Positions 1 through 64,000 of a DNA stretch of 64,000 bases are shown one piece after another. The stretch lies in the IMG/VR virus record IMGVR_UViG_2974602649_000001, positions 1 to 64,000 of that record, one strand, 5' to 3'. The translations under genes and the position numbers were made by a program. This DNA is from a virus. Its lineage: Duplodnaviria; Caudoviricetes. The notes under the pieces are model-generated. The model searched no databases. It was not told the DNA's origin and was given only the letters and a program-made list of their open reading frames with translations. Every line of letters starts with the position of its first letter. Within the stretch, counting starts at the first letter, position 1.

Positions 1-1
1 T

Positions 2-433
2 TGTTTTGTAATAACGAAGGCGTCGGTCGGGAATAAGTCTCGACCAAAACCTTTCTACTATAGTGCTCAAGCTGCTGTTGAGATTAGGGAGGAGTTCATT
101 GTTGACTCACTAATGGGTAAGTATGGTGGACATAAGACCAGAAAGGAGCCTAAGAACGAAAAGCACTCTGTCACGTATCGGTGGAAGATTACCGGCCCAA
201 GACTAGGGGATTTCTGTAAGGATGTGTTACCATCCCTTCTGATTAAGAGGAAACAAGCGGAAACAGTACTTAGCTTTTTAAAGATACGGGAAAATGATAC
301 CACCAATGCTGTAACAGACAGTCAGCGTCTTGAGCAAGAACACTACAGGGGAATTATTATGGAATTGAATACTAAAGGTGTAGGGGATATTCAACATCGC
401 CAATTGATTGCTGGTAACGTTAAGGAGGGTTGA
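2..433 (+). CDS. LAGLIDADG-type homing endonuclease, C-terminal part (5' end outside window)
   Basis: Frame is open from nt 2 (CFVITKAS...YYSAQAAVEI...KYGG...YRWKITG...VLPSLLIKRKQAE); YRW-x and PxLxxKxxQA motifs are typical of single-domain LAGLIDADG enzymes. Confidence 0.75.
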   Translation, partial: CFVITKASVGNKSRPKPFYYSAQAAVEIREEFIVDSLMGKYGGHKTRKEPKNEKHSVTYRWKITGPRLGDFCKDVLPSLLIKRKQAETVLSFLKIRENDTTNAVTDSQRLEQEHYRGIIMELNTKGVGDIQHRQLIAGNVKEG

Positions 434-435
434 TT

Positions 436-609
436 ATGGAATATGAAGAGGTTCAACAAACAGTTGCACGAGCATGGGGCTCATTTAACCACCAACTGAA
501 GATTGCAGGATTTACCACAGAACAGGTGGAAGAGTTTGAATGGTTGCTTGATCTGAAAGATGGGTACAATAAAGTGTTTGACGCCGCAATGGAGGCTGCT
601 AATGGTTGA
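436..609 (+). CDS. hypothetical protein (57 aa)
   Basis: AAGGAGG RBS, ATG at 436, stop overlaps next gene. Confidence 0.6.
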   Translation: MEYEEVQQTVARAWGSFNHQLKIAGFTTEQVEEFEWLLDLKDGYNKVFDAAMEAANG

Positions 610-1042
610 AAAAGTAAATGAATATGGTGAGTTCGATCAATATCTCACCCAACTAGACCTGATGCTCCATCCCAAGTGGAAAGAGTTTGTAAAGGGTGAT
701 GACAGCGTATTTGAGACGATTCTACACGACTTTGGTGCTGACCTGAAGTTTGGGTTCACATCAGAGGTAGAGACTGTTAGAGCGCGTCGTAAGGACTTGT
801 ATCCGTATCAGCAAGTACAAACAGGTCTAGTTGTCCGTTTCCGCGAGCGTCGGGATAAAGCATGGGAGCCATATCGTTGCATTACTGATATTGTTCGTAC
901 GAACATCGGCACTACTACGGATGCTCTGGCACGAGTTGGCATGATGGAATCTCTGGGTACTACAAACCCATTGAATGAAGCTATTGAGAAAGATGAAGGT
1001 TTCGAAGTGGCAGTACAAATTATTGAACTTGAAAAGGAGTAA
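602..1042 (+). CDS. hypothetical protein
   Basis: ORF track 560..1042; GGAGG RBS favours ATG at 602. Confidence 0.7.
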   Translation: MVEKVNEYGEFDQYLTQLDLMLHPKWKEFVKGDDSVFETILHDFGADLKFGFTSEVETVRARRKDLYPYQQVQTGLVVRFRERRDKAWEPYRCITDIVRTNIGTTTDALARVGMMESLGTTNPLNEAIEKDEGFEVAVQIIELEKE

Positions 1043-1045
1043 GAC

Positions 1046-2887
1046 TTGGCAAAACGTAAATATTTGGGTATTGAAATTGATTACTCCCGGGACCGCCTAA
1101 TTCCAGAACAAGGCATGGCAATGCTTCAAGGTGAAGGCTTCTATAAGATTGACGGTGAAGAGTCCCCACAGGAAACATTCGCACGAGCAGCTACTTGTTT
1201 CTCCTTTGGTGACTTTGCATTTGCACAACGGATCTATGACTACGTGAGTCTGCAAGATTTCATGTATGCATCTCCGGTGTGTTCTAACGCTGTTGAGATT
1301 ATGTGGCCTGAGTTCACCGAGCATGAGTTCGATAAGGCTGGTGATTGGTTGGCAGCGAACGTGAAAGCCGAAAGTATGCCGATTAGTTGCTTCCTAAGCA
1401 TGATTGACGACAGTAAGAAAGGTTTGACCACTACTGACGCTGAGGCTAAAGAACTTAGCATGGCTGGTGGTGGTGTTGGTATCTTCATGGGTAACCGTAG
1501 TCCTGACGATAAGTCTACTGGTATTGTTAACCACTCTGCTGTGTACGATGCGATGGTTGATGCATATCGACAACGTGCAACTCGTCGTGGTTCTATTGCA
1601 CTATATGCTGATGTAACCCACCCTGAGGTTCGTCCTTTCATGCAGTTGCGTGATCCAACTTCTGGTGGTGCTGATGCCAAGAAGTGCTTCAGTATCAACA
1701 ATGCATTGAACTTGACGGATGACTTCATGCACAAGGTTATCAGAGGCGAGAAGTTTGAACTGGTAGATCCGAAGCATGGTGGTACTGGTCGATTCGAAGA
1801 TGCTCGTCAGTTGTTTGAAGATATGATGCAGACCCGTAAGGATACTGGTGAACCGTATTGCTTGTTCATCGATACTGTGAACCGGAATATTCCTAAGCGA
1901 ATTACCAACCCACGGTATCGTGTACGACAGTCGAACCTGTGCTCAGAGATTACTCTGTACACCAGCTTCAAGCGTACTGCTGTATGCTGCTTGTCCAGTA
2001 CTAACGTTGAGCAATACGACAAAGAGAAATGGGATCGCATGATTCCTGACTTGATTCGTTTCCTTGACAACGTGCTTGAGTTCTTTATTCGTCTGGCACC
2101 ACCAAGTATGGCTCGTGCTGTTTACTCTGCGAAGAAAGAGCGAGCATTGGGTCTGGGCTTTATGGGTTGGCACTCATACTTGATGAAACATGACATCCCG
2201 TATGAGTCTGGTGGTTTTGGTGGAGCAACTCAACATGCTGTTCGTATCCATAAACATGCGCATCAACTTGCTGAACAAGAAAGCCTCCGTCTGGGCGCTC
2301 TGAGGGGTGTTCCTGATGACTTGGAAGGAAGTGGGCACCGTAACAGCCACTGGTTTGCAGTCGCTCCTAATGCCTCTTCTAGCTCGTTGTTGAACGTGTC
2401 CCCAAGTGGTGAACCATGGGCTGGTCTGGCATTCATGGCTCAAGGTCGTGCTGGTTCGTTCATGATTAAGAATAAGTACTTTGAAGCTGTTCTGGAGAAG
2501 TATGGTAAGAACACCAACGAAGTATGGAGTAAAGTACTGGAGGATGACGGTTGTCAGAACCTTGACTTCCTGACGGAACATGAGCAGAATGTGTTCAAGA
2601 CCCTGCGTAACATCAGTCCTATGTGGATCATTGAACATGCTGCGGTGAAACAGCCCTACATCTGTCAAGCACAGTCGGTTAACATCTGGGTTCCGCCTGA
2701 TATCACAATGCAAGAGATGGTGGATATCCACATCTACGCATGGTTTAAAGGTTTGAAGTCGTTGTACTACTGCCGTAGCACCACTGCTGTGAAAGTGAAA
2801 GTTGGTAACGGACGGGATGCTCCATTGGGTGCGTTGAAAGTACGTAAGAAGATTGAACTAGAGGAGTGCTTGGCCTGTCAAGGCTGA
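1046..2887 (+). CDS. nrdA: ribonucleoside-diphosphate reductase alpha subunit (class I, no obvious ATP cone)
   Basis: PISCFL, GGGVG, SNLCSEI, CCLSS, APNASSS, KSLYYCR, C-terminal CLACQG; TTG start after AGGAG. Confidence 0.97.
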   Translation: MAKRKYLGIEIDYSRDRLIPEQGMAMLQGEGFYKIDGEESPQETFARAATCFSFGDFAFAQRIYDYVSLQDFMYASPVCSNAVEIMWPEFTEHEFDKAGDWLAANVKAESMPISCFLSMIDDSKKGLTTTDAEAKELSMAGGGVGIFMGNRSPDDKSTGIVNHSAVYDAMVDAYRQRATRRGSIALYADVTHPEVRPFMQLRDPTSGGADAKKCFSINNALNLTDDFMHKVIRGEKFELVDPKHGGTGRFEDARQLFEDMMQTRKDTGEPYCLFIDTVNRNIPKRITNPRYRVRQSNLCSEITLYTSFKRTAVCCLSSTNVEQYDKEKWDRMIPDLIRFLDNVLEFFIRLAPPSMARAVYSAKKERALGLGFMGWHSYLMKHDIPYESGGFGGATQHAVRIHKHAHQLAEQESLRLGALRGVPDDLEGSGHRNSHWFAVAPNASSSSLLNVSPSGEPWAGLAFMAQGRAGSFMIKNKYFEAVLEKYGKNTNEVWSKVLEDDGCQNLDFLTEHEQNVFKTLRNISPMWIIEHAAVKQPYICQAQSVNIWVPPDITMQEMVDIHIYAWFKGLKSLYYCRSTTAVKVKVGNGRDAPLGALKVRKKIELEECLACQG

Positions 2888-2912
2888 GCCTCACGCACTA
2901 AGAGGAGATTAT

Positions 2913-3911
2913 ATGTTTCAAGAGAGTTTGTCCTACCGTCCGTTTAAGTACGCCTTTGCTGTAGAAGCTGCTAAAAGGCAAATGATTGACCTTCATTGGG
3001 ACGTACACCAGCTAGATTTGACTGATGACGTTCGTCAGTACCACAGTCCCGGTGGAATGAGTACACCAAGCGTAAGTCATGATGTGAACAAAGAGATTTT
3101 GCGTAAATGCATTACCCTTTTCACCGAAATGGACAGGGAAGTTGCCGGTGGTTATGCTCGAATTCTCCCGTTTGTTAAGAACAACGAGATTCGTAACTGG
3201 ATCATCACAGCAATGTGTAAAGAGGTTACTCACCAACGAGCATACGCAACTGCTGCTGAGACGTTCGGCTTTGACAACGAGGCATGGGAAGGCTTCTACG
3301 TTTACAAAGAGATGACTGACAAGCTTGATGTAATGTCGGACATCATGTGGGACGAAGCCGATAGACCAGAGATGAAGTTCTGCATTGGTTTGTCTCAAGT
3401 ACTACTGGGTGAAGGTATTGGTCTGTTTGGTGCATTCAGTGCCTTGCTTAACTTCAAGCGTTGGGGTAAGATCATCGGATTCAACGATGTGAACCAATGG
3501 TCGCTGGTAGACGAGCAAGACCACGTAAGTACTAACATCCTGATTCTCAAGGAAGCTCGTAAATTCCTGAGTGAAGCTGAGAATATTGCCCTTGACAAGA
3601 TGATTCGTAAGATGATTCAGGCATACGTCGAGGCTGAGCACAAGCTGATTGACCTGCTGTACGTTGATGGTGATCAGGAAGGCTTGACAACCGCTGAGGC
3701 AAAGGATTATATTGACTACCTTGGTGAGCTTCGTGAGATGCAACTGGGTCTACGTAAGGCTCGTGATGTTCGTGAGAACCCGCTGATGTGGATGGAATAC
3801 ATGCTGACTGGTGCGAAGCATGACAACTTCTTTGAGAAGCGAGTCACTGATTACTCTCATGCTAAGCTTGAAGGTCCGGTGGATTACACCCGATTCCTAC
3901 ATATGGTATAA
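2913..3911 (+). CDS. nrdB: ribonucleotide reductase beta subunit
   Basis: Y-R-P-F-K-Y N-terminus, EVTHQRAY, EGIGLFGAF, DEQDH, NFFEKRVTDY. Confidence 0.97.
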   Translation: MFQESLSYRPFKYAFAVEAAKRQMIDLHWDVHQLDLTDDVRQYHSPGGMSTPSVSHDVNKEILRKCITLFTEMDREVAGGYARILPFVKNNEIRNWIITAMCKEVTHQRAYATAAETFGFDNEAWEGFYVYKEMTDKLDVMSDIMWDEADRPEMKFCIGLSQVLLGEGIGLFGAFSALLNFKRWGKIIGFNDVNQWSLVDEQDHVSTNILILKEARKFLSEAENIALDKMIRKMIQAYVEAEHKLIDLLYVDGDQEGLTTAEAKDYIDYLGELREMQLGLRKARDVRENPLMWMEYMLTGAKHDNFFEKRVTDYSHAKLEGPVDYTRFLHMV

Positions 3912-3914
3912 AAT

Positions 3915-3937
3915 ACCCGCTTCGGCGGGTTTTTCTT
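3915..3937 (+). terminator. intrinsic terminator
   Basis: ACCCGC-TTCG-GCGGGT followed by T tract after nrdB. Confidence 0.9.
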
Positions 3938-3963
3938 TATGTGAAGAAAAGTGAAATTAGGTG

Positions 3964-3991
3964 TTGACACCACCATCAGAGGTGATAGAAT
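3964..3991 (+). promoter_or_regulatory. sigma70 promoter
   Basis: TTGACA-16bp-TAGAAT with A-rich upstream element. Confidence 0.8.
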
Positions 3992-4039
3992 GAGCACATC
4001 AAATGATGAGAATCAGCATAAACCAACAGGAGAAAAGAA

Positions 4040-4327
4040 ATGAGTGCATTCAAAGAAGGTCAGCGTGTAGTAGTTATTGGTTCGTCAAAAGGTTTCAATG
4101 ACTCCTCTGTGGGAAAACACGGAGTTATCGCTATAATTGACAATAGCAACCTTCCTGTCCTTGTCCGGTTCGATGATGACGATAGTGATTGGGGGTGCTT
4201 TGAGGAAATCATGCTTGAGATGAGTGCTGATGAGGCAATGCAGCATCTCGCAAAAGCGGCACTTGCTTTGTCTCGTGCTCAAGATGAGTATGATGAAGCA
4301 CTCAAGATTGCTAAGAAAGTTTGCTAA
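4040..4327 (+). CDS. hypothetical protein with KOW/SH3-like beta-barrel
   Basis: FKEGQRVVV...G.I..ID...PVLVRFD pattern; AGGAG RBS. Confidence 0.7.
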   Translation: MSAFKEGQRVVVIGSSKGFNDSSVGKHGVIAIIDNSNLPVLVRFDDDDSDWGCFEEIMLEMSADEAMQHLAKAALALSRAQDEYDEALKIAKKVC

Positions 4328-4346
4328 CAAAATTAAAGGAGAAGAA

Positions 4347-4961
4347 ATGAATCAACAATTCAAGCTGGGTGACAAGGTACGAATCGTAAATGAACAAGGG
4401 TTCTTTACCATGAACATTGGTCGAGTGGGTAAGATTGTAGAAATAGACAATACCAGACTACCAGTTAAGGTTGAATTTGATGACTATGGCGAAGACATTG
4501 ATTCGTTCGACTATGGCAAGTACGAAGGTATCGAACTGGTTGAAGCTGAAGCTTTAGCAGACACAGCACCTGTAGTTGAACTTGTAGTAGGTGATCGTGT
4601 TATCTGCGTCAATCAGGAAGAACTACCTGATGATTTCGGTAAGAAGGGTACTGTGGTAGAGAAGTCTTCGTTCGGTGGTTCGAGAACTGTCAGTGTAAGG
4701 TTTGATGGTGAACATCATAGCAAACTGTACCTGCGTAGATCATTCAACAAGATTGATGAAGAATTGGCTGATGAAAATTCTGTTGTAGACAACCCGGAGG
4801 TGACTGTGGGAAGCGTTGTAGAGAAACCCGAGAGTGACCGCATTAGCCTGTTGACCCCAGCACAGCTTCGGGTATACAATGCGGCAGTAAAGCTTAGTGA
4901 GGCTCAACTTGAGTTCACCAAAGCAATTGACGCTCATCATGCAGAACTTCATGGAGAATAG
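4347..4961 (+). CDS. hypothetical protein with two KOW/SH3-like repeats, paralogue of upstream gene
   Basis: FKLGDKVRIV and LVVGDRVICV repeats; C-terminal helix resembles that of the upstream ORF; AAGGAG RBS before ATG 4347. Confidence 0.7.
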   Translation: MNQQFKLGDKVRIVNEQGFFTMNIGRVGKIVEIDNTRLPVKVEFDDYGEDIDSFDYGKYEGIELVEAEALADTAPVVELVVGDRVICVNQEELPDDFGKKGTVVEKSSFGGSRTVSVRFDGEHHSKLYLRRSFNKIDEELADENSVVDNPEVTVGSVVEKPESDRISLLTPAQLRVYNAAVKLSEAQLEFTKAIDAHHAELHGE

Positions 4962-5422
4962 AGTTGGATCTTTTTAATGCGATTGGCCTTGGTGCAAGTA
5001 TTATTTTGTTCTTTGTGAACTTGGAAGGTATGGTTGAGGACGGGCACCCTATGGCCGCAATCGGTATGTTGTTTTCTGGTATTGCAGCAGTATCGTTCAC
5101 TAACGCACTCTTTGGCTAAGGAAAAGAAATGACTACTCTGCAAATGCTTGGCTTGGGTCTTGGTGTTGCGAACCTTGTTGTTTACTACGGCTTTGGTGGT
5201 AAGGAACACAACTTCTATAGCGGTGTTGCCGCATTGGTTGCCACCGCACTATCGATTGGAGAAGTATTTGGATGAACAACCCAGTTCAGTCTTTCGAGGA
5301 CTTTGTAAAAGATTTGAAAGGTGAGGTTGCATTCACCCAACGGGATATGTACAATATGTACCTCATCGGTCGTCTTGACGGTGCAATTTCCCACACACAA
5401 CTATCTGTAAAGGAGAAAAAGA

Positions 5423-6043
5423 ATGACTCGTGAAGAATTGGAAAAACAAAAGATCCTTACCCCAGAAATTCTGGCAATGGCACCAAAAGATGCTACACAC
5501 TTCCATCCATACAACGATGGTTCTGAAGTAGGTGGCGGGTCGTGGTGTGCTGCATTCTTCCACAAGAATGTGGAGGGTATTGACTTCTTCAGCTACGGTG
5601 AAGACTTCGGCTGGCGTGCTCACACTGACTTCGGTTCGTGCCCAATGAGATTCAATCGACTGATTCCAATCAATCGTGAGGAGAAGGTTGACCCTGTAGT
5701 TGCTGAAGTGGTTGCACAATCGTTTGACAACATTGACTTCGACTCATACCCTCTGCCAGAATGGGCATTGTGTGAGAACAAGCACAAGGTTCTTGTCCCG
5801 GGTACGCAACTGGCAACTAAAGATGGTCGTCACACTGGTAACGCTCACATCATCCGAACTCACACTGCTGACTGGGATAGTGAAGTTCGTGTTTACCAAT
5901 GCTTGACAGATGCGGGCAACAAGATTAATATGCTGGAATCTGAACTACGCCACCAGTTCTACATCGGTACATTCATCAGTCACGTTGATGATGTGCTTGA
6001 CAAATTTGATCGTCAAAACCTGTTCTTTAAGGAGCCTAAATAA
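5423..6043 (+). CDS. hypothetical protein
   Basis: 206 aa ORF with AAGGAG RBS. Confidence 0.75.
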   Translation: MTREELEKQKILTPEILAMAPKDATHFHPYNDGSEVGGGSWCAAFFHKNVEGIDFFSYGEDFGWRAHTDFGSCPMRFNRLIPINREEKVDPVVAEVVAQSFDNIDFDSYPLPEWALCENKHKVLVPGTQLATKDGRHTGNAHIIRTHTADWDSEVRVYQCLTDAGNKINMLESELRHQFYIGTFISHVDDVLDKFDRQNLFFKEPK

Positions 6044-6203
6044 TGATTACTACCTTTTTGATTTTGTACATGCTCGGTATTGCTTTCTTCGGTCCAATCT
6101 TTGGTCATGGTGAAAAGCAAAAAGATCTTCCTTTTGCAATGCTGGCAGCACTTCTCTGGCCTTTCACCTTGATTGGCGGATGCATCATGATGGTGACCAG
6201 TAA

Positions 6204-6533
6204 GTGAAGTACGTAGCATACGGTCCTTGGTTCACTTACAATGCGTGTCCACAGTGTGAGCGGCCTGTTAGTAGTGAGGATATTTATGACAGGCGTTGTT
6301 GCCCTGACTGTGGTCGAAGTGGAACTGTCATGCTTGACTATGCAGTGATGACCGCTAGACGGGCTTACACCAAAAAGACATGGGTGCCATTCATGTCAAA
6401 GTATGAGATTGAAATCAAAGGTCGCAAAGATCGTTTTAGTGGAGGTGGCTACAGTTTAGGCATGTCTAGTCACCTAAGCACTATCGGAATGAGCAACCTG
6501 ACAACAGCAGCCGCTGTAGCTGCTATCTTCTAA
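6204..6533 (+). CDS. putative Zn-ribbon protein
   Basis: CPQC...CPDCG. Confidence 0.6.
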   Translation: MKYVAYGPWFTYNACPQCERPVSSEDIYDRRCCPDCGRSGTVMLDYAVMTARRAYTKKTWVPFMSKYEIEIKGRKDRFSGGGYSLGMSSHLSTIGMSNLTTAAAVAAIF

Positions 6534-6689
6534 GGAGATTACTGTGAAGTGGTATAACAAGCTTGGATTTGAATGGTCAACGGTAGGTGCTGTATCTCAA
6601 TTGAGTTTCCGTAACCGAGTGATTTACACCAAGTGCGGGATCTGCTACCGTATTCTGGGTATTGAAATCATACTGAGGCATAAACAGAA

Positions 6690-6902
6690 ATGAGTTATAG
6701 CATTTACATGAACGATGGTCGAGAGATTCACGACTACATTGAGACTAAGATTGCTGAGGGTATTGCTGAGGTAATCGGGAATCTTAGCCTTAACGTGGAG
6801 CATGAGTCTGCTTCTGATTATGGTTCGGGTTATGTCAGAGTCGAACTTTACATGGGTGAAGACATGATCACCTCAAGCAGGGCAAGTATCTATGAACGCT
6901 AA
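6690..6902 (+). CDS. hypothetical protein
   Basis: ORF in co-directional run. Confidence 0.6.
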   Translation: MSYSIYMNDGREIHDYIETKIAEGIAEVIGNLSLNVEHESASDYGSGYVRVELYMGEDMITSSRASIYER

Positions 6903-7170
6903 GATGGTTTACAACGTAACACAGTGCCTTCAACCAAACATGGCTGAATACGCTTCCGATGAACATATGATGCGATGGATGGACTATGCAGTATGGTTGG
7001 ATGACTTCGACTTCATCGTCGCTACAGAAGGCTGTGAGGAGCTTGTAGGGCTACTTAACCAGATCATGCGTGATGAGTTGAGCACTTCGGTGAAGCATGA
7101 GGCAGCAGTTGATGTTGCCAGCACGTTGCAGAACCTATATCCTGAGTTCCGTAACAAATTCAAATTCTGA
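6892..7170 (+). CDS. hypothetical protein
   Basis: ORF overlapping previous stop. Confidence 0.6.
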   Translation: MNAKMVYNVTQCLQPNMAEYASDEHMMRWMDYAVWLDDFDFIVATEGCEELVGLLNQIMRDELSTSVKHEAAVDVASTLQNLYPEFRNKFKF

Positions 7171-7202
7171 TTTTCAAATTAATCTAAAGAGGAGTAATAA
7201 AC

Positions 7203-7439
7203 ATGGCTAAACCACAATTTCTGATTCGTATTGGCTACAAGACTGGTCAAGTAGAAGAGTTCTGGTTCGACAAGTTCAAATTCAATCGCGTTGAAGGCAC
7301 CGATGATGTGGCAGGTATTGAGTGTATCTTCAGTGATCCAAATCAAACCAACTTTATGTTTGGATTGACTAACATCGCGTATGTATATCAAGTTGCGGTG
7401 CGTATGGTTGAAGGTGATGTGATTGAGGAAGCCCAGTAA
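7203..7439 (+). CDS. hypothetical protein
   Basis: GAGGAG RBS. Confidence 0.65.
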   Translation: MAKPQFLIRIGYKTGQVEEFWFDKFKFNRVEGTDDVAGIECIFSDPNQTNFMFGLTNIAYVYQVAVRMVEGDVIEEAQ

Positions 7440-7663
7440 TGGGTGCCTCGGTTACACAGGAATTCCTAGAGGCTCACGGCTTTCGTTTGAAAGCGTTTCC
7501 AGATGGAAACTTCTGGGTGCGCACCTACTGCATGGGATACACGTTGCAAGTAGATGAATCACTTGAAGGCTTCACAGAAGACAATCAAGGGTGGATTGAA
7601 CAGTACACTGAAGAAGGCTTCATGTATCTGGTATTGGATCAACAACGCGCAATCGATGAGTAA
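7439..7663 (+). CDS. hypothetical protein
   Basis: TAATG coupling to previous gene. Confidence 0.6.
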   Translation: MGASVTQEFLEAHGFRLKAFPDGNFWVRTYCMGYTLQVDESLEGFTEDNQGWIEQYTEEGFMYLVLDQQRAIDE

Positions 7664-7819
7664 GGAGTAGTATTTGAACAACGTGACACGCTTTGAGAAC
7701 ACCAAACAACGCCGACTCAATTGGGAGCAGGAGGAACAACGGAAAGCGGAACGCCGTGGTCACAAGAAACGAAGGGATATTCGTAAGTCCCGTCACACTG
7801 AATTTGAGGAGAATGAAGA

Positions 7820-8080
7820 ATGAGTGTATTTGATGTTCGAACCAATACTGAGTCACCAATCACTGAGATTCGATTTGCTGATCCTGAGTCTGCTAATGGA
7901 ACCACACAAGCCGACCGACTAGTACAAAGCGAAGCTTATGCTGGCTGTGTAGCTCTCTGTGACAGTGATTACGACCCTGATTATGATAATGCTGGTATGG
8001 TGCTACTGACTAGTAGAGAACAAGCTCAGAGCCTCGCTTTAGCGCTTCAGAAAGCCATTGAACTTGGATGGTTGAAGTAA
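7820..8080 (+). CDS. hypothetical protein
   Basis: GAGGAG RBS; followed by terminator. Confidence 0.65.
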   Translation: MSVFDVRTNTESPITEIRFADPESANGTTQADRLVQSEAYAGCVALCDSDYDPDYDNAGMVLLTSREQAQSLALALQKAIELGWLK

Positions 8081-8088
8081 TACAATAG

Positions 8089-8112
8089 ACCCGCTTCGGC
8101 GGGTTTTATTTT
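8089..8112 (+). terminator. intrinsic terminator
   Basis: ACCCGC-TTCG-GCGGGT-TTTATTTT, same stem as at 3915. Confidence 0.9.
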
Positions 8113-8149
8113 ATCTGGAGAAAAGTAATTAGGGTAAGGTTCGGGTCTG

Positions 8150-8300
8150 TATGATTTTTCAAAAACCGATCTCATTTTTCCGAGTCCAATTTTTGCTCCA
8201 AAATTCCCACGGGGGGTGTTTTAGGGAAAATGGATTCTGTTTTCGATTTTGGAATTTTGGGAAAAGTCGATGAGGGAATTCTGGTGGGAAATGTGGACGC
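8150..8300. other. A/T-tract-rich non-coding segment, candidate left boundary of a long terminal repeat
   Basis: Spaced T and A tracts, G6 run; GATTTTGGAATTTTGGGA resembles GATTTTGGATTTGTGGGA at 21174. Confidence 0.45.
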
Positions 8301-8456
8301 GAATGAGATGCATTCTCAGATGCTTATAGGATCTGTTCTCATTCTCTATTGCAAATGCAAACGGTTCTGCTTTCCATTCTCGAAAAGAAAGCTTTTCTAA
8401 CAGTCGGGCACTCTCCCGCCGACCCCTCTGGGCTGGCAAGATGTGTATATGTGCTT

Positions 8457-8484
8457 AGTCTATCAAATCCAACAGCAGTGTCAA
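8457..8484 (-). promoter_or_regulatory. leftward sigma70 promoter
   Basis: minus strand TTGACA-16bp-TAGACT. Confidence 0.6.
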
Positions 8485-8494
8485 TAATTATTTT

Positions 8495-8528
8495 TGGCAC
8501 GTATTATGCAATTGCAAAAGTCATGCCA
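8495..8528. promoter_or_regulatory. head-to-head pair of sigma54 (-24/-12) motifs
   Basis: + TGGCACGTATTATGCA (8495-8510); - TGGCATGACTTTTGCA (8528-8513); 2 bp gap. Confidence 0.65.
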
Positions 8529-8600
8529 ACTTAAATTTCAGGCTCCCGCCCTGTTTGTCTCCGGTGCTCGGCTCCATGCCTGCGTTGCCCGCTTGTGAGT

Positions 8601-8628
8601 ATTATACACCCCTGAAAAGCAAAAGCAA
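8601..8628 (-). promoter_or_regulatory. leftward sigma70 promoter
   Basis: minus strand TTGCTT-16bp-TATAAT. Confidence 0.65.
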
Positions 8629-8648
8629 CAACTATTTACAGCGATTGT

Positions 8649-8664
8649 TGGCACGTTCTTTGCT
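8649..8664 (+). promoter_or_regulatory. sigma54 -24/-12 motif
   Basis: TGGCACGTTCTTTGCT fits TGGCACG-N4-TTGCW exactly. Confidence 0.7.
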
Positions 8665-8782
8665 ACGCGTACACGCGCGGTCCTTTAATGCCCGGGTATA
8701 AAGAAAAGTGAAATTAAGTATTGACGTACATTCTCCATGCTGTATGATGTGCCCATACCAAACAAACACGGAGCAAAACACC

Positions 8783-9019
8783 ATGCGTTCTATCAAGTCC
8801 CTAGCTCGTGAGGCTTACATTAACCGATACGCTTTCCACAAAGTAACCATTGCAACAGATGGTACAATGCTGGGGCATTGGGAAAAGACTTGGCTTGATT
8901 CGGTGAAGTTGGGTAATATCAATGATTGTTCCACCTTTACAAAATCGAGCAGAACAGGTGTGCAATTCCGTAACCGTGACTCTGTAGTCTTCACATTCGG
9001 AATGGATGTTTTGAAATGA
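8783..9019 (+). CDS. early hypothetical protein
   Basis: GGAG RBS, downstream of promoter 8721. Confidence 0.7.
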   Translation: MRSIKSLAREAYINRYAFHKVTIATDGTMLGHWEKTWLDSVKLGNINDCSTFTKSSRTGVQFRNRDSVVFTFGMDVLK

Positions 9020-9029
9020 GCGTGGTCTA

Positions 9030-9317
9030 ATGCAAGGTAAGTGCCAGAATCGAAACGAATTGAAGGCAGCTAAGGAGGCTGTCTTTCAATTCCTGAAAAG
9101 GAACGGACATAAACCGTTCCAGCAATCTCAGTTAGTCCCGTATATGACCCGGGTGATAGGTGACGTTCAACATCAGGTTAAGACTGATATTAAATGGTAC
9201 ATTGATAACCTTTGGGTGGAAGTGATAGCACATGGTGTTTACCGTGTGCGACTTGATCGGGATATGAGCCGTTTAAAATATCGCAATCAATGTTCAAAAA
9301 AGTTCTTGACTAGGTAA
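9030..9317 (+). CDS. early hypothetical protein
   Basis: ORF track. Confidence 0.55.
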   Translation: MQGKCQNRNELKAAKEAVFQFLKRNGHKPFQQSQLVPYMTRVIGDVQHQVKTDIKWYIDNLWVEVIAHGVYRVRLDRDMSRLKYRNQCSKKFLTR

Positions 9318-9362
9318 ACCATTCCTGTAGAATGGGTGACACAAACAAAGCGGAGCGGTAAA

Positions 9363-9584
9363 ATGAAACACAGTACTTTCATGGAAACCTACAGTGGCGA
9401 AGTTCGTTGCATGGTGACTTACACTGATAATTTTGGTCGTACGATGAAAGGTATTGCCTTGCAGGAACCAACAAAAAGCATTGTTACAGGAAAGTACTGT
9501 GTAGACGTTGATAGTTTCGTCAATCGTGTGCCGCTTAGCCGTATTCACAAAATCGAACGTACTGATAAACGTTGGAGCAACTAA
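9363..9584 (+). CDS. early hypothetical protein
   Basis: GGAG RBS after promoter 9306. Confidence 0.7.
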   Translation: MKHSTFMETYSGEVRCMVTYTDNFGRTMKGIALQEPTKSIVTGKYCVDVDSFVNRVPLSRIHKIERTDKRWSN

Positions 9585-9585
9585 C

Positions 9586-9975
9586 ATGCAAGCTTCGAAA
9601 GTAAAAGTCCGCTTGAAAGATATTCGCCACGGTGTTAAAGTGTTCACAGCGCATCCAGCTTATGGGATCGATGAATGCACTTTGCTTAGCCGACCATTCC
9701 ACAAGCGTGGGAAAATTGTTGGCAGTCTGGGCAACTGGGTAAAAGTTCGTGTTCCTGTATCTACATTGTTCGATGACAGAGGGTATTACGAAGCAGAACA
9801 TTCATTGCGTGACATGGGTATAACATCCACGTATAATGATCGGCGTACTTTCTTCAAAAGAAAACATGCTGAGCAATGGATGGATCAGCAATCCATGTGT
9901 CCACGTTTCCAAGCACGACAAGCGGATCATGAGGAGTGGTGCAAGACACTAGACTGGTACATGGACGATATGTAA
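9586..9975 (+). CDS. early hypothetical protein
   Basis: GGAG RBS. Confidence 0.7.
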   Translation: MQASKVKVRLKDIRHGVKVFTAHPAYGIDECTLLSRPFHKRGKIVGSLGNWVKVRVPVSTLFDDRGYYEAEHSLRDMGITSTYNDRRTFFKRKHAEQWMDQQSMCPRFQARQADHEEWCKTLDWYMDDM

Positions 9976-10049
9976 AGGTTGCACCAAAGCTATTGCTTTC
10001 CTGTAATAGCTTTGCTAGAATCTTTCCTACACAACTGGAGCAACATAAA

Positions 10050-10406
10050 ATGATCGAAGTAAAACGCGGCACTATCTACAAACACCGTATCAACGGCATG
10101 CAATACAAGTGGGATGGTGCAAGCTGGGAATACAAAAGTAAAGTGGATGGCCAATGGTGGCCGTCCTTGTCCAGCAATTTCCGCTTAATTGAAAAGCTTG
10201 AAGAAATCGAAATCGCACCAACTCGCATATTAACCGCGCATGACTTCGACTATAGTCTGACACTTGATCGAACCGAAGAGGGAATGTTTGTTGTAACCTA
10301 CGGTGAACAAGTCACAGCGTGGCAAAAGTGGCAAGATGCGTTCAATGACTTTACAGAATGCGTTGCCCATGCCTCTGACTTGAAAGGGTTACATTACATT
10401 CACTAA
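10050..10406 (+). CDS. early hypothetical protein
   Basis: GGAG RBS after promoter 9993. Confidence 0.7.
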   Translation: MIEVKRGTIYKHRINGMQYKWDGASWEYKSKVDGQWWPSLSSNFRLIEKLEEIEIAPTRILTAHDFDYSLTLDRTEEGMFVVTYGEQVTAWQKWQDAFNDFTECVAHASDLKGLHYIH

Positions 10407-10492
10407 AGCTTTTAACAAAAGCTGTTGACAACGTTAGCAGCTTTGATTAGAATCTTTACCCATAACGCAACACAATCAACTAAGGAAAAGCA

Positions 10493-10624
10493 ATGACCAT
10501 CTTCTTCGCTACTCGTGCTAAACTTCGTGCCTTCTCTTCCAAGAACGGTAAGAAAGTAGACAACGGAGCTAACGCACCGGTAGGTAAGCGCTACGCCTTT
10601 GTAATTGCAAAGGGGAGCAACTAA
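10493..10624 (+). CDS. small basic early protein (43 aa, MTIFFATRAKLRAFSSKNGKKVDNG...)
   Basis: AAGGA RBS after promoter 10425; below ORF-track cutoff. Confidence 0.6.
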   Translation: MTIFFATRAKLRAFSSKNGKKVDNGANAPVGKRYAFVIAKGSN

Positions 10625-10625
10625 C

Positions 10626-10814
10626 ATGGTTGTAGTTATCGGTAGTGCAACTAAAGTAAACTCCGTAAATGGCCACGTTCGACAATTCGATATTGTCAAA
10701 GTAAAACGAAGCACATCGTATGGTTGGGAAGTTGAAGACGCACACGGAAAACATCACATTCTTTTTGATTCGTTTGATGATGTTGTCGTGTTGTTTATGG
10801 GAGAAGAGAAATGA
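10626..10814 (+). CDS. early hypothetical protein
   Basis: GGGAG RBS. Confidence 0.6.
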   Translation: MVVVIGSATKVNSVNGHVRQFDIVKVKRSTSYGWEVEDAHGKHHILFDSFDDVVVLFMGEEK

Positions 10815-11137
10815 AACTGTCCGAAATTCTAGCAGGTGCTATTGAAGTATACGCAGCACATGAAGGTTTGTTTATGTGCCACATTGTGACAGGTGTGTAT
10901 AAGGAAACTTTCCCGTATGCGCACTTTGAGCACACCGGTGATGGTGAGGCTTTGAAGCGACTTATCAATGCCAAACTAAACTACCATGCGACACTTGACA
11001 TTTATCTGTCAGCAAAGGATAAGGATTATCCGGGCTTTATCGATGAAAAAATCGACTGGGGTCATCCTGATTGTTTGAATTATCGTGTTGACTGGTATCG
11101 CGCACTTGTAGTAGAATTGCAGGCACAAGGTAGGTAA
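10811..11137 (+). CDS. early hypothetical protein
   Basis: ATGA overlap, GGAG RBS. Confidence 0.7.
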   Translation: MKLSEILAGAIEVYAAHEGLFMCHIVTGVYKETFPYAHFEHTGDGEALKRLINAKLNYHATLDIYLSAKDKDYPGFIDEKIDWGHPDCLNYRVDWYRALVVELQAQGR

Positions 11138-11141
11138 GAGC

Positions 11142-11233
11142 GTTTGTTATATACACCCGTTGACCTAGCCGATACGCTGGACGGGTAAAGGCCACGCTCT
11201 AAAGGGTGGTTAGTGAGGGTGTATATAACAGGC
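11142..11233 (+). other. long intergenic stem-loop (candidate RNase III site or small RNA)
   Basis: GTTTGTTATATACACCC ... GGGTGTATATAACAGGC 17-bp stem enclosing further hairpins. Confidence 0.6.
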
Positions 11234-11513
11234 TAACTTAATTCGAAGTAGCTTTACTTTAACTGAAAAAGGATATATGATTATGGCTCGCAAACTGACT
11301 GTCAAAGACTTCGCAACCGCTTATGAATATGAGCAACACAAACGTGGCGTGCGCAAAGCTGACAGCAACAAGCGTACCAGTTCTACCGGTCGTCGTGACT
11401 TCCACATTTTTGTTCCACACACAGCGGAAAACAACTAAATTAAGTAGTTGACACCCACTGTAAACCCTGTAAAATACCAAGCATCAAGACAGCAAACACG
11501 GAGCAACACAAAA

Positions 11514-11813
11514 ATGGCACGTAAAATCACCACTGACGCAATCAACGCTTTCATGGCTGGTGAAAAGTTCAACCGTGACAATACCATGGTAAGTGTCGGA
11601 CCTAATACTGGTGCGTGTGGCTTACATTTGCATGGTAACCTGATTGCTACGCGTGAACGCGGGTTGGGTGAAATTGAAATCTCAAATGCTGGTTTCTTTA
11701 CCAACACAACCAAAGAGCGATTGAACGGCATCCCGGGTGTAAGTATTTGCCAGAGGAAAGGCGTCTGGTACTTGAACGGTAATGAGTGGGATGGTTCTTG
11801 GACCAAAATTTAA
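11514..11813 (+). CDS. early hypothetical protein
   Basis: GGAG RBS after promoter 11448. Confidence 0.75.
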   Translation: MARKITTDAINAFMAGEKFNRDNTMVSVGPNTGACGLHLHGNLIATRERGLGEIEISNAGFFTNTTKERLNGIPGVSICQRKGVWYLNGNEWDGSWTKI

Positions 11814-11907
11814 TCGAAAGCTTTTGAATATTAGGTGTTGACAAGGTTAGCACCTAATGACATAATCTTTCTCACAAACAACGCAACATCATTCGGAGCA
11901 ACAAACC

Positions 11908-12351
11908 ATGCAACTGACTTTCTCGCAAATCAAAGCCATCAAATCGTTCTGTGAAGACCTGTTCAGCACCCCGGACTGGCGGGAAGTGGTGGAACAAATC
12001 GCTGACGATGAAACGGACTTTGAAGTTGATAACGTCCGTTTCATTCACACCGATTCGATTGACAGTGTGCTAGCTGATGAGTTAGAAGGTGATGAGTATG
12101 TGTTAGGTTGCTTTAACGCTAACGTCATTGCGGATGTTACCGGCTGGCCAGAGGTTTTGATCGAAGCCGCCAAAAAGGGTGAGGCTTACAAAGAAATTGG
12201 TGAGGCTCTTATTGATGGTGGATTCGTGGAAGCATTGGCAAAGGCTTACTCCGAGGCTGACGGATACGGCCATCACTTCAATTCCTATGATGGGAATGAA
12301 GAAGAGTTGAATGTTAACGGTTCGATGTTCCACGTATTCGACCAGCACTAA
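11908..12351 (+). CDS. highly acidic early protein, candidate DNA-mimic/antirestriction protein
   Basis: about 33 D/E versus about 8 K/R in 147 aa; own promoter. Confidence 0.5.
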   Translation: MQLTFSQIKAIKSFCEDLFSTPDWREVVEQIADDETDFEVDNVRFIHTDSIDSVLADELEGDEYVLGCFNANVIADVTGWPEVLIEAAKKGEAYKEIGEALIDGGFVEALAKAYSEADGYGHHFNSYDGNEEELNVNGSMFHVFDQH

Positions 12352-12493
12352 GTAATAGACAAAGCCCCTTAACTGGGGCTAAGTCGATAGAAAAGATTGA
12401 TTGACAAGGATGCCAGTTGTGCTAATCTAACCCTGTAGACGGTTGATTTAAGCAGTAGCCGCCAATGACGTTATCTTATAACTGAGGTGTGTT

Positions 12494-12715
12494 ATGAATC
12501 CTAGTCGTTATCGTGCTAACGTTTACGCATTGGCTAACCACGCCAGTGCAATGACTGTAGAAGGCTTGCAGCATGCAATATTAGAGGATTGGAAGAATCC
12601 TCAGTGGCCAGCAATCCTATTCGATGGCATGAATCTTGCCTTGCGTAGAAAGATGGGCCGCAATGCGTATGCTCAGTGGTTTAACAGCCTCCCGATTGAG
12701 GAGTCTGATAAATGA
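12494..12715 (+). CDS. early hypothetical protein
   Basis: GAGGT RBS. Confidence 0.65.
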   Translation: MNPSRYRANVYALANHASAMTVEGLQHAILEDWKNPQWPAILFDGMNLALRRKMGRNAYAQWFNSLPIEESDK

Positions 12716-12948
12716 AAAAGCTTGCCACCTACACCGTCACCATGCTTGCATACAACGTGCCAGTTGTGAGGCAGGCAACAATCTACGCTGAGGCTGAGCC
12801 AAACAAGCGTGGGGAAACTTTCGAGGTAAGCACCCACACGGGCGCCCCCGGTGTGCTGTGGGAGTTCCAACCGTTCGCCACCTTGGAAGAGGCAACAGTC
12901 TACGCTCTGAGGTTCTTAGGTGGAACAACCCTTACACAGAAACTTTGA
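12712..12948 (+). CDS. early hypothetical protein
   Basis: GAGGAG RBS, ATGA overlap. Confidence 0.65.
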   Translation: MKKLATYTVTMLAYNVPVVRQATIYAEAEPNKRGETFEVSTHTGAPGVLWEFQPFATLEEATVYALRFLGGTTLTQKL

Positions 12949-13285
12949 AAATAACACTTGACGCCTATTTTGAATGCTGTAGAATGGGCGTCAAGAAAGA
13001 GGAACGGCGATAACGCCAAAATAACCCTCTAGGGAGAAAGTTATGGAATTCAAAACAATCTGCGCTTGCTGTGGTGAAGAAATCAAGCAAGATGTTGTTC
13101 ATGCTGACCCTTGGGGCGATGGTAAAGATTCAACGTTCTGTTCGTTTGAATGTGTGGAACATGTTGCAGATGAGTGGCGTGAGTACATGGATAGTTACGA
13201 TGTCTGACTAAAGCCCCTAATTGGAGTGGAGCCCGCCTAGTGCGGGCTGAGTCAGTAGAAAACAAATGGTTCTGAGGGCTTTACA

Positions 13286-13540
13286 ATGGTTTCCACTTTC
13301 GCTACAATGCTGGTCGTATGCACAATGTCGCAATGCAGTGATTACGGTGCGGACACGGCAAGCTTAGAATTCTCGCAACAACAGAACACAAAGCGTGTTC
13401 AAAAGGAACTTGACAACGCCATGCAAAACGAGCATGATATGCAAAAGTTCCTTGATAAGTATCAAATCGGGGAAACAGTGTTCGAGATAGTAAGCATTGA
13501 TGTAGAAAACCGAACACTGCAAGAAAAAGAAATTCCATGA
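13286..13540 (+). CDS. early hypothetical protein, possible signal peptide
   Basis: hydrophobic N-terminus followed by Cys residues. Confidence 0.6.
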   Translation: MVSTFATMLVVCTMSQCSDYGADTASLEFSQQQNTKRVQKELDNAMQNEHDMQKFLDKYQIGETVFEIVSIDVENRTLQEKEIP

Positions 13541-13621
13541 AATACCGCTTGACTCACCTGTTAACCGGTATTATTATAACCACACTGATTTACACAGCAA
13601 TTCAATTCGGAGCAAGTTAAA

Positions 13622-13834
13622 ATGACAAATCTAACAGTTCGCCAGATACAAGCCCTTGATGTTCGGATGTTTGAAGAGTCTGCTAAAGACTTGATCAAGC
13701 ATGGTGCTGACTGGGTGCATACTGTTGGTGATTTGCTATTGATTGTTGCTCATGATTTCACGGTTTGGTTGTGTGAGCTTCCAGCAAATGAAATCGACTT
13801 ACTCAAAGCTAAAATGATTAAGAGGGTTTTGTAA
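13622..13834 (+). CDS. early hypothetical protein
   Basis: GGAG RBS after promoter 13549. Confidence 0.65.
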   Translation: MTNLTVRQIQALDVRMFEESAKDLIKHGADWVHTVGDLLLIVAHDFTVWLCELPANEIDLLKAKMIKRVL

Positions 13835-14073
13835 TGACTTTGCAACATATCAATCTCGCGTTCCAAGCTGACACTAAGTTTAAGTATCTTGGCTGTGCTG
13901 ATTTAACTGCCCATGCGATGCATAAGATTCCAGTTGGAACTGTTGTAACTCTGAGCCACGATGTGCTAAAGAATGAACTAGATGATTTCTTTGAGTGCAA
14001 ACTGCCAGAGTCTTTTCCGGGTAATGGTACTGCTCAATACTTCAAACGTTCTGAACTCGAAATCATCGGTTAA
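13834..14073 (+). CDS. early hypothetical protein
   Basis: TAATG coupling. Confidence 0.65.
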   Translation: MTLQHINLAFQADTKFKYLGCADLTAHAMHKIPVGTVVTLSHDVLKNELDDFFECKLPESFPGNGTAQYFKRSELEIIG

Positions 14074-14090
14074 TAATTAAGGAGAAAGTT

Positions 14091-14303
14091 GTGTCTGTAG
14101 TTGCTCGTAACACTCGGTTGTATAAAGTCACCATGTCTGACACCGTAAAGGGTCAATCGTTTAGCTTCTCTCAGGAATACGCTGCAACAAAGGAATTTGA
14201 TGCGCGTGTACAGGCTTGGACAGAATACGGGCATGATACAATGGGTTTTGTCTCGAAAAGCTTTAAGGTAGATGACATTCAACTTGTACAGTACAAGGGT
14301 TAA
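14091..14303 (+). CDS. early hypothetical protein
   Basis: AAGGAG RBS, GTG start. Confidence 0.6.
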   Translation: MSVVARNTRLYKVTMSDTVKGQSFSFSQEYAATKEFDARVQAWTEYGHDTMGFVSKSFKVDDIQLVQYKG

Positions 14304-14305
14304 CA

Positions 14306-14611
14306 ATGAACAGTAGGCAACATTTCACTTTAATGGTGGGCGTGGGAGTTGGGTTTGTTGTTCTTGTGTTGGGTGCAATGTACGCACCACCAAAGCCACT
14401 CCCGCCACCAGCACCCCCGAAAGTGGTGCAAAAAGGTGATACTAAAACTGTTCGTGACAATGCAATGTACGCAAAAGTTTTTGATTCTTGCATGGATAAA
14501 TACAGCAACCCTAGCCAGTGTCGGTACACTGCTGAGGAGGCATCCAATACCGAACAGTATTGGGACGGTTCCAAGTGGGTTAAGTTCAACTACAATTTAA
14601 AAGGGGAGTAA
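14306..14611 (+). CDS. membrane-anchored protein with Pro-rich linker
   Basis: N-terminal TM helix, PPKPLPPPAPP, paired Cys. Confidence 0.7.
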   Translation: MNSRQHFTLMVGVGVGFVVLVLGAMYAPPKPLPPPAPPKVVQKGDTKTVRDNAMYAKVFDSCMDKYSNPSQCRYTAEEASNTEQYWDGSKWVKFNYNLKGE

Positions 14612-14617
14612 GTAAAG

Positions 14618-15070
14618 ATGGAATGGTTTCTGATTTATGTTTTCGTCATGATTGAAAAGCTGACAGCAATTCTCGACAAAGGTTACTTTGTCATGTTCGT
14701 CGGTGTTGCTGTGATCTTGTTGTCCTATTTCTTTGTAGGCATCAGTGGTGACACAAACACCACCTACCAAGAACAGCTTGACCGTCCTACTCCAAAGCGA
14801 TTCATTCGCATTGGCAAATGGATGGCAATCCTTGGTTTGATCGGCGGTTTGCTGGGTGAACTTGTACCGGATCAAAAGCAACTCGCAATTATTGTCGGTT
14901 CTGGCGTAACCTATAACGTTCTGACCAGTGAGCCAGCAAAACGCATCGGTGGTAAGGCTATCCAGTTGATTGAAAAGAAAGTGGATGAAGCACTGGGCAA
15001 CGAGGCTACAACGCCCAAAGAGGCACCAAAGAGCGACAACAAGCCAGAGCCGGTAGGTCAGCCTACCTAA
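14618..15070 (+). CDS. membrane protein
   Basis: two to three hydrophobic helices; GGGAG RBS. Confidence 0.75.
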   Translation: MEWFLIYVFVMIEKLTAILDKGYFVMFVGVAVILLSYFFVGISGDTNTTYQEQLDRPTPKRFIRIGKWMAILGLIGGLLGELVPDQKQLAIIVGSGVTYNVLTSEPAKRIGGKAIQLIEKKVDEALGNEATTPKEAPKSDNKPEPVGQPT

Positions 15071-15200
15071 ACACTAAAGCCCCTTAATTGGGGCTTTTTT
15101 GCGTCTGTAGAAAAGTGAAAATAAGTTGTTGACAAGGTAAACGGATCCTGTAGAATGGGCGTCAAGAAAGGGGAAATGTTTCCTCTAAGGAGAAACGCAA

Positions 15201-15374
15201 ATGAACATTCAAGCACGCATTGACTACCTTACCGAAATGCTGGAATCGGCTAAGTATGAGGCAAACGTCAATGTTAACCCCGCTAGAATTGCCTATGAAT
15301 TCTCCGACTTGGTTCGCAACCTAGAGGAGGCAATTGCCACTCTTGAGCATATCAAAGAACTCAAAGCCAAGTAA
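15201..15374 (+). CDS. early hypothetical protein (57 aa)
   Basis: AAGGAG RBS after promoter 15129. Confidence 0.65.
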   Translation: MNIQARIDYLTEMLESAKYEANVNVNPARIAYEFSDLVRNLEEAIATLEHIKELKAK

Positions 15375-15421
15375 TGACAAGCCCCTTAATTGGGGCTAAG
15401 TCAGTAGAAGAGAACTAACAT

Positions 15422-15437
15422 TGTTCCACATGGAACA
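15422..15437. promoter_or_regulatory. parS-like site 1
   Basis: TGTTCCACATGGAACA, one mismatch to the parS palindrome TGTTCCACGTGGAACA; intergenic. Confidence 0.7.
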
Positions 15438-15566
15438 ATCCAAACCAAGGAGGCACCATGGATAAGCAACTGCGCGACATTTTGATTAATGCACTCATTG
15501 CAAACGCTGTAGTTGTCCTGTATGCTATGGTGCATTACCTGAAACCAATCCTCTGGAGTGCTGTAC

Positions 15567-15875
15567 ATGCTTACTAAAGAAATGAAATCGTTCCTTTCTG
15601 ACTGGCTTACGTGGGTAAACATCGGTGCCCCTATTCACGATGTTTTTGAACAGAACGGTCTCTGTTCGAACTTTGACCGCTGGTCAAGCAAACAAGGACT
15701 TGATTTAACTACTTTCGCAAATGGTATCAAGTCCATGAAGCTGGTATTTATCAATGAAGGGCTTGATAGAGAGTTTCCGTTTGATGGTCACGCGGGGAAC
15801 TACCTTGAGGCATTGAAAAGTGCCAGTTTCACAAAGAACCAAATGCGGGTTGACTGGGTGAGAAATCACCTGTAA
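15567..15875 (+). CDS. early hypothetical protein
   Basis: GGAG RBS. Confidence 0.65.
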   Translation: MLTKEMKSFLSDWLTWVNIGAPIHDVFEQNGLCSNFDRWSSKQGLDLTTFANGIKSMKLVFINEGLDREFPFDGHAGNYLEALKSASFTKNQMRVDWVRNHL

Positions 15876-15876
15876 G

Positions 15877-16197
15877 ATGCGAACTGTCAAAGCGACAAGG
15901 CGACCGCTACAGCAAAGCCTGAGACGTAAAGAGGATTGGAGGACCATCCTACGGTCCCCCGAGCCGCTTTCTAGCGCTGATACGCTGGATGCTAGAGCGC
16001 AGGCTATTGATGACTGTAAGTACGCTCTAAAGCTAAATGCGGGACTTTCAAGCTATGCAGCGCTGTGGAATCACTTCGCTATGTGGCTGTACAACAATGA
16101 TGAAATAGTTGTTGACACACACCCTGATCATGCGTATTATCTGGCTATCAAAGAGATTCGGGAAAAGTGGCAAACGTCACAATGTCTTTTGAGGTGA
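15877..16197 (+). CDS. early hypothetical protein
   Basis: ORF track, abuts previous stop. Confidence 0.55.
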   Translation: MRTVKATRRPLQQSLRRKEDWRTILRSPEPLSSADTLDARAQAIDDCKYALKLNAGLSSYAALWNHFAMWLYNNDEIVVDTHPDHAYYLAIKEIREKWQTSQCLLR

Positions 16198-16747
16198 GTA
16201 TGAAAAACATTACACGTTATGAATTCAAACACATTTCAGTTAATGGTGATCCAGTAGCGTGGTTTGTCTTCTATGATGACGATGGGCAACTTGCTCGGGT
16301 TGTGTACACACGGGAAGAGGCTGCCCAATATGAACGAATGGCGTACACTGTCCACCCCGTGTTTGGTGACCCTCAAAATGCGTGAACGCTGGGCAACAAA
16401 AGTTCAAAACGAGTGTGAGACCGCTGGTTTCACATTCACCAAACGAGACGATAACGGGCATTGGGAATGCAAGGACGGTGGCAAGGTTCTGTTTCAATCC
16501 CGTAGCTTAGGTGATGTTCTCCGAAAAGTCGGGAACGCCTTGGAAATTCCAAACTAAGGAGTAACTTGTGATTTATATCATTTTTGCAAATATTCTGGTC
16601 TTCATCATGCTGGCCTTCGCGTGGTCGAGTAATGGGTTAACAAACGTCCTCATTAAAACCATTCTGACCATCCTAGTCGTGATGAACGCGACAATTGCAG
16701 GTGTTGAACTGGGCTTTCTCCCTTCACCTAATTAAGGAGTAATTACA

Positions 16748-16969
16748 ATGTACGAATGCACCCAACACGAAGAACTGAAATCTAAATTTGCAGAAGCCTA
16801 TTACAAGGGGGTCAATGAACCCCTTTCAAAGGAGGAAGACGAACAGCTAAGGACTGAATTCAGAGAACTAGAGGACTCATTAATGGGTGCGATGCCTGAG
16901 AAAGAGTTTCAAGAATTCTATCAGCTAGTACACAATGCTGCATGGGGAAACTCATGTTGGGAACCATAG
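16748..16969 (+). CDS. early hypothetical protein (acidic)
   Basis: AAGGAG RBS. Confidence 0.65.
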   Translation: MYECTQHEELKSKFAEAYYKGVNEPLSKEEDEQLRTEFRELEDSLMGAMPEKEFQEFYQLVHNAAWGNSCWEP

Positions 16970-17302
16970 CCCCTTAATCGGGGCTTTTCTTTATCTGAAA
17001 TTCGTGTATAATGCTTTCCATGGTGTGATTTTCAGCACGAGACAAACACGAATGGTGGGTGTCATTCCCAAGTGGTTATAACAAATTCATTTCTTATTCC
17101 AAAATGATTGTTTACAACGTTTTCAGTTGGCGTATAATGACCACATCAAGACAGGACACACAGTCAAGTCAAAACAAGGAGCGACACCATGCAAGCAATC
17201 AAAGACACCCTCATTTTCCTCGGTTGCTGTGGCATTGTCATCCTTGGTATCTGCGCTCCTTTCCTCATTGTTGACGCACTCCATTACTTTGGGAACTAAC
17301 TC

Positions 17303-17677
17303 ATGACTACTTGGAAACCTACATCTGAACAATCCCGTGAAATCCGCGACTACGCCAAAATGCGTGCCGGTACTGGCTGGGTCAAGTTGGAACTGGGCGA
17401 AAAGGTAAACACAAACCTTGACGCTTGTGCCCGAGGTGCTGTATTCTACAGCCCTAACGTGATGTTGTTCACTGACGACATTCACAACGAAGAAAGTAGC
17501 TATGACTTGGCTGATTTAATCCAGTGGGATGAGTTCCGCAAGAAAGGTGTAGAATTGACTGACGATGGCTGTGCATATCTTGACTTTTATGTGTATGACC
17601 GTGATGGTCTGAATTGCAACATTGCAGTTAGCGTCATGGTTGACGGTAAAGAATCTATTATCCTTTGCGGAGGCTAA
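17303..17677 (+). CDS. early hypothetical protein
   Basis: 124 aa ORF. Confidence 0.7.
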   Translation: MTTWKPTSEQSREIRDYAKMRAGTGWVKLELGEKVNTNLDACARGAVFYSPNVMLFTDDIHNEESSYDLADLIQWDEFRKKGVELTDDGCAYLDFYVYDRDGLNCNIAVSVMVDGKESIILCGG

Positions 17678-17787
17678 TCTACCTTACTGTTGAAAAGTTT
17701 TAAAATAAGGGTTGACACCTTACCCTAAAGTGATAGAATGAACCACATAGAGAGGCGAAACGCCTCAGTCATTAGAGGTAAGGCGTC

Positions 17788-18003
17788 ATGAAAACTATTA
17801 CTTTTGCTGTTCTGATGGTAGTTGGTATCGTTGCTGGTATGAACACATTTGGTCGTGCTGCAATCAATGACTACAACAGTGCAAAGGTTGCAGAAGAGTA
17901 TACACAACGCAAAGCTACCCAACTGGCAGAAGACATTAAAGCTTGTGCGTCTGGTAAAACCACTCTGATTATGGTTGCTGGCAAATTTTGCCACAAAGGT
18001 TAA
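17788..18003 (+). CDS. early secreted/membrane-anchored protein
   Basis: signal-like N-terminus; GAGGT RBS after promoter 17712. Confidence 0.65.
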   Translation: MKTITFAVLMVVGIVAGMNTFGRAAINDYNSAKVAEEYTQRKATQLAEDIKACASGKTTLIMVAGKFCHKG

Positions 18004-18310
18004 TCTTATGAAAATTCAAGTAAAACCCTCACATGTCAAGCGTCGCATGTCGCTTCAATACTCACTTTGGTTACAGGAAAACAAAGGTAAGATATTCACA
18101 GCCACGCTGCATAATATCAACTATTACAAAATCACTGATAGTGATGCACCAATGAAATTGGTTCACATATACGATGCAATTGAAATTGCCCCTTAAATGG
18201 GGCTTTCTTTTGTCTGGCGTTTGTGTATAATGACAGCATACGCTGGGATAGCGTTTCTAAGGTGCGAAGCTGGGCACGAAATAAGCACCGGAGGAGCCTG
18301 AGATTTATGT

Positions 18311-18344
18311 TGGCATGATTCTTGTATTAGCAAAGAGCGTGCCA
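18311..18344. promoter_or_regulatory. second head-to-head pair of sigma54 motifs
   Basis: + TGGCATGATTCTTGTA (18311-18326); - TGGCACGCTCTTTGCT (18344-18329); 2 bp gap; inverted copy of 8491-8546. Confidence 0.65.
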
Positions 18345-18453
18345 GAAAAAAATATTCAAAATAATTGAAAATAGTTGTTGACCTGTTCTGTGATCGGCGT
18401 ATAATTGAACACATCAAGAGGCAACACACACACACACTTAGGAGCGACACACT

Positions 18454-18654
18454 ATGAACCCAGCAATCGCAACCATCCTGATGACCGCTATCGAAGAGTT
18501 CAAAAACGTTAAGCGCAATAAGTCTGGATCGGTTAACGAGACTTCCCGGTTTGCCATCCACAAGCGCGCTACCCGTGCAATTGTTGCCTTGGGCGAAACC
18601 TATGACGATGCCTTCGACATGGTTGCCGAGCTTTCCAAGAAATATGCTGTGTAA
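18454..18654 (+). CDS. early hypothetical protein
   Basis: AGGAG RBS after promoter 18378. Confidence 0.7.
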   Translation: MNPAIATILMTAIEEFKNVKRNKSGSVNETSRFAIHKRATRAIVALGETYDDAFDMVAELSKKYAV

Positions 18655-18747
18655 ATAGTTCAAAATAAGTGTTGACGGGTATTCTGCTTCTCGGTAGAAT
18701 ACCCACATCAAGACAAGAAACACCAACTACACACTAAGGAGCACAAC

Positions 18748-19206
18748 ATGAACGTAATGGCCAAAGCACACAAAGCAGCTAAAACCGCTAAAGCACTGGG
18801 CTCCACCATCGCGTATCGTGAACTGTTCCGTGTTGCCCTCAAGCAAGCCCACAAAGAGTACAAAGCCATGCAAATCGATCCAATGGAAGCCTTGAAACTT
18901 GACACCATCGCTAAGTTTGAAAAACGCTTGAATGAACTGTCTGAACTGCTCAAGGTTAAAGGTGTAGAAGATCAATACATCGTAACCGTTGAAAACATGG
19001 CTGTAGACTTCAACGCTAAAGCCCGCATGCCTTTCTCTGGTATCGAAGGTGCTACAAAGTTCGATAGCAAAGAACATGCCGAACTCGAAGCTAAACGATT
19101 GAAGAACGGTAACAAAGTTGGTGGTGTTGCTGTACGCCTTGACCATCAAATTGAGTTTGAAATGCAAAAACTCTGCCAACTCATCAATGAAATTAAATCG
19201 AACTAA
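18748..19206 (+). CDS. early hypothetical protein
   Basis: AAGGAG RBS after promoter 18672. Confidence 0.75.
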   Translation: MNVMAKAHKAAKTAKALGSTIAYRELFRVALKQAHKEYKAMQIDPMEALKLDTIAKFEKRLNELSELLKVKGVEDQYIVTVENMAVDFNAKARMPFSGIEGATKFDSKEHAELEAKRLKNGNKVGGVAVRLDHQIEFEMQKLCQLINEIKSN

Positions 19207-19271
19207 TGGTTGCAAGGGGCATCTGTAGTTGATACAATGCCTCTACACAAACAAAGGCAGGAGTTGGCTAA

Positions 19272-19460
19272 ATGGCAAAGCGCAGAATCCACACCTATAG
19301 CAACAATGGCAAGAAAGCTGATGTTTACCGTAACAGTGACTTTGAAGAGTATGAGGTGAGATTCTCGGTAGAGGGTGAAGACTTGCCAGATGCCGACTAT
19401 TTCACCAATGACAAGCAGGATGCCATTGAAACCGCAAACCGCTGGATTAATGAGGAGTAA
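19272..19460 (+). CDS. early hypothetical protein
   Basis: AGGAG RBS after promoter 19210. Confidence 0.7.
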   Translation: MAKRRIHTYSNNGKKADVYRNSDFEEYEVRFSVEGEDLPDADYFTNDKQDAIETANRWINEE

Positions 19461-19788
19461 TCAAAATGATTCTCACCATGCACTACAAATGTAACTTGTG
19501 CTGTCAGTGGTTCATCTACTGTAATTGCACATCCAGATACTGGCCCAAATAGCCGTCACACATTCGCCCAGGCACATCAAGTGCTCTGGGTTTTGTGCAT
19601 TCTTTTGAAAATAAAGCTTGCTTTACATACTCACCCATGTATAATGAAACCCATAGACAGGAAGACAGGTTCACAACGAACCACCCTAGTCTCCCATAAG
19701 GCTTTCTAAGCCACTCTAAGCGCTAGGGTATCCAAAGCCACACCCTTGCTCTAAAACCCTCTCAAATCGCACCGTAGGAGCTTTAAAC

Positions 19789-20016
19789 ATGTTGTTCAAC
19801 ATTGACATGTCTGTCACTGTAGATGCTGAAATTGAAAAGGGCTGCAAATCCCGCATTGCACACCTTTGGGATGAAAACGGTAATGACTTGTCCTGCCGTC
19901 TCGGTGTACAACGTACAATCAACGTCAAAGCGGCATGCTCTTATCTGGTGGTGAACCAAAGCGCTGTTAGTGTTCTGACAGAATGTGGTGTTACTGTACG
20001 TCGCGGTAAGGCATAA
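19789..20016 (+). CDS. early hypothetical protein
   Basis: AGGAG RBS. Confidence 0.65.
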   Translation: MLFNIDMSVTVDAEIEKGCKSRIAHLWDENGNDLSCRLGVQRTINVKAACSYLVVNQSAVSVLTECGVTVRRGKA

Positions 20017-20202
20017 GGAGAAACCATGCCGGACGATCTAGACATTGATCAAGAACACGAGTTATCCCTACTATCCTCACTGGTTCAAGTTGGCATAGTA
20101 ATTACTTCACTTCTCTGGTTATTCTCCCAAAGCCCCTCATTGTAGGGGCTTTTCTTTGTTTGTGATTTGGCAAAATCACTACTGAAATATTTACCTCACC
20201 CC

Positions 20203-20232
20203 TTGACAAACCAGTGAATCGATTGCTACACT
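20203..20232 (+). promoter_or_regulatory. sigma70 promoter facing the non-coding palindrome array
   Basis: TTGACA-18bp-TACACT with extended TG. Confidence 0.55.
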
Positions 20233-20514
20233 AAAGCTACATGCGACGAAGGAAGCATGTATGTATTATCTATATGTATACCTTATTGTATGCGTAGCAT
20301 ACGACACTACCCCTCCTCATGTGCATAGCACATATCATGCCATCCTCATAAGAAAGCAGAACAATAGATGACCACATAAGGTCATCATGCTTTTGCCTTT
20401 GACGTACTGCAATACTACCCATGTGCAAAGCACATAAAGAACAGTTGCAGTACAGATACCTTATCAGAGACTAATACCCCGTAGGCAACGCCTACAAATA
20501 CCCCTTCCCTCATG

Positions 20515-20530
20515 TGTTCCACATGGAACA
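20515..20530. promoter_or_regulatory. parS-like site 2
   Basis: TGTTCCACATGGAACA. Confidence 0.7.
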
Positions 20531-20734
20531 TAGTCCTATACAAGCCTTATACTCGTTGTGTGTGAAACACACCAATGCTTAGAACTTCGCGGCATTGCCG
20601 CAAATACCCCTCTCACAAAGACACCTTTTCCCTAACAATTCAGTTCACGGGCAAGGCTGGCATATGGTACATATGGCTAAGCCGCGCTATCTTGCGATAG
20701 TCAAGGAATATTTATTAAATCACTCTGACTACAG

Positions 20735-20750
20735 TGTTCCATGTGGAACA
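20735..20750. promoter_or_regulatory. parS-like site 3 (inverted)
   Basis: TGTTCCATGTGGAACA, reverse complement of sites 1 and 2. Confidence 0.7.
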
Positions 20751-20941
20751 ATTCATAATTAATCACCCATATCAATACTTCACGGGCAATAGTTACAATC
20801 AATTAGAGAAATCATGTGGCTCATGTCATACTATGCACTTAGTAGGAGAACGCCCCGCAACGGGGTTGCAATCCATGCCCTCACTCGCCTACTGATTACC
20901 TACCCATACCGATCACACCGCCCTCAGGCAGGGGATAAGCG

Positions 20942-20969
20942 GTGTCCTATAATCTGCATTATGTTAAAT
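20942..20969 (+). other. dif-like XerC/XerD recombination site
   Basis: GTGTCCTATAA-TCTGCA-TTATGTTAAAT: 11-6-11 geometry, XerD arm identical to the gammaproteobacterial dif arm, XerC arm ends in ATAA. Confidence 0.8.
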
Positions 20970-21290
20970 TGACGTATGCGTAAAGGAGGCAATCGCTTAG
21001 CAAGTCCCATGCCAATACACCTTCCTTTTCAAATAATAAATCGGTTGACTGGTCTCACGGATTTTGATATTCTAGAGAGGGCCGGGGTATGCCCAAAGTC
21101 CGGGGCATTAAACCCACATACGCAATCTCCTTTGGGATGGAGTACCCACATGCTCAATGACGAGGGTTGCAGGGATTTTGGATTTGTGGGAGAATGGTAT
21201 TGCTGGGAAATCGACTTTCCAAAATAGGGGGAATGGGGTTTTCAGGGGATTCACTTTTCTCTAAGTCTGTGATTGATAAATCACAAGCAA

Positions 21291-21358
21291 AGAAAAGCCC
21301 ACCGATTAAGGTGGGCACACTCAGTCAAGTGCTGGGCAGTCTCACCGATTAAGGTGAG
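21291..21358 (-). terminator. terminator for minus-strand operon, with duplicated hairpin
   Basis: AAAA-GCCCACC-GATTAA-GGTGGGC, then CTCACC-GATTAA-GGTGAG. Confidence 0.75.
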
Positions 21359-21564
21359 TGGTCTCAAAAGAGAATAGCTGCGAGTATTGCTGGTATCAGT
21401 ATGATTGTTAGGAAGACCAGAATACCTTTGGTTTCCACCCATGTTGGTTGGTCATTACCACACCTTGTGAACTTACGCCGGTTTTTCATCCAACCTCCCA
21501 ATGAACTATGAGTAACGAGAAGAGTGTTGCCAGTATGAAGAATGCTGCAATGTACTGCGGTACG

Positions 21565-21780
21565 TCACTCATTGATACCACCTAGCAATAGGGTGTTGTC
21601 GTATTTGTCATAGTAGAAATGAGCACACCACCCATAGTCATTCTCGACTGGGTTGAATGTTGCAATTGTAGCATTCCCGCCTTGATCATAGTAACCAGAC
21701 CCCTGAGTGTGGTACACGACATCTATCGTTGTGTCATCTGGGAACTTGTCAAGCCATTGTTTGAATTCTTTGATGTTCAT
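21565..21780 (-). CDS. hypothetical protein
   Basis: ORF in minus-strand run. Confidence 0.65.
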   Translation of the reverse strand: MNIKEFKQWLDKFPDDTTIDVVYHTQGSGYYDQGGNATIATFNPVENDYGWCAHFYYDKYDNTLLLGGINE

Positions 21781-22242
21781 TAATTGTCTAGTCCTTTATT
21801 AACGATGCTATGGAGAGCATGCAGGCTGTGTGAATGGTTAATCCAGTCCAGTACGTCATGGAGTGCATCACGCATTTTCATGTTAGCCTCTTCCATCTCA
21901 TGGATGTCAGCAGGGCTGTACCCATGCTCTTCATGGGTTGTGTATGTGTTCATCCTGCAAACACCATAATCATTGCTATGAAGTGACAGATGATGCTACC
22001 AACACCACACACCATCATGATCCAGAACAACGTCCTCACTATTGGGTCAGGATCATTGATAAGTTCCTTAAACATAGTTCCAACCTTGGAGTCCATCAAT
22101 GTCTCCGTTCATACAGCACCCCAAGGTAAGAGCATTGCAAATCCAATAAGACCAGATCCGAACACCAACCCGTACACCCAGTGTGGTATGTCTTTACCCT
22201 CTTCACTTGTTTCAATAGACCCTTTAAGATGATAATCGCCTT

Positions 22243-22569
22243 TCATCCTACAATCCTCCATGCTGGGCGTTGAAGTACAGCGTTCTCAAATTCTTCAGAT
22301 GCAGATGCTGCTGCATAGTAGCCACCACTGAAGTTCACGTATGCGATGTTGATGATCAGGACACCCTGTTCAATACGCTGTGTTACTTTAGCACTCGGAT
22401 ATGCTGCACGCAAGCGATTGCATTGCACTGTAACCTCATCAACAAGCGATTGCCACTGAATTAGCTGCTCGTCAAGATCATCAGTCGGTTTCATGAAATG
22501 AGCCTTGAAGTGCTCGTAGTCGAAGTATGACTCAAACGAGTGAGTCTCACTGTGCTTGTAAACTGCCAT
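22243..22569 (-). CDS. hypothetical protein
   Basis: AAGGAG RBS before ATG 22569. Confidence 0.65.
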   Translation of the reverse strand: MAVYKHSETHSFESYFDYEHFKAHFMKPTDDLDEQLIQWQSLVDEVTVQCNRLRAAYPSAKVTQRIEQGVLIINIAYVNFSGGYYAAASASEEFENAVLQRPAWRIVG

Positions 22570-22580
22570 TGTTAGTCTCC

Positions 22581-22808
22581 TTAAAGAATTGGTGCTATTA
22601 TCAGTTCCCACAGTACAATTTCCAAGCCAAGCATGAAGAAGGCCATCAGTGAGAAGAAGAAGCTGACGAGTCGTAGAATCCACTTTAGACCCCACTCAGA
22701 AGCTGAATCTTGCCACAGTTTGAATGAAAATGCAATAGACAAGAATACTACAAATGCCAAAAGGGTCATGGCGAACCCACCGAACCACAGTTGTGAAAAC
22801 GCACTCAT
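22581..22808 (-). CDS. small membrane protein
   Basis: two TM helices. Confidence 0.65.
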   Translation of the reverse strand: MSAFSQLWFGGFAMTLLAFVVFLSIAFSFKLWQDSASEWGLKWILRLVSFFFSLMAFFMLGLEIVLWELIIAPIL

Positions 22809-23074
22809 TTAATGATCCTCGCACTATGCCCACGATATGAGAACTTCTCATTGTCTGGACCTACGTCAGCATATGCCGTTCTTGTCATCCCACAGTCTGG
22901 GCAATGGAAATCAATCCAGTATGTATCATCATCAGAACACCAGTTGCCAGTATTTGCGTTATACTTGCCAGTGTAATTTGGATGCTCGCACTCTTGTCGG
23001 AGTTTACCCAACAGTAAGTGTGCATCATTGATGATTTGCAGAATCGCTGTATGTTTATCACTGATTTCCATCAT
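22805..23074 (-). CDS. Zn-ribbon protein
   Basis: CEH...CPDCG; AGGAG RBS. Confidence 0.65.
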   Translation of the reverse strand: MMEISDKHTAILQIINDAHLLLGKLRQECEHPNYTGKYNANTGNWCSDDDTYWIDFHCPDCGMTRTAYADVGPDNEKFSYRGHSARIIK

Positions 23075-23241
23075 TGTCTCCTTTTAATCCTTCAGTAATG
23101 CAAGTACCCCACGCTCTAGCTGCTGCCAGAAACGAAGGGTAGAATTGCTTTGGTGGTTGTATGACAATCCGCTTCCGTATTTCTTCATTCATGGGTTGGT
23201 TATACCATGGTGTTGGAGGATTTGGATTGCATTCTGGACAC

Positions 23242-23580
23242 TTACTCATCTGGGTACTTGATGTAGAAGGTGAGTTTCTTCTTGGCTTCTTTCTCAATTG
23301 CCCTTCGCTCATTCCACTTATCAACTTCTGACCGATATAGATTGATAAGGTTCTGCGCTCGTTCAAGAGAACCCGATTCTGCGTTCCCCACCAATGCGTT
23401 GAACTCTTCATCTTCCATCCAGTACAGATTAGGAATGAGGTCAACAAGCACAGTGCCGATCTTAGCACGCCAGAAGATACCTTGCCAGTTCATTCCTGAC
23501 ACTACAGCATGATAACGAACCTTGTTCTCGCCATTCTCTGTCCACACTTCTTTCTTGATGTATGTGTTTAGGTATTTCAT
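23242..23580 (-). CDS. hypothetical protein
   Basis: GAGG RBS. Confidence 0.65.
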   Translation of the reverse strand: MKYLNTYIKKEVWTENGENKVRYHAVVSGMNWQGIFWRAKIGTVLVDLIPNLYWMEDEEFNALVGNAESGSLERAQNLINLYRSEVDKWNERRAIEKEAKKKLTFYIKYPDE

Positions 23581-24104
23581 CGTTGTTCATCCTCGTAGAT
23601 CACTTCCCACCAGTACTCGTTGTCTGGGTACTCGTTGGACAGTGAAAAGATTGCCGCGTCAGCATCAATTTGTGAAGTGAAATCACCACAGTAGATGATT
23701 TCCCCAGATGGTCGTTCGCAATACAGTTCATAAATCATTACAGCACCGTCACAATCAAGTGGTGTAGAGTACCTTCTACGTTCAGTTTCCTGTACGTCTC
23801 TACAAGATTTTGTACCATTCGATCCATTGCCCCCGCACTAGCTGCCTCAATAATCTGAGATGTAGTGGACAGGTTGCCATCGTAAGTGTTTACCACAGTA
23901 ACTTGAACAAATGCCTTAACATTCACAGCATGTACCCCGCAATTCCAATGAAACCCATCAAGCCGACTGCTGTCTGAATGCAATTCGACACGTAATACTC
24001 CTTACCAATCCGATCACCACAACCACCAAGGTTGAGTAGTCCATCTATAAAGAACATGAAGGTGAGGAACAACCCAATCACACATAGTACACCAGCACTC
24101 AAGC

Positions 24105-24386
24105 TCATTTTGCAGCCCTCTGATTATCCAACCATTCCCGTTCGTCTTTACGACGCTGTGCCCAAACTGCGTTAACTACGTCAGCTTGATCCTGATGCCA
24201 GACTTGTCCCGCAAAACCTTTGACAATCCCACATTCGTAGTCAGATCGATGGAGCTTAGGATCCAGTTTGAACCACAGGAACTTGCGTTCCTCCGCGAAT
24301 GCGTAGTGTAGCACACCTCCAATCTCTTTCACCTCGCAGTAGTACGGTTTGTACACTTCTGGTGGGTACTGAATCTGCTTGCGCAT
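24105..24386 (-). CDS. hypothetical protein
   Basis: AAGGAG RBS. Confidence 0.65.
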   Translation of the reverse strand: MRKQIQYPPEVYKPYYCEVKEIGGVLHYAFAEERKFLWFKLDPKLHRSDYECGIVKGFAGQVWHQDQADVVNAVWAQRRKDEREWLDNQRAAK

Positions 24387-24395
24387 GTGTTCTCC

Positions 24396-24605
24396 TTACG
24401 TCCAGTCTTGTTCATCTTTGTAGTATGACCCTGCCTTTTTGATGACAGAGGACAAGTGTACTTTGTATTGGTCACTTTCGATATGGTACTCCTCCCCTGT
24501 TTCTCTTGCAAGCTCGTTGTACTTCTCAAGAGCAAGCCAGTAGTCATCAAACTCAAAGATGCTCGGATAGTGAGGCTCCATCACTGTTACAATCCACATG
24601 GTCAC
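24396..24605 (-). CDS. hypothetical protein
   Basis: ORF coupled to neighbours. Confidence 0.55.
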   Translation of the reverse strand: MTMWIVTVMEPHYPSIFEFDDYWLALEKYNELARETGEEYHIESDQYKVHLSSVIKKAGSYYKDEQDWT

Positions 24606-25229
24606 ATCCCAATCGATTCAAAGTAAGAACCAAGGCAGATAAGAGCAAAGCATACCCACATACCCAAAACAACTAACCCGAATCCGGTTTCACGTTCCTT
24701 GAATGCCTTGAGGGCAAGGATTAGGCAGAATGCTGTAAACCCAATCACCACAAGAGAGACAAGAATTACTGTGATGATTTCACTAGGTAACATTATACAC
24801 CTCCAATGATTTCACACATTGCAACAATAGATGCGACACCGCTCATAAATGTGAAAATCCCAAGCACAACCCCACTTACAAGGCTAACTAATTCCATACC
24901 ATCATGATCCCACATCTTACTGTATCGTTCTGCTTGACAGAAAAGCCAGTACGTCAACATTCCTGATGCAATCAGTATGAACACCCAAAGCGTAAACAAC
25001 ACCGGGGTAATATAATCCATTATTGGTTCTCCTTCTTCTCATAGAATTTGGTAATCACTTGGAACATCCCATAAAGGGTGACTAGGCCGAACGATAGGAT
25101 CAAAATCACTCCGATCAGTGCTGGGTTGTTTACCAAAGCGAAGAAGAATACGTACAAGATTACCAGAAGTGCCCCAATGGTGCAAGCCGCTTTGAACTTA
25201 GCTTGACTTGGTTTATTCTCATTACTCAC
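24602..25229 (-). CDS. three consecutive small 2-TM membrane proteins (24602-24793, 24793-25020, 25020-25229)
   Basis: hydrophobic helices, TAATG coupling. Confidence 0.65.
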
Positions 25230-25480
25230 AGCTTTTCTCCCACGAAGAACAAAATCTTATCAACAATGGGTTCACTAGTTTGAGTCAGAAACGCATCAGC
25301 ACCATCAGTATATTGATAATGATTACCTTTATCATCCACTTCAATCGTCTCTGCCCAGAGAGTCTTCTGTTTATTTATGCCAGTAACCCATACTTGAGTG
25401 TAACGACCAGATGTTGGACGTTCTTCTACTTGTTGAACACCTTCTTTCAGCAACAGGTCTTGAATTGTCAGCATTCTCAA
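25226..25480 (-). CDS. hypothetical protein
   Basis: GGAG RBS, TTG start. Confidence 0.55.
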   Translation of the reverse strand: MRMLTIQDLLLKEGVQQVEERPTSGRYTQVWVTGINKQKTLWAETIEVDDKGNHYQYTDGADAFLTQTSEPIVDKILFFVGEKL

Positions 25481-25683
25481 TCTCCTTCTGTAATGTAGTA
25501 ATCGGGGTGGTATTGACCGTATGACCAGTATGCTACATCAAGATCACACGCTTTGCAATAGATCATTTTCTCACAAGGATAACCATCAATACGGTCTGTC
25601 ACTTTCTCAACGAACTCAGAGCACCCGCACCGGGTGCAAAAATTCGGTTCCCCGTCCGGGGAGTAACCCGGGACGATCATCAT
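25477..25683 (-). CDS. Zn-ribbon protein
   Basis: CTRCGC...CKAC. Confidence 0.6.
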   Translation of the reverse strand: MMIVPGYSPDGEPNFCTRCGCSEFVEKVTDRIDGYPCEKMIYCKACDLDVAYWSYGQYHPDYYITEGD

Positions 25684-26021
25684 TCTCGGATTTCCTTATA
25701 GAATACTTTGATATGGTTGTCAACTGGAAACTTATGATGAAGCATTCGAGCCATACAATACCGAGTAACCTCAAATGGAACCCTTACGTCACACCATACT
25801 CGACAAAGGCATAGCCCAGCAATCGACATTGGGACACCTTTGATCCAATCGTCTCCCAGACGACCATCTTGACGCATGAACAATATCACATAATCGTCAC
25901 TCAGTACAACTTCACCTCTTCCCCACTTGATCAACGCATCTGGGTCGTCTGTAAACTGACGCATCCCCGCTTTCATTTCTTCAAGGTTATAGAATACCCT
26001 CAACTCACTTACACTTGCCAT
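25680..26021 (-). CDS. hypothetical protein
   Basis: AAGGAGG RBS. Confidence 0.65.
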   Translation of the reverse strand: MASVSELRVFYNLEEMKAGMRQFTDDPDALIKWGRGEVVLSDDYVILFMRQDGRLGDDWIKGVPMSIAGLCLCRVWCDVRVPFEVTRYCMARMLHHKFPVDNHIKVFYKEIRE

Positions 26022-26479
26022 TTTGCCTCCTTACAAGCCTGTCGAATACTGTCAATGTAGTCTGTGATCCAAGAGTACCCTGCATCAACAACCTTTGCGT
26101 TGTCCAGACTATACCCATAATAGTAGTAGTGTGTCAACGGTAAATCTGAAGCGATAAGTTGGGAGAGATATACACGATGGGTGAGCAGCTTTTGTCGGAT
26201 TGCAAGCTTGATCTTGCCTTCAAAATCGTCAATCTCAACTCGTTCAAGTTTCTTTCCCGCTGCCTTTGCTTCATATCCGTGTAGAAGTCGCAAATGTTCG
26301 TGTTTACATCCGGTGGCCAACCAGTACCAGTATCCCTCAACCGATTCAAAGCTTCCGTGATCCTTGAGTGTGAAGGGTGAAAGTGCGAAATTCGAGAGGA
26401 ATCGTCCCAAGGAGGTACGTGCTTTGCTATACACATTGATGTGTGTCACCCCATCGTCAATTGGTTGTAGGTCAATCAT
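26009..26479 (-). CDS. NADAR-family (T4 gp30.3-like) ADP-ribose hydrolase
   Basis: INVYSK..T.LGR.LSNFA.SPF...G.F.SVEGYWY...LRLLHGYEAK..GK. Confidence 0.75.
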   Translation of the reverse strand: MIDLQPIDDGVTHINVYSKARTSLGRFLSNFALSPFTLKDHGSFESVEGYWYWLATGCKHEHLRLLHGYEAKAAGKKLERVEIDDFEGKIKLAIRQKLLTHRVYLSQLIASDLPLTHYYYYGYSLDNAKVVDAGYSWITDYIDSIRQACKEAKWQV

Positions 26480-26842
26480 AGAGAGGAACCTCATTGATAT
26501 AGTAATCACAAGTTATGTCCATGTTATACCCGGGGACTCGACAAGTCTCCCAATCAGCATACTTGTACGCAATACAAGCTTGAAGTGCCCCTTTCAAGGA
26601 CTTGTGATGTGAAATATCCCATGAGTCATAGTTTTCAGCAGCTACAACCACGTATGCGAACTCACCATGGTGCTCCCGTGGGTGTCTACTAACCCTGAGC
26701 ATGGTCAGTTCTCATGCGAGCTTCATGAAATACTTCAAACTGCAAGCGAGCCAATTGCTCGTTGGTGAAATCAGGCAAGTGCTCAAGAGCTTTCTTGAAC
26801 TGGTTGAACACCTTACGATCTTGACCTTCTGGTTTATTCAAT

Positions 26843-27592
26843 TCAGTGATTGACATATTTACTCCTCATAAATTGTTCGTTGATTTCAATCAGGTTCATC
26901 TCGCCACTACGGGCAGTACCAGCATCAGTGTAAACCACATTACCAAGCTGTTCAAGTCGAGTACTTGCTGTGGGAGTATGACCGACAAGCACTCTATGAG
27001 CACCATGTACTTCACGAGTGTCATGACCCCTGTATTTACGCCTACCCCACTGAGCTTCACCATGGATATGCTCAAACTCTGACGGAGTTACGTTCTTGAA
27101 CATCTCCCAGTCATGATAGGGAACTTCCGCATGAACAATGCAAACCCTACCGAAGTCTGTCTCAAGTTCAATACCAAGAGGTAGACTCATAAACGCATCA
27201 ATGATCGACTGCATGAGTACTGGGTTTTGTTCAAATACATCCCAAGCCCAAAGCCCACCATGTTGTGCCAGAGTAGCCGCGTTCGTGCAAGTACGATAGT
27301 CGTATCCGTTTGCAAATGCATCAATGTGCATCCTTTCATGGTTGGCTTGAACAGAATGCACCCATGGCTCATATAACCAGTCAAGAACGTATTGACTCTG
27401 TGGCCCACGATCAACCCAGTCACCTCCCGAGAAAAGAAGGTCACCATTAGACGGACTGAATGCCCGCTCACGCAATTCAGTCTGCAATAAATCAAAGTGA
27501 CCATGCGTATCTGAAACGTAGAACAGGCGTCCCTCATATCCGCGTAGATCGTAATGGGCAATGTGATTCATTGACCCAATTAGTTTACGCAT
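26843..27592 (-). CDS. metallophosphoesterase (lambda NinI/PphA-like Ser/Thr phosphatase)
   Basis: DTHG, GDWVDRGP, ANHE, VHAE, GHTP motifs. Confidence 0.9.
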   Translation of the reverse strand: MRKLIGSMNHIAHYDLRGYEGRLFYVSDTHGHFDLLQTELRERAFSPSNGDLLFSGGDWVDRGPQSQYVLDWLYEPWVHSVQANHERMHIDAFANGYDYRTCTNAATLAQHGGLWAWDVFEQNPVLMQSIIDAFMSLPLGIELETDFGRVCIVHAEVPYHDWEMFKNVTPSEFEHIHGEAQWGRRKYRGHDTREVHGAHRVLVGHTPTASTRLEQLGNVVYTDAGTARSGEMNLIEINEQFMRSKYVNH

Positions 27593-28112
27593 ATTGATTA
27601 ATTATCTCCATAATCTGTTCCTCGGTGTGATTCTTATCGAATCCATCACCAAACCTCATCTTGAACCCTTTAGGCCAAGTGCCGATACAGTCAATGTCAA
27701 GCTTTGCTGCTGCAATCAAACCAGCAAGGTCTGTACCTGTTTGACCACCTGAAACAACGAGATTAACAGGGTGTTCCGCATGAACACATCGCAGTATCTC
27801 GTATACATGATCATTGACCATGTGCTGGTCCCAACCATTCTTTTCCCAAGTGTATATGCCATTCCCCGCAAAGTTGATTACCCTAGTGTCGTGTTCGATA
27901 AGCAGGTTGATGATCCCATCAACACAAGTCCGCCGCTTCCCATGCCAAGTGATTGGGGAAACTTTGAATATCTTACCCTTCGCAGACTTCTGTGTCAACT
28001 TTTCTCCAGCAGTGGAGTGATCAATGGCAAAAGCCACTGTCACCCCTTGAGACGCATTATGCGCGGTGCGAGGTCCGTACTGGGAATTGGCGTGCTGCTT
28101 CAGATAGATCAT
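27585..28112 (-). CDS. SLOG-superfamily (MoCo-carrier/DprA-like) protein
   Basis: RTAHN, INFAGN, VVSGGQTGTDLAGL...G..PKGF. Confidence 0.7.
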   Translation of the reverse strand: MIYLKQHANSQYGPRTAHNASQGVTVAFAIDHSTAGEKLTQKSAKGKIFKVSPITWHGKRRTCVDGIINLLIEHDTRVINFAGNGIYTWEKNGWDQHMVNDHVYEILRCVHAEHPVNLVVSGGQTGTDLAGLIAAAKLDIDCIGTWPKGFKMRFGDGFDKNHTEEQIMEIINQYA

Positions 28113-28536
28113 ATGCTTTCCTCACGATTGCGTATTGAATGGGTGCCATCTTGTCTTTCAGAGTTGGGTCTTTTACATCGTACCAATCAACAGTTCGAAG
28201 CCCAGCCTCTTCCCAATCATCTAGAGCGTCTTCCCATCGAGCAAGGAAGTAAATCTCACGCTGTTTCTTGGCCTTGAAGTCACCAAATTGTTTGTAGTCA
28301 AGAACTTCATCAAAGATCGCCGGACCTTCAATACTTGCAACAACACCAGCTTCCTCACGACACTCTTTCAAGGCGTTCTCTTCTGGAGTAAGACCTTCCT
28401 CAAGACCACCCTTTGGTAGAACAAGGAACGGACCCTTCAGGGAAGATACCAGTAGCACTTTGTCATTATAGATTACAGCAACACCAGTTGCGGTGCGCTT
28501 GTACTTCGAGCCGCGTTTTGCAATAGTTACATCCAT
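28057..28536 (-). CDS. Nudix hydrolase
   Basis: PKGGLEEGLTPEENALKECREEAGV Nudix box; AAGGAG RBS before ATG 28536. Confidence 0.9.
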   Translation of the reverse strand: MDVTIAKRGSKYKRTATGVAVIYNDKVLLVSSLKGPFLVLPKGGLEEGLTPEENALKECREEAGVVASIEGPAIFDEVLDYKQFGDFKAKKQREIYFLARWEDALDDWEEAGLRTVDWYDVKDPTLKDKMAPIQYAIVRKAYDLSEAARQFPVRTSHRA

Positions 28537-28546
28537 TTGTTTCTCC

Positions 28547-29104
28547 TTATTTACCGTGACGGTCACTGAAACCCTTTCCAATTTCCCATTCTTTTCGAGC
28601 ATCGATAGCATCTTGTAAGTTATCGAAATACCCTATCGTCTTGGATTTACCCTCATGCCTCCCACTGGCCAACCACTTTTCGTATCGCTTATACCACGTT
28701 ACTCCAACATGACCTGATTTATTGTTTTTGTACATTGATTTGTTGTGCATATTACCCGAATGACTTGTCTCTGTCAAATTACTCGGATCATTATTCAACC
28801 CATCTCCATCAGAGTGGTCCACTGTACCGTCTGGATATCTTCCATTGTAAATTGCCCAGATAATAACATGCTCTAACATTGTATAACGGATTCCCTTGTA
28901 CGAAACGGTTACACATCGGTAGAGTCCATCTGAATCTAATACCGTCCCTGCACGAGTACCGACATATCGCTGGAAACACTTCCACCCATGTTCTGTGTCA
29001 AAGTGACTCTGTGGTCTATTTAACCAGATTAATTCACTTTGCACAAGCTCTAAACACTCCTTTAGTATCTTAAATGGTAGGTATGAATTTGCCGTTTTTG
29101 ACAT
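28547..29104 (-). CDS. HNH homing endonuclease with C-terminal AP2-like domain
   Basis: H.IIWAIYNG..P...VDH.DG..LNN..SNL; NNKSGHVGVTW...W.A......IGYF. Confidence 0.9.
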   Translation of the reverse strand: MSKTANSYLPFKILKECLELVQSELIWLNRPQSHFDTEHGWKCFQRYVGTRAGTVLDSDGLYRCVTVSYKGIRYTMLEHVIIWAIYNGRYPDGTVDHSDGDGLNNDPSNLTETSHSGNMHNKSMYKNNKSGHVGVTWYKRYEKWLASGRHEGKSKTIGYFDNLQDAIDARKEWEIGKGFSDRHGK

Positions 29105-30311
29105 ATCCGTCCCTCACCAGCTTTCCTACGGGAAATTGGGGTAGAAGTGTACCCTTGTATCGTGCTTGGAACGCCACGGTCAAATACTTACCAACCAGTT
29201 CATTATTGTTCTCAAGGAACTGACGACGCTCGGACAGACTACCCATGACACAGTTGAATGTCAAGTCTGACATATCGTTTTTCAGTACAAAGATTCCATC
29301 ACCCTGCTTGTCAGCAATCACATCAAGAATCTCAAACTCAGCATCCTGCATTAGCTTGTATTTCCACAGACCAGAGGACCGCTTACCACTTTCGTACTCA
29401 CCATCTTTGGTGCGATACATGATACCCTCAAACCCACGGTCAATGCAATCCTTGAGTTGGGTATTCAGTTCTTCAATGCTGTCAGCGTACTTATACTGTA
29501 CAGCAACGACAAAGCCTTCCACCAACATCCGTTGTTCTAACTTACGCAGTTCCTCAAGACGCTCCTCGAAAGGCATATCGAACAGAACAATGTCGAACAC
29601 ATGATATTGAAGAGCGTCACGATACGAACTGATTGCGCAGCACTCTTCATAATCTGCCCAAGCTGATTTGTACTGAGTACTTTCTACACCGTGTTTGTTC
29701 AAAGCCTTACCTGCTTTCAGGTATGCCGCTTCAACTTTCTCTTCAGCATCCTCACGTTTCACAGCAGAGCTGATTTCCTGAAGAGTTGGCCCATGCACAT
29801 ACAGTTCACCGTCGAGAATATCACCAACTTCCATAATACTCAACAGTTCTTGCTCAATGTGTGGGACTCGGTATAGCTGACCGGTTCGGGAGAACAACGA
29901 TACGTATTTACCAATACCCGGTGCATGCAAGCACTTTGCGATACAGCGGAAGCCATCAAGCTTATCGGAAGTATAAACACCTTCCTCTACAGTCTTTTGC
30001 TTACCTGCTTTGGTGTGGTCTTTCGACAACATTGCCAAAACAGGAAGGTCATTCAGTTCCTCGAAAGTCTCACGGTAGTTCTTATCAAGCTGTTTCTTGA
30101 TCCGAGATTGAGCCTCAAATACGGCCTGCTCGTATGGTGTGCGACCTTGCTTACCAACTTTGATGTTGTCTTGCTTGTCATCAATGATTGTACCACCGTA
30201 CACACCGTAAGCGATGTTCAGAACACCTACACCGTCGATATCACGGGCTTTGATGGACCAGACTTTGTAATCACCACCTTTGTTCAAACCGTACAGAGTT
30301 TTCTCAAACAT
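29070..30311 (-). CDS. ATP-dependent DNA ligase
   Basis: KLDGFR, LDGELY, VFD, EGIM, KYK, PQFP motifs. Confidence 0.93.
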   Translation of the reverse strand: MFEKTLYGLNKGGDYKVWSIKARDIDGVGVLNIAYGVYGGTIIDDKQDNIKVGKQGRTPYEQAVFEAQSRIKKQLDKNYRETFEELNDLPVLAMLSKDHTKAGKQKTVEEGVYTSDKLDGFRCIAKCLHAPGIGKYVSLFSRTGQLYRVPHIEQELLSIMEVGDILDGELYVHGPTLQEISSAVKREDAEEKVEAAYLKAGKALNKHGVESTQYKSAWADYEECCAISSYRDALQYHVFDIVLFDMPFEERLEELRKLEQRMLVEGFVVAVQYKYADSIEELNTQLKDCIDRGFEGIMYRTKDGEYESGKRSSGLWKYKLMQDAEFEILDVIADKQGDGIFVLKNDMSDLTFNCVMGSLSERRQFLENNNELVGKYLTVAFQARYKGTLLPQFPVGKLVRDGYVKNGKFIPTI

Positions 30312-30552
30312 TGTTCTCTCCTTTCTTTACCATGTAAACGTTGTAGCCAATTTTACCATCAACGGAACGGAATGCAAGCTCATAATCATCAAAGTTTACA
30401 TTTGGGTTGTGGAGAATCCACTGGGCGACATAGCATTCCTGATTTTGGTAAACCACCTTCGCTGCTTGAGCAACTAGTTCGTCTCGTTTCTTTGTGATCA
30501 TCTCGTCCGATATCTCAGGCATTAGTTTCTGGATAGCTTCAAAGTCAATCAT
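30304..30552 (-). CDS. hypothetical protein
   Basis: ORF coupled to ligase. Confidence 0.6.
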   Translation of the reverse strand: MIDFEAIQKLMPEISDEMITKKRDELVAQAAKVVYQNQECYVAQWILHNPNVNFDDYELAFRSVDGKIGYNVYMVKKGENNV

Positions 30553-30767
30553 GCTTCGATCCTGTACTCAAAGGTTCCAGAGTGAATTGACATATGACTA
30601 ACAACGCTATCAATGTCAGCAGGAATTTCACGAGTGTATTCCCCAGAAAGAAGTTCTCCGTCAAACTCAACACGATCAATGACATAACCACACTTTCCGT
30701 AAAGGTACACAACAGCGTCACCAACTCCACCATCAACTCCTTTCAGTGATGTCACTACAATCTTCAT
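30549..30767 (-). CDS. hypothetical protein
   Basis: GAGGAGG RBS. Confidence 0.6.
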   Translation of the reverse strand: MKIVVTSLKGVDGGVGDAVVYLYGKCGYVIDRVEFDGELLSGEYTREIPADIDSVVSHMSIHSGTFEYRIEA

Positions 30768-31225
30768 TATTCCTCCTCGTATTTCTCACAGTGAATACCT
30801 TTTCGACGAAGGTACTCAATGCCGTCAGTCAACCGGTACTCTTCCTCATAGATTACAGATTCTACACCCACTTGGTGCATCTGTAAAGCACATTCAAGAC
30901 AAGGAGATAGAGTTCCCACAAGAGTTGCACCTTTCAGGGAGATGCCTTCCCGGGCAGCCTTCGCAATGATGTTACGCTCTGCGTGCAAGCATTCAGGGTG
31001 AGTAACAATATTCACGCCTGTCTGAACTCCCCAGTGCCCATCATACCGGGGAACAGCAATCTCGCAGTTATTATCGTCACCAGATGGACGACCGTTCCAA
31101 CTATAAATCATGATATCCTGTGGAGTGATTGCTACATAACCAACTTTCTTACGTTCAGCATGTGACAACTGAGCAAACCCTCGTGCAGCGTGCATATAAG
31201 GCTTGACCATCTTGTGTTTAATCAT
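30767..31225 (-). CDS. dCMP deaminase
   Basis: HAERN, SPCLECA zinc motifs. Confidence 0.92.
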   Translation of the reverse strand: MIKHKMVKPYMHAARGFAQLSHAERKKVGYVAITPQDIMIYSWNGRPSGDDNNCEIAVPRYDGHWGVQTGVNIVTHPECLHAERNIIAKAAREGISLKGATLVGTLSPCLECALQMHQVGVESVIYEEEYRLTDGIEYLRRKGIHCEKYEEE

Positions 31226-31402
31226 TGTTTCCCTCCGCTCCAGAAAATCATACTACCGCAACTAGAGCACCCACTGTACCACAATTTGTGCTTACCGTTC
31301 CAGTATCTTTTAGGCTCCCAGTTGAGGAAGCACTTTACGCATATGCCGTACAATTATACCTCCATTAAAAATGCCCACCGCATATAGTCAGTGGGCAATA
31401 TG

Positions 31403-31861
31403 TTAGCCGATCAGGTGCTTGTATTGATTGTAGTCCAGTTTGGTTTGGAACTCAACCTTCTGAGACTGGAACTCAAGACCGCGATACTTGTGGTAAGTTG
31501 CTTTTACCTTAGTGACAATGCGGCAGTAACCTGCAAACAGGACCAGAATATCAGCTTCGCCATTGTCGTCATTGACGAACTCTTTGAACTCTGGAATATG
31601 ACCAAAGAACTCAATACCTGCTATGTTATGCAGAGCCATATCTGGTGCTTTGTTGTGCATGTGAATCATAGTGTTCACTTTGAACTTCTCACATCCTTGT
31701 TTACGGAATCGTGGGTTGCTGAAGTGTAGAAGTTTTCCCATTTTGTCATATACCGGCTCATAACCCATTGCACCTGCGAACCTCATCAGGGACAGAGTTT
31801 GAATTGCTTCAGTGTTGCTTACTTCAGGGAAGGTGCATGGGGATTCGTAAAATTTAGTCAT
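31403..31861 (-). CDS. hypothetical protein
   Basis: AAGGAG RBS; hairpin terminator at ~31373-31397. Confidence 0.7.
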   Translation of the reverse strand: MTKFYESPCTFPEVSNTEAIQTLSLMRFAGAMGYEPVYDKMGKLLHFSNPRFRKQGCEKFKVNTMIHMHNKAPDMALHNIAGIEFFGHIPEFKEFVNDDNGEADILVLFAGYCRIVTKVKATYHKYRGLEFQSQKVEFQTKLDYNQYKHLIG

Positions 31862-31879
31862 TGTATTTCTCCTTTTCTA

Positions 31880-32161
31880 TTAGCGTTGTTGTCCGCGACG
31901 AGTACTAGTTCCAGTACAACTGTAACCACCAGACTCAAGTCGGGATTTACCTTTCTCAAGCTTTGCTGCAATCACCGTATAGTGACCTTTTCCGTATTCT
32001 TTGTCAACCGATTCTTGAGCTAATTTCCTATCAGATGTTTTGTAGAATACAAAATCACCCATTGCGTTCTTGATGTAAAAAGAACCACTTGGAACAAAAT
32101 CCCATTCACTGTATTGCTCATACGGGACAACTACTGTCTTGATGGTCTTCTTACTAGTCAT
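31880..32161 (-). CDS. hypothetical protein
   Basis: GGAGGAG RBS. Confidence 0.7.
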   Translation of the reverse strand: MTSKKTIKTVVVPYEQYSEWDFVPSGSFYIKNAMGDFVFYKTSDRKLAQESVDKEYGKGHYTVIAAKLEKGKSRLESGGYSCTGTSTRRGQQR

Positions 32162-32535
32162 TAAAAGAACTCCTCCAGCATATCTTGCACAACTTCATCT
32201 GTCAACTCTTCGTATGTGTAAAGCTTCTCACGAACTTCCCACGCAAAGGCTGCAATCTGTGTTGCACTATAACCTAATTGACTGGCGCTCACAACAATCT
32301 TTTCTAGGGCCTGATCAATTGTCATCGGATTTCCTCAACGGTAGGCATTGAGATAGTAGTGATTCGGAAATCATCACCAAATCCAAGATCCTCTTCGTAA
32401 AGTTCTCGGAACTCATATGCTAGACTGGACACTCCACCGGGCGGCTCTTCACCAGTTGAAGCGTACATTGCGTCAACTTCATCGTCTGTCATGAATGCTT
32501 CATTACCTGCCGGATTCCATGCCATATAGTAAGTT

Positions 32536-32793
32536 TTATTCATACTTGAATTTCTCCTTAAATTCGTCAACCAAATTAGACGCATCATGATGTCTGGAGC
32601 ACCCGCACCACATGTTGTAGTACATGCAAGCAATATCATCAGGTTCATCTGGAACAAGAGGAAGGTCACCACCATCAATACATAAGCAGCCATCCTCAAA
32701 GTATTGTCGCATTGTCTTTTGGTTCGCTGCGCTTGGTAGTTCGTTATATCTTCGAATCAAAACTGCTTTTGTAATTACAAGCATCTCGTTCAT
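32536..32793 (-). CDS. hypothetical protein
   Basis: ORF in minus-strand run. Confidence 0.6.
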   Translation of the reverse strand: MNEMLVITKAVLIRRYNELPSAANQKTMRQYFEDGCLCIDGGDLPLVPDEPDDIACMYYNMWCGCSRHHDASNLVDEFKEKFKYE

Positions 32794-33403
32794 AGACGAC
32801 TCTCTATAACTTCAGTCCAGTGAGCACCGTCGTTGTAGTGAAGTGTATGGAAGTCAATCGAACCATCGTCATTGATCTTAACATCAGCAAAGTTGTAGCA
32901 CACAGTCTCACGATGAACTTCCCACTCAACTGTGTAGATTTCACCATCAATCACTACAAAACCATTCTCTTCATAGGTGGAGTAACAGTCTTCAGTGAAA
33001 CCTTCAGTGTCAATTCCAGTTGGGATCAGCTTACCTTTGTTACGTTCAGTATCACTCATTGATTCCATTCTCCATTTCATCAATGTCATCTTCCAGAGAT
33101 TGTTGAACAAGCTCAAGGTCAGTTGTGTCCATCATTCGATAGTGCTTACGGACAAATGCCAATGCAATACCAATCCCAGCCTTTGCGATACGCATGTCTT
33201 CAACAGTTGGGTAGTTTGACGTCAGATATGTCTTTACGCTCATTTCAATCCCTCCACATATGTGTGAGCCTTAACGCCCTTAATGTAAGCCATCATCATG
33301 TCACGATATTCATCTTTTGACAAGGGGCGCTGTAATAGCGCCTTCACATCCTCAACAAATGCCATCCAGTAACCAACTGCTGGTGGTTTGTTCCGAGTAA
33401 CCA

Positions 33404-33745
33404 TTATGCCTCCACCAGATATGGGTTATCTTCGTGCTCGAAGAGTTTCTGCCACTCATCATCGTCACCAATTGGCATCAAGTATTCTGGACCCCACGCT
33501 GAATAACCTTCAATGAATGGGGAAGCGTTACCACTATCAAACCCTACAGTTACTCCCGACACCATAATGCGTGGTCCCCACCTGTTCACAATATTGTCTT
33601 TGAGAGTGAACTGGAAAGTGTCACCATCCTCAACGATTTGTTCAACAGTAACAGTACTTCCGATCAGGTGCTTGTTACACAACTGAGCAGTGTTGATGAT
33701 TATAGCCAGACCACCCACTTTGAATTGTTTGTGACCCAGATCCAT
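33404..33745 (-). CDS. hypothetical protein
   Basis: AAGGAGG RBS. Confidence 0.7.
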   Translation of the reverse strand: MDLGHKQFKVGGLAIIINTAQLCNKHLIGSTVTVEQIVEDGDTFQFTLKDNIVNRWGPRIMVSGVTVGFDSGNASPFIEGYSAWGPEYLMPIGDDDEWQKLFEHEDNPYLVEA

Positions 33746-33754
33746 AAATCCTCC

Positions 33755-35026
33755 TTAGATAATGATATGTGGAATGAACCGTTCGTTCGCAATGCTCAAC
33801 ACTTCAGAGTCAAACTCACGGAAGCACAGGCTTGCAGTGTATTTACCCATCATCCAGCAACCCAGAATGAAGTTGTTACGACCTTGGACCTTGTAAGGTG
33901 CCCGATATTCTTGGAGAACCGAGTTCTCTTCGTCGTAATAACCACCAGTGTCACTGATGATTTCACCATCTTTCCAAATCTTGATGTTGTTCGACAGACG
34001 ACCAACTACTGGTTTCTCAACCAAGTGACTCATACCCAGTTCCGAACCATCTTCGACATCATCATACAGATAAGTTGGAATCAATGCAACATGACCGAAC
34101 TTCTCTTTGAAGCTAAAGCTGGTTTCCATCAAGTGAGTGCAAAGAGCTTGCATGCCCTTGTTGGCAAAGAACCAACGCCATGCTGGTTCAAACACATGCA
34201 CATGATCAATCCAGTGAGTCCACTTGTCGAGGATTCGAGGGAAGTTGGTTACCATCTCTTCCCAAGGACTCAGAATATACACTGCATCCAGCGGATTGTC
34301 ATCACCTTTCGCAAAGAAAGGAGAACCGTATTCCGAATCGTCAAAGTCCAACTCTTTGATGTCAAGGAACTGTACGCGGGACAGTGGGAAAGCTTCGTTG
34401 AAAGCTTGAGCCAGAGTCTCACAGGTTGCCATGTCTTCAATGTAAGCGGTATCACACACAACAGCCACGTTCTGGTAGTTGTTCTTGCGGATCTGCTCAA
34501 TGAAGATCGACCACCAGTTATTGTACTGGTCAGTACCCAGTTGCTGCGACAGTCGGTTCTGGATGTTTACCGATTCGAACAGCATCACCGGAGTGTCACC
34601 GTTGAACTCGTACACACCTTCCAACTCTTCAGTCTCAGGGTTGAAGCATGCATCGTATCGACCATATAGTGCTGGGTGTTTCTTGTGGAACGTTGCTTCT
34701 GCGTATCGGGTGAAGGCGCGACCATGTTCACGCATAAACTCACAGTCAAAGAATCGCATCAGTCGCTCTTTGTCGTGGAACGCATAAGACAGAGCGTATT
34801 CCATCATCTGGTAATAGTCTTCAAACTGCTGATTCAGATTGTAGGTTGTTTCGTCTCGCATGGTGTAGAACGGCATTGCATCTTTGTTTGCAACTGGGAA
34901 CGACAACAGGTCATGTACATCACCATTCAACTCTTCACCATCCCGATAGAAGGTGCTCAGGAATGGAAGCTCCTCACGTACAACTTGGTTGATGTTGAAG
35001 TTGATACTTTCTTTTACTACGTGCAT
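33755..35026 (-). CDS. glutathionylspermidine-synthase-like ATP-grasp ligase (YgiC/YjfC family)
   Basis: LYGRYD, EFNGDTP..LFES, PWE, EPAW...ANKG, KPVVGR..NI.I, C-terminal F.PH.I. Confidence 0.9.
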   Translation of the reverse strand: MHVVKESINFNINQVVREELPFLSTFYRDGEELNGDVHDLLSFPVANKDAMPFYTMRDETTYNLNQQFEDYYQMMEYALSYAFHDKERLMRFFDCEFMREHGRAFTRYAEATFHKKHPALYGRYDACFNPETEELEGVYEFNGDTPVMLFESVNIQNRLSQQLGTDQYNNWWSIFIEQIRKNNYQNVAVVCDTAYIEDMATCETLAQAFNEAFPLSRVQFLDIKELDFDDSEYGSPFFAKGDDNPLDAVYILSPWEEMVTNFPRILDKWTHWIDHVHVFEPAWRWFFANKGMQALCTHLMETSFSFKEKFGHVALIPTYLYDDVEDGSELGMSHLVEKPVVGRLSNNIKIWKDGEIISDTGGYYDEENSVLQEYRAPYKVQGRNNFILGCWMMGKYTASLCFREFDSEVLSIANERFIPHIII

Positions 35027-35194
35027 TCATTTACTCCTTAAAAGAGATGTAAGCTAACACAGGGATGATCAATGTCAATAATACAACAGAAATACACATG
35101 CAAATCCACAAGTCTGGTAGATTACCATTGTGTATGAACAGGGTATCATAGGTGTGAAGACTATTCATCATTCCCTCTTTGTTTGTATGTCGCC

Positions 35195-35223
35195 ATTATG
35201 CCCCTCTTTCGAAGGGCAGTCAA
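35195..35223 (-). promoter_or_regulatory. sigma70 promoter with a hairpin in the spacer
   Basis: minus strand TTGACT-GCCCTTCGAAAGAGGGG-CATAAT; second promoter TTGACA-16-TAGCTT at 35078-35051. Confidence 0.6.
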
Positions 35224-35302
35224 GCATTTATTTCACTTATCTCCAAGAATCAGAGCGGGTAACACAATAAGGATAATGATCCAGATACAAAACCAGAACA
35301 CA

Positions 35303-35872
35303 TCAACCTCCCGAGGAGTAGCCAGACGAACGAGCAGATCCACTACCAGCGAATGCACCAGAACTACGACTCGCACTGGTTGCCTTCCACGTTGGGGAAG
35401 ACTTAATGGTGGTAGCAGCACGACTGCGCACCGAGCCAGCATATGCACTCACACTTGCATTTTTCTTTCGACGATAGTCTGACTGGGAGTAGTAGGATCG
35501 TGGTGCTGGGGCATATCCACGGTTATAACCACCTGAGCTATTAAACATACTTGCAATCAAAGCACCTGCTGCCATGCCACCGAGCATTGGGAGGACGCTA
35601 TCAGAGAAGCTGGATTGACCAGTTTTTGGATCAACAGTCTCACGAACGATCACCATTTGTTTCTCACCGTTCTCATCAACAGTGTAGTACATGTCTTTGA
35701 TGGTTGGGTCTTTCGCTTGAGCTTCTTTCAGTGCTTGTTTCAGTTCAGCGTCATCCTTGTTCAGGACTTCCCGTGCGTGAGAGTCAAGATCTGCTTGAGT
35801 TGGCTGAGGTTCTTCACAGCCTACAAGAACGGAACCGAGAGTGACAGCTAGAGCGAGTTTTGCAAGTTTCAT
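35303..35872 (-). CDS. lipoprotein with Gly/Ser/Arg-rich tail (YgiB/YjfM, DUF1190-like)
   Basis: lipobox LVGC, PMLGGMAAGALI segment, low-complexity SRSSGAFAGSGSARSSGYSSGG end; upstream of YgiC-like gene. Confidence 0.7.
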   Translation of the reverse strand: MKLAKLALAVTLGSVLVGCEEPQPTQADLDSHAREVLNKDDAELKQALKEAQAKDPTIKDMYYTVDENGEKQMVIVRETVDPKTGQSSFSDSVLPMLGGMAAGALIASMFNSSGGYNRGYAPAPRSYYSQSDYRRKKNASVSAYAGSVRSRAATTIKSSPTWKATSASRSSGAFAGSGSARSSGYSSGG

Positions 35873-35904
35873 ATATTCTCCTATGTTTGTAGATGCCGGG
35901 GCTG

Positions 35905-37644
35905 TTAGCCCCGTTCCAGCTTGTGACGAATCTGACCAAGAGTGGACAGGTTTGCAAAGTTACCATCAAGGAAGCGAATGTGCAACAGGTTTTCTTCGCT
36001 TTCCTCAAACTCACGAGTTACATCGTTCAGTAGCACGAGTTCACCAGTCTCTTTGTCTTGAACCACAGCCAGCAGACCTTTAGCAGATTTCTTCTTACTG
36101 TCAGTCTTTGGATCCTTGAAGATCGAAATCTTCTCACCATTGACTTCAGTGTAAGTCGCCTTAACGGTAAACCCAAATACATCACGAGTCAAGCACTGGT
36201 AAGTGTACGAACCAATACCGAACACACAGCAACTGGAAGCAAGGCCATTCTGCTTCAAACCTTCAAGGATGTCAAGGCATCGCTGAGGAGTAATGCTGTC
36301 ACCGTAGATCAAACCAATTTGATCGATATACTGGCGATAACCTTTCTCAGTTTCAGTGTAGCCAAAGATATCTTGAAGCAAACGAGCAGCACCAAGAACC
36401 TCTTCAGCACTTACTTCCTCACCCAGCACGTAACGTTCTGGCCAACCTTCGCCACCAAAACCCTCATACTCTACTTCATACCGATAAAACTTTTCACCTT
36501 GCTTAACAACAGCACTTTCTTCTGCGTTAGCCATGTTATACAGGTCGTTGTAACCTTCCGGGTATACGAAGTATCCATTGACAACTCGCTCTGGAACTCC
36601 AGTGTCAGGACGCAATACCAAACGACCCGGGGTAATACCATTCGACTCACGACGAAGGATAACGTCTTTCATGTACGGCAGACCACGAGACAACACACCC
36701 CAGAAGTCATAACTGTCAGCAACATACGACAGAATACCTTTCGGGAACTTCAGCATCAGTTCGTAGAGGAACATCATTTCAGCGATGAGGCGTTGGTCTT
36801 CACCTTCTACCCACATCTCACTGTAAATTTTTTGCTGCTCATCATTGACAAAGAAATAGTCACCTTCAGTCAATGCTCGTTCAATACGCAGGATGTTCGA
36901 AGTGGCTACGGCGTGTTCAGTTGCAGGAACAGAAGCTGCTACAAACTCACCAGCACGATAATAATCCTGAGCGTACATGATCGAACCAAGGCTGTCAGTA
37001 CCCAAGAACGCTGCAATGTGACCGAACTCACTACGGGCACTATCTTCAGGACCGGACATACCACGGCATGCGAAGCTGTGACCTTGGAACAGAACAGTGT
37101 TCAGATCAACGCCTGTTTGCTCTGCGTAATCCAGCAACATGCGCTTGTACTCACACGCAATAGTTGCAACAGTACTTGGTTTCCACATCAGGTTGGACAG
37201 AGTAGTTTCAAGGAAGTTCACCAGCCAGAATGCGTGAGGAACAGTGTTCTCAATCGTCATCACTGGAATGTTGAAGCCCATCTTGGTGCCTTCATCCACA
37301 GTCTTGATTTTCAGCGGAAGATAACCGAGATCGTGCAACGCTGCCAGACGATGAGTTGGAACAGCATCCATACCCAGATAGTTATCGCACAGCATCTTGA
37401 AGCGAGCAATTGCGATACCCTTGTCCATGTCAAAGAACTTCTGCCAGTTCTCCACAACCTCTTGCAGAGCACCTTCTTGACCGATCACAACGATCTTACC
37501 GTCATAATACTTGGTTGCTTGGCGACGATAGATCCGGTCGTTTCGTGGAGTGTTGTTGGCGTTAACCAGAGTAGTACCATCGCTGTACATTTCGGCGTGA
37601 GCCAGCTTATAACCGTCGCTATTGAATGGGGCAAATAGGTTCAT
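35905..37644 (-). CDS. nicotinamide phosphoribosyltransferase-like protein (Namat of NARP1)
   Basis: DGYK..H..MY, GTDS, SVPATEH, DSYD, RPD.G, IYGDSIT, GIGSY, KDPKTD..KKSAKG. Confidence 0.92.
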   Translation of the reverse strand: MNLFAPFNSDGYKLAHAEMYSDGTTLVNANNTPRNDRIYRRQATKYYDGKIVVIGQEGALQEVVENWQKFFDMDKGIAIARFKMLCDNYLGMDAVPTHRLAALHDLGYLPLKIKTVDEGTKMGFNIPVMTIENTVPHAFWLVNFLETTLSNLMWKPSTVATIACEYKRMLLDYAEQTGVDLNTVLFQGHSFACRGMSGPEDSARSEFGHIAAFLGTDSLGSIMYAQDYYRAGEFVAASVPATEHAVATSNILRIERALTEGDYFFVNDEQQKIYSEMWVEGEDQRLIAEMMFLYELMLKFPKGILSYVADSYDFWGVLSRGLPYMKDVILRRESNGITPGRLVLRPDTGVPERVVNGYFVYPEGYNDLYNMANAEESAVVKQGEKFYRYEVEYEGFGGEGWPERYVLGEEVSAEEVLGAARLLQDIFGYTETEKGYRQYIDQIGLIYGDSITPQRCLDILEGLKQNGLASSCCVFGIGSYTYQCLTRDVFGFTVKATYTEVNGEKISIFKDPKTDSKKKSAKGLLAVVQDKETGELVLLNDVTREFEESEENLLHIRFLDGNFANLSTLGQIRHKLERG

Positions 37645-37862
37645 TCTTCAGTCTCCATTTTGTTTTCGGTAAAGTTACCAGATTTGTTAGCCTTGATATT
37701 CTGAAGGATTTCGATCACTTCGTCAATATCTTCGTAGCAAATTGCTACGGTATCTTTCTGCTTACCCTCATGAAACTCTAGCACTTCAATGTCATGATCC
37801 CAACTTACCTCGACTTTCCATTCTTTGAGCTTAACTCGACCTTCAGTTTTGCTAAAATCCAT
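37641..37862 (-). CDS. hypothetical protein
   Basis: GAGGAG RBS. Confidence 0.65.
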   Translation of the reverse strand: MDFSKTEGRVKLKEWKVEVSWDHDIEVLEFHEGKQKDTVAICYEDIDEVIEILQNIKANKSGNFTENKMETEE

Positions 37863-37872
37863 TATTCTCTCC

Positions 37873-38736
37873 TCAGAATACTTCGATTACTTTGACGTTA
37901 CTTGCGTCTTTATTGCTTTTGTAACTGTTGGTAGTGTATACATTGTTGAATTCGTTTGCAACAACATCTACACCAAAAGTGAACAAACCGTGTGTTACTG
38001 CCAGATCAATTCGCTGCGCAAAGCCTTTAGCTTCACGAACGGCATCGCAAATTGCTTCGTGCGCCTTCAGGAATGTACGACCACCATCACAGATGTCATC
38101 CAGAACAAGGAATTTCTCCATGTTGTGATTGACTTTACTTACAATTTCATATCCAGTGATTTCAATCGACTTCATGTCACGCTTCTTATCACAGACCAGA
38201 ACGCCAGCAGCACCCACTTCAGAGAAAAGCTTGTTAGCCTTCTTTACAGCACCCATGTCTGGAGCAACAATATACACATCACTCCAATCATTGTAAATCT
38301 CTTTGAATACTTTATATTGCTCAGTCTCATAGAGGTTGTTATACACACCGCTCAGAACGCCGCTGTGAGCGTCTAGAATGCACACAGTATCAAAGCCCAT
38401 AGCGTTGATCATCTGCGCAGCAAATCGCGCTGAGAACGCCTCTCCGGGGCTGCAAGGACGATCCTGACGTGCATATGGTGCGTAAGGCATCATCAGATTG
38501 TAATAACCCCGGGTGAAGTGACGTTTTAGAGCATCCATAGTCAGTCCAAGTGCGACGATCATATCGTTCATGGAGTAACCTGTCAACTCTTTATCACCAA
38601 ACTGGATTGCTACAGTGATGTAGCGTTCACGAATTTCGGTTGTGGTCTGCTGAATGTCCACATTCATACTACCGTCTTTGAACTGCTTGAGCTTTACTTC
38701 AATCCAAGAACCGTTGTCAATCTTGTACTTGATCAT
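37873..38736 (-). CDS. ribose-phosphate pyrophosphokinase-like protein (Adps of NARP1)
   Basis: PY.PYARQDR, DAHS, APDMGA, LDDICDGGRTF, VTHGLF. Confidence 0.92.
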   Translation of the reverse strand: MIKYKIDNGSWIEVKLKQFKDGSMNVDIQQTTTEIRERYITVAIQFGDKELTGYSMNDMIVALGLTMDALKRHFTRGYYNLMMPYAPYARQDRPCSPGEAFSARFAAQMINAMGFDTVCILDAHSGVLSGVYNNLYETEQYKVFKEIYNDWSDVYIVAPDMGAVKKANKLFSEVGAAGVLVCDKKRDMKSIEITGYEIVSKVNHNMEKFLVLDDICDGGRTFLKAHEAICDAVREAKGFAQRIDLAVTHGLFTFGVDVVANEFNNVYTTNSYKSNKDASNVKVIEVF

Positions 38737-38918
38737 ACCAGTTCAATCTCCTCATAAATAACAGCCCACCAATCAGAACCATCCAGATACTCTGCACGGA
38801 AGTAATTACCATCGGACGATTCGAATACCTTGGTGATTCGAACAACATCACCAATTTCGAACTCGTGACCACGCTGTTGCTTGATTACACGCACTTCCTG
38901 ACCAATTTCAAAACTCAT
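38733..38918 (-). CDS. small SH3/KOW-like protein
   Basis: FEIGQEVRV...HEFEIGDVVRI. Confidence 0.65.
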   Translation of the reverse strand: MSFEIGQEVRVIKQQRGHEFEIGDVVRITKVFESSDGNYFRAEYLDGSDWWAVIYEEIELV

Positions 38919-38919
38919 T

Positions 38920-39798
38920 TTAGAACTCCTTATACGGGTTACCGACACAGATTACGTTAGGGATTTTCAGATCATACCAGAGGCGAAGTACCTGAGGACG
39001 ATCATCAATGGCTGCAACGATATCATAGTCTTCAGTAAGTTGCCAGTAAATTTCTTCTTTGACTACGTTGTCTTTTCGGAAATCACCAGCTTTGCGCATG
39101 TAAAGGTCTTCAATGTACTTCTCACCAACATGACGATGTAGCCAAGTCAGGGTTTCCGTGTAGCATTCATCACTACGCCCACTAACGAACACAACACACT
39201 TACCCTCTTCCCACATGGAGCGAACCATGTCAATTACAAACTGACGGGGCTTATCGTTACCAACAAGAGCCCAATCGAAAGGGCCACGATCCGACATTTC
39301 GGCAACGGTTCCGTCAATGTCAACAATGACCGTTTCAGGCTTTGTAACATCAGGTTTGTGAGTAGGTCGTTGAATGTATTCATTCCACTTCTCCCATTGG
39401 TTGTAGATAACACTCTGACCAACACCATTGTATCGGTGAGTATCCCGCTTCCAAGCCTCTTCCAAGGTGATTGGGAGTGCATGAATACTAACCTCATACC
39501 CAAGGTCTGTCAACTGGGTAATCAGCTTCTGTCGAACGCTTGGGTTCAAGTTGGTATCACTGATGATAACATTCTCTTCCTTGCCCCACGCTTCCATGAT
39601 CATCTGACCTTGGATTTCTGTAACTTTCTTTTCGTTATCATTTGTGAACTTATAATTACGCCAGTCGCTACCCGGGGAAACCACATTGAATCGAATCCAG
39701 TCACGGTTGATTTCAACGTAGCCGTACTTTTCAACCAGTTCTGCTGCATAAGTTGACTTCCCGCTGGTGGAAATCCCAACTGTCAATACTGCGTGCAT
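38920..39798 (-). CDS. pseT: polynucleotide 5'-kinase/3'-phosphatase (T4 PseT-like)
   Basis: P-loop GISTSGKST, NRD.IR, DTNLN, HAD motif DIDGT, SGR, DDRPQV. Confidence 0.93.
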   Translation of the reverse strand: MHAVLTVGISTSGKSTYAAELVEKYGYVEINRDWIRFNVVSPGSDWRNYKFTNDNEKKVTEIQGQMIMEAWGKEENVIISDTNLNPSVRQKLITQLTDLGYEVSIHALPITLEEAWKRDTHRYNGVGQSVIYNQWEKWNEYIQRPTHKPDVTKPETVIVDIDGTVAEMSDRGPFDWALVGNDKPRQFVIDMVRSMWEEGKCVVFVSGRSDECYTETLTWLHRHVGEKYIEDLYMRKAGDFRKDNVVKEEIYWQLTEDYDIVAAIDDRPQVLRLWYDLKIPNVICVGNPYKEF

Positions 39799-39810
39799 AT
39801 TTCTCTCCTG

Positions 39811-40008
39811 TCAACCAATAGTTGTATTTGTTAATTCATAGTCATGATAAGATTGTCGCCACCCGACTCGCATCGAATTCAATAACCATGCCGCTGTTTC
39901 ACCTCGTTCTGGTTTGAATGTCATCCAGTCAAAACGATTAACCCATTCTGAATTTTCGTAATCTTTTGTCCTGAAATAGACAATAAGTGTTTTCATACCA
40001 TCATCCAC
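39811..40008 (-). CDS. hypothetical protein
   Basis: short ORF between rnl and pnk. Confidence 0.5.
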   Translation of the reverse strand: MDDGMKTLIVYFRTKDYENSEWVNRFDWMTFKPERGETAAWLLNSMRVGWRQSYHDYELTNTTIG

Positions 40009-41135
40009 TTACGAAGCATGTCCATCTTGAAGGTAGTTTTCATACCATGGAACACTTGCACCGGATCCTTGTTGTCGCGTCGTGCCATGAAGTACACGGA
40101 TGCTTTTTGTTTGTCAATACCCGCGTGCTTAATTGCTGCTGCAAACGCCTTTGGTGTGGTCGCTTGGTTAAGACGCGGATAAGTTACAGCAATAATGTTC
40201 AACATGTCAAGCAGAGAATCTACATACGGTTGAATAATTGGTCGGTCTTCTGGGAAGTACGACAGGTATTCGTCATGCTCACCACTCAGAACAAGTTCCA
40301 TGATCCGCTTAGGATTCAAACCCTCACCACGAATATGGTGAACAGCAACATATGCTGGAGACTTGATCTTCGCAATTGGCACAGCATTCTGATAGACAAT
40401 GAAGCCTTCATCAAGGTTTTTCAGTTCTTTTGCCGCTTGCAGTGCTTCATCCGCAGAACCAAGAGCATAACGCTTTGGATGTTTCACAATTCCATACAGA
40501 ATGCAATCTGGGCTTCGCAGCCAATCCCGGCATTCTTCACTGTAATTACCGCTCACATTATCACGAGCAGCAAGGAAGTGAAGGTTGTAACCATGATAAT
40601 GACGAACAACACGGTTCTCAACGCAAGTCAATTCAAAAAGATACGTTGTATCTCGGAACAAATATGCGTTATTCATCAGATACTGGAACCCGTCATCATC
40701 ATGCACTTTGAGTGCGTTAAACACGAGTTCCTTGAAAGTAATACCATGACCCATGCACTCGCTTTCAGCAAACGCTGTGCCTCGTGTGGCGACTTCCCAG
40801 CGGCCTTTATGGAAGTAGATCTTGATCAGCGAACCATCAACCTTTTCAAAGATGCTGGCATTTTCCCAGTCAATCTCTGGCATGACATTCAGTGCTTCAC
40901 CGTAGTTGAAGAATCGGTCGAATGGTCGAGCCACGACAGTCAGGTCATTGTCAATGATAAGACCACGGCATTCTTGCACGATTGGGTGAGTCTTCGGACT
41001 GTCAATCTGGCTGTAGTTCAATACGATCAGACCTTCATCTTCGTAAATCTTCGCCTTGATACCAAGTTCAAGATGTAGAGAAGCAAGGCCGTCAGTGATG
41101 GATGGTGCGTTCTTCAGGAATTCAATAACTTTCAT
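39993..41135 (-). CDS. RNA ligase 1 (T4 Rnl1-like)
   Basis: ECRGLI, RFFNYGE, KVDGSL, FEL...NRVV..Y, EGFIV, KIKS..Y. Confidence 0.92.
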   Translation of the reverse strand: MKVIEFLKNAPSITDGLASLHLELGIKAKIYEDEGLIVLNYSQIDSPKTHPIVQECRGLIIDNDLTVVARPFDRFFNYGEALNVMPEIDWENASIFEKVDGSLIKIYFHKGRWEVATRGTAFAESECMGHGITFKELVFNALKVHDDDGFQYLMNNAYLFRDTTYLFELTCVENRVVRHYHGYNLHFLAARDNVSGNYSEECRDWLRSPDCILYGIVKHPKRYALGSADEALQAAKELKNLDEGFIVYQNAVPIAKIKSPAYVAVHHIRGEGLNPKRIMELVLSGEHDEYLSYFPEDRPIIQPYVDSLLDMLNIIAVTYPRLNQATTPKAFAAAIKHAGIDKQKASVYFMARRDNKDPVQVFHGMKTTFKMDMLRKWMMV

Positions 41136-41338
41136 TTCAGTTCTCCTTTGAGTTCGGTAAGAATAGTGATCAGGTTGTCGATTTCGTCATCGTAAATTGC
41201 AATGGATTCACCGTCATGTTTATCTGACAATGTGACGAGAACAAATCCACCATCATGCTTGGAAATCAATGATACTCGAATATCTGTATCGTGTCCATCT
41301 TTTGTTTTCAGGTCAATGCTTTTAATTTCGATAGCCAT
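41132..41338 (-). CDS. hypothetical protein, resembles 37641-37862
   Basis: shared C-terminal ..AI.YDD/EI..LI.IL..K pattern. Confidence 0.6.
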   Translation of the reverse strand: MAIEIKSIDLKTKDGHDTDIRVSLISKHDGGFVLVTLSDKHDGESIAIYDDEIDNLITILTELKGELK

Positions 41339-41340
41339 TA

Positions 41341-41556
41341 CTACACCTCAACAATTCGTGGGTAGCCATAAATAACTTCAAAACAAACAGGGCATGCGAC
41401 AGTAGCATACTCTCCGTCTCGCTGACCATTATAATGGGTTACGGCGTCTTCCCTGAGGAACCTAACCTCCGTACCACACGATGTTGAATAACCTTTGCAC
41501 TCACCGAAGAATAACTTTCGCGTTACAGTACCACGTTTCAGAATTTCAACTGCCAT
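41341..41556 (-). CDS. Zn-ribbon protein
   Basis: C......CG ... CPVC; AAGGAG RBS. Confidence 0.65.
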   Translation of the reverse strand: MAVEILKRGTVTRKLFFGECKGYSTSCGTEVRFLREDAVTHYNGQRDGEYATVACPVCFEVIYGYPRIVEV

Positions 41557-41567
41557 GATATTACTCC

Positions 41568-41759
41568 TTATTTCATCTTAACGCAAATGAATTTTGCAGA
41601 ACCTTTCGTATAGTAGTTAGAAGGTGGTGCTGGGATCTGGTTACCTGCCTCTACGCAAAGGTCATACGTTGCGAATCCCGGCATGAATTCAGTGTGCGTG
41701 CTGCCATCGGTACGGTAGTCAGATCCAATCAGAGCGGTAGTAAGAATGAGTGCCCACAT
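41568..41759 (-). CDS. small exported protein
   Basis: MWALIL N-terminus, paired Cys; AAGGAG RBS. Confidence 0.65.
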   Translation of the reverse strand: MWALILTTALIGSDYRTDGSTHTEFMPGFATYDLCVEAGNQIPAPPSNYYTKGSAKFICVKMK

Positions 41760-41793
41760 AATGCTTCTCCTTGTGTCGTTGTTGATTGTCGTC

Positions 41794-41854
41794 ATTCTAC
41801 ACGAGGGAAAACCCTTGTCAACCCCTTGACTTCATTTTCGATGCAGGACAAAAT
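41794..41854. promoter_or_regulatory. divergent sigma70 promoters at the strand switch
   Basis: minus TTGACA(41821)-16-TAGAAT; plus TTGACT(41826)-17-CAAAAT. Confidence 0.65.
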
Positions 41855-41960
41855 GTCCATCATTGAATGCCCGATGGTGGACAAAATGTCCTATTGATGG
41901 TGGACAAAATGTCCTACTAGAGAGATAGACAGATAGAGATAGAAAATATAAGATAGAGTC
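41846..41960. repeat. three GGACAAAATGTCC palindromic repeats plus AGATAG repeats: candidate origin or operator
   Basis: copies at 41846, 41879, 41902, then AGAGATAGACAGATAGAGATAGAAAATATAAGATAGA. Confidence 0.75.
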
Positions 41961-42000
41961 TAAAAGCAAAAGCGGCTGGCACAGGTTATAGGAGAGCAGT

Positions 42001-42411
42001 GTGTTTTACAAATTTTCACAAGACCTGTGTAGAGCACACGGGTTCATTAGCTACACTACAGGTGAGGAGGTTGGGTTCACCCCAGCCGCCAAGATCATCT
42101 ACACATACATGCTTCATAGGTTCATGTTTCACGTAGTGAAAGAAGGTAGGGAGTACTTTGAAAGTCAATCAACGATAGGTGAGCAGTGTGGATTAGACAC
42201 AAAGACAGTACAAAGACAACTGAAGGTACTGGTCACTCATGGTGTGATTGCTAGCGAGAAAGCAGCAAAGACAGGTGGTGGTCATGCTAGGAACAAGTAC
42301 ACACGGATTCGTACCGACATGACTCTTGTGTATGCGCAAAATAAAGTGGTTGACACAACCCTAGCACCTGATACAATTGACGAACAATTTGATATGGAGG
42401 AATGGATATGA
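42001..42411 (+). CDS. winged HTH DNA-binding protein (replication-initiator-like N-terminal domain)
   Basis: AKIIY.YM..R...YFESQSTIGEQCGLDTKTVQRQLKVL...G.I; AGGAG RBS, GTG start. Confidence 0.75.
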   Translation: MFYKFSQDLCRAHGFISYTTGEEVGFTPAAKIIYTYMLHRFMFHVVKEGREYFESQSTIGEQCGLDTKTVQRQLKVLVTHGVIASEKAAKTGGGHARNKYTRIRTDMTLVYAQNKVVDTTLAPDTIDEQFDMEEWI

Positions 42412-42602
42412 TCAACATTTCATCACTAAACGACCAACGATTGAAAGAGTACAAGAAAACCCTGTACCGCGCACAAGCGTTGCACTACGAAACTTGTGAG
42501 TGTTGCAAGGAGCGTCACATCCACAATCTTGTTGGCTATAACGAGGTTGCCGACAGAATCAAGGCGGTATCTATTGAACAAATGAGCAGGAGATTGAAAT
42601 GA
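42402..42602 (+). CDS. hypothetical protein
   Basis: GGAGG RBS; promoter at 42350-42377. Confidence 0.6.
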   Translation: MDMINISSLNDQRLKEYKKTLYRAQALHYETCECCKERHIHNLVGYNEVADRIKAVSIEQMSRRLK

Positions 42603-42865
42603 ACAGTGTAGACGTTTTTATTGTGATTCGTGACATGGGTTATGACGGTGAGGCTCTGGCTGGCATCTACCAGCGAAAGGAGGATGCTGAGTACATCCGT
42701 GACCATCTGGAGGCAATCCGTGTTAACGAATTGTGGGATAACTGGAAGCGCTGGAAGGTAGCAGACATCTCCGGTGAGCATGATTGCTCATTCGACCACT
42801 ATCGACTGATATTCTGTGAGCGTCACGATGAATTCCGAGTGGAAGAGGAGGACATGTACGTATGA
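42599..42865 (+). CDS. hypothetical protein
   Basis: AGGAG RBS, ATGA overlap. Confidence 0.65.
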   Translation: MNSVDVFIVIRDMGYDGEALAGIYQRKEDAEYIRDHLEAIRVNELWDNWKRWKVADISGEHDCSFDHYRLIFCERHDEFRVEEEDMYV

Positions 42866-43089
42866 TTCCATCAGTGCCAGCAGAAGCTCTTACGCTTCGT
42901 TCTGGAGCGATCATTTGGATCGCAGTACCATTGGACCCAGAAGATGCGTTTAGCTCTCTAAACGAGCCAGAGGATCTTTCACGCTATGGTTTGTGATGGT
43001 TGACATATCTAATAATCATACGATACAGTAAAGAGACTATTCGATCAAATCATGATCCCTCCATTAACTAACCAATAGGAACCATCAAC

Positions 43090-43284
43090 ATGAAGGACGT
43101 ACCCAATACCCAATACGAAGAAATTATGCAAGCCTTAGAAAAGGTAGACGAATTCATTGAGCAGAACGGAGTAGTTGAATTCGAAGACACCAAAGACCCT
43201 GATCGACCTTTCCGTATGGAGTATGCATTCGAATCAGAGACTGTCAGTGAAACTCGTTATCGCCGGAGGGATATTGATGTCTAA
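43090..43284 (+). CDS. hypothetical acidic protein
   Basis: AGGA RBS. Confidence 0.6.
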   Translation: MKDVPNTQYEEIMQALEKVDEFIEQNGVVEFEDTKDPDRPFRMEYAFESETVSETRYRRRDIDV

Positions 43285-43389
43285 GAAAACAGGCAGTAAG
43301 AAGCCAGCCCCAAAACTTCCAAAGAAGATCATTGATAAGTCACAGCCTGATCGTAAGAAACAATCTTTATACGTTTATGCTTAGTAGTG

Positions 43390-43419
43390 TTGACAAACAG
43401 CAATTTGCTTTGCTAATAT
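43390..43419 (+). promoter_or_regulatory. promoter for tRNA cluster
   Basis: TTGACA-18-TAATAT with extended TG. Confidence 0.6.
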
Positions 43420-43547
43420 AGATTTTATGAATAGAGCAAAGCTTGTTGCGGATGTGTCAGTCTACAGCCCTCTCCTCTGGAGATTGGATGAAGCATCAAG
43501 CTCTTTCCTGAGCAGAGTGTGTATTGGTCCTTACTCAGTAAAATTCT

Positions 43548-43622
43548 TCCGGGTTAGCTCAGTGGTAGAGCAGAGTCTTGATAAGGCTTTGGTCGGTGGT
43601 TCGAATCCATCACCCGGAACCA
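43548..43622 (+). tRNA. tRNA-Ile(GAT)
   Basis: cloverleaf, loop TT-GAT-AA, TTCGAAT, encoded CCA. Confidence 0.92.
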
Positions 43623-43627
43623 AATAT

Positions 43628-43701
43628 GGGAAAATAGCTAATTTGGTAGAAGCTGGGGGCGGAAACCCCTGTAGGTCTTGGTTCGATTCCAAGTTTTCCC
43701 C
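43628..43701 (+). tRNA. atypical/degenerate tRNA, probably Phe(GAA)-derived
   Basis: acceptor GGGAAAA/TTTTCCC and T arm intact; anticodon arm GGGGGCGGAAACCCCT lacks U33; no CCA. Confidence 0.6.
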
Positions 43702-43710
43702 ACGTATTAT

Positions 43711-43786
43711 TCCTCGGTAGCTCAGTTGGTAGAGCGCCTGACTGTTAATCAGGTGGTCATTGGTTCGAGTCCAGTCCGGGGAGCCA
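43711..43786 (+). tRNA. tRNA-Asn(GTT)
   Basis: canonical cloverleaf, CT-GTT-AA, CCA. Confidence 0.95.
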
Positions 43787-43790
43787 ATTT

Positions 43791-43866
43791 AGGTTACTAG
43801 CTCAATTGGAAGAGCAGCGGATTCCAAATCCGCCGGTTCGGGGTTCGAATCCTCGGTAACCTGCCA
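43791..43866 (+). tRNA. tRNA-Trp(CCA)
   Basis: cloverleaf, TT-CCA-AA, CCA end. Confidence 0.93.
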
Positions 43867-43938
43867 AAGTCAGATGGTCTTTGTTAGACTGTTAAAACTC
43901 ACCACCCTCCTAAGGTGGTGATCCATTCAGGAGATGAA

Positions 43939-44124
43939 ATGAAGCGCGAAGTGAAAGATTTGATGCGTGTTTATCAGTGTTGTCCCGGTCATGATGATTG
44001 GCCTTGTGACACATACAAAAACAGGCGTTCAAAGAAAGCTCGTTCACGAGACATTGCCAAAGAGCATCGTTATGTAAGGCGAGTAAAAAAGCAAAACTTG
44101 AAAAAGGAGATTGAAAATGACTAA
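43939..44124 (+). CDS. small basic protein in tRNA cluster
   Basis: AGGAG RBS; CCPGHD motif, Arg/Lys-rich. Confidence 0.7.
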   Translation: MKREVKDLMRVYQCCPGHDDWPCDTYKNRRSKKARSRDIAKEHRYVRRVKKQNLKKEIEND

Positions 44125-44283
44125 GTTTTATGATGCAACAAAAGAACACACCAAGTTTGAAAAGTCTGAAGGTAAATCGAAGGCTCACCCAAACAAAGGT
44201 CTGACTTCCCGCAACCCATACTCGGGTAAGTCGAAGTCGTAAGTCGCTCAAGGGCAGCGAGTTAGAAATGCCCACAAGAATAC

Positions 44284-44359
44284 GCTGTCATAGCTCAACG
44301 GTAGCAGCAACTGTTTTGTAATCAGTAGGTTGGGAGTTCAAATCTCTCTGACAGCACCA
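44284..44359 (+). tRNA. tRNA-Thr(TGT)
   Basis: GCTGTCA/TGACAGC acceptor, TT-TGT-AA, CCA. Confidence 0.9.
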
Positions 44360-44363
44360 ATAA

Positions 44364-44439
44364 CTCCTCTTAGCTCAGTTGGTAGAGTGCCCTGTTTGGA
44401 ACGGGGAAGTCGAAGGTTCGAGTCCTTCAGGGGTGACCA
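44364..44439 (+). tRNA. tRNA-Pro(TGG)
   Basis: cloverleaf, TT-TGG-AA, CCA; one acceptor-stem mismatch. Confidence 0.88.
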
Positions 44440-44554
44440 ATATGCAGAGAGTCGTGGAGACTCTTAAACGATTAGGTGAAAAAGACCTGCATCTGCACCC
44501 AAATACAATTACCCGACAAGGAATTGTAGGTGACACATAAGTCACAACACACAG

Positions 44555-44582
44555 ACCCCGCCACAAGCGGGGTTTTGTTTTG
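44555..44582 (+). terminator. intrinsic terminator
   Basis: ACCCCGC-CACAA-GCGGGGT-TTTGTTTT. Confidence 0.85.
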
Positions 44583-44649
44583 CCTGCGATTTGACAAATA
44601 TCACAAGTAGTTGGTAATATCAATAGATAGTTGACTAAAAGGAGTCATT

Positions 44650-45075
44650 ATGTACGAAGAAGACGAAGACGTTGGCGAAAGTCCACTTCATGCTGGACAT
44701 TTCAAACCCGGGCAATCCGGTAATCCAGCAGGTAGGCCGAAAGGCACAAAGAACAAACCACGCAGTAAGATGCGAGTAACCCTTGAGAAACTTTATACTA
44801 TTCAAGACGATGCTATTGAAACCATTCGTCATGAACTCACAGGCAAGGACAAGGACGGTAACCCAGTTAAAGCACCACCAAAGACTAAGGTTGACATGGC
44901 AAAGTTTGTTGTGAAAGCTATCGAATCATACAACAACACCTGCCTTGCTGAAGAAACTAAAATTCTGAATGTCAAGAAAGATGACCCACAAGGTGCTGAA
45001 CAACTTACTGAAAACCAACAAGACAAACCCATTCAACCGGGATTCAGCCTGAGCATGTCAGATGAATCCGCATAA
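44650..45075 (+). CDS. terS: terminase small subunit (probable)
   Basis: FKPGQSGNPAGRPKG motif; near terL; promoter at 44591. Confidence 0.75.
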   Translation: MYEEDEDVGESPLHAGHFKPGQSGNPAGRPKGTKNKPRSKMRVTLEKLYTIQDDAIETIRHELTGKDKDGNPVKAPPKTKVDMAKFVVKAIESYNNTCLAEETKILNVKKDDPQGAEQLTENQQDKPIQPGFSLSMSDESA

Positions 45076-45084
45076 GGAGTAATT

Positions 45085-45318
45085 ATGTACATTGATCCAA
45101 AGAGATTTGAAATTAGTGACCGTAGTGAATCATTCAGTACTTATAATCTGAACATTTCAGATAACTGTGTTGCTGGTTTGGGCCTAGGTCTAGGACACAG
45201 TGTCGAGACACTCCCTTACCAGATCACTCAATATAAGCCAGAAAAACCATTCGTCGTAATTGACGGTGTAGTGTATGTTAACGCAAAATTCATTAAGGAG
45301 AACACCATTGAAGTATGA
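45085..45318 (+). CDS. hypothetical protein
   Basis: AAGGAG RBS; PFVVIDGVVYVN..FI motif. Confidence 0.6.
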   Translation: MYIDPKRFEISDRSESFSTYNLNISDNCVAGLGLGLGHSVETLPYQITQYKPEKPFVVIDGVVYVNAKFIKENTIEV

Positions 45319-45721
45319 AATTCGAGTAACCAGTATTGATCCACTTGGCTTCAGTATGCTCAACGATGTCATCAGGCTCGCCGCTGAAGGCGCTGTGCTC
45401 AAAGAAGGTGTCTACCCTGTGCTCAGCTTCCCATACATCGTAACTCTTGAAATTGAGGCAGATGAGCCTCCTGTAGCGAGTGCTACTGTTCGAGTCTTCG
45501 AAATGGAATCGCGAAAAGAGATTCTTCCACCAGTTGCAGAACCAGTTAAGGCGAGTACTTTCTCTCTGGGTGAAGATCCTGACAAAGTATATACACGGGA
45601 AGAGTTGGATGCAATGGAGTGGACTCAAGTTCAAGACATCGCACGCAATAAAGGAATCACGGGCAAGCAAAGGAACAAAGTAACTAACGCTTATCTGGCT
45701 CTTTTCGATAAAAGTCAATAA
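45308..45721 (+). CDS. hypothetical protein with C-terminal helix-extension-helix (Rho-N-like) motif
   Basis: AAGGAG RBS before TTG 45308; YTREELDAMEWTQVQDIARNKGI. Confidence 0.6.
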   Translation: MKYEIRVTSIDPLGFSMLNDVIRLAAEGAVLKEGVYPVLSFPYIVTLEIEADEPPVASATVRVFEMESRKEILPPVAEPVKASTFSLGEDPDKVYTREELDAMEWTQVQDIARNKGITGKQRNKVTNAYLALFDKSQ

Positions 45722-45807
45722 TAACTGATTGCCCCTATTGACAAACATGGGGGCTTTCCTACATAATAAGTCTTATGTGGAGGATAAAGCTCTACTAGGA
45801 GGATTGA

Positions 45808-47286
45808 ATGTCTAACATTGTCCGCCCCCAATCGCCATTCCAAGTTAAGTACCTAAACAGCAACGCAAAGATTCTTGTTGTTGGTGGTGCAGCAGGTAGC
45901 TCTAAGAGTTACGTAGGCTTGATGAGACATTTGCGATGGGCAGAAGATCCGCTGTATAATGGTTACTGTATCCGTAAAAACAGTAACACTTTGATGAAAG
46001 CAGGTGGCTTGTTCCAAGAAGCAATCGCCCTGTATTCCAAAGTATATCCAAATCTCACAGTTCGTTGGAAAGACCAACGTATTGTTTTCCCTTCTGGTGC
46101 ATCTGTAACGTTTGCTCACTATGAGAACGACGCAGCGTATATGCAATACCAAGGGCTTCAGTTGTCTAACGTCTTCTATGATGAGGCAACACACGCAAGT
46201 GAAGAACACATCTGGTGGTTGGTATCTCGACTGCGTACAGCAGCGAACGTTAACCCCGGAATTTGGCTATCCTGTAACCCTGATCCTGACAGTTTCCTGT
46301 TTGACTGGGTTAAGTGGTGGCTCTACCCTGAAGGTCATCCTCAACACGGTATTGCTGATCCTGAGAAGAACGGTGTAACTCGTTACTGCCTTCGAATCAA
46401 TGGTGATATGGTCTGGGGAGATACGCCGGAAGAACTTACTTCCAAGTACGGGGAAGACAAGAAACCAATTGCATTCCAAGTGTTGCTGGGAACCTTGATG
46501 GACAACCCAACACTTATGGAGATGCAGCCAGAGTACAAATCAAACCTTGAAGCACTTCCAGAAGTTGAGATGCGTAGATTGCTTCTCGGTGACTGGACTG
46601 CCCGTGAGGAAGGTAGCACATACTTCCAGCGGTCATGGTGTGGCGAAGAAGCACTGATGGAACCTCCTAAGTCTGAGATTGTTCGTACAGTACGAGCATA
46701 CGACTTTGCTGGTACATTGAAGTCTAGTGCAAACCCAAGTCCTGACTATACAGCCTGTGTAAAAATTAGCAAGTTGAAGAACGGTAATTACTTCGTCCAT
46801 GATGTACAACGTACACGTATCCTTTACGGTGATTGGGAGAAATTCATTCTCGACAACGCAGCAAGGGACGGCAGAGACTGTGACATCATCATCCCGCTTG
46901 ACCCGGGTGCTTCTGCAAAGCTTTCAACATCGCTTCTGACCCGTGCTATCAGTGAACGTGGTTATCGTATCAGGACCATGCGAGCAACGCAAGCTAAACT
47001 TGATCGATTCCGACCATTCAGTTCCTTAGCGATGAACGGTCACGTACAGTTCCTCAAGGGTTGTGCATACGACTTTGAGAACAACATTGAAGCGAACAAC
47101 ACATTTATGTACCGAGAGCTTGAAGCTTTCAATGGTAAGAAACGAAGTGGTGAATCTGGTCACGATGACATTTGTGACGCCATTAGTGACGCCATTGGTA
47201 TCCTTGCTCAACGTCAAGCAATTCCAAGCATGGTGCATGCTCTTACGAGCACACGCCTTTCCCACAGTACCCCTTTCGATAATTAA
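45808..47286 (+). CDS. terL: terminase large subunit
   Basis: GGAAGSSKS Walker A, FYDEAT Walker B, SCNPD, RAYDFA, HDDICDA nuclease. Confidence 0.95.
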   Translation: MSNIVRPQSPFQVKYLNSNAKILVVGGAAGSSKSYVGLMRHLRWAEDPLYNGYCIRKNSNTLMKAGGLFQEAIALYSKVYPNLTVRWKDQRIVFPSGASVTFAHYENDAAYMQYQGLQLSNVFYDEATHASEEHIWWLVSRLRTAANVNPGIWLSCNPDPDSFLFDWVKWWLYPEGHPQHGIADPEKNGVTRYCLRINGDMVWGDTPEELTSKYGEDKKPIAFQVLLGTLMDNPTLMEMQPEYKSNLEALPEVEMRRLLLGDWTAREEGSTYFQRSWCGEEALMEPPKSEIVRTVRAYDFAGTLKSSANPSPDYTACVKISKLKNGNYFVHDVQRTRILYGDWEKFILDNAARDGRDCDIIIPLDPGASAKLSTSLLTRAISERGYRIRTMRATQAKLDRFRPFSSLAMNGHVQFLKGCAYDFENNIEANNTFMYRELEAFNGKKRSGESGHDDICDAISDAIGILAQRQAIPSMVHALTSTRLSHSTPFDN

Positions 47287-47295
47287 GGATGAGAG

Positions 47296-48831
47296 ATGGC
47301 TGAAACTAAAACTGAGACAACCATCTCCCTGAAAACCGGAGGTGAGAAGATCCCTCCAATGGTGTATGGTCAGACAGGTTACACAGGTCTTACGACTCTT
47401 GGTGGTCAAGTATTTGATGACTGTCACAAGGATCTACGCTGGCCCCGTGCCTACAAGACTTATCAGAAGATGGCGGATAACGTCATTATCGCCCCAGCCC
47501 TTGAGTACGTTGAGGGAATGGTAGCAACAGCAAACTGGAAAGTCAAGATCCCGAAAGGTGTTCCAGCGGAACGGGAGAAAGAGCTACTTGCTCAACAGAA
47601 GTTCCTGAACGAATGTGTTGGTGACATGGATCACTCATGGACAGAGTTCATTAAGAACGCATTGACGTTCAACCGATATGGATTCAGCATCATTGAGATG
47701 AACCTTCGTTTCCGTAACAAGAAATACGGTTCTCACTTTGAGGATGGTCTGGTTGGTATTGCATCTCTGTCTCCACGCTCTCAAGGTACAATCGTTGAAT
47801 GGTGGTGGGGTGATAAAGGTCGTCGTATTGATGGTTTCGATCAACGTGTGATTATTCCTGCGGATGACAGTATCGCAATCAATGCTGGTTGGGAATTGCT
47901 GCGTCAGATGGAAACAATGCAAACAGCTATCAAGTACATTCCGATGAAGAAGTGTTTGCACTTCCGTCACAATCCACAGAACGATAGTCCATCGGGTACT
48001 TCCCCGCTCAAAGCTGCATATGAACCATGGAAATTGATTCAAGCTTACCAGTCCTCTGAAGCGATTGGTGTAGCCCAAGATAACAACGCATTTAAGATCC
48101 TGTTCCTCCCTCCTGAATACCTTCAGGAAAATGCTGATGAAGAGTACAAGCGTAGCTTCCAACTCTACCAGCAAATGATGGAACGAGCGCATCAAGCAAA
48201 ACAAAGTGGCTTCATCCTCCCAATGCTCACTGATCCTGAAGGCAAGCGTATGTTTGACTTTGAGATTAAGAACATCTCGGGTACGAAGTCTTATGACGTT
48301 AACGCAATCATCGCACGTTATACACGAGAGATTCAAGTTGCCCTCTTCGCTGACGTACTGTCGCTGGGTGGTGGATCTGGTGGTTCTTACTCTCTGGCAG
48401 AGTCCAAGGTAAGCATCATTGACCTCGCTGTGAAGTCTCGCCTCCAAGTAATTAAAGACCAGCTTGTCAAACTTGTCAAGACACTCTTTGAGCAAAACGG
48501 TTGGCCTACGGATATCATGCCGTACTTTGACTTCGACGTTCCGAACGCAGAGACGTTGGATAACAAAGGCAAATTCTACCAGCGTGTTAAAGCTGTCGGT
48601 CTTATGCCAGTAGTACCTCAAGTTATCAACCACATCCTCGCTGATGCTGGTATTGATTACCAAGTACCAGACGACATGTCCACCGAGGAACTGATGAAGA
48701 TTCTTGCCCCAGTTGGTGAGGCAATGCAGTCTGAAGCTGGTGGGGGAATGAAATCTGGAATGTCGAACAGTAATGGTTCTGGCACAGGTAAGAGTGGAGA
48801 CTCTTCTGTCTCCAATAAAGATAACGTATAA
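47296..48831 (+). CDS. portal protein
   Basis: follows terL; 511 aa; YGFS..E, P.G.SPL, GSYSLAE motifs. Confidence 0.88.
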   Translation: MAETKTETTISLKTGGEKIPPMVYGQTGYTGLTTLGGQVFDDCHKDLRWPRAYKTYQKMADNVIIAPALEYVEGMVATANWKVKIPKGVPAEREKELLAQQKFLNECVGDMDHSWTEFIKNALTFNRYGFSIIEMNLRFRNKKYGSHFEDGLVGIASLSPRSQGTIVEWWWGDKGRRIDGFDQRVIIPADDSIAINAGWELLRQMETMQTAIKYIPMKKCLHFRHNPQNDSPSGTSPLKAAYEPWKLIQAYQSSEAIGVAQDNNAFKILFLPPEYLQENADEEYKRSFQLYQQMMERAHQAKQSGFILPMLTDPEGKRMFDFEIKNISGTKSYDVNAIIARYTREIQVALFADVLSLGGGSGGSYSLAESKVSIIDLAVKSRLQVIKDQLVKLVKTLFEQNGWPTDIMPYFDFDVPNAETLDNKGKFYQRVKAVGLMPVVPQVINHILADAGIDYQVPDDMSTEELMKILAPVGEAMQSEAGGGMKSGMSNSNGSGTGKSGDSSVSNKDNV

Positions 48832-48840
48832 GGAGGTATT

Positions 48841-50223
48841 ATGGCTGTACCACACTCGCTCGTAAGAGTTAAAAAGATGCTGACCAACACTCCACTGTTG
48901 GTTGATGCAACAACGTTTAATGAGATTGCCAATTATGTGAATAGTCGCATTGAGGGCAATGCTGACCTTCATCCTGACATGGTAAGTCGAGCAGACGTAG
49001 AGGGTGACTTCAAGTCCCGTTATATTGATGCTATCAAGCTTGGTGTTATGGAAATCTCTGGACCACTTACCTATCGAACATCTGGCTGGGAAGCCATGTG
49101 TGGTGGTACAAGTTATGAGATGCTGAAAGGTCAAATGGAATACTTTGTGAGTCAAGGTGCCAAGACTGTAGCGATGTATGCTGACAGTGGTGGTGGCCAA
49201 GCTCACGGTATGATCGACAGTGCAAACTACATTCGAAAACTTGCTGATGAGAACGGCATTAAGATTGTAGCATTTGTTGATGGTATCAGTGCTTCTGCTT
49301 GCTATGGACTAACATCCATTGCTGATGAAATCGTCATGACTTCTGACTCTCAAGTTGGTTCGATTGGTGTATTGATTCAACTGTACAACGATAGCAAGGC
49401 GCTTGAGAAAGCGGGCTATGAACGTACTTTCATTACAGCAGGCGCTGATAAAGTTCCATTCGATAATGATGGTGCATTCACTCAATCGTTCCTTGATGGT
49501 CTTCAGGCTCAAGTTGATGAACTGTACGAAGGTTTCACTGCTCACGTAGCTAATCATCGTGCAATGAGTCAAGACGCAGTTAAAGGTACAGAGGCAAACG
49601 TCTTCATGGCGAAAGAAGCTCTTAAGCTTGGACTTGCTGACAGTATTATGACTGCTGAAGAATTCAATGAATATATTGGCAATGTAGCCGCAAGTAATAT
49701 ACAGGGGAATGACGTATCCGTGAAAAGCATTCTAAATATGAACTCAACTCAAGAGGTAACTGAAATGGCAACCGTAGCCGAACTTACTGATCAACTGGCT
49801 CAGGCACACGCCACAATTGAAGCCAATGCAAATGCTCTGGCAACTGTAACTGAGCTGACATCGAAGCTGGCTGCTGCAACTGCCATGCTGGAAGCCACAC
49901 AAGAAAAAGTAGCTGCAATGGAAACTGCTGCCGCTGCAACCAAACTGGAAGGTCGTAAAGCTGCTCTGGCTGAAGTACTGCCAACCGATCAAGTCGAAGC
50001 CAAACTTGCCTCTTACGGTAGTCTGGACGACGCAACGTTCTCTTTCATCGTAGGTGAATTGCAAGCTGCCAAAGACGCTCGTGCTGCTTCGTTTGGTCCT
50101 ATTGGTTCGGAGAACGCCCAACTCACTGATGAAGCTTCTGATGAAGACGAAGGTGACAAAGCTGATGCTGGTTACACAGCACTGTTGGAAGCTGGCAAAG
50201 CTGCTGCTGCTCGCCTGCGCTAA
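48841..50223 (+). CDS. S49 prohead protease with C-terminal scaffold
   Basis: DSGGG, SASACYGL, VGSIGV; Ala-rich coiled-coil C-terminus; possible internal start at 49765 (GAGGT RBS). Confidence 0.9.
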   Translation: MAVPHSLVRVKKMLTNTPLLVDATTFNEIANYVNSRIEGNADLHPDMVSRADVEGDFKSRYIDAIKLGVMEISGPLTYRTSGWEAMCGGTSYEMLKGQMEYFVSQGAKTVAMYADSGGGQAHGMIDSANYIRKLADENGIKIVAFVDGISASACYGLTSIADEIVMTSDSQVGSIGVLIQLYNDSKALEKAGYERTFITAGADKVPFDNDGAFTQSFLDGLQAQVDELYEGFTAHVANHRAMSQDAVKGTEANVFMAKEALKLGLADSIMTAEEFNEYIGNVAASNIQGNDVSVKSILNMNSTQEVTEMATVAELTDQLAQAHATIEANANALATVTELTSKLAAATAMLEATQEKVAAMETAAAATKLEGRKAALAEVLPTDQVEAKLASYGSLDDATFSFIVGELQAAKDARAASFGPIGSENAQLTDEASDEDEGDKADAGYTALLEAGKAAAARLR

Positions 50224-50251
50224 TTTATCAACCTATAAGAGGATTTAACTA

Positions 50252-50707
50252 ATGGCTTTCCAAAACATTACTCTGTTGAAGCGTCTGTCTGACCTGCTGA
50301 TTGGTCACTACATCAACAACTTCAACAACGAAGATGCAAACATTACTCCGCCAGCCGCTTCTGCTCCACTGAAACTGGGCACTGTTGTTTTCCGTGCTAA
50401 AGGTGGTGATAAGGCTGCTCCGTGGGCTGTGATTTCCGCACCTGCTGATGTAGACACCGCTAACGAGTTCGCCATCGTACTGGGTGACCAGTGGGCTTAC
50501 GCACAAGACTTCGTACCTAAGGCAATCGCTGCTGGTAAGTTCAACGCTATCGTGATTAAGCGTGGTCCAGTTGAACTGAAAGAGTTCTATATCAAGCAGG
50601 AAAACGCAACTGCTGCTGGTGCTTCTTACGGCATCCTTCTGGAACTGCTGGGCGATCAAGGTCTGGTTGTTAAAGAAGACGTAACCAATCTGAAAGTTAC
50701 TATCTAA
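50252..50707 (+). CDS. head decoration protein
   Basis: position between protease and capsid, size. Confidence 0.7.
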   Translation: MAFQNITLLKRLSDLLIGHYINNFNNEDANITPPAASAPLKLGTVVFRAKGGDKAAPWAVISAPADVDTANEFAIVLGDQWAYAQDFVPKAIAAGKFNAIVIKRGPVELKEFYIKQENATAAGASYGILLELLGDQGLVVKEDVTNLKVTI

Positions 50708-50771
50708 GTAACTTCGAAAACTTTGAGGGACGTTGTTCCCTCTACCTTTTAATTTATATAGGAGTATCTTC

Positions 50772-51872
50772 ATGGGTATCATGATTCTTGACAAAAATAT
50801 CGACCGCCTGAGCCAAGGTAAATATGTCGAACTGACAGACATTCTGGTCGAACTGCCAACTAACATTAACATCCTCGACGGTCTGGGTCTGTTTGAGGAG
50901 CAGTACACTTCCCTGCGTAAGATCGAAATTCAACGCAGCCAGTACAGCAACCACCTGTTGAAAGACAAGAACTGGGAAGCACAAGCTGATACCCAAGTTG
51001 TCAAGCCAGTAAAAGGCTTCATTCAGGCTAAGATCCCGAACTTCCAACTGCAAGACGCGATCAAGCCACAGGATATCGAAGGTATCGCTACTGTAAACGA
51101 TATTCTGGAAGCTGCTCAACTGGAAACCGTGATGGATGTCCGTATTGAGAAACTGGCTCACATCAACAACACCTTCGACCTGACCATGGACGTTGCTAAG
51201 ATGCAACTGCTGAAGCACGGTACAGTGTACGCTCCATCGGGTACTCTGGCTACCAGCTACGGTGACACCATTGACTTCTATGAAGAAATGGGCGTTACTC
51301 GTCAGACTCACGATCTGAAGCTGACCGGTGCTAATGACCCGCGTAAGTCGGTTTCGGAACTGGTTCGTAAGATGCGCCTGAGCCTGCGTAACACTCCAAC
51401 TCGCGGTAACTATCGTGAACTGGTTGTTATGTGTGGTCGTGATCTGTTCGACGCTGTATACACCAACCCATTCGTTACCGACGCTGTTAAGTACTTCAAT
51501 CAGGATCTGAACAAGCTCCTGCTGAAAACTCCAGACTCGGATAGCCGTTACGACTACAACTTCCGTAGCGTATCGCTGTGGGGCGTAACCTTCATTGACT
51601 GCTCTGTTGGTGGTTACGATGACGTAGACGGTAACTTCGTACAGTGGATTGAGGACAACAAAGGCATCGCAGTTCCACTGGGTGTTCGCGGTATGTTCAA
51701 AACCTACTTCGCTCCAGCGATGACCTTCTCCAGCGTTAACCGCAAGTCGAAAGGTCGTTACTACTTCGAGCGTCTGAACGATGAAGACAACCTGATCCAG
51801 ATGAAGGTTGAACACAACTTCATGAACGTCCTGCTGTACCCAGCATCTGTGTTCGATATCACCTTCTCCTAA
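50772..51872 (+). CDS. major capsid protein (lambda gpE-like)
   Basis: AGGAG RBS before ATG 50772; followed by terminator; highly biased codons. Confidence 0.88.
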   Translation: MGIMILDKNIDRLSQGKYVELTDILVELPTNINILDGLGLFEEQYTSLRKIEIQRSQYSNHLLKDKNWEAQADTQVVKPVKGFIQAKIPNFQLQDAIKPQDIEGIATVNDILEAAQLETVMDVRIEKLAHINNTFDLTMDVAKMQLLKHGTVYAPSGTLATSYGDTIDFYEEMGVTRQTHDLKLTGANDPRKSVSELVRKMRLSLRNTPTRGNYRELVVMCGRDLFDAVYTNPFVTDAVKYFNQDLNKLLLKTPDSDSRYDYNFRSVSLWGVTFIDCSVGGYDDVDGNFVQWIEDNKGIAVPLGVRGMFKTYFAPAMTFSSVNRKSKGRYYFERLNDEDNLIQMKVEHNFMNVLLYPASVFDITFS

Positions 51873-51887
51873 GTTGGTGACCCATTA

Positions 51888-51918
51888 AGGGCTGGCTTCG
51901 GCCAGCCTTTTTCGTTTT
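51888..51918 (+). terminator. intrinsic terminator
   Basis: GGCTGGC-TTCG-GCCAGCC-TTTTT. Confidence 0.9.
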
Positions 51919-51930
51919 TGAGGAGAAATT

Positions 51931-52362
51931 ATGGCACAAATGACAGATGATGAAAAGATTGCTTTCATCGCACTTATGCTCGGTGACATCCCGGGTGGTC
52001 CTTACTATCCGATGTTTACACCTGAACAATACGCATCATTCCTTAAAGCATCAAGTGGTAACCTGAGTCGAGCAATCATGCTTGCTGCTCTATCAGCCAG
52101 TTATCAGTTAGCTGGTGAGTCTTCCCGGGAGACAATTGGTGAACTCAGTATTTCCAATAGCACTTCCTCAAACTACCTGAAGCTTCTCGACTTCCTTCAG
52201 AAAGAAGTTGGCAAGATTCCACCACAAAGCATGATGCCTTGGTTTGCTGGGATGAACGAACCTGATTGTAATAAACTTCTGAATTACCATCGTTGTGATA
52301 AAGATTGGGAAGAACGGTGGACATTCATCGGTGGACCTCCTAAACCTTGTGGGGATTGCTAA
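51931..52362 (+). CDS. head-tail adaptor (probable)
   Basis: position; RETIGELSIS motif. Confidence 0.65.
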   Translation: MAQMTDDEKIAFIALMLGDIPGGPYYPMFTPEQYASFLKASSGNLSRAIMLAALSASYQLAGESSRETIGELSISNSTSSNYLKLLDFLQKEVGKIPPQSMMPWFAGMNEPDCNKLLNYHRCDKDWEERWTFIGGPPKPCGDC

Positions 52363-52754
52363 TGGCTGACTTTCATGAACGAATGAGGAACATGGTAATT
52401 CGACAGCTTGGTATGGGCAAGGGTGGTAAAGGAAGCCCACTGACAATGACGGTTAAAGGTTCTGGTGTATTCAATCCAGCTACAGGCAAGGTTGAACGAC
52501 AACCTGACACCGTTGTTACAGGCAGTGCTGTTCGGGTTAACTACAAAGTATACAGTTACAAGGATGAAACAATCCAGCAAGGTGACTTCCAACTGTACAT
52601 CTCACCAATCCTGATTACCGGTGATGAGTGTCCAACACCTGTTCCAGAACAAAGAATGACATTCAATAACAAGCCAGTAACTATTGTTCGTGTAGAGCCA
52701 TTCAATGACAACACAATGAACTGCGGCTGGAAAGTGCAGGCACGTTATGGATAA
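52362..52754 (+). CDS. head closure protein (probable)
   Basis: G.FNPATG...IQQGD pattern; TAATG coupling. Confidence 0.65.
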   Translation: MADFHERMRNMVIRQLGMGKGGKGSPLTMTVKGSGVFNPATGKVERQPDTVVTGSAVRVNYKVYSYKDETIQQGDFQLYISPILITGDECPTPVPEQRMTFNNKPVTIVRVEPFNDNTMNCGWKVQARYG

Positions 52755-53190
52755 TTTCTTGGATACTATTTATGAGTGGGTTGAAAACACAGAGTCAAAC
52801 ATTGACAACGCGCTTCAGACAATGGTACTATTAATTGGTAATAGTGTAGTTACCTTATCTCCGGTTGATACTGGTAGGTTCAAAGGAAACTGGCAACTTA
52901 CCATTGGAGAAATGGCAGGTAACAGCCTTGTTAGGTATGATCCACAAGGTACAGCGGTTCTCAACGAAATGGCTCGGACAGTAACTCAATTCACTGCTGG
53001 CCAAATCGCATACATCCAGAACCATGTCCTTTATGGTAATGACCTTGAACACGGTCTGTATAACGGTCCAACTCAAAAAGTTACAGAGGAAGGTTACAGC
53101 CGACAAGCCCCTGAAGGTATGGTTCAAATCACAGCATCTAAATTCCAAAAGATTGTAGCTGATGCAGTGAGACTATCTAAGGAGGTTTGA
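52747..53190 (+). CDS. HK97 gp10-like neck/tail completion protein
   Basis: SPVDTGRFKGNW, LE.G, S.QAP.GMV. Confidence 0.85.
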   Translation: MDNFLDTIYEWVENTESNIDNALQTMVLLIGNSVVTLSPVDTGRFKGNWQLTIGEMAGNSLVRYDPQGTAVLNEMARTVTQFTAGQIAYIQNHVLYGNDLEHGLYNGPTQKVTEEGYSRQAPEGMVQITASKFQKIVADAVRLSKEV

Positions 53191-53191
53191 T

Positions 53192-53647
53192 ATGAGTCAG
53201 AACCTGATTCGCACGCTAATCAATGCCCGAATGAATGCGGCTAACGCTGCTGGGCAAATCCTCACCAACCCGATCTACATTAACCACGATAACGAAGATC
53301 CTCTGAATCCAGAAGAGATTGGGTATAACCCATATCTGGTAACAAAGCTTCTTCCATCTGATACATACACTGATGCACTTGGTGGTGACCTTATCACAAG
53401 GACAGGTGTGTATCATATCAAGGTTAAAGTACCCTCCGCGTCTAATGCAGACCTATCGGGTGAAATCATTGATAACTTGTTTTCTTTGTTCCCAGTGGAC
53501 ACAGTTCTCAGTGAAAAAGATTCAACAGGAAAGATCACTTTCTCTGTGCAACTCATTTCCCCACTTCGACAGTATGGCGGTAAGCGTATTGACAACTGGT
53601 GGGTAGTCCCCTGTTCCTTTGAGTACAGGTCCGATACAATTAAATAA
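53192..53647 (+). CDS. tail terminator protein (probable)
   Basis: position before tail tube; G.Y.I.V..P and W..P.SF.YR motifs. Confidence 0.7.
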   Translation: MSQNLIRTLINARMNAANAAGQILTNPIYINHDNEDPLNPEEIGYNPYLVTKLLPSDTYTDALGGDLITRTGVYHIKVKVPSASNADLSGEIIDNLFSLFPVDTVLSEKDSTGKITFSVQLISPLRQYGGKRIDNWWVVPCSFEYRSDTIK

Positions 53648-53660
53648 GAGGATATAACAT

Positions 53661-54311
53661 ATGTCGTTCCAATTGCCAAACGGCTCTACTTTCGACTTCG
53701 CTGCCACCTACGGCACTGCTGTCACAGTAACTGCAATCTCTAACGCTTCGACTGCTGTTGCTACTGCTACTGGTCACTCTCTGGTGGAAGGTGACATTGT
53801 TGCCCTTACTTCGGGTTGGGTTCGACTGACTGGTCGTGCATTCCGTGTAGGTGCTGTAACTTCTGACACTTTCGAACTGGAAGGTGTTGATACCACTTCC
53901 ACTCAACGTTACCCAGTTGGTACTTCCGCTGGTTCGGCTTCCAAAGTTCTGACTTGGGTTAACATCCCACAGATTACTGAAGTAGCTTCGGCTGGTGGTG
54001 AGCAGCAGTTCTATCAGTTCGGTTTCCTTGAGGAAGACGAAGATCGTCAGATCCCAACTACCAAGTCCCCTTCGACTCTGACACTGACTGTTGCGGATGA
54101 CCCATCCCAACCATTCGTTCCAGTTGTTGAAGCCGCTGACGAACTGAAAGAGCAACGCATTCAGCGTCTGAACTTGGTTAACGGTGACATCATCCTGTAC
54201 AACTCCATTGCTTCGATCACGAACACCCCTTCGCTGACTCGTAACCAGTTGATGGTTCGTACAATCACTCTGGCTCAACAAGGTCGAGTAACCCGATACA
54301 AAGGCGCCTAA
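53661..54311 (+). CDS. major tail tube protein
   Basis: LPNGST, SNA..AVAT, SGW..L, GGEQQF..F.FLE. Confidence 0.9.
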   Translation: MSFQLPNGSTFDFAATYGTAVTVTAISNASTAVATATGHSLVEGDIVALTSGWVRLTGRAFRVGAVTSDTFELEGVDTTSTQRYPVGTSAGSASKVLTWVNIPQITEVASAGGEQQFYQFGFLEEDEDRQIPTTKSPSTLTLTVADDPSQPFVPVVEAADELKEQRIQRLNLVNGDIILYNSIASITNTPSLTRNQLMVRTITLAQQGRVTRYKGA

Positions 54312-54325
54312 GGCGTAACCCTTAT

Positions 54326-54350
54326 GCCCTACCACTCGGTGGGGCTTTTT
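54326..54350 (+). terminator. intrinsic terminator
   Basis: GCCCTACC-ACTC-GGTGGGGC-TTTTT. Confidence 0.8.
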
Positions 54351-54372
54351 CATTTCTATAGGAGATAAAATT

Positions 54373-54774
54373 ATGGCTAAGAGTTTTAAGATTCAACTTA
54401 ACCCAACTTTCCAATCGGCAGTTGAAATCCCTCGTGTTGGTGGTGACCCTATGCGAGTAACATTCACCTTTAAAGCTTTCGACCGACTGGCTATGGCTCG
54501 AATCTTCGACAAGTGGAAAGAGCAAGGTGAAGAAATGCTCAAGCAGATGCGTGAAGACACTGAGAATGATAATCCATGGTCTATGGAGAAACTTACCACC
54601 AAGGAGATTGAATTGCAAGCCAGTCAACTGAAAGACGTTGTTGATGGTTGGGGATTCAGCGATGAGTTCAATGATGAAAATATTGAGGCATTGGTCGGTA
54701 CTGCTGTCAGTGTAACAGATGCGATCATGGAACAATACCATGAAGCTTATGCACGAGCACGCAAGGGAAACTAA
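54373..54774 (+). CDS. tail assembly chaperone (gpG-like)
   Basis: NPTF...V.IP..GG, W.F..EF..EN; ends on slippery G GGA AAC. Confidence 0.88.
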   Translation: MAKSFKIQLNPTFQSAVEIPRVGGDPMRVTFTFKAFDRLAMARIFDKWKEQGEEMLKQMREDTENDNPWSMEKLTTKEIELQASQLKDVVDGWGFSDEFNDENIEALVGTAVSVTDAIMEQYHEAYARARKGN

Positions 54775-55103
54775 TAGGCGCCGCTCACAAGTTGTATGTG
54801 AGAGAAACATCGGTTCACCAAGCAGGCATGTTCGGTCTTACACTTGAGGAACTTCCACAGGAAGACTACCTCATTTGGGATTGTAACTGGCCTGCTTTCG
54901 ATGTATTCAGCAACATGGCCACACAGTGGCGTGTTGGATTTAACGGTGCCATTGGTCTTGATTACAACGCAATCCCCTTCACGGCAAAGTGTCTAGGATA
55001 CAAAAACAAACAAGTTAAAGCAATGTTCCCTGACCTACAAGTGATGGAGAACGAAGCACTCATCACTATGGGGGAGAATCAGAAAAATGCCGACAATCGC
55101 TGA
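54765..55103 (+). CDS. tail chaperone -1 frameshift extension (gpGT-like)
   Basis: G GGA AAC at 54765-54771; -1 frame open to 55103 with TQWR.G..G..GLDY motif. Confidence 0.85.
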   Translation, partial: GKLIGAAHKLYVRETSVHQAGMFGLTLEELPQEDYLIWDCNWPAFDVFSNMATQWRVGFNGAIGLDYNAIPFTAKCLGYKNKQVKAMFPDLQVMENEALITMGENQKNADNR

Positions 55104-58100
55104 ACTGCAAGTAAAGGTAGACAGTACACAACTTAAAGATGGTAAGCAAGCATTCAATGAATTTGCGGATTCTGCAAAGAATGCTAGTGATGCTGTCAAC
55201 AAGTTCAAAGGTGGCAGTGCTGGGGGCGGTATTGCCCCCGAGGCTGAGACAAGCAAAGTTAAGAACCTTTCTGCAAGCATTGATGACCAGACTCGTAAGC
55301 TACAGAACTTGGCAACCCAACGTAAGGCTCTAGAAGCCTCCGGGATGAAGACTACTGACATCAATGAATACACACGCCTTAACTCTATTATCGATGCTAA
55401 TATCGCCCTTGTAGAGCGTCAAGGCACTGCTGTTAGTCGTTTGACAAGCTTGGAAGACAAAGACCTTCAGAAGAAAACTCAGAAGGCTGAGCAGGAAGCA
55501 CGCATCCAAGAAAACATCGTAAAGGCAACTGAGCGAAAAGACCTTGTGATCACAAATGCTTCTGCTCGTGAGCAACGTAGTATCGAGCAAACAATCAATG
55601 GTCTTGATCGTCAAATCAAGGCACAGAATGATTATAACAAAGCTATCCAGAATCTGAGTAAGGCTCGTGCTCTCTCCGGTATGTCTGGTCCAGATGACAG
55701 TCGAACTACAATGTCCGGGGCTGAATTCGATTCCTACACAAAACTGGCTGCTGCTCAACGCGATGCGAAGCTTGCTGTTATGGACTACTCTGCGGAGATG
55801 GATCGTGTAAGAAGCAAGCTTGATACCTACACTGCAACACTGAGTCGTACTGACCGTGCTGAAGTTGAGCATAAACGATCAATCGAAGTTTTGAACGAAG
55901 CTCGTCGTCTTGGTATTGTAACGCAAGATGAGTACGATGCTAAGCTCGCTCGTTTTAATGAACGATTGGAATCTGTAAAGAAAGGAAACGAGGGTGCTGC
56001 AATCAGTACCGAGCGTTTGTCTAAACAAATGAACCAAGTTACTGGTCGATACGATGCAGTGACAAAAGCAATGAACAACCAGACAGTTGCTGAGCAAATC
56101 CTCACACAAGCAAATGAGCGTGGTCTGATTAGCACCGAAGACATGACTAAGGCTTTGCAAGGTTACTCTGCTGCGGTAGAAAAGGCAAAAGCAAAAGTAG
56201 CTGGTCCTGACATTGGCGAGGAGTTTGAGCGGGGACTGGATGATGTACTTGCGTATCGAACAGAGTTGCGTAACTTGGAGCTTCAAGAGAAACGTCTGCA
56301 AGACATGCGAAGCTCTGGTCGTGAACTGACTGATACACAACAACGTGATTTGGATCGGGCAACTACAGCACTTCAGAAGAACCGCGAAGCTCTTGAAAAA
56401 CGAATTCGTACTGGTGAAAATGCTGGTATGACGTACAAACAAGAACAAGCAGCCCTTCGTGGTATGCCTGCTCAGATTACCGACATCGTGGTTTCCTTGC
56501 AAGGTGGTCAAGCACCACTGACTGTACTCTTGCAACAAGGTGGTCAGATTAAGGATATGTTTGGTGGTGTTGGTGCTGCCATTCGTGGTATGGCTACAAC
56601 TCTGGTTGGTATGATCAACCCATTCACTGTTGCTGCTGCTGTCATGGGTACGCTGGCAATTGCTGCCTACCAAGGTGGTAATGAACTTAACGAGTTCAAC
56701 AAAGCATTGATTCAAACTCGTGGTGTAAGTGGTGCAAGTGCAAACGACTTCACCGCAATGCGCACTGAGCTTGATGGGATTACTGGTACAGCAAGTCAAG
56801 CTGCTCAAGCACTGACTCTTATGGAGTCGTCTGGTAAGATTGCATCTGGTTCGTTTGTAGAGATTGGTGAAGCTGCAATCCTCATGCAGAAAGCAACAGG
56901 TCAAGCAATGAGTGAAACCATTGAAGACTTTGCTTCTCTTGGTAAGGATCCAGTTGATGCTGCAATTCGTCTTGATGAGAAGTATAAGTTCCTGACGGGT
57001 TCTGTAATCGCTCAGGCTGCTGCTCTGGAAGAACAAGGTCGTAAGCAAGAGGCAGTAACGCTTTTGCAAGGTCGTATGGCAGAAGCTGCTACAGAAGCTG
57101 CTAAGACTATGATTGAAGAGGCTGGTTGGATTGAGCAGGCTTGGAATGGTGTAAAGGGTGCAGTAAGTGATACATGGGATGCTCTGAGGGGCATTGGTCG
57201 TGAAAGTACTGCTCAGTCAGAACTCGATGAGGTTCTTGCGAAACAAAAGGAAATCTATGACCTTGCTCGTGGTAACGAAGCTGCTCTTAAACGAAATAGT
57301 AAGTATCAAGAACTCGAAGCGGAACGTCGAGTATTGCAAGCACGAGTTGATACTGAAAAGTCTCTGGCTGATTACCAAGCAAAGCGTGAAATTGATCGTC
57401 AGAAAGATGTAGCTTACACTAACCAGATGGCAAATGCTTCCCTCTCTAACTTGGCTACACTCGACAAGGTTCAAGCAAAAGAAGAGGCTTTGAAGAAAGT
57501 TCAAAGGGAACAGGCGGAACAACGTGAACGAGTGAAGCGTCTAGGTCGTGACCTGAGTGCTGATGAAGTACGCAACATGGACCGTGCTCTGGCTGCTGCT
57601 AAACAAGAATTGAAAGATGCTCAGGAAGCACAAGCCAAGAAAGGTGGTCGAGGTGCAATTGACACTCGTGAACTCACTGAAGTAAAATCCAACCTGAAAA
57701 ACATCACTGCTGAATACGATGGCTACTACAAGAACATCACTGCTCTCGGTAAAGCTAACGTTGTAAACGCTGAGGCGACATATCGTTCTCAGATGGCGGT
57801 GTTGCAAGCTCAGGAAAAAGCAGTATCTGATTCCTTTGGTAAAACCATTTCCGAACTTGAGCGTCTGCGTGGTGCGAAAGGAAACACCGCTGCCCAAAAC
57901 ATCTCTCTTGATAATCAGATGACAAAAGCTGAGGATGAAAGGGTTAGGGCAGTAGAGGCAATCCAAAACAAACAAGAACAACTGACCATTGCCTTCCAAG
58001 GTGACATGGAAAAGCGTAGAGCTTCGATTGATTCTTACACCGATGCAATTAAAGAACAAGTGCGAGCATTGCGTGAGCAAGGTGATCGTGCTGTTGCTGG

Positions 58101-59061
58101 TGTTGGTATGGGTTCCCGCCAATCCGGTGTAGCAAACCAGCAGTACGACAATGACTTGTGGTACGCAAAAGAAAAACGCAGACTGTCTGAGGCGTTAACT
58201 GCCAACAAGATCGATGACAATGAGTACAAGGAAAAGTACGCTACTCTGAAAGCAGCACACAGTGAGATGACTGATGTCATCATTGAAAATGACCGAAAGG
58301 TTCAGGAAGCAAACGCTGACTGGACAAACGGGTTCACTGCTTCAATTCAGAACGCACAAGATGCTGGTATGAACTTTGCTGGTAATATGCAAACGGCATT
58401 GACTGGAGCATTTACATCAGCAGGTCAAGCATTTGCAACATTCGTCACTACCGGTAAGTTGAGCTTCCAAGACCTCACACTTAGCATCATCAGTAACATG
58501 GCTCAGATTGCCGCCCAACAAGCTGCAATGGGTGCTCTGGGTGCATTGTTCGGTGCTATTGGTGGAGGCATCGGGGGTGGTGGTAATGGATTGGCAGTAG
58601 GTTCGGCTGGTTACACTAGCTCTAACTTGGGTGCATCTGCTGCTGGTTATTCTAGCAAGTACTTTGCAAAAGGTGGAGCGTTTACTGGTGGTACTCAGTA
58701 CTTCGCAAACGGTGGAGCTTTCACAAACGGTATTGTATCGTCTGCAACATCTTTCGGGATGGCTAACGGAAACCGGGGAGTGATGGGTGAAGCTGGTCCA
58801 GAGGCAGTTGTCCCACTCACAAGAACCAGCAATGGTGACTTGGGTGTTAGGATGGTAGGTAATGATGGTTCTGGTGGAAACACCAACATCGTAAACGTAG
58901 TTGTAAACGTATCGGATGACGGCACCCAAACATCTACGGATGGTGGAGGTGACTGGAACTCGTTTGGTTCTCAACTGGGTCAATTCGTTGACCAGCGTGT
59001 TTACACTATCATCAACAAAGAAACACGAGGTGGTGGCTCCCTTCAGCCTCAAAAGCAGTAA
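55087..59061 (+). CDS. tail tape measure protein (lambda family)
   Basis: 1324 aa helical; PAQITDI..SL.GGQ.P..VL.QQGGQ.KD.FGG; MGEAGPEA. Confidence 0.95.
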   Translation: MPTIAELQVKVDSTQLKDGKQAFNEFADSAKNASDAVNKFKGGSAGGGIAPEAETSKVKNLSASIDDQTRKLQNLATQRKALEASGMKTTDINEYTRLNSIIDANIALVERQGTAVSRLTSLEDKDLQKKTQKAEQEARIQENIVKATERKDLVITNASAREQRSIEQTINGLDRQIKAQNDYNKAIQNLSKARALSGMSGPDDSRTTMSGAEFDSYTKLAAAQRDAKLAVMDYSAEMDRVRSKLDTYTATLSRTDRAEVEHKRSIEVLNEARRLGIVTQDEYDAKLARFNERLESVKKGNEGAAISTERLSKQMNQVTGRYDAVTKAMNNQTVAEQILTQANERGLISTEDMTKALQGYSAAVEKAKAKVAGPDIGEEFERGLDDVLAYRTELRNLELQEKRLQDMRSSGRELTDTQQRDLDRATTALQKNREALEKRIRTGENAGMTYKQEQAALRGMPAQITDIVVSLQGGQAPLTVLLQQGGQIKDMFGGVGAAIRGMATTLVGMINPFTVAAAVMGTLAIAAYQGGNELNEFNKALIQTRGVSGASANDFTAMRTELDGITGTASQAAQALTLMESSGKIASGSFVEIGEAAILMQKATGQAMSETIEDFASLGKDPVDAAIRLDEKYKFLTGSVIAQAAALEEQGRKQEAVTLLQGRMAEAATEAAKTMIEEAGWIEQAWNGVKGAVSDTWDALRGIGRESTAQSELDEVLAKQKEIYDLARGNEAALKRNSKYQELEAERRVLQARVDTEKSLADYQAKREIDRQKDVAYTNQMANASLSNLATLDKVQAKEEALKKVQREQAEQRERVKRLGRDLSADEVRNMDRALAAAKQELKDAQEAQAKKGGRGAIDTRELTEVKSNLKNITAEYDGYYKNITALGKANVVNAEATYRSQMAVLQAQEKAVSDSFGKTISELERLRGAKGNTAAQNISLDNQMTKAEDERVRAVEAIQNKQEQLTIAFQGDMEKRRASIDSYTDAIKEQVRALREQGDRAVAGVGMGSRQSGVANQQYDNDLWYAKEKRRLSEALTANKIDDNEYKEKYATLKAAHSEMTDVIIENDRKVQEANADWTNGFTASIQNAQDAGMNFAGNMQTALTGAFTSAGQAFATFVTTGKLSFQDLTLSIISNMAQIAAQQAAMGALGALFGAIGGGIGGGGNGLAVGSAGYTSSNLGASAAGYSSKYFAKGGAFTGGTQYFANGGAFTNGIVSSATSFGMANGNRGVMGEAGPEAVVPLTRTSNGDLGVRMVGNDGSGGNTNIVNVVVNVSDDGTQTSTDGGGDWNSFGSQLGQFVDQRVYTIINKETRGGGSLQPQKQ

Positions 59062-59163
59062 CTTGACAAATTGGAATTCTACATAGTAGAATTATTTCTA
59101 TATGGGGAGGGTTTGTTTGGTGACAACTTCACTAAGCACCTCCCCTTTTTATTTGGAGGAGAT

Positions 59164-59511
59164 ATGGCAACAAAGACATTTACATGGCGTGTTGAACGAA
59201 ACCTTACCCCAACCATTGACTATCGGACAACCAAAACTCAGTTCGGTGATGGTTATGAGCAAGTTAGTTCTGACGGTATCAACACAAAGAACGAATCGTG
59301 GGCAGTGCGAGTTACAGCAAAGACTGAAAAAGAAGCTGGGGAAATCATGGACTTCTTTGACTCACTTGGTGGTGTGCATTCTTTCCTTTGGAAGCCACCT
59401 CTTGGTAAGACAGCTCTTTATCGTTGTGATAATCCTACACCAACCCCGCAAGGTGGTGGAGTGTATGTAATTACTGGCACTTTCGTCAAGTCCTATAACA
59501 ATCCAGAATGA
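59164..59511 (+). CDS. minor tail protein M (distal tail)
   Basis: FGDGYEQ...GIN, F.W.PP; GGAGGA RBS. Confidence 0.9.
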   Translation: MATKTFTWRVERNLTPTIDYRTTKTQFGDGYEQVSSDGINTKNESWAVRVTAKTEKEAGEIMDFFDSLGGVHSFLWKPPLGKTALYRCDNPTPTPQGGGVYVITGTFVKSYNNPE

Positions 59512-59520
59512 GGTAATCTA

Positions 59521-60255
59521 ATGGCATTAACCGCATTGCTCGAAACAATTCACAGTCTTGAACCGGGCGCTCGTGTCGAACTCATTGAGGTTGACTGCCG
59601 TTCGTTTGGTGGGGACATTCTTCGATTCCATAACTACAACGTAGATTACACTGAAGCTGAACTAAATGCAATGAAAAATGATCCAAGCATTCCACCTAAG
59701 GGTATTGTTTGGCAAGGGGAAACATACACCGCTTGGCCTTACGAGCTAACAGGTATTGAGTGGGATGGTACAGGTAAAAGCCCCCAACCTTCTCTGACAG
59801 TAGCTAACCAAGATGGTAGCATTACCTCTATGTGTTATCAACTGAATAACCTGTACGGAGCGAAAGTTATCAAGCATACCACCTTCAGACAATTCATGCC
59901 CGGGCAGCCTGAAGAAGACAGCACGATGGAGTTTCGTCAAGTGTGGTTCATCACCCGTAAGGCTAGTGACAACATTGACGGTGTTAGCTTTGAGTTGTCA
60001 AGTCCTGCTGACTTCTCTGGTCAAAAGATCCCACGCAGGCAGATCCATGCTCTTTGTCATTGGGCGATGAACGGTGGATATCGTGGACCAGACTGCGGAT
60101 ATACAGGTACAAAGTATTTCACAGACAAGGATGTTGAGACTACAAACCCAGCGTTGGATGTTTGTCCCGGATTGTTCAAGAGTTGTGAACTCCGATTCGG
60201 AAAGAATGAACCTACACCATTTGGTGGATTCATCGCTGCAACAGTAATCGGGTAA
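59521..60255 (+). CDS. minor tail protein L
   Basis: I.WQG..Y..WP, C.W...YRG..CGY.G, C..RFG, FGGF. Confidence 0.92.
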   Translation: MALTALLETIHSLEPGARVELIEVDCRSFGGDILRFHNYNVDYTEAELNAMKNDPSIPPKGIVWQGETYTAWPYELTGIEWDGTGKSPQPSLTVANQDGSITSMCYQLNNLYGAKVIKHTTFRQFMPGQPEEDSTMEFRQVWFITRKASDNIDGVSFELSSPADFSGQKIPRRQIHALCHWAMNGGYRGPDCGYTGTKYFTDKDVETTNPALDVCPGLFKSCELRFGKNEPTPFGGFIAATVIG

Positions 60256-60265
60256 GGAGAATAAC

Positions 60266-61075
60266 ATGATCCCAAAGAAACTCAAAGCGAAAACAATCAA
60301 AGCAATCAAAAAGCATGCTGAGCAAGGTTACCCTAATGAGGTTTGCGGGGTTGTGGTTATGACAAGTACTGGAGAGCAATACGTCGAGTGTGTCAACCTT
60401 AGTTCGGATCCAACACAAGAATTTCAAATGTGCCCAGAGTCTTATGTTAAAGCAGAAGAACTTGGTGAAGTGGTCGGCATTGTTCATAGTCATCCCGATG
60501 GTACTAGCTACCCTAGTGACACTGACTTGGCTGTGATGAACAACAGCTATGAAATCCAGCTTATGGTTGACCCAACCTCTAAACCTATTCCATGGCACAT
60601 CGTATCATGGCCAGAAGGCGATTACCAGCAGGTTTTACCCGAGGACATAGGGTTGATTGGGAAAGACTTCATTCACGGTTTAAACGACTGCTGGGCAGCT
60701 TGTGAGGCATATTACAGGAAGTACCACAACCTTGAGTTCCCCCGTTATGAGCGTGAGGATCTTTGGTGGGAAAATGCAAACAGCACATCTCTGTATGAGA
60801 AAAACTTCAAAGAAGCTGGCTTCTATGCGGTGGAGGATTATAAACCGGGTGACATGATCGTCATGCAGATCGGTAAAAGTCATTTCCCTAACCATGCCGG
60901 TATTTATCTAGGTGAGACAAAAGAGTTTGAAGGGAGAGAGTTCTACGCATCCCCACTTATGTATCATCACATGTACAATCGAAAAAGTGAAGTCGTTGTG
61001 TATGGTGGTCAGTGGCTGCAACGTACTCGACTCATCTTGAGGCACAAAGGAGTAAAACATGGCAACGTGGATTGA
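60266..61075 (+). CDS. tail assembly protein K (JAB + NlpC/P60)
   Basis: YP.E.CG, HSHPD...PS..D, DC, NHAGIYLG. Confidence 0.92.
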   Translation: MIPKKLKAKTIKAIKKHAEQGYPNEVCGVVVMTSTGEQYVECVNLSSDPTQEFQMCPESYVKAEELGEVVGIVHSHPDGTSYPSDTDLAVMNNSYEIQLMVDPTSKPIPWHIVSWPEGDYQQVLPEDIGLIGKDFIHGLNDCWAACEAYYRKYHNLEFPRYEREDLWWENANSTSLYEKNFKEAGFYAVEDYKPGDMIVMQIGKSHFPNHAGIYLGETKEFEGREFYASPLMYHHMYNRKSEVVVYGGQWLQRTRLILRHKGVKHGNVD

Positions 61076-61652
61076 GGTAAAACCCGCTGGCTATCTAAAG
61101 AAGTTTGGTAATCATAAGTTCTATGTTGATAGTCCAGCAGAAGCAATTAAGGCAATGATGTTTCAAGTAAAGGGCTTCAAAGAAGCATTCTTTGCTGCTG
61201 AAAAGAAAGGACTTCGGTTTCAAGTACTGAGTGATAAACTCCAAGTCACTCACCCTGACATGTTGCTGATGGGGGAACCTAAAGTTGTAAAGATTGTTCC
61301 ACGACAATACGGTAGGAAGAATGGTGGATGGGGAATGATCCTCGCTGCTGCTGCAATTGCCGCTGTTGTTCTCACAGGTGGTGTTGGTGGTTTCTTTGTA
61401 GCCGGTACTGTCTCTGGTAGCATTGCAACATCTGTAGCCATCTCTTTCGCACTTGGTGGTATTACACAACTAATGACACCAGCACCCGAGGGTCTGAAAA
61501 CAAGAACAGATCCTGAAAACAAAGCATCTTATGCATTCGGCGGTCCTGTAAACACAACAGCACAAGGTCAACCAGTCCCTGTTTTCTACGGATATCGGGA
61601 GGTCGGCGGTGCTGTTATTTCTGCAAGTATGACCTCTGAAGATCAAAAGTAA
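61059..61652 (+). CDS. tail assembly protein I
   Basis: SYAFGGPVNTTAQG.PVPV.YG...GGAVISA. Confidence 0.92.
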   Translation: MATWIEVKPAGYLKKFGNHKFYVDSPAEAIKAMMFQVKGFKEAFFAAEKKGLRFQVLSDKLQVTHPDMLLMGEPKVVKIVPRQYGRKNGGWGMILAAAAIAAVVLTGGVGGFFVAGTVSGSIATSVAISFALGGITQLMTPAPEGLKTRTDPENKASYAFGGPVNTTAQGQPVPVFYGYREVGGAVISASMTSEDQK

Positions 61653-61676
61653 ATTAACTTCCGATAGGAGACAAAA

Positions 61677-64000
61677 ATGATCCCTCACATCCATGGTATG
61701 AAAGGTGGTTCTCAGAAACCACACACTCCTGTAGAAACACCTAACAACCTCCTGTCGGTTGCTTATGCCAAGATTCTTATGGCAGTTGCAGAAGGTGAGC
61801 TTGCTGGTAACCCAACTGCTCAGGACATTTTCCTCGACGGCACTCCTTTGGCTAACGCTGACGGTTCTTTTAACTTCGACGGTGTAAAGTGGGAGTGGCG
61901 TTCTGGTACTCAACATCAGACTTACATCCAAGGTATGCCAGAAGTTGCAACTGAGTACAACATTGGTACTGAGTTGACTAACGTAACTAGCTGGACTCGT
62001 ACGGTAACCACCCCGGGTCTTGACGCTGTTCGTATCACGATGCAGTTCCCTGCTCTGTTGAAACAAGAAACAAACGGTGATACCAATGGTACTTCTGTTG
62101 AGTTTGCAATCGACATGTCTCCAATTGGTCAACCGCTTACTGAAGTTGCTCGTTATACCGTAACTGGTAAAACCAACCAAGCTTATGAAAAGACTTACCG
62201 GGTAGACCTCCCAGCTAGTACTCGTGGGTGGACTGTTCGGGTTCGTCGTGTAACACCAGACAGTACGTCGAGTATGCTCCAGAACAAGACTGTTGTAAAG
62301 TCCTATACTGAAGTGAAAGACCTGAAGCAAACCTACCCACACACCGCTCTGCTGTACGTTGAGTTCGACTCCCGTACCTTTGGTGGTGGCAACATCCCTA
62401 AGATTAGTGTTCGCACCAAAGGTCGTATCGTTCAAGTACCGTCCACGTATGATCCTGAGGCTCGCACTTACACAGGTGTCTGGTCTGGTGACTTCAAATG
62501 GGCATGGACAAACAACCCTATTTGGGTTTACTATGACCTCGTTACTCAAGATCGTTTCGCACTGGGTCACAAGATCACACCAGACATGGTGGACAAGTGG
62601 GCGCTGTATGAGTTGGCACAATACTGTGACGTAATGGTTGATGATGGTACTGGTTTTGGTGGTAAAGTTCCACGCCACACCTGTAACGTTTATATCCAAG
62701 AACAGCAAGATGCTTATCAGGTACTTCGTGATATTGCAGGCATCTTCAACGGTATGACCTACTGGGATGGCAACAAGATGGTTGCTGTTGCTGACAAGAA
62801 AGAAGACCTGACGAATGCTCCAATCTTCTCTCGTGCTAACGTTGTCAATGGTCGTTTCGATTACCCAGCAGCAGACGATAAGTCGATTTACACAAGTGCT
62901 CTGGTTAGCTTTGATGATCCAGACAACCACTATGAGTCCACTGTGGCTGCAACTTGGGAACGTTCTCAGATGCAACGTTGGGGTGGTGATCGTCAGACCA
63001 ACCTTAGTGCAATCGGTTGCACCTCCCGTTCTGAGGCTCAGAGACGCGGTAAGTACGTCTTGCTGACCAACATGTACAACCGTATGGTTAAGTTCCGTAC
63101 TGGCCTTCAAGGGCTTGATCAAGCTGTTCTACCGGGTAGTATCATCCATGTAGTTGACCCACTGATGGGTGGTCGTCCGTTTACTGGTCGAGTCGCTGCT
63201 GTAGTCAACCAGCGTCAGATCTACCTTGATCGTGATTCTGGTGCAAAAGTTGGTGATACTCTGTACGTTACCCTGCGTAATGGTAAAACAGAAGGTCGTC
63301 AGATCATGCGCATTGGTGGAAACTCTGTCACCGTTAGTACTGCATACACTCAAGATCCACCGATCAACTCTGTGTGGTATCTTGAATCGTCCGACCTCAA
63401 GTCTCAACTGTTCCGTGTGACTAAGGTAACAAACCCAGATCCAGCAGTATTTGAGATTGAGGGTGTAGAGTACAACGAATCCAAGTATGATGCAATCGAC
63501 AACGGTGCTCGACTGGAATCTAGACCAATCAACCAAGTACCTGACCGCATGCAGCAAGCACCTGCATCCGTTAACATCACTTCCCGCACATATGTCGAAC
63601 AAACAATGGCGGTAACCACTATGACCATTTCTTGGCCACAGACACCAAACGCTGTTAGTTATGAAGTACAGTGGCGTGTTGGCGATGGTGACTGGGTAAA
63701 CGTTGGCGTAACTGGTGCTAACGAGATTGACATTAAAGGTATCTACGCTGGTGAGTATCTGGCTAGGGTTCGTGCTCGAAACAGCATCGGGATTGGTTCT
63801 GTATGGACAACATCCACGCTTACAAGCCTCGCTGGTAAAGCTGGTAAACCGCCAACCATTGCAAGCTTGACGACAACCCCAATGTTCTTCGGTATTCGTT
63901 TGGACTGGACATTCCCACCGGGAGCTACAGACACACTGAAGACTGAAATCATGTACAGCCAGAATGCAAACTTTACATCTGCAATTAAACTTGGTGACTT
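61677..64000 (+). CDS. host specificity/central tail fibre protein J (3' end outside window)
   Basis: ATG 61677 after AGGAG: MIPHIHGMKGGSQKPHTPVETPNNL.S...EGE...IFLDGTP; later WTNNP.W..YD, GCTS...A.R.G; missing from the ORF track because there is no stop in the window. Confidence 0.93.
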   Translation, partial: MIPHIHGMKGGSQKPHTPVETPNNLLSVAYAKILMAVAEGELAGNPTAQDIFLDGTPLANADGSFNFDGVKWEWRSGTQHQTYIQGMPEVATEYNIGTELTNVTSWTRTVTTPGLDAVRITMQFPALLKQETNGDTNGTSVEFAIDMSPIGQPLTEVARYTVTGKTNQAYEKTYRVDLPASTRGWTVRVRRVTPDSTSSMLQNKTVVKSYTEVKDLKQTYPHTALLYVEFDSRTFGGGNIPKISVRTKGRIVQVPSTYDPEARTYTGVWSGDFKWAWTNNPIWVYYDLVTQDRFALGHKITPDMVDKWALYELAQYCDVMVDDGTGFGGKVPRHTCNVYIQEQQDAYQVLRDIAGIFNGMTYWDGNKMVAVADKKEDLTNAPIFSRANVVNGRFDYPAADDKSIYTSALVSFDDPDNHYESTVAATWERSQMQRWGGDRQTNLSAIGCTSRSEAQRRGKYVLLTNMYNRMVKFRTGLQGLDQAVLPGSIIHVVDPLMGGRPFTGRVAAVVNQRQIYLDRDSGAKVGDTLYVTLRNGKTEGRQIMRIGGNSVTVSTAYTQDPPINSVWYLESSDLKSQLFRVTKVTNPDPAVFEIEGVEYNESKYDAIDNGARLESRPINQVPDRMQQAPASVNITSRTYVEQTMAVTTMTISWPQTPNAVSYEVQWRVGDGDWVNVGVTGANEIDIKGIYAGEYLARVRARNSIGIGSVWTTSTLTSLAGKAGKPPTIASLTTTPMFFGIRLDWTFPPGATDTLKTEIMYSQNANFTSAIKLGD

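Follow-up and report, generated by a model that had tools for sequence, protein, structure and literature searches.

A linked parS and dif-like module, with sigma-54 motifs, in a large lytic-type Pseudomonas myovirus: a candidate docking cassette for host factors

The window analysed here, a 64-kb stretch of viral DNA, is the first part of the complete 103-kb genome of a Felix-O1-like phage, a lytic-type Pseudomonas myovirus of about 100 kb. Its early region and an adjoining gene-free gap carry parS sites, a dif-like Xer site and sigma-54 motifs that occur far beyond chance, are conserved in related phages and are not accompanied by cognate phage proteins. Judging from the DNA alone, the gap and two early-region sites may together form a protein-free docking cassette for the chromosome-maintenance and transcription factors of the host, a reading to which we give somewhat less than an even chance. 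No earlier report of such linkage between parS and a dif-like site was found for large Pseudomonas myoviruses of the lytic type.

The 16-mer TGTTCCACATGGAACA is present in three exact copies, at 15422, 20515 and 20735, where about none would be expected; this bears out an earlier note on this DNA, made from the sequence alone. All three are intergenic, and each matches the Pseudomonas parS consensus (the TGTTNCACGTGAAACA class, a 16-bp inverted repeat) at 15 of 16 positions. The first copy, parS-1 (15422-15437, plus strand), has a terminator hairpin on one side and a small ORF with its ribosome-binding site on the other, at the border of a gene cassette that phage Amme-3 also has. Inside the gap, parS-2 (20515-20530, plus strand) is, together with a 4-nt 5' extension, orthologous to the CACG-extended parS of the relatives G001 and SYP, and parS-3 (20735-20750, minus strand) is the same 16-mer inverted and precedes the dif-like site by 191 bp. 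No other site within three mismatches of the Pseudomonas parS was found elsewhere in the 103-kb genome, and shuffled sequence gave a mean of 0.08 matches at two or fewer mismatches.

The related phages hold perfect parS sites at matching places. A 16/16 parS is found in G001, G003 and the cultured relatives SYP, Amme-3 and UAVern, and L183 and L189 have the consensus-class parS TGTTCCACGTGAAACA. SYP alone has five distinct sites, two of them perfect, one of which is repeated in the end repeat of its record. In SYP, Amme-3 and UAVern, whose parS contexts were checked, the sites are located in the early region or in the convergent gap and are intergenic, except for the two-mismatch site of SYP. 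Genomes with parS have from one to five sites. M1, L190 and G002 have none and are complete phages, so parS is dispensable. The comparison of related phages against controls, proposed in the earlier note, returned a conserved parS and dif-like site and, for reversed parS patterns, 0 matches in the relatives. A bare 16-mer scan of IMG/VR, with at least 120 unrelated single matches, was uninformative.

The one deviating position, left unexplained in the earlier note, is a central G>A change common to all three copies, whose core reads CACATG instead of CACGTG. The hexamer CACGTG is absent from the entire genome. An independent 85-kb phage, G004, has the same CACATG variant and likewise no CACGTG at all, so that both CACGTG-free genomes with parS share the altered core, and the genomes containing CACGTG have canonical parS. 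Genome-wide loss of CACGTG, as restriction-site avoidance, therefore explains the core: it changed under counter-selection, as it did in both CACGTG-free genomes, and the other 15 of the 16 positions were kept. These genomes represent a natural experiment, in that avoidance of a restriction site would have remodelled a functional site instead of removing it. The CACGTG core is important for ParB affinity, and the P. aeruginosa sites parS5 and parS10, which have A at the same core position, are bound weakly by ParB (PMC4368675). The CACATG core thus probably lowers the affinity for ParB.

The gene-free gap that holds the parS-dif module spans about 1.1 kb (20153-21296) and is enclosed by convergent terminators (20129-20152, plus strand; 21316-21297, minus strand). 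ORFs within 20.2-21.3 kb have no homologue in the relatives, and for this reason the gap was treated as non-coding. A sigma-70-like promoter (20203-20232, plus strand) is directed into a palindrome array (20238-20675) of about ten unrelated short palindromes with 6-7 bp stems and loops of mostly 3-4 nt, among which C-rich ATACCCC-like motifs are scattered. This array, which had also been noticed before, places ten palindromes with 6-bp stems within 20.2-20.8 kb, so that no 1-kb bin of the genome is denser in them, and the equivalent array is the top bin for palindrome density in G001, G003, SYP, G002 and L190.

Downstream of the array, here and in the other phages, comes the dif-like Xer site (20942-20969, plus strand), which consists of an XerC-type arm GTGTCCTATAA, the spacer TCTGCA and an XerD arm TTATGTTAAAT, with 11-bp arms, a 6-bp spacer and the inner ATAA...TTAT symmetry of Xer sites. 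Its proposed resemblance to dif is borne out by a match of 21/28 positions to the dif of P. aeruginosa (sequence from the supplement of PMC3025954), with 11/11 in the XerD arm and 7/11 in the XerC arm, the latter being the weakest of the set. Eight phages share this 11+6+11 layout at an equivalent position, in a gene-free gap of about 1 kb. Across these phages the core is kept and the flanks and spacers have diverged, in the manner of a footprint: the XerD arm is invariant in seven of the eight and the XerC arm is partly conserved. The spacers are unlike that of the host and unlike one another, with several sharing their outer bases with the host TGTATA. Six of the eight phages have parS 130-235 bp upstream of the dif-like site, and M1 and L190 have the dif-like site only. 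In non-coding DNA that has otherwise diverged, parS and the dif-like core alone stand out as conserved islands. No Xer accessory sequences were recognised by eye.

The third type of site, likewise noticed before, also exceeds chance: the exact pattern TGGCAC-N5-TTGCW, with the GG-N10-GC spacing of the sigma-54 consensus, has three matches against 0.08 expected (three or more in 0 of 300 shuffles), and one-mismatch copies lie at 8495 (plus strand), 8513 (minus strand) and 20999 (minus strand). The head of the early operon is a non-coding control region (8404-8725) with 72% identity over 342 nt to the SYP intergenic region 11750-12083. Within it, two sigma-54-like motifs placed head to head form a 34-bp palindrome (8495-8528), immediately upstream of a sigma-70 promoter on the minus strand (8484-8457); the palindrome is kept in SYP at 11959-11992 and 3662-3695, and G001 matches its right-half motif only (99930-99945, minus strand). 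The exact consensus at 8649-8664 (plus strand) precedes the first strong early sigma-70 promoter (8721-8748) by about 70 bp and keeps its position in SYP, where the flanks on either side are retained along with the GG and GC elements and the spacer differs. A second palindrome copy (18311-18344), which includes the exact consensus at 18329-18344 (minus strand), ends a conserved non-coding element (18204-18345) that is 88% identical to the SYP intergenic region 2218-2350 and is also an inverted repeat of 8483-8561. The one-mismatch motif at 20999-21014 (minus strand), 30 bp past the dif-like site, is directed back over the module; in G001 an exact copy follows 58 bp past the dif-like site of that phage (5741-5756, minus strand), and Amme-3 and UAVern have exact copies beside parS. 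The palindromic arrangement of several copies is unusual for promoters, and no upstream site for a host sigma-54 activator was identified.

The earlier description of all these motifs as intergenic is correct for the parS copies and fails for the exact sigma-54 match at 9031-9046 (minus strand), which overlaps the start of the ORF 9030-9317 and is possibly incidental. The promoters described as rrn-like are numerous strong sigma-70 promoters on the plus strand, within 8.7-18.7 kb, "rrn-like" being only a label.

The absence of ParA, ParB, a tyrosine recombinase and a sigma-54 activator, proposed for the window, extends to the whole genome and three relatives, where the profiles ParB_N, HTH_ParB, Phage_integrase, Sigma54_activat, AAA_31 (ParA type) and Peptidase_S24 had no match. 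Since no matching proteins are encoded, the chromosome-handling machinery of the host is probably borrowed. We infer that host proteins bind these sites: ParB and XerCD would probably dock, and the phage DNA would be partitioned, resolved or circularised. In the docking reading, the three parS sites would serve as loading points for host ParB, and host XerC and XerD would work on the plasmid-type dif-like site, where recombination of phage with phage is expected given a spacer that differs from the chromosomal one, and RNA polymerase with sigma-54 would use the sigma-54 promoters. In an infected cell that still divides, the phage chromosome might then be positioned, partitioned and resolved to monomers as a circular replicon, in a carrier or pseudolysogenic state such as that under starvation. 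SMC recruitment and "self" mimicry, also raised in the earlier note, would be conjectural. What speaks for this is the number of identical parS-like sites, the canonical parS of seven relatives, the 15 positions held despite counter-selection on the core, natural A-core sites that ParB does bind, the constant Xer spacing with its nearly invariant XerD arm, and the missing phage proteins; moreover, a replicon has no use for partition and dimer resolution unless it goes through cell division. On the other side, the genome yielded no lysogeny marker, whether a repressor, a plasmid replication gene or any other. SYP plaques are clear (PMC10580904). TerL searches found no relative or prophage copy in 185,579 species genomes (one genome per species) and no close relative among PLSDB plasmids, and the public sequencing runs containing the stretch are metagenomes only, with no RNA run listed among them. 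Of the partition, replication-initiator and lysogeny-control genes typical of phage-plasmids of the P1 or N15 type, those looked for (ParA, ParB and an S24 repressor) are absent. The weakened parS core, the poor XerC arm and the dispensability of parS count against docking as well, and tight parS-dif linkage is not required by it. Chromosomal-type Xer sites normally require FtsK at the septum, a further difficulty. A more specific form, a protein-free plasmid-maintenance cassette in large lytic-type Pseudomonas myoviruses, made of a host centromere, an Xer site and nutrient-reading sigma-54 promoters, and in which ParB would perhaps be the synapsis factor for XerCD, is less probable.

An alternative is circularisation at entry, similar to Cre-lox in P1, where the parS-dif segment would lie in a terminal repeat with a copy at each virion end, ParB would bridge the ends, and XerCD would recombine the two direct dif-like sites into an exonuclease-protected circle. 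The exact 351-bp end repeat of the SYP record does contain parS and the dif-like site, the two stay in one order and within 130-235 bp of each other in diverged phages, and the non-host spacers suit an exchange of phage with phage. Nevertheless, we consider it unlikely: the SYP repeat may be an assembly overlap, the 127-bp end repeat of G001 lies elsewhere and resembles a k-mer artefact, the UAVern record has no end repeat, M1 and L190 have the dif-like site without parS, and for our phage the terminal-repeat position is hypothetical. Host manipulation, in which phage copies titrate ParB off the host origin or ParB spreading damps early transcription as a timing device, would suit parS sites within and just after the early operon, and excess ParB silences plasmids bearing parS (PMC4368675). 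It is nonetheless improbable, with merely one to five sites per genome, a weakened core tolerated here, complete relatives without parS, and the linked Xer site left unexplained by titration.

Binding of the motifs by unrecognised phage proteins, the likeness to host sites being convergent or historical, draws on the early proteins, most of which belong to families of unknown function only, and on a DndB-family protein of about 485 aa encoded right beside a parS in SYP, Amme-3 and UAVern. By fold, DndB is of the ParB/sulfiredoxin type. As a parS binder it was set aside here, given that our phage, G001 and G003 have parS without DndB, ParB_N or HTH_ParB. A 16/16 centromere and an 11/11 XerD arm in several lineages are also hard to explain without host proteins, which makes this alternative very unlikely. 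Least probable of all would be a hidden temperate phage integrating at the host dif through XerCD, as IMEX do: an Xer site is conserved with no integrase encoded and several spacers share their outer bases with the host, but no integrated copy appeared in the TerL search (weak evidence, with a single genome for each species), the spacers differ from that of the host and among phages, and the gene content is lytic, with RNR, NAMPT and a tRNA cluster but without a repressor.

Each element of the docking reading has a known counterpart, and although the sites are selected, match their consensus and lack a cognate phage protein, as cis-acting host-factor sites would, "new system", as the earlier note put it, is too strong a term given the precedents of phi29 for parS, YuA for sigma-54, and plasmids and IMEX for Xer. 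The virulent phages phi29 and Nf of B. subtilis carry parS sites for host Spo0J (ParB) together with Spo0A boxes (PMC2731898), a precedent and a parallel for the proposed state: several host-type parS, no ParB of their own, and sites for a host regulator of nutritional or developmental state. However, phi29, a linear, protein-primed podovirus of 19 kb, benefits by being trapped in the spore. The present phage has a non-sporulating host and a genome of about 100 kb, its parS is accompanied by a linked Xer site, and its sites for a host regulator are sigma-54 promoters. P1, also of roughly 100 kb, likewise combines a centromere with a recombination site for circularisation or dimer resolution, but it is temperate and encodes ParA, ParB and Cre, whereas here no such proteins are encoded and they would have to come from the host. 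Plasmid Xer sites (cer, psi) and IMEX (CTXphi, VGJphi, TLCphi and the dif-integrating double jelly-roll phages) exploit Xer through a 28-30-bp XerC arm-spacer-XerD arm, without their own recombinase and with a spacer unlike chromosomal dif. Their known carriers are plasmids and filamentous or tailless phages, whereas ours is a large tailed lytic-type phage in which no accessory sequences were recognised and for which no integrated form was found. According to PMC10914365, which cites Ceyssens 2008, the virulent Pseudomonas phage YuA uses a host sigma-54 promoter. YuA is an unrelated siphovirus, and in our phage the motifs, some of them paired head to head in 34-bp palindromes, flank parS and the dif-like site. 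SGI1, which hijacks the parABS system of IncC plasmids (PMC10954446), is also a mobile element with a cis site only that depends on the ParB of another replicon, although it is not a phage and exploits a helper plasmid instead of chromosomal ParB.

Phages annotated as strictly lytic can therefore carry selected, gene-free sites for the segregation and dimer-resolution machinery of the host, invisible to gene-based annotation. They offer a testable route to the persistence of phage DNA in non-growing or slowly dividing Gram-negative cells, for which tractable hosts of the Pseudomonas putida group exist. We know of no accepted mechanism for starvation-induced pseudolysogeny or the carrier state in Gram-negative hosts, and the plasmid-maintenance cassette, if real, would be its molecular basis. 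The host can also be predicted from the sites, as parS and the Xer arms are alike of Pseudomonas type.

Rfam returned nothing above threshold for 7.5-22.5 kb, and KOPS (GGGNAGGG) and DnaA boxes are too scarce in the genome for any inference. In a wastewater strain, 95-98% identical, contigs span the parS-dif module.

The gene-free gap of about 1.1 kb in this phage (20153-21296) lies between convergent gene blocks, following the terminator that closes the early block (20129-20152, + strand) and bounded on the other side by the terminator at which the minus-strand block closes (21316-21297). Upstream of it, at 8.7-20.1 kb, small + strand ORFs stand behind many strong sigma-70 promoters, a layout like that of a typical early region; no known function was found for the early-region proteins tested. 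The single record, of which the window is the first 64 kb, comprises 103,218 bp with a CheckV completeness of 100%, and encodes RNR, NAMPT, glutathionylspermidine synthase, DNA and RNA ligases, TerL, portal, capsid, and a tRNA cluster. The phage groups by TerL similarity with the Felix-O1-like Pseudomonas myoviruses, the closest cultured relatives by TerL identity being vB_PpS_SYP (70%; host P. plecoglossicida) and vB_PsaM_M1 (65%).

The three identical parS-like 16-mers claimed in the earlier note were confirmed: TGTTCCACATGGAACA occurs three times, exact, in the genome (parS-1, 15422-15437, +; parS-2, 20515-20530, +; parS-3, 20735-20750, -), and a scan of the whole genome returned no other site with three or fewer mismatches from the P. 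aeruginosa parS, TGTTCCACGTGGAACA (PMC4368675). Conservation in relatives was also found. SYP carries five distinct sites; two are perfect, and one perfect site is repeated in the end repeat of the record. The relatives G001 (107 kb) and G003 have two and one, the metagenomic relatives L183 and L189 two to three each, and Amme-3 and UAVern, which are more distant Pseudomonas phages, three and four, respectively, with 0 matches for the reversed-pattern controls. Where their context was checked (SYP, Amme-3, and UAVern), the sites are intergenic, except for the two-mismatch site of SYP, and are located either within the early region or within the gap that separates convergent gene blocks. No parS was found in M1, VCM, UNO-G1W1, Boevelstad, or the relatives G002 and L190, and the site is thus dispensable.

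The dif-like site (20942-20969) reads GTGTCCTATAA + TCTGCA + TTATGTTAAAT, the dif of P. aeruginosa being GATTCGCATAA + TGTATA + TTATGTTAAAT (PMC3025954, supplement). This 11+6+11 layout is present once per genome in G001, SYP, M1, G004, L183, L189, and L190 as well, which makes eight phages, always in the equivalent gap and, wherever parS is present, 130-235 bp downstream of it. Seven of the eight have an exact XerD arm; that of the eighth ends in C, as does the dif given for strain PA14. Conservation of the XerC arm is partial, and the spacer differs both among the phages and from that of the host. In a four-way alignment, the flanks are diverged and only parS and the dif-like core stand out. 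Arms that are conserved around free spacers are compatible with a functional Xer site for phage-with-phage recombination.

The absence of cognate phage proteins was likewise borne out, since ParB_N, HTH_ParB, AAA_31, Phage_integrase, Sigma54_activat, and Peptidase_S24 gave no matches in this phage, G001, G003, or SYP in protein-family searches with E cutoffs of 0.1 or 1, depending on the search, in which control genomes were matched. The most economical reading, which we consider quite probable, is that the binders are the host ParB and XerCD. A DndB-family gene (PF14072, ~485 aa) lies within ~20 bp of parS in SYP (L121:5226-6680), Amme-3 (L167:3494-4957), and UAVern (L168:5449-6912), and is not present in this phage, G001, or G003.

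The core of the parS sites, CACATG, offers a further argument. CACGTG is missing from this genome, compared with 24 copies in SYP, 17 in G001, and 8 in G003, and palindromic hexamers are absent in 14 of 64 cases against 22 of 4032 for non-palindromic ones, which, judged by hexamer counts, is the pattern of classic restriction-site avoidance. The absent palindromes include CACGTG, GTGCAC, CAGCTG, CTGCAG, GGTACC, and GTCGAC, and a different set is avoided in each relative. The distantly related G004 (85 kb, TerL 40% identical) likewise lacks CACGTG, and the one parS it carries has the CACATG core too. An orthologous 20-mer with two overlapping CACGTG in G001 and SYP has both altered here, by CpG-to-TpG and CpG-to-CpA transitions. 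It follows that the parS core was given up with the other 15 positions retained, and this retention argues for a site in use. P. aeruginosa ParB binds the natural parS5 and parS10, with the same core A, but weakly (PMC4368675).

The purpose of the sites is less certain than the identity of their binders. We favour, by analogy with phi29 (PMC2731898), that they would maintain the phage DNA as an episome during delayed lysis, because partition and dimer resolution matter only for a replicon passing through cell division. Such a plasmid-like state is opposed by the clear plaques of SYP (PMC10580904), and by a search of bacterial genomes, plasmids, and isolate sequencing runs, where no relatives were found. 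A Cre-lox-like cyclisation is kept alive since the 351-bp end repeat of SYP holds both parS and the dif-like site. Immediately upstream of parS and the dif-like site, this phage, G001, G003, and SYP each have a 1-kb bin with 8-12 unrelated palindromes of 6-bp stem, against about one per kb elsewhere; the array is present without parS in G002 and L190, and a replication origin and a genome-end structure are both candidates for it. Every component of the module already has precedent; for large Pseudomonas phages of lytic type, no report of such a module, linked and conserved, was found in the literature consulted, which on the genomes of these phages comprised the Amme-3 paper, where neither parS nor ParB is mentioned.

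Exact matches to the sigma-54 consensus TGGCAC-N5-TTGCW number three against 0.08 expected, all within 8.6-18.4 kb. At the site at 8649, the GG and GC elements and the flanks are retained in SYP, with the spacer altered. Two 34-bp head-to-head palindromes of sigma-54-like motifs (8495-8528 and 18311-18344), upstream of sigma-70 promoters, have full copies in SYP and a matched right half in G001, and could equally be operators. In G001 an exact sigma-54 copy adjoins the dif-like site; in Amme-3 and UAVern exact copies adjoin parS, and further ones are present in UNO-G1W1 and Boevelstad. A published precedent for a sigma-54 promoter on a Pseudomonas phage is YuA (PMC10914365, citing Ceyssens 2008). 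In the Otagovirus UNO-G1W1 (PP551948.2), an identical 16-mer, an exact sigma-54 consensus, is found near both record ends (40-55 and 98061-98076) and suggests an end repeat of ~551 bp; parS is lacking there.

A non-coding element of ~130 nt (18204-18345), behind an extended -10 promoter (TGTGTATAAT), is 88% identical to a SYP intergenic region, its conservation exceeding that of neighbouring genes, and has a second, inverted copy 10 kb away (8483-8561). Neither copy has a match in Rfam, and candidate roles for the element are those of a small RNA and of an operator array. An A/C-rich leader motif (CATCAAGACA..AACAC), which may act in translation or be of Hfq/Crc type, is repeated between early promoters and ribosome-binding sites (11482-11499, 17144-17161, and 18706-18723). 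A cassette of promoter, 57-aa gene, and terminator (15144-15408) is ~89% identical in DNA to the otherwise distant P. putida phages of the Amme-3 group, this homology ending 14 bp before parS-1; a terminator plus AAGTCAGTAG motif, repeated at 12362, 13230, 15077, and 15379, resembles a mosaic-module junction. The far edge of the gap (21172-21244) bears a G-rich motif (CCAAAATAGGGGG..GGGAT) that is conserved in SYP and M1; a similar one precedes the early control region (8200-8270). The tRNA cluster comprises six genes (43548-44439), for one of which ARAGORN gives an odd two-base anticodon.

Follow-up and report, generated by a model that had tools for sequence, protein, structure and literature searches.

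In E. coli, most binding sites of the sigma54 holoenzyme are occupied in an inactive state, a sigma54 site that overlaps another promoter is documented to cause repression, and intragenic sigma54 holoenzyme had no effect on overlapping genes (PMC4591121). Among phages, sigma54-like promoters were reported in P. aeruginosa phage YuA, one of them by ONT-cappable-seq and a promoter trap (PMC10914365). The genome paper of P. putida phage phiPMW gives only sigma70-type promoters, and a phage polymerase or sigma factor is absent from its list (PMC5587285). In the Pseudomonas phage PAK_P4, an RNA-seq paper placed 15 of 17 antisense RNAs within structural genes. The window analysed here comprises bases 1-64,000 of the 103-kb phiPMW genome.

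Two pairs of sigma54-type sites were found in the window (Table 1). In both, the sites face each other with their -12 ends adjacent and a 2-bp gap between them (8495-8528 and 18311-18344), and each unit forms a 34-bp imperfect palindrome. The first-pass annotation had described these four motifs and a perfect fifth one at 8649, and all five are present as described, with exact GG-to-GC spacing; judged by sequence, they are sigma54-type throughout. Its word "convergent" is correct, and "head-to-head" in its title means the same. It had also proposed that 8491-8546 is duplicated in inverted orientation at 18293-18348. This duplication is real, but its extent is about 150 nt rather than 56: a repeat search returned 79-nt arms with 73% complementarity (8483-8561 and 18278-18356), and gapped alignment lengthened them to approximately 8470-8625 and 18205-18365. 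Half 'a' of the left pair has the direction of the promoter elements P1-L and P2-L, and half 'a' of the right pair is co-directional with P1-R and P2-R. The predicted starts of the left halves (~8502, that of half 'a', and ~8521) each fall inside the partner site, so it is reasonable, given known footprints, that two polymerases could not use both halves productively at once. The single site at 8649 precedes a sigma70 promoter (8721-8748) by 57 nt and the ATG (8783) of the first early gene by 119 nt; it is kept in phage SYP (L007), and phiK7A1 has a perfect site at the equivalent position in the opposite orientation.

The search pattern TGGCAYG-N4-TTGCW with at most one mismatch gave 14 sites in the window versus 1.5 expected from shuffles, an approximately tenfold enrichment that none of 100 shuffles reached. 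When the whole genome was searched, the N4 spacer gave 16 sites, and 13 of these surround the early genes (8-21.5 kb), whereas spacers of N1-3 and N5-8 gave 0-6 sites genome-wide and at most one in that interval. Six intragenic sites were observed at 8-20 kb (~0.3 expected), and of the six such sites in the window, five are antisense. Searches of phiPMW and 25 other viral records for the PF00158 activator domain and the PF04552 sigma54 domain detected neither.

Table 1. Sigma54-type sites and module elements in the phiPMW window
Feature	Position	Strand	Description
Left pair, half 'b'	8495-8510	+	TGGCACGTATTATGCA; 1 mismatch to TGGCAYG-N4-TTGCW; faces right
Left pair, half 'a'	8513-8528	-	TGGCATGACTTTTGCA; 0 mismatches; perfect sigma54-type; faces left
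Right pair, half 'a'	18311-18326	+	TGGCATGATTCTTGTA; 1 mismatch (-12 element GT for GC)
Right pair, half 'b'	18329-18344	-	TGGCACGCTCTTTGCT; 0 mismatches; perfect; faces left
Single sigma54-type site	8649-8664	+	TGGCACGTTCTTTGCT; perfect; fifth motif
Sigma54-type site	9031-9046	-	1 mismatch; intragenic, antisense, over start of ORF at 9030
Sigma54-type site	12625-12640	+	1 mismatch; inside ORF 12494-12715
Sigma54-type site	12747-12762	-	1 mismatch; antisense inside ORF 12712-12948
Sigma54-type site	19066-19081	-	1 mismatch; antisense inside ORF 18748-19206
Sigma54-type site	20327-20342	-	1 mismatch; gene-free stretch right of early genes; faces back into them
Sigma54-type site	20999-21014	-	Perfect; gene-free stretch right of early genes; faces left
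P2-L, strong sigma70-type promoter	8457-8484	-	TTGACA(8484)-16-TAGACT(8457); promoter scan; reads left
P1-L, conserved -10 element	8601-8606	-	TATAAT within GTGTATAAT; points into RNA core and pair
Conserved GC-rich core, small structured RNA-like	8541-8592	-	5-bp outer stem and inner hairpin
Right-arm intrinsic terminator	18188-18203 plus T run	+	Repeat family D3
P1-R, -10 element	18226-18231	+	TATAAT; after terminator
Right-arm leader	18232-18310	+	Diverged paralogue of RNA core; aligns with left arm and SYP
P2-R, sigma70 promoter	18378-18405	+	TTGACC(18378)-16-TATAAT(18405); serves gene at 18454
Third module copy	16966-17140	+	Sequence without sigma54 pair; repeat families D3 and D4

Each arm of the inverted repeat is a module composed of a -10 element, a ~70-nt structured GGA-rich RNA-like core, the pair and a strong sigma70 promoter. 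As the first-pass annotation had noted, both pairs adjoin a sigma70 promoter: on the left, the -24 end of half 'b' is 10 bp from the -35 (TTGACA) of the leftward P2-L, and on the right, P2-R (-35 TTGACC) lies 33 bp beyond the pair across an A/T-rich stretch. The homologue of P2-L in PAK_P4 is annotated as 'promoter_03' of the RNA-seq-based ncRNA as16. At P1-L, which is predicted to have promoter activity, TGTATAAT or TGTAGAAT is retained in most sampled relatives, including those lacking a pair, and is weaker in SYP, phiK7A1 and EM. The left core shows 75-83% DNA identity across 142 phage records. Its inner-hairpin loop always contains GGA, its inner stem occurs in eight different sequences and an R/Y pair of the outer stem covaries in 15/15; a G.U pair on the - strand was present in phiK7A1 and, as read by eye, in metagenome locus L135. 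An Rfam search with the core gave no match. Downstream of it come GGAGACAAACA and more GGA motifs, and the distance from there to the pair is a constant 23 nt. The right-arm leader contains the hairpin CGCU-GGGAU-AGCG (loop GGA) and a second hairpin, GUGC...GCAC, followed by GCACCGGAGGAGCCUGAGAUUUAUG; together with the terminator and -10 element (18183-18315) it is 88% identical to SYP over 133 nt, and megablast matched little else nearby. The RNA-like core of each arm, the third copy without a pair and the wide phage distribution described below go beyond the first-pass annotation.

Copies of the left module are present in 142 Pseudomonas phage records, Pakpunavirus among them. In the relatives sampled, the contact bases never change, the spacers vary freely and the gap is mostly 2 bp (13 of 15 pairs). 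In 26 half-sites from 12 loci, TGGCA, T13 and G14 were each found in 26/26 and C15 in 23/26, and the spacer positions held 0.07-0.6 bits of information. The GG/GC spacing is thus conserved in homologous regions, and selection appears to be confined to the sigma54 contact bases. Left half 'b' is conserved as a half-site in PAK_P1, SYP, Amme-3, phiK7A1, Bitten, EM and Henu5, and the SYP orthologue of the right pair (L001:4656-4689) shares with it the centre TTCTTGTATTAGCAAA. Pair and P2 are coupled, with 10-11 bp separating the pair from the -35 in all 11 left-type modules, versus 31-33 bp in the right type (31 bp in SYP), a difference of about two helical turns. Because Otagovirus-type relatives keep P1, the RNA core and the downstream promoter while the pair is missing, the pair is dispensable for the module.

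Clusters of sites occur at both early-region borders in relatives as well (PAK_P4, PaP1). In PAK_P4 they span 55671-55856 and 67531-68480, and as16 and as17, the two ncRNAs annotated there from RNA-seq, coincide with the two clusters and share the strand of the - oriented sites. The pair contains the 5' end of as16, ~70 nt before the start that P2 would give, which fits P1 read-through or initiation at half 'a' rather than a tight block. A further perfect + site in PAK_P1 and PAK_P4 (55671 in PAK_P4) follows three GTTAGCA repeats at ~21 bp spacing, which look like candidate activator sites. The right-hand Pakpunavirus cluster, the counterpart of the phiPMW sites in the gene-free stretch, is within the terminal redundancy, where PaP1 has six sites in 1190 bp.

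Exact pairs with gaps of 1-5 bp were found in hundreds of IMG/VR contigs, whereas 596 Gb of prokaryote genomes yielded 13 with a 2-bp gap; the face-to-face arrangement is almost absent from bacterial genomes. For the hosts of metagenomic contigs bearing pairs, the presence of sigma54 is assumed. In 268 viral pairs, the positions left free by the pattern follow the published sigma54 consensus (position 7, G 0.59 and A 0.38; position 8, purine 0.73; T before TGGCA, 0.61). Single exact sites in the viral pair loci numbered 342 for the N4 spacer versus at most five for any other spacer. An ORF start lay downstream of single viral sites in 31% versus 24% when the sites were flipped. No fixed sigma70 -35 was seen beside the pairs of the wider viral set. 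Some phages carry arrays of 2-4 pairs with periods of 43-57 bp, and 100 of the 339 non-redundant viral loci encode a small AT-hook protein ~410 bp downstream of the pair and a large terminase after it, which would fit a packaging or late-promoter role as well. Pairs fall into 33 locus groups without a shared flanking protein (30-66% GC), and Pseudomonas phages of several genera carry them; because of this spread, the reader of the site is probably a universal host factor.

These results suggest that sigma54 polymerase is parked on phage DNA instead of being used to start genes, since face-to-face pairs are kept in phiPMW, in >100 relatives and in hundreds of unrelated contigs and are almost absent from bacteria. 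As promoters the sites would be atypical, in that no activator domain was found in the viral records searched, the intragenic sites are mostly antisense and the ORF orientation bias is weak. We therefore favour, with somewhat less than even confidence, a reading in which the pairs, nearby single sites and their homologues are putative binding sites for the host RpoN holoenzyme that work mainly by occupation, competing with or occluding a sigma70 promoter and marking unit borders, and not as classical promoters. Because the -12 ends are 2 bp apart and each start lies inside the partner, the 34-bp unit would hold a single holoenzyme, facing either way, in a stable closed complex for which no activator is required. 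In the fixed module (P1, ~70-nt GGA-rich RNA, 23 nt, pair, 10-11 bp or about two turns more, P2), the parked holoenzyme would cover the zone upstream of the P2 -35 needed by the sigma70 holoenzyme and would also stand in the path of P1 transcripts. The pair may thus throttle or gate the non-coding and early transcription leaving both ends of the early region, to a level set by free sigma54 holoenzyme per phage genome, and may have a role in timing. The proposed blocking of P1 transcripts is a weak part of this model, because intragenic sigma54 holoenzyme was no roadblock in E. coli.

A classical role is unlikely: enhancer-dependent sigma54 promoters, fired by a host activator that acts in solution or is bound at an upstream site that escaped recognition, would produce non-coding or antisense RNAs at the early-region borders, and a pair would be bidirectional, serving one direction at a time. 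The full match of the sites to sigma54 promoters, the YuA precedent (PMC10914365), the 5' end of as16 within a pair, the coincidence of as16 and as17 with the two clusters and the activator-like GTTAGCA repeats are consistent with this. However, as16 and as17 each have possible alternative sources in sigma70-type promoters or read-through, a start inside the partner site would hinder initiation, no activator gene was found in phiPMW or the 25 other viral records, upstream of the pairs no conserved palindrome was apparent, and there is hardly any orientation bias toward downstream ORFs. Alternatively, the sites may titrate sigma54. For P. putida and E. coli, about 80-110 sigma54 molecules per cell have been reported, a small pool, free or as holoenzyme, that at least 16 sites per replicating genome could soak up, switching off the host sigma54 regulon or shifting core polymerase to the sigma70 form needed by phage promoters. 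The many sites in both orientations, their lack of an activator and of orientation logic, the arrays in other phages and the exclusively sigma70-type promoters listed for phiPMW, without a phage polymerase or sigma factor (PMC5587285), point in this direction. We nevertheless consider such a sponge rather improbable, since it needs neither fixed positions with a 10-11 bp promoter register nor halves paired so tightly that they exclude each other, the sites gather at the early-region borders instead of spreading along the genome, and core held in closed complexes would cost the phage polymerase.

Equally low is the probability we assign to a different reader of the palindrome, such as a phage regulator, a small terminase or packaging factor or a replication protein, whose site only resembles or mimics a sigma54 promoter. 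The proximity of AT-hook and terminase genes, the position of the right-hand Pakpunavirus cluster in the terminal redundancy, array periods resembling protein-assembly sites and the mutual similarity of the four pentamers T(G/T)GCA argue for such a protein, as would a pair dyad placed by prediction near -63 or -84 of P2, typical class I activator positions. Yet a lineage-specific protein would not hold one 11-position specificity over the 33 unrelated groups and several Pseudomonas phage genera, the pattern-free positions agree with the sigma54 consensus, complete single non-palindromic sites are far commoner than pairs, and none of the 26 viral genomes encodes a sigma54-like DNA-binding domain. 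The two halves also vary independently, their spacers being identical at the chance level of 26.9% in the 268 pairs and agreeing at 0-2 of 4 positions in phiPMW, PAK_P1 and SYP, and the gap ranges from 1 to 5 bp among phage lineages, so that neither a rigid dimeric operator, intolerant of such variation, nor a hairpin fits. The 34-bp palindrome shortly after the RNA-like core might suggest a DNA cruciform, or a hairpin or terminator in the P1 RNA, but this is close to refuted: the spacers are non-complementary, neither strand has a U run after the palindrome, and a gap of 1-3 nt leaves too little room for a loop.

Of the roles proposed by the first-pass annotation for the sigma54-type sites, roadblock, decoy or tuning of early transcription, the last fits best, because the left-type pair is fixed 10-11 bp from a strong sigma70 -35 in relatives. 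A decoy role is possible, and a pure roadblock is weakened by the E. coli data. The third module copy in phiPMW consists of a terminator, GTGTATAAT, a leader with GCACGAGACAAACAC and GGTGGGTGTCATTC, and a sigma70 promoter (TTTACA-16-TATAAT), and thereby resembles the pair-less form of the module in Otagovirus-type relatives.

Both face-to-face double sites reported in the first-pass annotation, each with exactly 2 bp between its adjoining −12 ends, were recovered (8495-8528 and 18311-18344), as was the fifth perfect motif at 8649. The inverted duplication that it had placed about 10 kb apart was also confirmed: a repeat finder gave 79 nt with 73% complementarity, and the repeat grew to ~150 nt (8470-8625 versus 18205-18365) when gaps were allowed. 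We refer to each double site as a pair and to its members as half-sites. The window contained 14 sites within one mismatch of the half-site pattern TGGCAYG-N4-TTGCW, versus 1.5 in shuffled sequences. In the complete phiPMW record, which is linear, 103,218 bp long and has the window as its first 64 kb, the N4 spacing typical of sigma54 gave 16 sites, 13 of which were located at 8-21.5 kb. Spacers of N1-3 and N5-8 gave 0-6 sites in the whole genome and at most one at 8-21.5 kb. This spacer comparison is the most important control for the motif enrichment.

Six of the 13 clustered sites were within early ORFs, five of them antisense, and only 8649 (+) was positioned as a gene promoter, upstream of a gene and co-oriented with it. 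Beyond the right-hand end of the early genes, sites at 20327 and 20999 were located in a stretch that has no genes, and both faced back toward the early genes. This 1.1-kb stretch (window 20150-21300), which separates the rightward early genes from a leftward gene block, also contained many short palindromes (CATGTGCATAGCACAT, GTTCCACATGGAAC, GCGGCATTGCCGC) and repeated ACCCCTTCCCTCATGTG-like words. Our promoter scan of the window reproduced the coordinates and sequences of four sigma70 promoters tabulated for phiPMW (KU862660) at 9809-9837, 10425-10453, 11448-11475 and 11838-11866 (PMC5587285), which identifies the window as DNA of this Pseudomonas putida phage. The same paper lists sigma70 promoters only and never mentions sigma54 (PMC5587285).

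Sigma54-type sites and associated elements of phiPMW (window coordinates; L-numbers denote retrieved phage or contig loci)
Feature	Position	Strand	Remarks
Left pair	8495-8510, 8513-8528	+, -	2-bp gap between -12 ends
Right pair	18311-18326, 18329-18344	+, -	2-bp gap between -12 ends
Single sigma54-type site	8649-8664	+	perfect match
P2-L	8484-8457	-	strong sigma70-type; 10 bp from left pair
P2-R	18378-18405	+	strong sigma70-type; 33 bp from right pair
Third module copy	16966-17140		terminator, P1, related leader, P2; no pair
RNA-like element	8541-8606	-	covarying outer stem, GGA-loop hairpin, then GGAGACAAACA and further GGA
RNA-like element, copies	18226-18310; 16966-17070	+; +	same element type
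RNA-like element, homologues (examples)	L006:2560-2640; L025:3860-3935

The pairs were embedded in a larger module. Read outward from the 10-kb block, each arm had a conserved −10 element, P1 (GTGTATAAT), ~70 nt of conserved non-coding DNA, the pair, an A/T-rich stretch and a sigma70 promoter, P2, which reads in the same direction as P1. Three copies of the module were likewise present in Pseudomonas phage vB_PpS_SYP (SYP), the nearest named relative of phiPMW by DNA. The SYP orthologue of the right pair (L001:4656-4689) had the same centre, TTCTTGTATTAGCAAA, as in phiPMW; this orthologue and the right-arm leader RNA were in separate cassettes 1.35 kb apart in SYP, whereas they were together in phiPMW. 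The distance from the outer TGCCA to the −35 element of P2 was 10-11 bp in 11/11 left-type modules and 31-33 bp, or two helical turns more, in the right type. Otagovirus-type phages and some uncultivated relatives kept P1, the conserved core and a downstream promoter but had different sequence at the position of the pair. Because these relatives keep the module without it, the pair is, as judged from sequence comparison, an optional insert in an older module.

Several further features were noted around the modules. The motifs (GA)ATCATTCTCA and GCATTCTCA were repeated in the non-coding stretch left of the left module (window 8290-8360) and were common to SYP and Otagovirus-type phages (L007:2360-2450; L021:700-790; L022:700-790). 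In Otagovirus-type phages, an inverted repeat related to these motifs, CATTC..GAATG, occurred where the sigma54 pair would be and is probably the site of another protein. The SYP record annotates the CDS of vBPpSSYP_9 on the - strand (L001:4743-4973). On the + strand, an ORF (ATG 4784) encoding a small hydrophobic protein has an early leader of the typical kind and directly follows a sigma70 promoter; the deposited CDS has probably been assigned to the wrong strand. Neither Pfam nor PHROGs gave a function for any of ten flanking phiPMW proteins.

The core of the left arm (8541-8592) was the most conserved non-coding DNA found in the analysis, being 75-83% identical in 142 Pseudomonas phage records. 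Carriers included the Pakpunavirus members PAK_P1, PAK_P2, PAK_P4, PaP1, JG004, K5, K8 and PaoP5, the P. putida phages Amme-3, NoPa, KoPa-4 and Roomu-2, P. syringae phage phiK7A1, P. protegens phage Bitten and Otagovirus-type phages. On the strand read from P1, the core had a 5-bp outer stem in which an R/Y pair covaried in 15/15 sequences. The inner hairpin occurred with eight stem sequences, including GGC/GCC, GGUC/GACC, GACG/CGUC, GCCC/GGGC and GUAC/GUAC, and its loop contained GGA in all 15. G.U pairs were seen in phiK7A1 (tabulated) and in metagenome locus L135 (read by eye), and both would be A.C mismatches if the opposite strand were read. On the 3′ side, two to three further GGA motifs (CCGGAGA, CAGGGAGGGAG) were followed by exactly 23 nt to the pair. 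This pattern of variation suggests that the conserved core behaves as a structured RNA, which could bind RsmA/RsmE or mimic a Shine-Dalgarno sequence.

Rfam searches, at the gathering threshold for the window and in E-value mode for both arms and the PAK_P4 homologue, gave nothing credible at the element; the sole matches in the window were six tRNAs at 43.5-44.4 kb (43548-44439: Ile, one of undetermined type, Asn, Trp, Thr and Pro). We found no intrinsic terminator for the core RNA, and single-sequence folds of 200-290 nt of the leftward RNA had z-scores of only about −2. When metagenomes were scanned with a 16-base core pattern, most matches were due to chance; eight passed a flank filter (seven distinct contexts), of which five were new homologues. 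An exact-match IMG/VR scan for the right-arm RNA type gave no matches. In the phiMK record (KU761955.1; features in L017), the match carried 'tRNA-Gly' and 'terminator' labels. We rejected these labels as artefacts of coordinate errors (6787-67912 and 5304-53863, respectively), since the features span tens of kb.

Among relatives that have the pair, the gap was 2 bp in 13/15 and 1 bp in the other two, and metagenome homologues added four more pairs with a 2-bp gap. In 26 half-sites from 12 loci, TGGCA and T13 and G14 of the −12 element were invariant and C15 was kept in 23, while the four spacer positions carried 0.07-0.6 bits. Enrichment at N4 only, invariant or nearly invariant contact bases and free spacers are the properties of a bipartite sigma54 element, TGGCAC-N5-TTGC, whose GG and GC are separated by one helical turn at a fixed spacing.

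The RNA-seq-based annotation of the PAK_P4 record places the ncRNA as16 at 55650-55850 on the - strand, with its 5′ end within the pair at 55823-55856, and 'promoter_03' of as16 in that record is P2. A second ncRNA, as17 (67500-68700, - strand), overlaps a second cluster of five sigma54-type sites. Within the two PAK_P4 regions examined, as16 and as17 are the ncRNAs that the record annotates, and each of them coincides with a sigma54 cluster; in the PAK_P4 transcriptome paper, 15 of 17 antisense RNAs are in structural genes. The second cluster of PaP1 comprised six sites (90672-91633) in the final 1.05 kb of its record. The terminal redundancy of this phage, determined experimentally, is 1190 bp and holds g156 and g157. 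Sigma54-type sites thus bracket the ~12-kb early region in Pakpunavirus too, with one bracket at the genome end. Directly upstream of a perfect + strand sigma54 site (55671-55686 in PAK_P4), both PAK_P1 and PAK_P4 (L006:2110-2345, L025:3430-3650) had three GTTAGCA repeats at ~21 bp spacing, together with four GGAACTGGACAGTTTTT-like repeats, a layout that looks like an enhancer-dependent promoter or an origin.

Public collections were scanned for the exact pattern TGGCAY-N5-TTGCW, gap, WGCAA-N5-RTGCCA. The numbers of IMG/VR contigs with one or more exact matches were 0, 42, at least 120, 118, 104 and 5 for gaps of 0, 1, 2, 3, 5 and 8 bp, respectively. By our own estimate, the chance expectation per scan is well below one. 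In 596 Gb of prokaryote genomes, only 13 exact pairs with a 2-bp gap were found, none of them in Pseudomonas. The 275 viral pair loci among the matches listed (2.38 Mb) contained 342 single exact N4 sites outside the pairs, versus at most five single sites for each of the other spacers, and positions of the viral pairs left free by the pattern matched the extended sigma54 consensus. The 119 loci with a 2-bp gap among the matches listed fell into 33 groups without a common flanking protein and had GC contents of 30-66%. These comparisons suggest that the pairs are sigma54-type binding sites of an unusual, conserved and strongly virus-enriched geometry.

Viral contigs commonly carried the pairs in arrays, with two to four pairs repeating every 43-57 bp. 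The densest array seen, in a 44-kb IMG/VR contig of 60% GC (L196:418-720), had four pairs with alternating 2- and 3-bp gaps and one single site within 300 bp, giving nine sigma54-type sites in a row; PHROGs gave nothing useful for the adjoining genes. The literature searched contained no description of sigma54 pairs in phage genomes.

The half-sites are best described as complete, independent and asymmetric units with universal sigma54 specificity, kept by selection. Because this specificity has been kept in many unrelated phages, the simplest candidate reader is the sigma54 holoenzyme of the host; Pseudomonas hosts carry rpoN. An alternative that treats the palindrome as a hairpin, cruciform or terminator is close to excluded: no U run is present 3′ of the palindrome and the half-site spacers are not complementary. 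The spacers of the two halves of viral pairs were 26.9% identical, which is chance level, and gaps of 1, 2, 3 and 5 bp were all common; both observations argue against a dimer operator or a cruciform. A different protein, with a packaging or regulatory role, could be the reader but is less likely. In 100 of 339 non-redundant loci among the matches listed, the pair preceded a gene for a small AT-hook protein by ~410 bp, and a large terminase gene came next; tblastn of this recurrent terminase against isolated phages gave distant matches only (<45% identity) from mixed hosts.

If the host holoenzyme is the reader, its role at the sites could take several forms. Classical initiation, perhaps driven by a host activator, and a sigma54 sponge are the less favoured candidates. 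We recognised no palindrome upstream of the pairs, and inspection by eye for NtrC, CbrB and FleQ boxes and an IHF site near them gave partial matches only. Neither the sigma54 activator domain (PF00158) nor the sigma54 DNA-binding domain was found in phiPMW or in 25 larger viral records. Viral single sites were mostly outside long ORFs, and an ORF start was downstream in 31%, versus 24% when the sites were flipped. The sites are thus not gene-promoter-like: orientation bias is almost absent, intragenic ones in phiPMW are mostly antisense and no viral activator was found. With transcription expected to begin ~12 nt downstream of the GC, the predicted starts in phiPMW are at about 8502 (-) and 8521 (+) for the left pair and 8676 (+) for the single site, and that in PAK_P4 is at about 55830 (-). 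The facing geometry would place each predicted start inside the partner site, so that, given known footprints, at most one holoenzyme would fit per unit. A sigma54 holoenzyme on the pair, which forms the zone upstream of P2, would compete with the sigma70 holoenzyme for this promoter, and an occupied pair would mark the borders of units. Such occupancy effects are favoured over initiation, because the sites are non-promoter-like, one holoenzyme would fit, and both stable non-firing binding and repression by overlap are known. The first-pass annotation had proposed RpoN decoys, roadblocks or tuning of early transcription; the sigma54 specificity underlying this proposal is borne out by the sequences, and its roadblock component is disfavoured, since roadblock repression by single intragenic sigma54 sites was tested in E. 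coli and was absent (PMC4591121).

Occupancy could be part of a broader scheme. The pair would be a virus-specific element with which many unrelated phages hold one host sigma54 holoenzyme in place at the borders of units, by early promoters, packaging genes and genome ends, as a clamp that does not transcribe. Since the cellular sigma54 pool is small and fixed, occupancy per genome would drop as phage DNA replicates, and the clamp would gate or time transcription across the borders, titrated by copy number. In phiPMW and Pakpunavirus, the clamp would also be wired to the small GGA-hairpin RNA, which may engage the host Rsm system. Clamp, copy-number gate or timer and RNA wiring, taken together, form a tentative proposal that we consider rather unlikely to hold in full. 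The location of the PaP1 early region beside the end of the genome raised the idea of a two-step DNA-entry stop signal as in T5, a speculation for which we found no evidence.

Transcription through sigma54 is regarded as belonging strictly to the host and as gated by activators, and to our knowledge its role in phages is almost unstudied beyond YuA. A conserved sigma54-type element occupies a fixed place in a phage group that comprises widely used therapeutic P. aeruginosa phages (PAK_P1, PaP1, JG004, K5/K8, PaoP5 and relatives) and phages of P. putida, P. syringae and P. protegens, and the nose-to-nose arrangement is shared by hundreds of unrelated viral contigs but hardly ever seen in cellular genomes. 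The fixed element, the viral enrichment and the lack of an activator in the viral genomes examined together point to a use of stable, non-firing holoenzyme binding that the literature searched does not describe. The analysis also brought to light a small RNA-like element, unannotated and strongly covarying, in over 140 sequenced phages. For PaP1 and K8, the use of O-antigen has been reported, and thus their adsorption should not depend on rpoN.

In Pseudomonas, the sRNAs RsmY and RsmZ titrate RsmA/RsmE, proteins of the CsrA family, and targets of RsmA/CsrA characteristically present GGA in the loop of a hairpin. The core RNA resembles what is generally known of RsmY/RsmZ in being short and having several GGA motifs, one of them in the loop of a covarying hairpin. 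Unlike them, it lacks an intrinsic terminator and a recognisable GacA box and has one hairpin rather than several.

Known counterparts of the sites come closest in E. coli and in P. aeruginosa phage YuA. In E. coli, the sigma54 holoenzyme binds sites without firing, many of them intragenic or antisense (Bonocora et al. 2015, PMC4591121), and a sigma54 site that overlaps another promoter causes repression by sigma-factor competition (PMC4591121). The latter is the mechanism proposed here for the pair and P2, although the E. coli sites are single, with no facing pair reported (PMC4591121). Phage YuA has sigma54-like promoters (Ceyssens et al. 2008, as cited in PMC10914365); for one of them, the promoter region was retrieved both by ONT-cappable-seq and by a promoter trap (PMC10914365). 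As far as these accounts describe it, YuA is, like phiPMW, a virulent Pseudomonas phage with −24/−12 sites and no sigma54 or activator of its own that relies on host sigma factors. The YuA sites are described as single and transcription-driving, in contrast to the tight facing pairs of phiPMW, which are in a fixed module and mostly antisense or non-coding.

An architectural parallel is the PeSL (promoter-early stem-loop) of T4-type phages, described in the abstract as a short repeated cassette in which a terminator of stem-loop type is combined with a strong early promoter of sigma70 type (Arbiol et al. 2010, PMC2839356), located between small non-essential early genes (PMC2839356). Such cassettes are associated in T4-type phages with modular shuffling or the formation of mini-circles; in the phiPMW group, the separation of pair and right-arm RNA in SYP is the one hint of shuffling. 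The 7.5-21.5 kb region of phiPMW had 40 promoter-like sites versus 23 expected, plus terminators, and the terminator-promoter layout recurred in the modules at 16966-17140 and 18185-18405 and in the repeat families D1-D6. The early region of phiPMW, which is not documented as a T4-type phage, is thus built like PeSL cassettes, with a sigma54 pair within two of them. According to the abstract, PeSL has neither a sigma54-type element nor a structured RNA core.

Follow-up and report, generated by a model that had tools for sequence, protein, structure and literature searches.

Three parS-like sites outside the predicted genes

Why would an apparently lytic phage carry copies of a bacterial centromere site in its non-coding DNA? 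The question arises from IMG/VR record IMGVR_UViG_2974602649_000001, whose first 64,000 nucleotides form the window of this analysis. A first-pass annotation of the window had reported three identical non-coding 16-mers, TGTTCCACATGGAACA, resembling the parS sites of pseudomonads, and had considered such a triplicate unlikely to be chance. Our results bear this out. A scan of the whole 103,218-bp phage genome found exactly three copies, with no others even when one mismatch was allowed, and codon-usage gene calling placed all three outside predicted genes (Table 1). In 100 dinucleotide-preserving shuffles TGTTCCACATGGAACA had no matches, and the next-best parS matches in the genome have four mismatches; a chance origin of the three sites was therefore rejected.

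All three sites match Pseudomonas parS, TGTTCCACGTGGAACA, at 15 of 16 bases, the sole mismatch falling in the central CG, in agreement with the single central difference noted before. They conform to the general 16-bp chromosomal parS palindrome TGTTNCACGTGNAACA; the intact CACGTG core is replaced by CACATG or CATGTG in every case. The motif is a near-palindrome, with arms TGTTCC and GGAACA around ACAT. The third copy had been described as inverted, and its orientation is as described, but in a near-palindrome this amounts only to a central TG instead of CA on the + strand. Similarly, the copies are identical in sequence but not necessarily duplicated one from another: a single transition in the central CpG turns canonical parS into each of them. 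Site 1 is bounded by a stop codon at 15374 and by the ATG at 15458 of a 39-amino acid ORF, lies 18 nt upstream of the SD/ATG of that ORF, and sits just beyond the limit of DNA homology with phage Amme-3.

Table 1 Coordinates of the parS-like sites and neighboring elements in the window
Feature	Position	Strand	Description
parS-like site 1	15422-15437	+ (exact match)	Intergenic spacer; extended palindrome ATTGTTCCACATGGAACAAT at 15420-15439
Intrinsic terminator	20129-20152	+	Ends the + strand gene block; kept in SYP at 21/23 bases
Non-coding gap	about 20160-21290 (1.1 kb)		Between convergent + and - gene blocks; nothing called by the gene caller
Sigma70-like promoter	20203-20232	+	TTGACA-18-TACACT, extended TG; reads into the gap
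parS-like site 2	20515-20530	+ (exact match)	Convergent non-coding gap; central CpG is CA on the + strand
parS-like site 3	20735-20750	- (exact match)	Gap; central CpG is TG on the + strand; ortholog of the G001 gap parS
dif-like XerC/XerD site	20942-20969	+	GTGTCCTATAA-TCTGCA-TTATGTTAAAT
GGATTTT / GGGGAATGG repeats	about 21051-21240		Iteron-like; flank the island AAGTCCGGGGCATTAAACCCA
Island AAGTCCGGGGCATTAAACCCA	21096-21116		20/21 bases identical to G001
Intrinsic terminator	21297-21316	-	Ends the - strand gene block

Host-type parS in related Pseudomonas phages

Every DNA-level relative of this uncultured phage is a Pseudomonas phage, which points to Pseudomonas as its host genus. The closest relatives are phage vB_PpS_SYP (SYP) and two IMG/VR contigs, G001 and G003, all of which carry canonical TGTTCCACGTGGAACA at equivalent places, the orthologous sites matching parS at 16/16 bases. 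Canonical-type parS was found at six positions (five of them unique) in SYP, two in G001 and one in G003, all confined to the equivalent gap and early region; a reversed-pattern control gave no matches. Searches of the present phage with ParB_N, TIGR00180 and HTH_ParB at permissive thresholds detected no ParB, so a phage-encoded ParB was rejected as the reader of the sites, and a search with AAA_31 detected no ParA. The proposed parS identity of the 16-mers is thus well supported, by the canonical sites at matching places, the missing ParB and the exclusively Pseudomonas-infecting relatives.

Among more distant Pseudomonas phages, parS clusters were present in Amme-3 (three sites), UAVern (four) and XD2 (four). 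We found no parS in the three relatives searched from other hosts (Edwardsiella, E. coli and Acinetobacter), nor any sites in M1, G002, VCM, UNO-G1W1, Boevelstad and B8. The trait is thus patchy, and so dispensable. Scans of IMG/VR for the exact variant and canonical 16-mers were uninformative, with mostly single matches among the matches listed, and searches of the literature turned up no account of host parS on a Pseudomonas phage.

Aligning the gap DNA with known phages yielded nothing useful, so we read conservation as short footprints. Although the rest of the gap is unalignable, parS and its flanks are kept: site 2 with its flank matches the G003 gap parS at 17/18 bases, and site 3 (GTGTTCCATGTGGAACAAT) matches its G001 ortholog (GTGTTCCACGTGGAACAAT) at 18/19. 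Site 1 shares its 3' flank, ATCCAA, with the SYP site at 963-978.

Pseudomonads, the probable hosts of this phage to judge by its relatives, possess ParAB and TGTTCCACGTGGAACA-type parS. The chromosomes of P. putida, P. entomophila and P. psychrophila contain only 3-4 canonical-type parS per 5-6 Mb. Compared with parS1-parS10 of P. aeruginosa and with pseudomonad oriC clusters, the phage sites share the 16-mer (15/16 here, 16/16 in the relatives) but are phage-borne, at about 50-100 times the chromosomal density.

Loss of CACGTG from the site core

CACGTG does not occur in the present phage genome, against 24 occurrences in SYP, 17 in G001 and 8 in G003. Its genome-wide absence here, set beside 8-24 copies in three parS-bearing close relatives, makes the central change look like restriction-site avoidance, and a purge of CACGTG, a typical restriction target, would be the most likely reason for the central transition. 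Each site carries just the one change needed to remove CACGTG, with the other 15 positions kept. The first-pass annotation noted the central difference but did not offer this reason for it. Orthologous coding positions were of little use for tracing the loss, since the genomes are too diverged and only 4 of 40 sites aligned. The alternative of a host with the ACAT core in its own parS was not supported: of 151 Pseudomonas genomes, 12 had a single copy of the 14-mer, versus 7 of 151 for the reversed control.

An intact CACGTG core was concluded to be important for high-affinity ParB binding (Jecz 2015). The G-to-A change is shared by P. aeruginosa parS5 and parS10, both of which also have a second mismatch and belong to the three weakest sites (Jecz 2015). 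In a plasmid test of silencing, two-mismatch parS gave only a 2-5-fold effect versus 10^4-fold for perfect sites, and none of six two-mismatch chromosomal sites supported segregation (Jecz 2015). Given the reported importance of the core and the weakness of parS5 and parS10, ParB binding at the present phage sites may be weak, or clamps may not load there. All ten imperfect parS sites were nevertheless ParB-bound (Jecz 2015), as were half-sites, GTTCCAC. The ACAT core is found, too, in one of the oriC-cluster parS sites native to P. psychrophila and in PAO1 parS5.

A dif-like site in the convergent gap

Sites 2 and 3 share the gap with an ordered set of elements: promoter, short hairpins, parS, dif-like site and GGATTTT-type repeats. 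This order is repeated in SYP, G001, G003, Amme-3 and UAVern, and SYP has a TTGACA/TATAAT promoter at the place equivalent to ours. The gap is likely a cis-acting hub. No Rfam family scored above threshold within 14.5-22.5 kb.

The dif-like site has an XerC arm of 11 bp with ATAA at its end, then a 6-bp spacer and an XerD arm, also of 11 bp, that is identical to Pseudomonas dif at 11/11 bases. It lies ~190-230 bp downstream of site 3, as in the G001 ortholog, and sites of like form occupy the same gap in SYP, G001 and M1, giving four phages including the present one. The central hexamer is different in each phage and also unlike that of host dif (TGTATA), which speaks for phage-by-phage recombination rather than integration at dif. 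Our search found no tyrosine recombinase in the phage, so recombination by XerC/XerD would need host XerCD. Plasmid Xer sites such as cer and psi, and IMEX elements such as CTXphi, provide the comparison: these mobile elements likewise have a 28-bp XerC/XerD site that depends on host recombinases, a dependence predicted here too, but the present site lies on a large, tailed, apparently virulent phage.

A possible role in segregation by host ParB

Three altered host parS sites, an adjoining putative dimer-resolution site of host type and the lack of partition genes together suggest that the phage probably borrows host ParB, as phi29 does. Our main reading, to which we assign a probability of about 0.45, is that the sites are host-type parS centromere sites kept for host-ParB segregation by an apparently virulent Pseudomonas phage lineage without ParB or ParA. 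Both the binding of ParB to the ACAT variant and this purpose are conclusions that we infer from sequence. After entry, host ParB would nucleate at the sites in the origin-like gap and early region, marking the phage DNA as cargo, chromosome-like or plasmid-like, to be positioned and segregated by ParA, while host XerCD at the adjoining dif-like site would resolve dimers or circularize the genome. The payoff would come during a carrier state or pseudolysogeny, once lytic growth has stalled, and would be a counterpart in a non-sporing host of the Spo0J-dependent spore entrapment of phi29.

We class the phage as probably lytic because our search found no tyrosine recombinase in it and its relative SYP forms clear plaques. 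These plaques count against the main reading, as do the patchy distribution of the sites and the part of the gene set screened, which yielded neither a repressor nor any other dormancy gene. The one hint of segregation under suppressed lytic growth is that Amme-3 undergoes unproductive or prolonged infection in ppGpp-proficient P. putida cells. A wider reading, which we regard as possible though doubtful, is that a clade of 90-107-kb "strictly lytic" Pseudomonas phages carries a full host-run maintenance hub that joins host parS to an origin-like region and to a private dif-like site. Such a hub would allow plasmid-like persistence and segregation in slow-growing or stringent cells through host ParABS and XerCD only, without partition, recombinase or repressor genes of the phage's own, and its parS would have been shaped by restriction conflict through CACGTG loss.

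The closest precedent is phi29, for which PMC2731898, summarizing Meijer et al. 2005, describes five host parS sites used through Spo0J and movement of the phage genome by the host partition protein under suppressed lytic growth. On that account, phi29 and Nf, virulent phages of Bacillus, resemble the present, apparently virulent phage in bearing several host parS copies on a genome without its own ParB (and, here, ParA). The present phage, in contrast, probably infects a Gram-negative, non-sporing host and so has no spore to enter; its genome is ~100 kb rather than 19 kb and protein-primed; and its sites have an altered palindrome core and adjoin a dif-like XerCD site in an origin-like gap. 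The partition cassettes of phage-plasmids and plasmids, such as P1 parABS and N15 sopABC, likewise place centromere sites on a phage genome near replication functions, with stable episome inheritance as the likely purpose, but those elements encode their own ParA and ParB with their own centromere, whereas the present phage has neither protein and copies the host site.

Loading of host ParB on these phages, if it takes place, would extend the phi29 strategy to Gram-negative, non-sporing bacteria, with XerCD at the dif-like site as a second borrowed function. It would also give carrier states and pseudolysogeny in "lytic" Pseudomonas phages a concrete molecular basis; such states matter for phage ecology and for phage therapy (persistence, incomplete killing). 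The idea is testable, since cultures exist of SYP, Amme-3 and XD2 and mutants in parAB, parS and xer are available for P. putida KT2440 and P. aeruginosa PAO1. The CACGTG-free variant is in itself a natural experiment on the extent of parS that ParB needs.

Alternative explanations

Host ParB might instead be bound for regulation or sabotage, with clamps silencing the early block and the gap promoter on a timer, or hundreds of replicating phage copies titrating ParB away from oriC and its partners and so disturbing the host. The sites do lie in and beside a block of small early genes, about 290 bp downstream of a strong promoter; parS-bound ParB is capable of the 10^4-fold silencing of neighboring genes seen in the plasmid test (Jecz 2015); and in SYP, Amme-3 and UAVern parS flanks a DndB/DGQHR gene in an operator-like arrangement. 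We nevertheless consider this rather unlikely, because the partner conserved with parS in the origin-like hub is a dif-like site, an association that points to replicon maintenance rather than gene control, because binding at half-parS does not dominantly affect nearby transcription, and because the benefit of titration is not obvious in a short lytic cycle.

It is distinctly less likely that the sites in the present phage are decaying relics, in which counter-selection of CACGTG won, the core mutation ended useful ParB loading and the 16-mers persist since the change is recent. The reported importance of an intact core favors decay, as do the dispensability of parS in several relatives and the example of G002, which lacks both CACGTG and any parS. 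Decay, however, fits poorly with the retention of 15/16 bases and immediate flanks in all three sites while the surrounding intergenic DNA diverged beyond alignment, with a change confined at each site to the one transition that removes CACGTG, and with the same core in P. psychrophila.

Similarly improbable is that the palindrome is the operator of a phage-encoded, non-ParB DNA-binding protein, its identity with host parS being mimicry or coincidence. There is room for such a protein, as most of the ~216 predicted genes have no known function, and in some relatives it could be the DndB/DGQHR protein encoded directly beside parS, the fold of which we take to be ParB/Srx-like. As a universal reader, a DndB-like protein was rejected, since the gene is missing from the present phage, G001 and G003, all of which retain sites. 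A ParB-type HTH is absent, and the 16/16 match to the host centromere recurs in phages of very different gene content, with none in the three relatives from other genera.

A role of the sites as nucleic-acid hairpins, in RNA stability, RNA processing or replication priming, in place of protein binding, is very improbable: each forms a stem of 6-8 bp closed by a 4-nt loop (-7.5 to -9.5 kcal/mol) and other short hairpins occur in the gap (for example GTATGC-GTA-GCATAC), but the fold z-scores are modest (-1.2 to -2.6), a U tract is absent, a hairpin role would leave the restriction of the sequence to Pseudomonas phages unexplained, and the other gap hairpins vary freely between phages whereas the parS one is fixed to the exact host sequence.

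Three parS-like sites outside genes

A motif search of the window, the opening 64 kb of an IMG/VR phage genome, located three copies of the 16-mer TGTTCCACATGGAACA, which resembles parS, the host chromosome centromere bound by ParB. When the whole 103,218-bp genome was searched at up to one mismatch, these three copies were the only matches, and the next-best parS-like sequences carried four mismatches. The 16-mer had no match in 100 shuffles, and all copies fall in an intergenic spacer or a gene-free gap between convergent gene blocks, which bears out the claim of the first-pass annotation that the three copies lie outside genes and did not arise by chance. Site 1 is placed at a mosaic junction: a 57-aa gene, together with its 3' hairpin AGCCCCTTAATTGGGGCT, shares 89% identity with P. 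putida phage Amme-3 (window 15145-15408 versus Amme-3 58453-58718), and this homology ends at GTCAGTAG, 12 nt ahead of the parS-bearing segment.

Coordinates of the parS-like sites, gap elements and related features (window positions unless another record is named)
Feature	Position	Strand	Description
Site 1	15422-15437	+	Spacer between stop codon at 15374 and SD/ATG at 15458 of a 39-aa ORF
Gap	~20160-21290		~1.1 kb; no credible gene inside; holds sites 2 and 3
Plus-block terminator (element 1)	20129-20152	+	Left edge of gap
Promoter (element 2)	20203-20232		Strong sigma70-type, inward-reading
Short hairpins (element 3)			Several, e.g. GTATGC-GTA-GCATAC
Site 2 (parS, element 4)	20515-20530	+
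Site 3 (parS, element 4)	20735-20750	-
dif-like XerC/XerD site (element 5)	20942-20969		GTGTCCTATAA-TCTGCA-TTATGTTAAAT; 130-230 bp beyond parS
Repeats and island (element 6)			GGATTTT / GGGGAATGG repeats and conserved 21-nt island
Minus-block terminator (element 7)	21316-21297	-	Right edge of gap
dif-like site, SYP	134-161 of record	-	Equivalent gap
dif-like site, G001	5656-5683		Equivalent gap
dif-like site, M1	16961-16988 (OP714164.2)		Equivalent gap
DndB/DGQHR gene, SYP	L132:7671-9125	-	485 aa
DndB/DGQHR gene, Amme-3	L171:4994-6457	+	485 aa
DndB/DGQHR gene, UAVern	L172:5449-6912	-	485 aa

parS sites recur in Pseudomonas phages

All DNA-level relatives recovered in a sensitive search were Pseudomonas phages (101 of 101 records). 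By large terminase, the nearest are the IMG/VR contigs G003 (79%) and G001 (78%), phage vB_PpS_SYP (SYP, 70%), contig G002 (69%) and phage vB_PsaM_M1 (M1, 65%); SYP forms clear plaques on P. plecoglossicida (PMC10580904). In P. aeruginosa, parS2 and parS3 read TGTTCCACGTGGAACA, and parS1 and parS4 have C as the last base (Jecz et al. 2015, PMC4368675). The P. putida, P. entomophila and P. psychrophila chromosomes hold only three or four sites each at up to one mismatch, mostly clustered.

SYP carries canonical-type sites at six positions, five of them unique because the last 351 bp of its record duplicate the first 351 bp. All map to the stretch homologous to window 13-21 kb; a reversed-pattern control gave zero matches in SYP. 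G001 has a perfect parS in the gap and a one-mismatch site in the early region, and G003 has a perfect parS in the gap. The gaps yielded no BLAST alignment between phages; a short-word comparison revealed colinear conserved islands, with site 3 and its flanks matching the G001 parS at 18/19 bases and site 2 and its flanks matching the G003 parS at 17/18. More distant phages of broadly similar architecture also carry sites: three in Amme-3 (one in the convergent gap), four in UAVern and four in XD2. No parS sites were found in relatives from Edwardsiella, E. coli and Acinetobacter, nor in the Pseudomonas phages M1, G002, VCM, UNO-G1W1, Boevelstad and B8. This comparison among relatives is the decisive part of the case for parS identity, and it points to a recurrent, host-matched and dispensable feature rather than a chance palindrome.

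The duplicated 351 bp of the SYP record (OQ183418.1), an exact copy holding one parS and the dif-like site, could be a genuine short terminal repeat or else an artefact of assembly overlap. SYP, Amme-3 and UAVern, three otherwise unlike Pseudomonas phages, also share a DndB/DGQHR-domain protein (PF14072) at 76-83% identity, and canonical parS sites directly flank its gene in each. We take the PF14072 fold to be ParB/Srx-like; the gene and parS may form a mobile cassette, or the gene may be ParB-controlled. It is absent from the genome under study, G001, G002 and G003.

A dif-like site shares the convergent gap

The dif-like site has an XerD arm identical to that of Pseudomonas dif, which itself has an exact single match in genomes from 45 species, roughly half belonging to Pseudomonas. 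The perfect arm is kept in four related phages, including the parS-less M1; their central hexamers (TCTGCA, CGTACA, TAGGTA and TGGTCA) all differ, and none equals the host TGTATA. The order of gap elements is common to our phage, SYP and G001, and G003, Amme-3 and UAVern share with it the hairpins and a gap parS, not the dif-like site. Permissive-threshold searches of the genome, with working controls, found no ParB N-domain, full ParB (TIGR00180), ParB HTH, ParA-type AAA_31 or tyrosine recombinase. In combination, these features resemble the three cis-acting parts of a low-copy replicon (origin, centromere and multimer-resolution site), all trans factors being host-supplied; the origin is the member that we infer.

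Downstream of the inward promoter, a series of short perfect hairpins in both orientations occupies window 20240-20510; many have triloops of the GC-GTA-GC or GC-TAC-GC type, or UNCG-like loops. Such runs also occur in the equivalent gaps of SYP, G001, G003, Amme-3 and UAVern, and they could form a structured RNA or serve an origin as priming signals on single-strand DNA. Iteron-like GGATTTT / GGGATTTTG / GGGGAATGG repeats and the 21-nt island AAGTCCGGGGCATTAAACCCA, which agrees with G001 at 20/21 bases, separate the dif-like site from the minus-block terminator (21051-21240); repeats and island are candidate origin or packaging signals.

Proposed role of host ParB

ParB nucleates on parS sites, clamps shut with CTP and then spreads from there; ParA moves it, and it loads SMC. 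Virulent phage phi29 has five host parS sites, and Spo0J carries its genome into the prespore under suppressed lytic growth (PMC2731898), a published precedent for a virulent phage with host parS sites. On the basis of ParB behaviour and this precedent, the likeliest reading to us is that host ParB would tag phage DNA to be positioned and segregated during stalled infection, and that XerCD would resolve dimers or aid genome circularisation. P. aeruginosa ParB accepts imperfect parS sites and also binds half-sites (GTTCCAC and GTTTCAC). In ppGpp-proficient P. putida, infection by Amme-3 is reported to be either unproductive or much prolonged (PMC12814882), behaviour compatible with a stalled-infection state but no proof of it. 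ParB binding might alternatively serve silencing or titration, which we find doubtful.

Loss of CACGTG and the altered parS core

The genome contains no CACGTG, against expectations of 5.5 (Markov) and ~20 (base composition). Relatives carry 24 (SYP), 17 (G001) and 8 (G003) copies, and G002 lacks both CACGTG and GAGCTC. Other 6-bp palindromes, GAGCTC, AGGCCT, TCCGGA and CCGCGG, are missing from our phage (expected 4-6 each), and, judged from these counts, the set including CACGTG looks typical of restriction avoidance. CACGTG is part of canonical parS, and when a transition hits the central CpG the result is CACATG or CATGTG, which are mutual reverse complements; within a palindrome, direct and inverted copies are therefore canonical sites each minus CACGTG. 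Of the first-pass description, in which two identical copies are direct and a third is inverted, the three matches stand, and they are better described as three canonical sites, each with the minimal change that removes CACGTG. In SYP and G001 an additional CACGTG overlaps the flank of parS (CACGTGTTCC...), and in our phage that one is destroyed too.

The altered core is the main weakness of a functional parS reading. Jecz et al. 2015 reported that the CACGTG core is important, and parS5 and parS10, which have the same G-to-A change plus one more mismatch, are among the three weakest P. aeruginosa sites (PMC4368675). In the same study, sites with two mismatches silence only 2-5-fold. The sites in our phage may be relics, a reading that we regard as improbable. 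P. psychrophila, whose chromosome was among the three initially examined for parS, has an oriC-cluster site with the same ACAT core (GGTTCCACATGGAACA; G006:C62:174210-174225), 630 bp from a perfect parS. Its orthologues in P. putida and P. entomophila read ACGT. A host whose own parS carries the ACAT core was unsupported, the variant occurring in 12/151 Pseudomonas genomes, once each, versus 7/151 for the control.

The palindrome might also be an operator for a phage protein, which we judge distinctly improbable beside its host-matched distribution. Folding energies of the sites range from -7.5 to -9.5 kcal/mol, the z-scores being modest, and it is very unlikely that they are plain hairpins.

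Relation to published work and other genome features

The principle is already known from phi29, and our literature search found no paper on host parS in Pseudomonas phages. New here are the conservation of parS across a clade of these phages, its association with a conserved dif-like site within a hub resembling an origin, and a core variant apparently shaped by restriction avoidance.

The genome further encodes ribonucleotide reductase, DNA ligase, NAD-salvage enzymes and a tRNA cluster. The cluster (window 43548-44439) comprises six genes (Ile, Asn, Trp, Thr, Pro), and the ARAGORN call at 43628-43701 has an irregular two-base anticodon.

Follow-up and report, generated by a model that had tools for sequence, protein, structure and literature searches.

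The 28-mer with dif-like sequence carried by the Pseudomonas phage phiPMW is, on sequence grounds, a genuine candidate core site for the host recombinases XerC and XerD that appears to be kept by selection. We suggest, with a rough probability of 0.45, that host XerCD would recombine two phage copies of this site and so circularise, join or resolve phage genomes, and would not integrate them. Sites of this class are known; what is new here is the carrier, the probable location in a terminal repeat, the variable private spacers and the partnership with parS.

The DNA analyzed (hereafter the window) comprises the initial 64 kb of the genome of Pseudomonas putida phage phiPMW (PMC5587285), whose record has 103,218 bp, a GC content of 45.1% and six tRNAs; positions in the window are those of the record. 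A promoter at positions 3684–3713 is identical to one listed in the paper on this phage (Magill et al. 2017, PMC5587285), which describes phiPMW as lytic and grown on P. putida PpG1 and contains no mention of dif, Xer or parS. The genes for the head and for packaging resemble those of FelixO1, and a lambda-like tail module of the siphovirus type at 53192–61652 encodes a terminator, the major tail protein, a 1324-aa tape measure protein, minor tail proteins and a gpI/K-like protein. No match to the Phage_sheath_1 domain was found in a Pfam search of the phiPMW genome. Given the lambda-like tail genes and the missing sheath match, the label of siphovirus given to this phage from the sequence alone is reasonable; the phiPMW particles are, however, called myovirus-like in the original description (PMC5587285).

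The dif-like site and its gene-free surroundings

The site lies at positions 20942–20969 on the plus strand, exactly where the sequence-only reading had placed it, and reads GTGTCCTATAA-TCTGCA-TTATGTTAAAT, a single-copy 28-mer with an 11-6-11 layout. Its XerD arm (20959–20969) agrees with chromosomal dif at 11 of 11 positions and is the sole exact copy in the entire 103,218-bp genome. The XerC-type arm (20942–20952), with 6 of 11 bases identical to E. coli dif, is the poorest of the clade described below and retains C5 and the inner ATAA. Between the arms lies the 6-bp spacer TCTGCA (20953–20958), which is private to phiPMW and non-host. A search of the 64-kb window for ATAA-N6-TTATGTTAAAT with at most one mismatch gave one match, and none was obtained in 100 shuffles; the exact XerD arm is expected by chance about 6e-4 times per 1.2-kb region. 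There are no tRNAs near the site, Rfam yielded sub-threshold matches only in the 17–23 kb region of phiPMW, and no DNA match to the site region was found among the other phages of the INPHARED collection, phiPMW itself being excluded from it. A folded attP like that of CTX is not indicated, the single-strand DNA fold of 20840–20975 being no better than those of shuffled sequences (z = -1.14).

The site is situated in a gene-free gap of 1.15 kb where two gene blocks converge. The gap is limited on the left by the terminator of the plus-strand gene block (20129–20152, plus strand) and on the right by that of the minus-strand block (21297–21316, minus strand), and the facing terminators make a 28-nt inverted repeat (20146–20173 and 21273–21300, 89% complementary) that brackets the whole zone. 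Directly after the plus-strand terminator there is a strong sigma-70-type promoter, TTGACA-18-TACACT (20203–20232, plus strand), which points toward the parS-like sequences and the dif-like site; the aligned position in the relative vB_PpS_SYP holds a perfect TTGACA-17-TATAAT. This promoter suggests a non-coding transcript, or a function activated by transcription, over parS and the dif-like site.

Three identical parS-like 16-mers, all intergenic and all differing by one central mismatch from the Pseudomonas parS TGTTCCACGTGGAACA (PMC4368675), were found in phiPMW. The proximal palindrome, TGTTCCATGTGGAACA, is at 20735–20750 on the XerC side of the dif-like site; 191 bases separate 20750 from 20942, in agreement with the distance of 190 bp given earlier from the sequence alone. 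The second, TGTTCCACATGGAACA, is at 20515–20530, and the third, at 15422–15437, lies 5.5 kb off, again on the XerC side. Perfect host parS sequences are present in SYP, G001 and G003, and a parS with one mismatch in L181; they occupy the same relative place, about 165–340 bp before the XerD arm. The offsets of parS from the dif-like site are -224, -444 and -5537 in phiPMW, -252 and -5958 in G001, and -165 to -7526 in SYP, so that all parS (three in phiPMW, five in SYP) are on the XerC side. No parS accompanies the dif-like site in M1, L179, G013 and G012. A role of the three parS-like sites as repressor operators of the phage was set aside, as the perfect host parS in relatives favours host ParB.

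Two hairpins complete the phiPMW zone, CCCCG-CAA-CGGGG at 20853–20865 and CCCT-CAGGC-AGGG at 20921–20933, the latter immediately upstream of the XerC arm. Hairpins of the gene-free zone are retained in relatives with different stems, for example GTCTGTGCAATGCAGAC in G001. Separately, a Fur-box-like palindrome, TGAATGAnAATCATTCA, is found 3–4 nt past the XerD arm in SYP (L004), G001 (L029), L177, L178, L199 and L201, with the exact Fur core AATGATAATCATT in L177; it is absent from phiPMW after the XerD arm. The gene-free zone of SYP also contains many AATCATT/AATGATT repeats.

The minus-strand block beyond the gene-free zone was noted for its genes at 26009–28536 and 33755–41135. They include those for a metallophosphatase (26843–27592) and a cpYpsA/SLOG protein (27585–28112); further on, the block encodes an ATP-dependent DNA ligase (29070–30311), a glutathionylspermidine-synthase-like protein, Nampt, PRPP synthetase, polynucleotide kinase and RNA ligase.

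Conservation of the arms and variation of the spacer

The closest cultured relatives of phiPMW by terminase are the Pseudomonas phages vB_PpS_SYP (SYP, 70% identity) and vB_PsaM_M1 (M1, 65%). In both, gene-free DNA holds the exact XerD arm and, 6 bp away, an arm of the XerC type. Further relatives were located in IMG/VR via terminase and a gene of the SLOG family that lies 6.6 kb away, and the site was found in seven of them: G001, L177, G013 (L178), L179, L181, G010 (L184) and G012 (L183). The ten-genome clade set used below consists of these seven, phiPMW, SYP and M1, and a 12-phage set additionally includes the Rheinheimera phage Barba5S and the IMG/VR phage G005.

Conservation of the arm in related phages, on which the first proposal of an Xer site had been made to depend, was found throughout the clade: the arm is kept in all ten genomes, eight having it exactly and two with a single deviating base, whereas the flanking DNA cannot be aligned. 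Over the 12-phage set the XerD arm was counted as exact in 11. The mean information content in the ten genomes reaches 1.91 bits per position in the XerD arm, compared with 1.31 in the XerC arm, 0.96 in the spacer and about 0.5 in the 30-nt flanks. The non-coding DNA around the site is almost unalignable between relatives, save for the site itself and a few other blocks. The genes on either side are collinear in phiPMW, G001 and SYP, which indicates that the dif-like sites are orthologous.

The site also occurs outside the clade, in more distant FelixO1-type phages from another genus. In Barba5S (NC_048187, L195) it is found at 31651–31678 as ATAACTCATAA-TCTATA-TTATGTTAAAT, in a gene-free gap of 1.27 kb, and in G005 (L196), an uncultured 73-kb FelixO1-type phage from IMG/VR, it has the spacer GACGTA and again lies in gene-free DNA. 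The 11-mer of the XerD arm thus recurs across lineages with terminase identities of 32–70%. Among the relatives checked, no site was seen in G002, VCM, XD2, Boevelstad, UAVern, SUSP2 and an Edwardsiella phage, and in G003 the site is rearranged. Its absence from G002 and the distant relatives and its rearrangement in G003 show that it is not universally required. Judging from these comparisons, the dif-like site is under selection and is dispensable in the wider group.

The chromosomal dif of P. aeruginosa PAO1 is GATTCGCATAA-TGTATA-TTATGTTAAAT and that of P. putida KT2440, a strain in which both xerC and xerD are present, is GGTGCTCATAA-TGCATA-TTATGTTAAAT (Carnoy & Roten 2009, PMC2731167, Table S2). 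The phage site resembles them in the 11-6-11 layout, the identical XerD arm, and C5 and ATAA in the XerC arm; it is unlike them in spacer positions 2–5 and in not being located at the replication terminus. The phiPMW spacer TCTGCA shares only its first and last bases with TGCATA (KT2440) and TGTATA (PAO1), and the spacer identity with the host that characterizes a chromosomal dif was not found in these two comparisons, the host strain of phiPMW being PpG1. The central hexamer, proposed from the sequence alone to be non-host, differs from both of these spacers. The accompanying statement that TGTATA is the usual chromosomal spacer is right for most pseudomonads but not for P. putida KT2440.

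The XerC arms of the relatives, which include TGTACGCATAA, GTTACGTGTAA, TGTGCGTGTAA and ATTACGTATAA and are of the CGCATAA, CGTGTAA or CGTATAA types, have 9–11 of 11 bases identical to assorted Pseudomonas chromosomal dif arms; one of them, GTTACGTGTAA, is identical to the XerC arm of the P. fluorescens PfO-1 dif (PMC2731167, Table S2). The spacers of the clade are TCTGCA, CGTACA, TAGGTA (in three genomes), TGGTCA, CTGTTA, CGAGTA, TCAGTA and TGAGTA. The 12 phages were counted as having nine different spacers, none of which is TGTATA or TGCATA, and the spacer length is 6 bp in all 12 tabulated sites.

Strand exchange by Xer recombinases requires matching spacers. Spacers that vary from phage to phage and are never those of the host fit an exchange between phage sites and do not fit integration. 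The earlier suggestion that the site favours phage-by-phage recombination over integration is in part supported by this pattern.

A probable short terminal repeat

The GenBank record of SYP (107,173 bp, linear) has an exact duplication of 351 bp at both ends, and this duplication includes the dif-like site and a perfect parS. Its left edge falls between GGCTA and AGCC, and its right edge, at the end of the record, between GGGGCTATT and AAGCC. Both edges lie within sequences that are conserved in relatives: the left one inside the block GGCTAAGC(C/A), which precedes the XerD arm by about 285 bp, the right one inside the block AAGTCCGGGGCGTTAAACCC, which follows that arm at about 125–165 bp. The right-edge block is nearly invariant in G001, L177, L178, L179 and L181. 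A random assembly artefact would fall into this 1.1-kb zone with a chance of about 1%, and the chance of its hitting conserved motifs there would be smaller still.

The corresponding blocks of phiPMW are GGCTAAGCC (20675–20683, plus strand), conserved in G001, L177, L178 and L179, which is the predicted left edge of a repeat and would, by analogy to SYP, be cut between GGCTA and AGCC, and CGGGGCATTAAACCC (21101–21115, plus strand), the predicted right edge, with the cut between GGGGCATT and AAACCC by the same analogy. From these positions we infer a terminal repeat of about 430 bp in phiPMW (20680–21109) that would contain the proximal parS, the two hairpins and the dif-like site. The conserved non-coding cassette of about 350–430 bp in phiPMW-type phages, in which a host-type parS usually lies about 165–250 bp from the site toward the XerC side, is most likely a short direct terminal repeat of linear virion DNA. 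Repeats of this kind have a precedent in the FelixO1-type Felixounavirus Pr103Blw, which is reported to package its DNA with short terminal repeats of 581 bp (PMC8303462).

The sequence-only reading had already considered that the site might lie in a terminal repeat and be present in two direct copies. The duplication in SYP and the conserved edges speak for this, whereas the phiPMW record holds one copy of the site, with neither a second dif-like copy nor end repeats. The contig of the relative G009 (97 kb) stops where the zone would start and does not include it, which is weakly consistent with a terminal repeat. The flag "direct terminal repeat" attached to G001 was rejected, as it reflects merely a 127-bp k-mer overlap from assembly. 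A long repeat of 13 kb as in T5, proposed separately from the sequence alone, was set aside, since the SYP record indicates a short repeat.

Possible roles of the site

If the cassette is a terminal repeat, each infecting genome would carry two direct copies of the site, and each concatemer junction would carry one. Host XerCD would synapse two phage copies and exchange strands. Acting on the two direct copies at the ends, it would excise a circular genome with one copy of the repeat; between molecules, the same reaction would join phage genomes head to tail, and in concatemers or dimers it would resolve genome units, in both cases with no need for homologous recombination. Because spacers have to match, any spacer would serve for recombination of a phage site with its own copy, and a private non-host spacer would avert fusion of the lytic genome with the host dif. 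It can be speculated that bridging by ParB at the neighbouring parS might aid the pairing of ends. It should be noted that T7 and other known phages whose genomes end in short terminal repeats are not known to require circularisation.

The enzymes would be those of the host. A Pfam search of the phiPMW genome gave no match to tyrosine recombinases (Phage_integrase) or to ParB_N, so proteins binding the dif-like site and parS would have to be host proteins. The same search gave no match to an XerD activator of the XafT/DUF3653 type. KOPS (GGGNAGGG) occur 2–5 times per genome in the four genomes considered, 3 being directed toward the site versus 9 away from it, and no KOPS polarity converging on the dif-like site is seen in these genomes. 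The genes that flank the site are all without an assigned function.

Use of host XerCD is textbook knowledge for plasmids and small integrating phages. The sites cer of ColE1 and psi of pSC101 are, like the phage site, Xer cores on non-chromosomal replicons with a degenerate XerC arm and a non-dif spacer, and they are recombined self-by-self by host enzymes, as we propose for phiPMW. Both depend on an accessory sequence of about 180 bp to which PepA binds together with ArgR or ArcA; in phiPMW and those relatives that have parS, a host-type parS takes the side where cer and psi have this sequence, and the carrier is a tailed phage of the lytic type. Another likeness is to loxP and Cre of phage P1, as Cre/lox can cyclise terminally redundant P1 DNA and also resolves dimers. 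A site in terminal copies can in this way circularise an injected linear genome, and P1 also pairs its site with parS. P1, however, has its own recombinase and its own ParAB, whereas phiPMW would use host enzymes, and its redundancy is produced by headful packaging, in contrast to the short exact terminal repeat proposed for phiPMW. One may go further and imagine that the lineage builds its genome ends from host maintenance sites, the Xer site with its private spacer being a "lox" without a phage recombinase that circularises or concatenates the genome, and ParB, recruited to parS, pairing the two ends as the accessory factor of synapsis that PepA with ArgR or ArcA is for cer and psi; we regard this extension as doubtful. 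In the literature searched, no paper places a dif site in the terminal repeat of a lytic tailed phage.

The absence of KOPS polarity and of a match to an XerD activator means that catalysis may never be triggered, and this speaks for an explanation in which the site serves for docking or as a decoy, XerC and XerD, as well as ParB at parS, being merely bound without strand exchange. Such binding might hold the two genome ends together or shield them, position the phage DNA within the cell, make it resemble the chromosome or, at high copy, titrate proteins that the host uses for segregation. It would by itself preserve both arms and their 6-bp spacing, and it agrees with the clustering of host-type parS on one side of the site (three in phiPMW, five in SYP). 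A pure sink for XerD, however, needs no Pseudomonas-like XerC arm, a single site per genome makes a poor titrator, and the apparent placement in direct repeats suits a reaction between two sites. We consider docking without exchange unlikely.

Somewhat less probable still is a plasmid-like carrier state, in which the phage genome would persist as a circular episome, the dif-like site resolving dimers and parS ensuring partition via the host ParAB. Low-copy replicons classically combine a centromere-like sequence with a site for multimer resolution, the non-chromosomal spacer is typical for Xer sites of plasmids, and parS is found on the XerC side, the one that holds the accessory sequences in cer and psi (PMC2731167 for cer). 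Against this, both phiPMW and SYP are described as lytic and forming clear plaques (PMC5587285, PMC10580904), neither an integrase-family recombinase nor ParB_N was matched in Pfam, and a terminase scan of 185,579 species-representative bacterial genomes revealed no relative. In addition, parS, which partition would use, does not accompany the dif-like site of four clade members (M1, L179, G013 and G012).

All phages known to use Xer integrate at dif (PMC7062461, PMC12715192, PMC9966536); those met in the literature searched comprise filamentous phages, gokushoviruses and tailless double jelly-roll prophages. An attachment site of this IMEX type, that is, XerC-catalysed integration at the host dif as in the phages CTX, VGJ and TLC and in gokushoviruses, would share with phiPMW the dif-like site and the host XerC and XerD, and the outer spacer bases (T...A) agree with the host. 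Yet spacer positions 2–5 of phiPMW are unlike TGCATA or TGTATA and no spacer in the clade equals that of the host; the genomes are of the lytic type and roughly 100 kb in size; and the terminase scan (185,579 genomes, one per species, for close relatives) revealed no prophage relatives. The IMEX phages are small filamentous phages, microviruses or tailless temperate integrators, whereas phiPMW is a tailed phage of 103 kb, and we regard integration at dif as very improbable. Equally improbable is an explanation unrelated to Xer, with the block serving as the target of a phage protein, for instance terminase or an initiator of replication, and the likeness to dif arising by chance: although the site has further conserved blocks and the probable cut sites for packaging beside it, and the neighbouring genes are mostly without known function, an exact universal XerD arm in lineages of 32–70% terminase identity, the correct spacing, the Pseudomonas-like XerC arms and the low chance expectation given above (6e-4 per 1.2-kb region) argue against coincidence.

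Recombination between phage copies by host XerCD, if true, would explain circularisation or concatemers in some phages with short terminal repeats and without a recombinase of their own. The genes xerC, xerD and perhaps parB would then be host-dependency factors, which bears on phage therapy and on resistance screens, and, for phage contigs from metagenomes, the site would provide a simple sequence marker of genome ends. As phiPMW and SYP are cultured and their Pseudomonas hosts are tractable, the idea can be tested directly.

A wider scan of IMG/VR for CATAA-N6-TTATGTTAAAT gave at least 120 viral contigs (L037–L156). The matches listed are mostly on contigs of 4–15 kb, and many of them combine a CGCATAA XerC arm with a spacer other than the host's (TCGTTA, TACGTA, TAGGTA and others). 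In the large contigs L055, L113, L056 and L054 the sites are within ORFs and are probably due to chance. The 110-kb contig L040 has the exact Pseudomonas XerC arm at a site that adjoins a RepC replication gene, and this neighbour suggests that L040 is plasmid-like.
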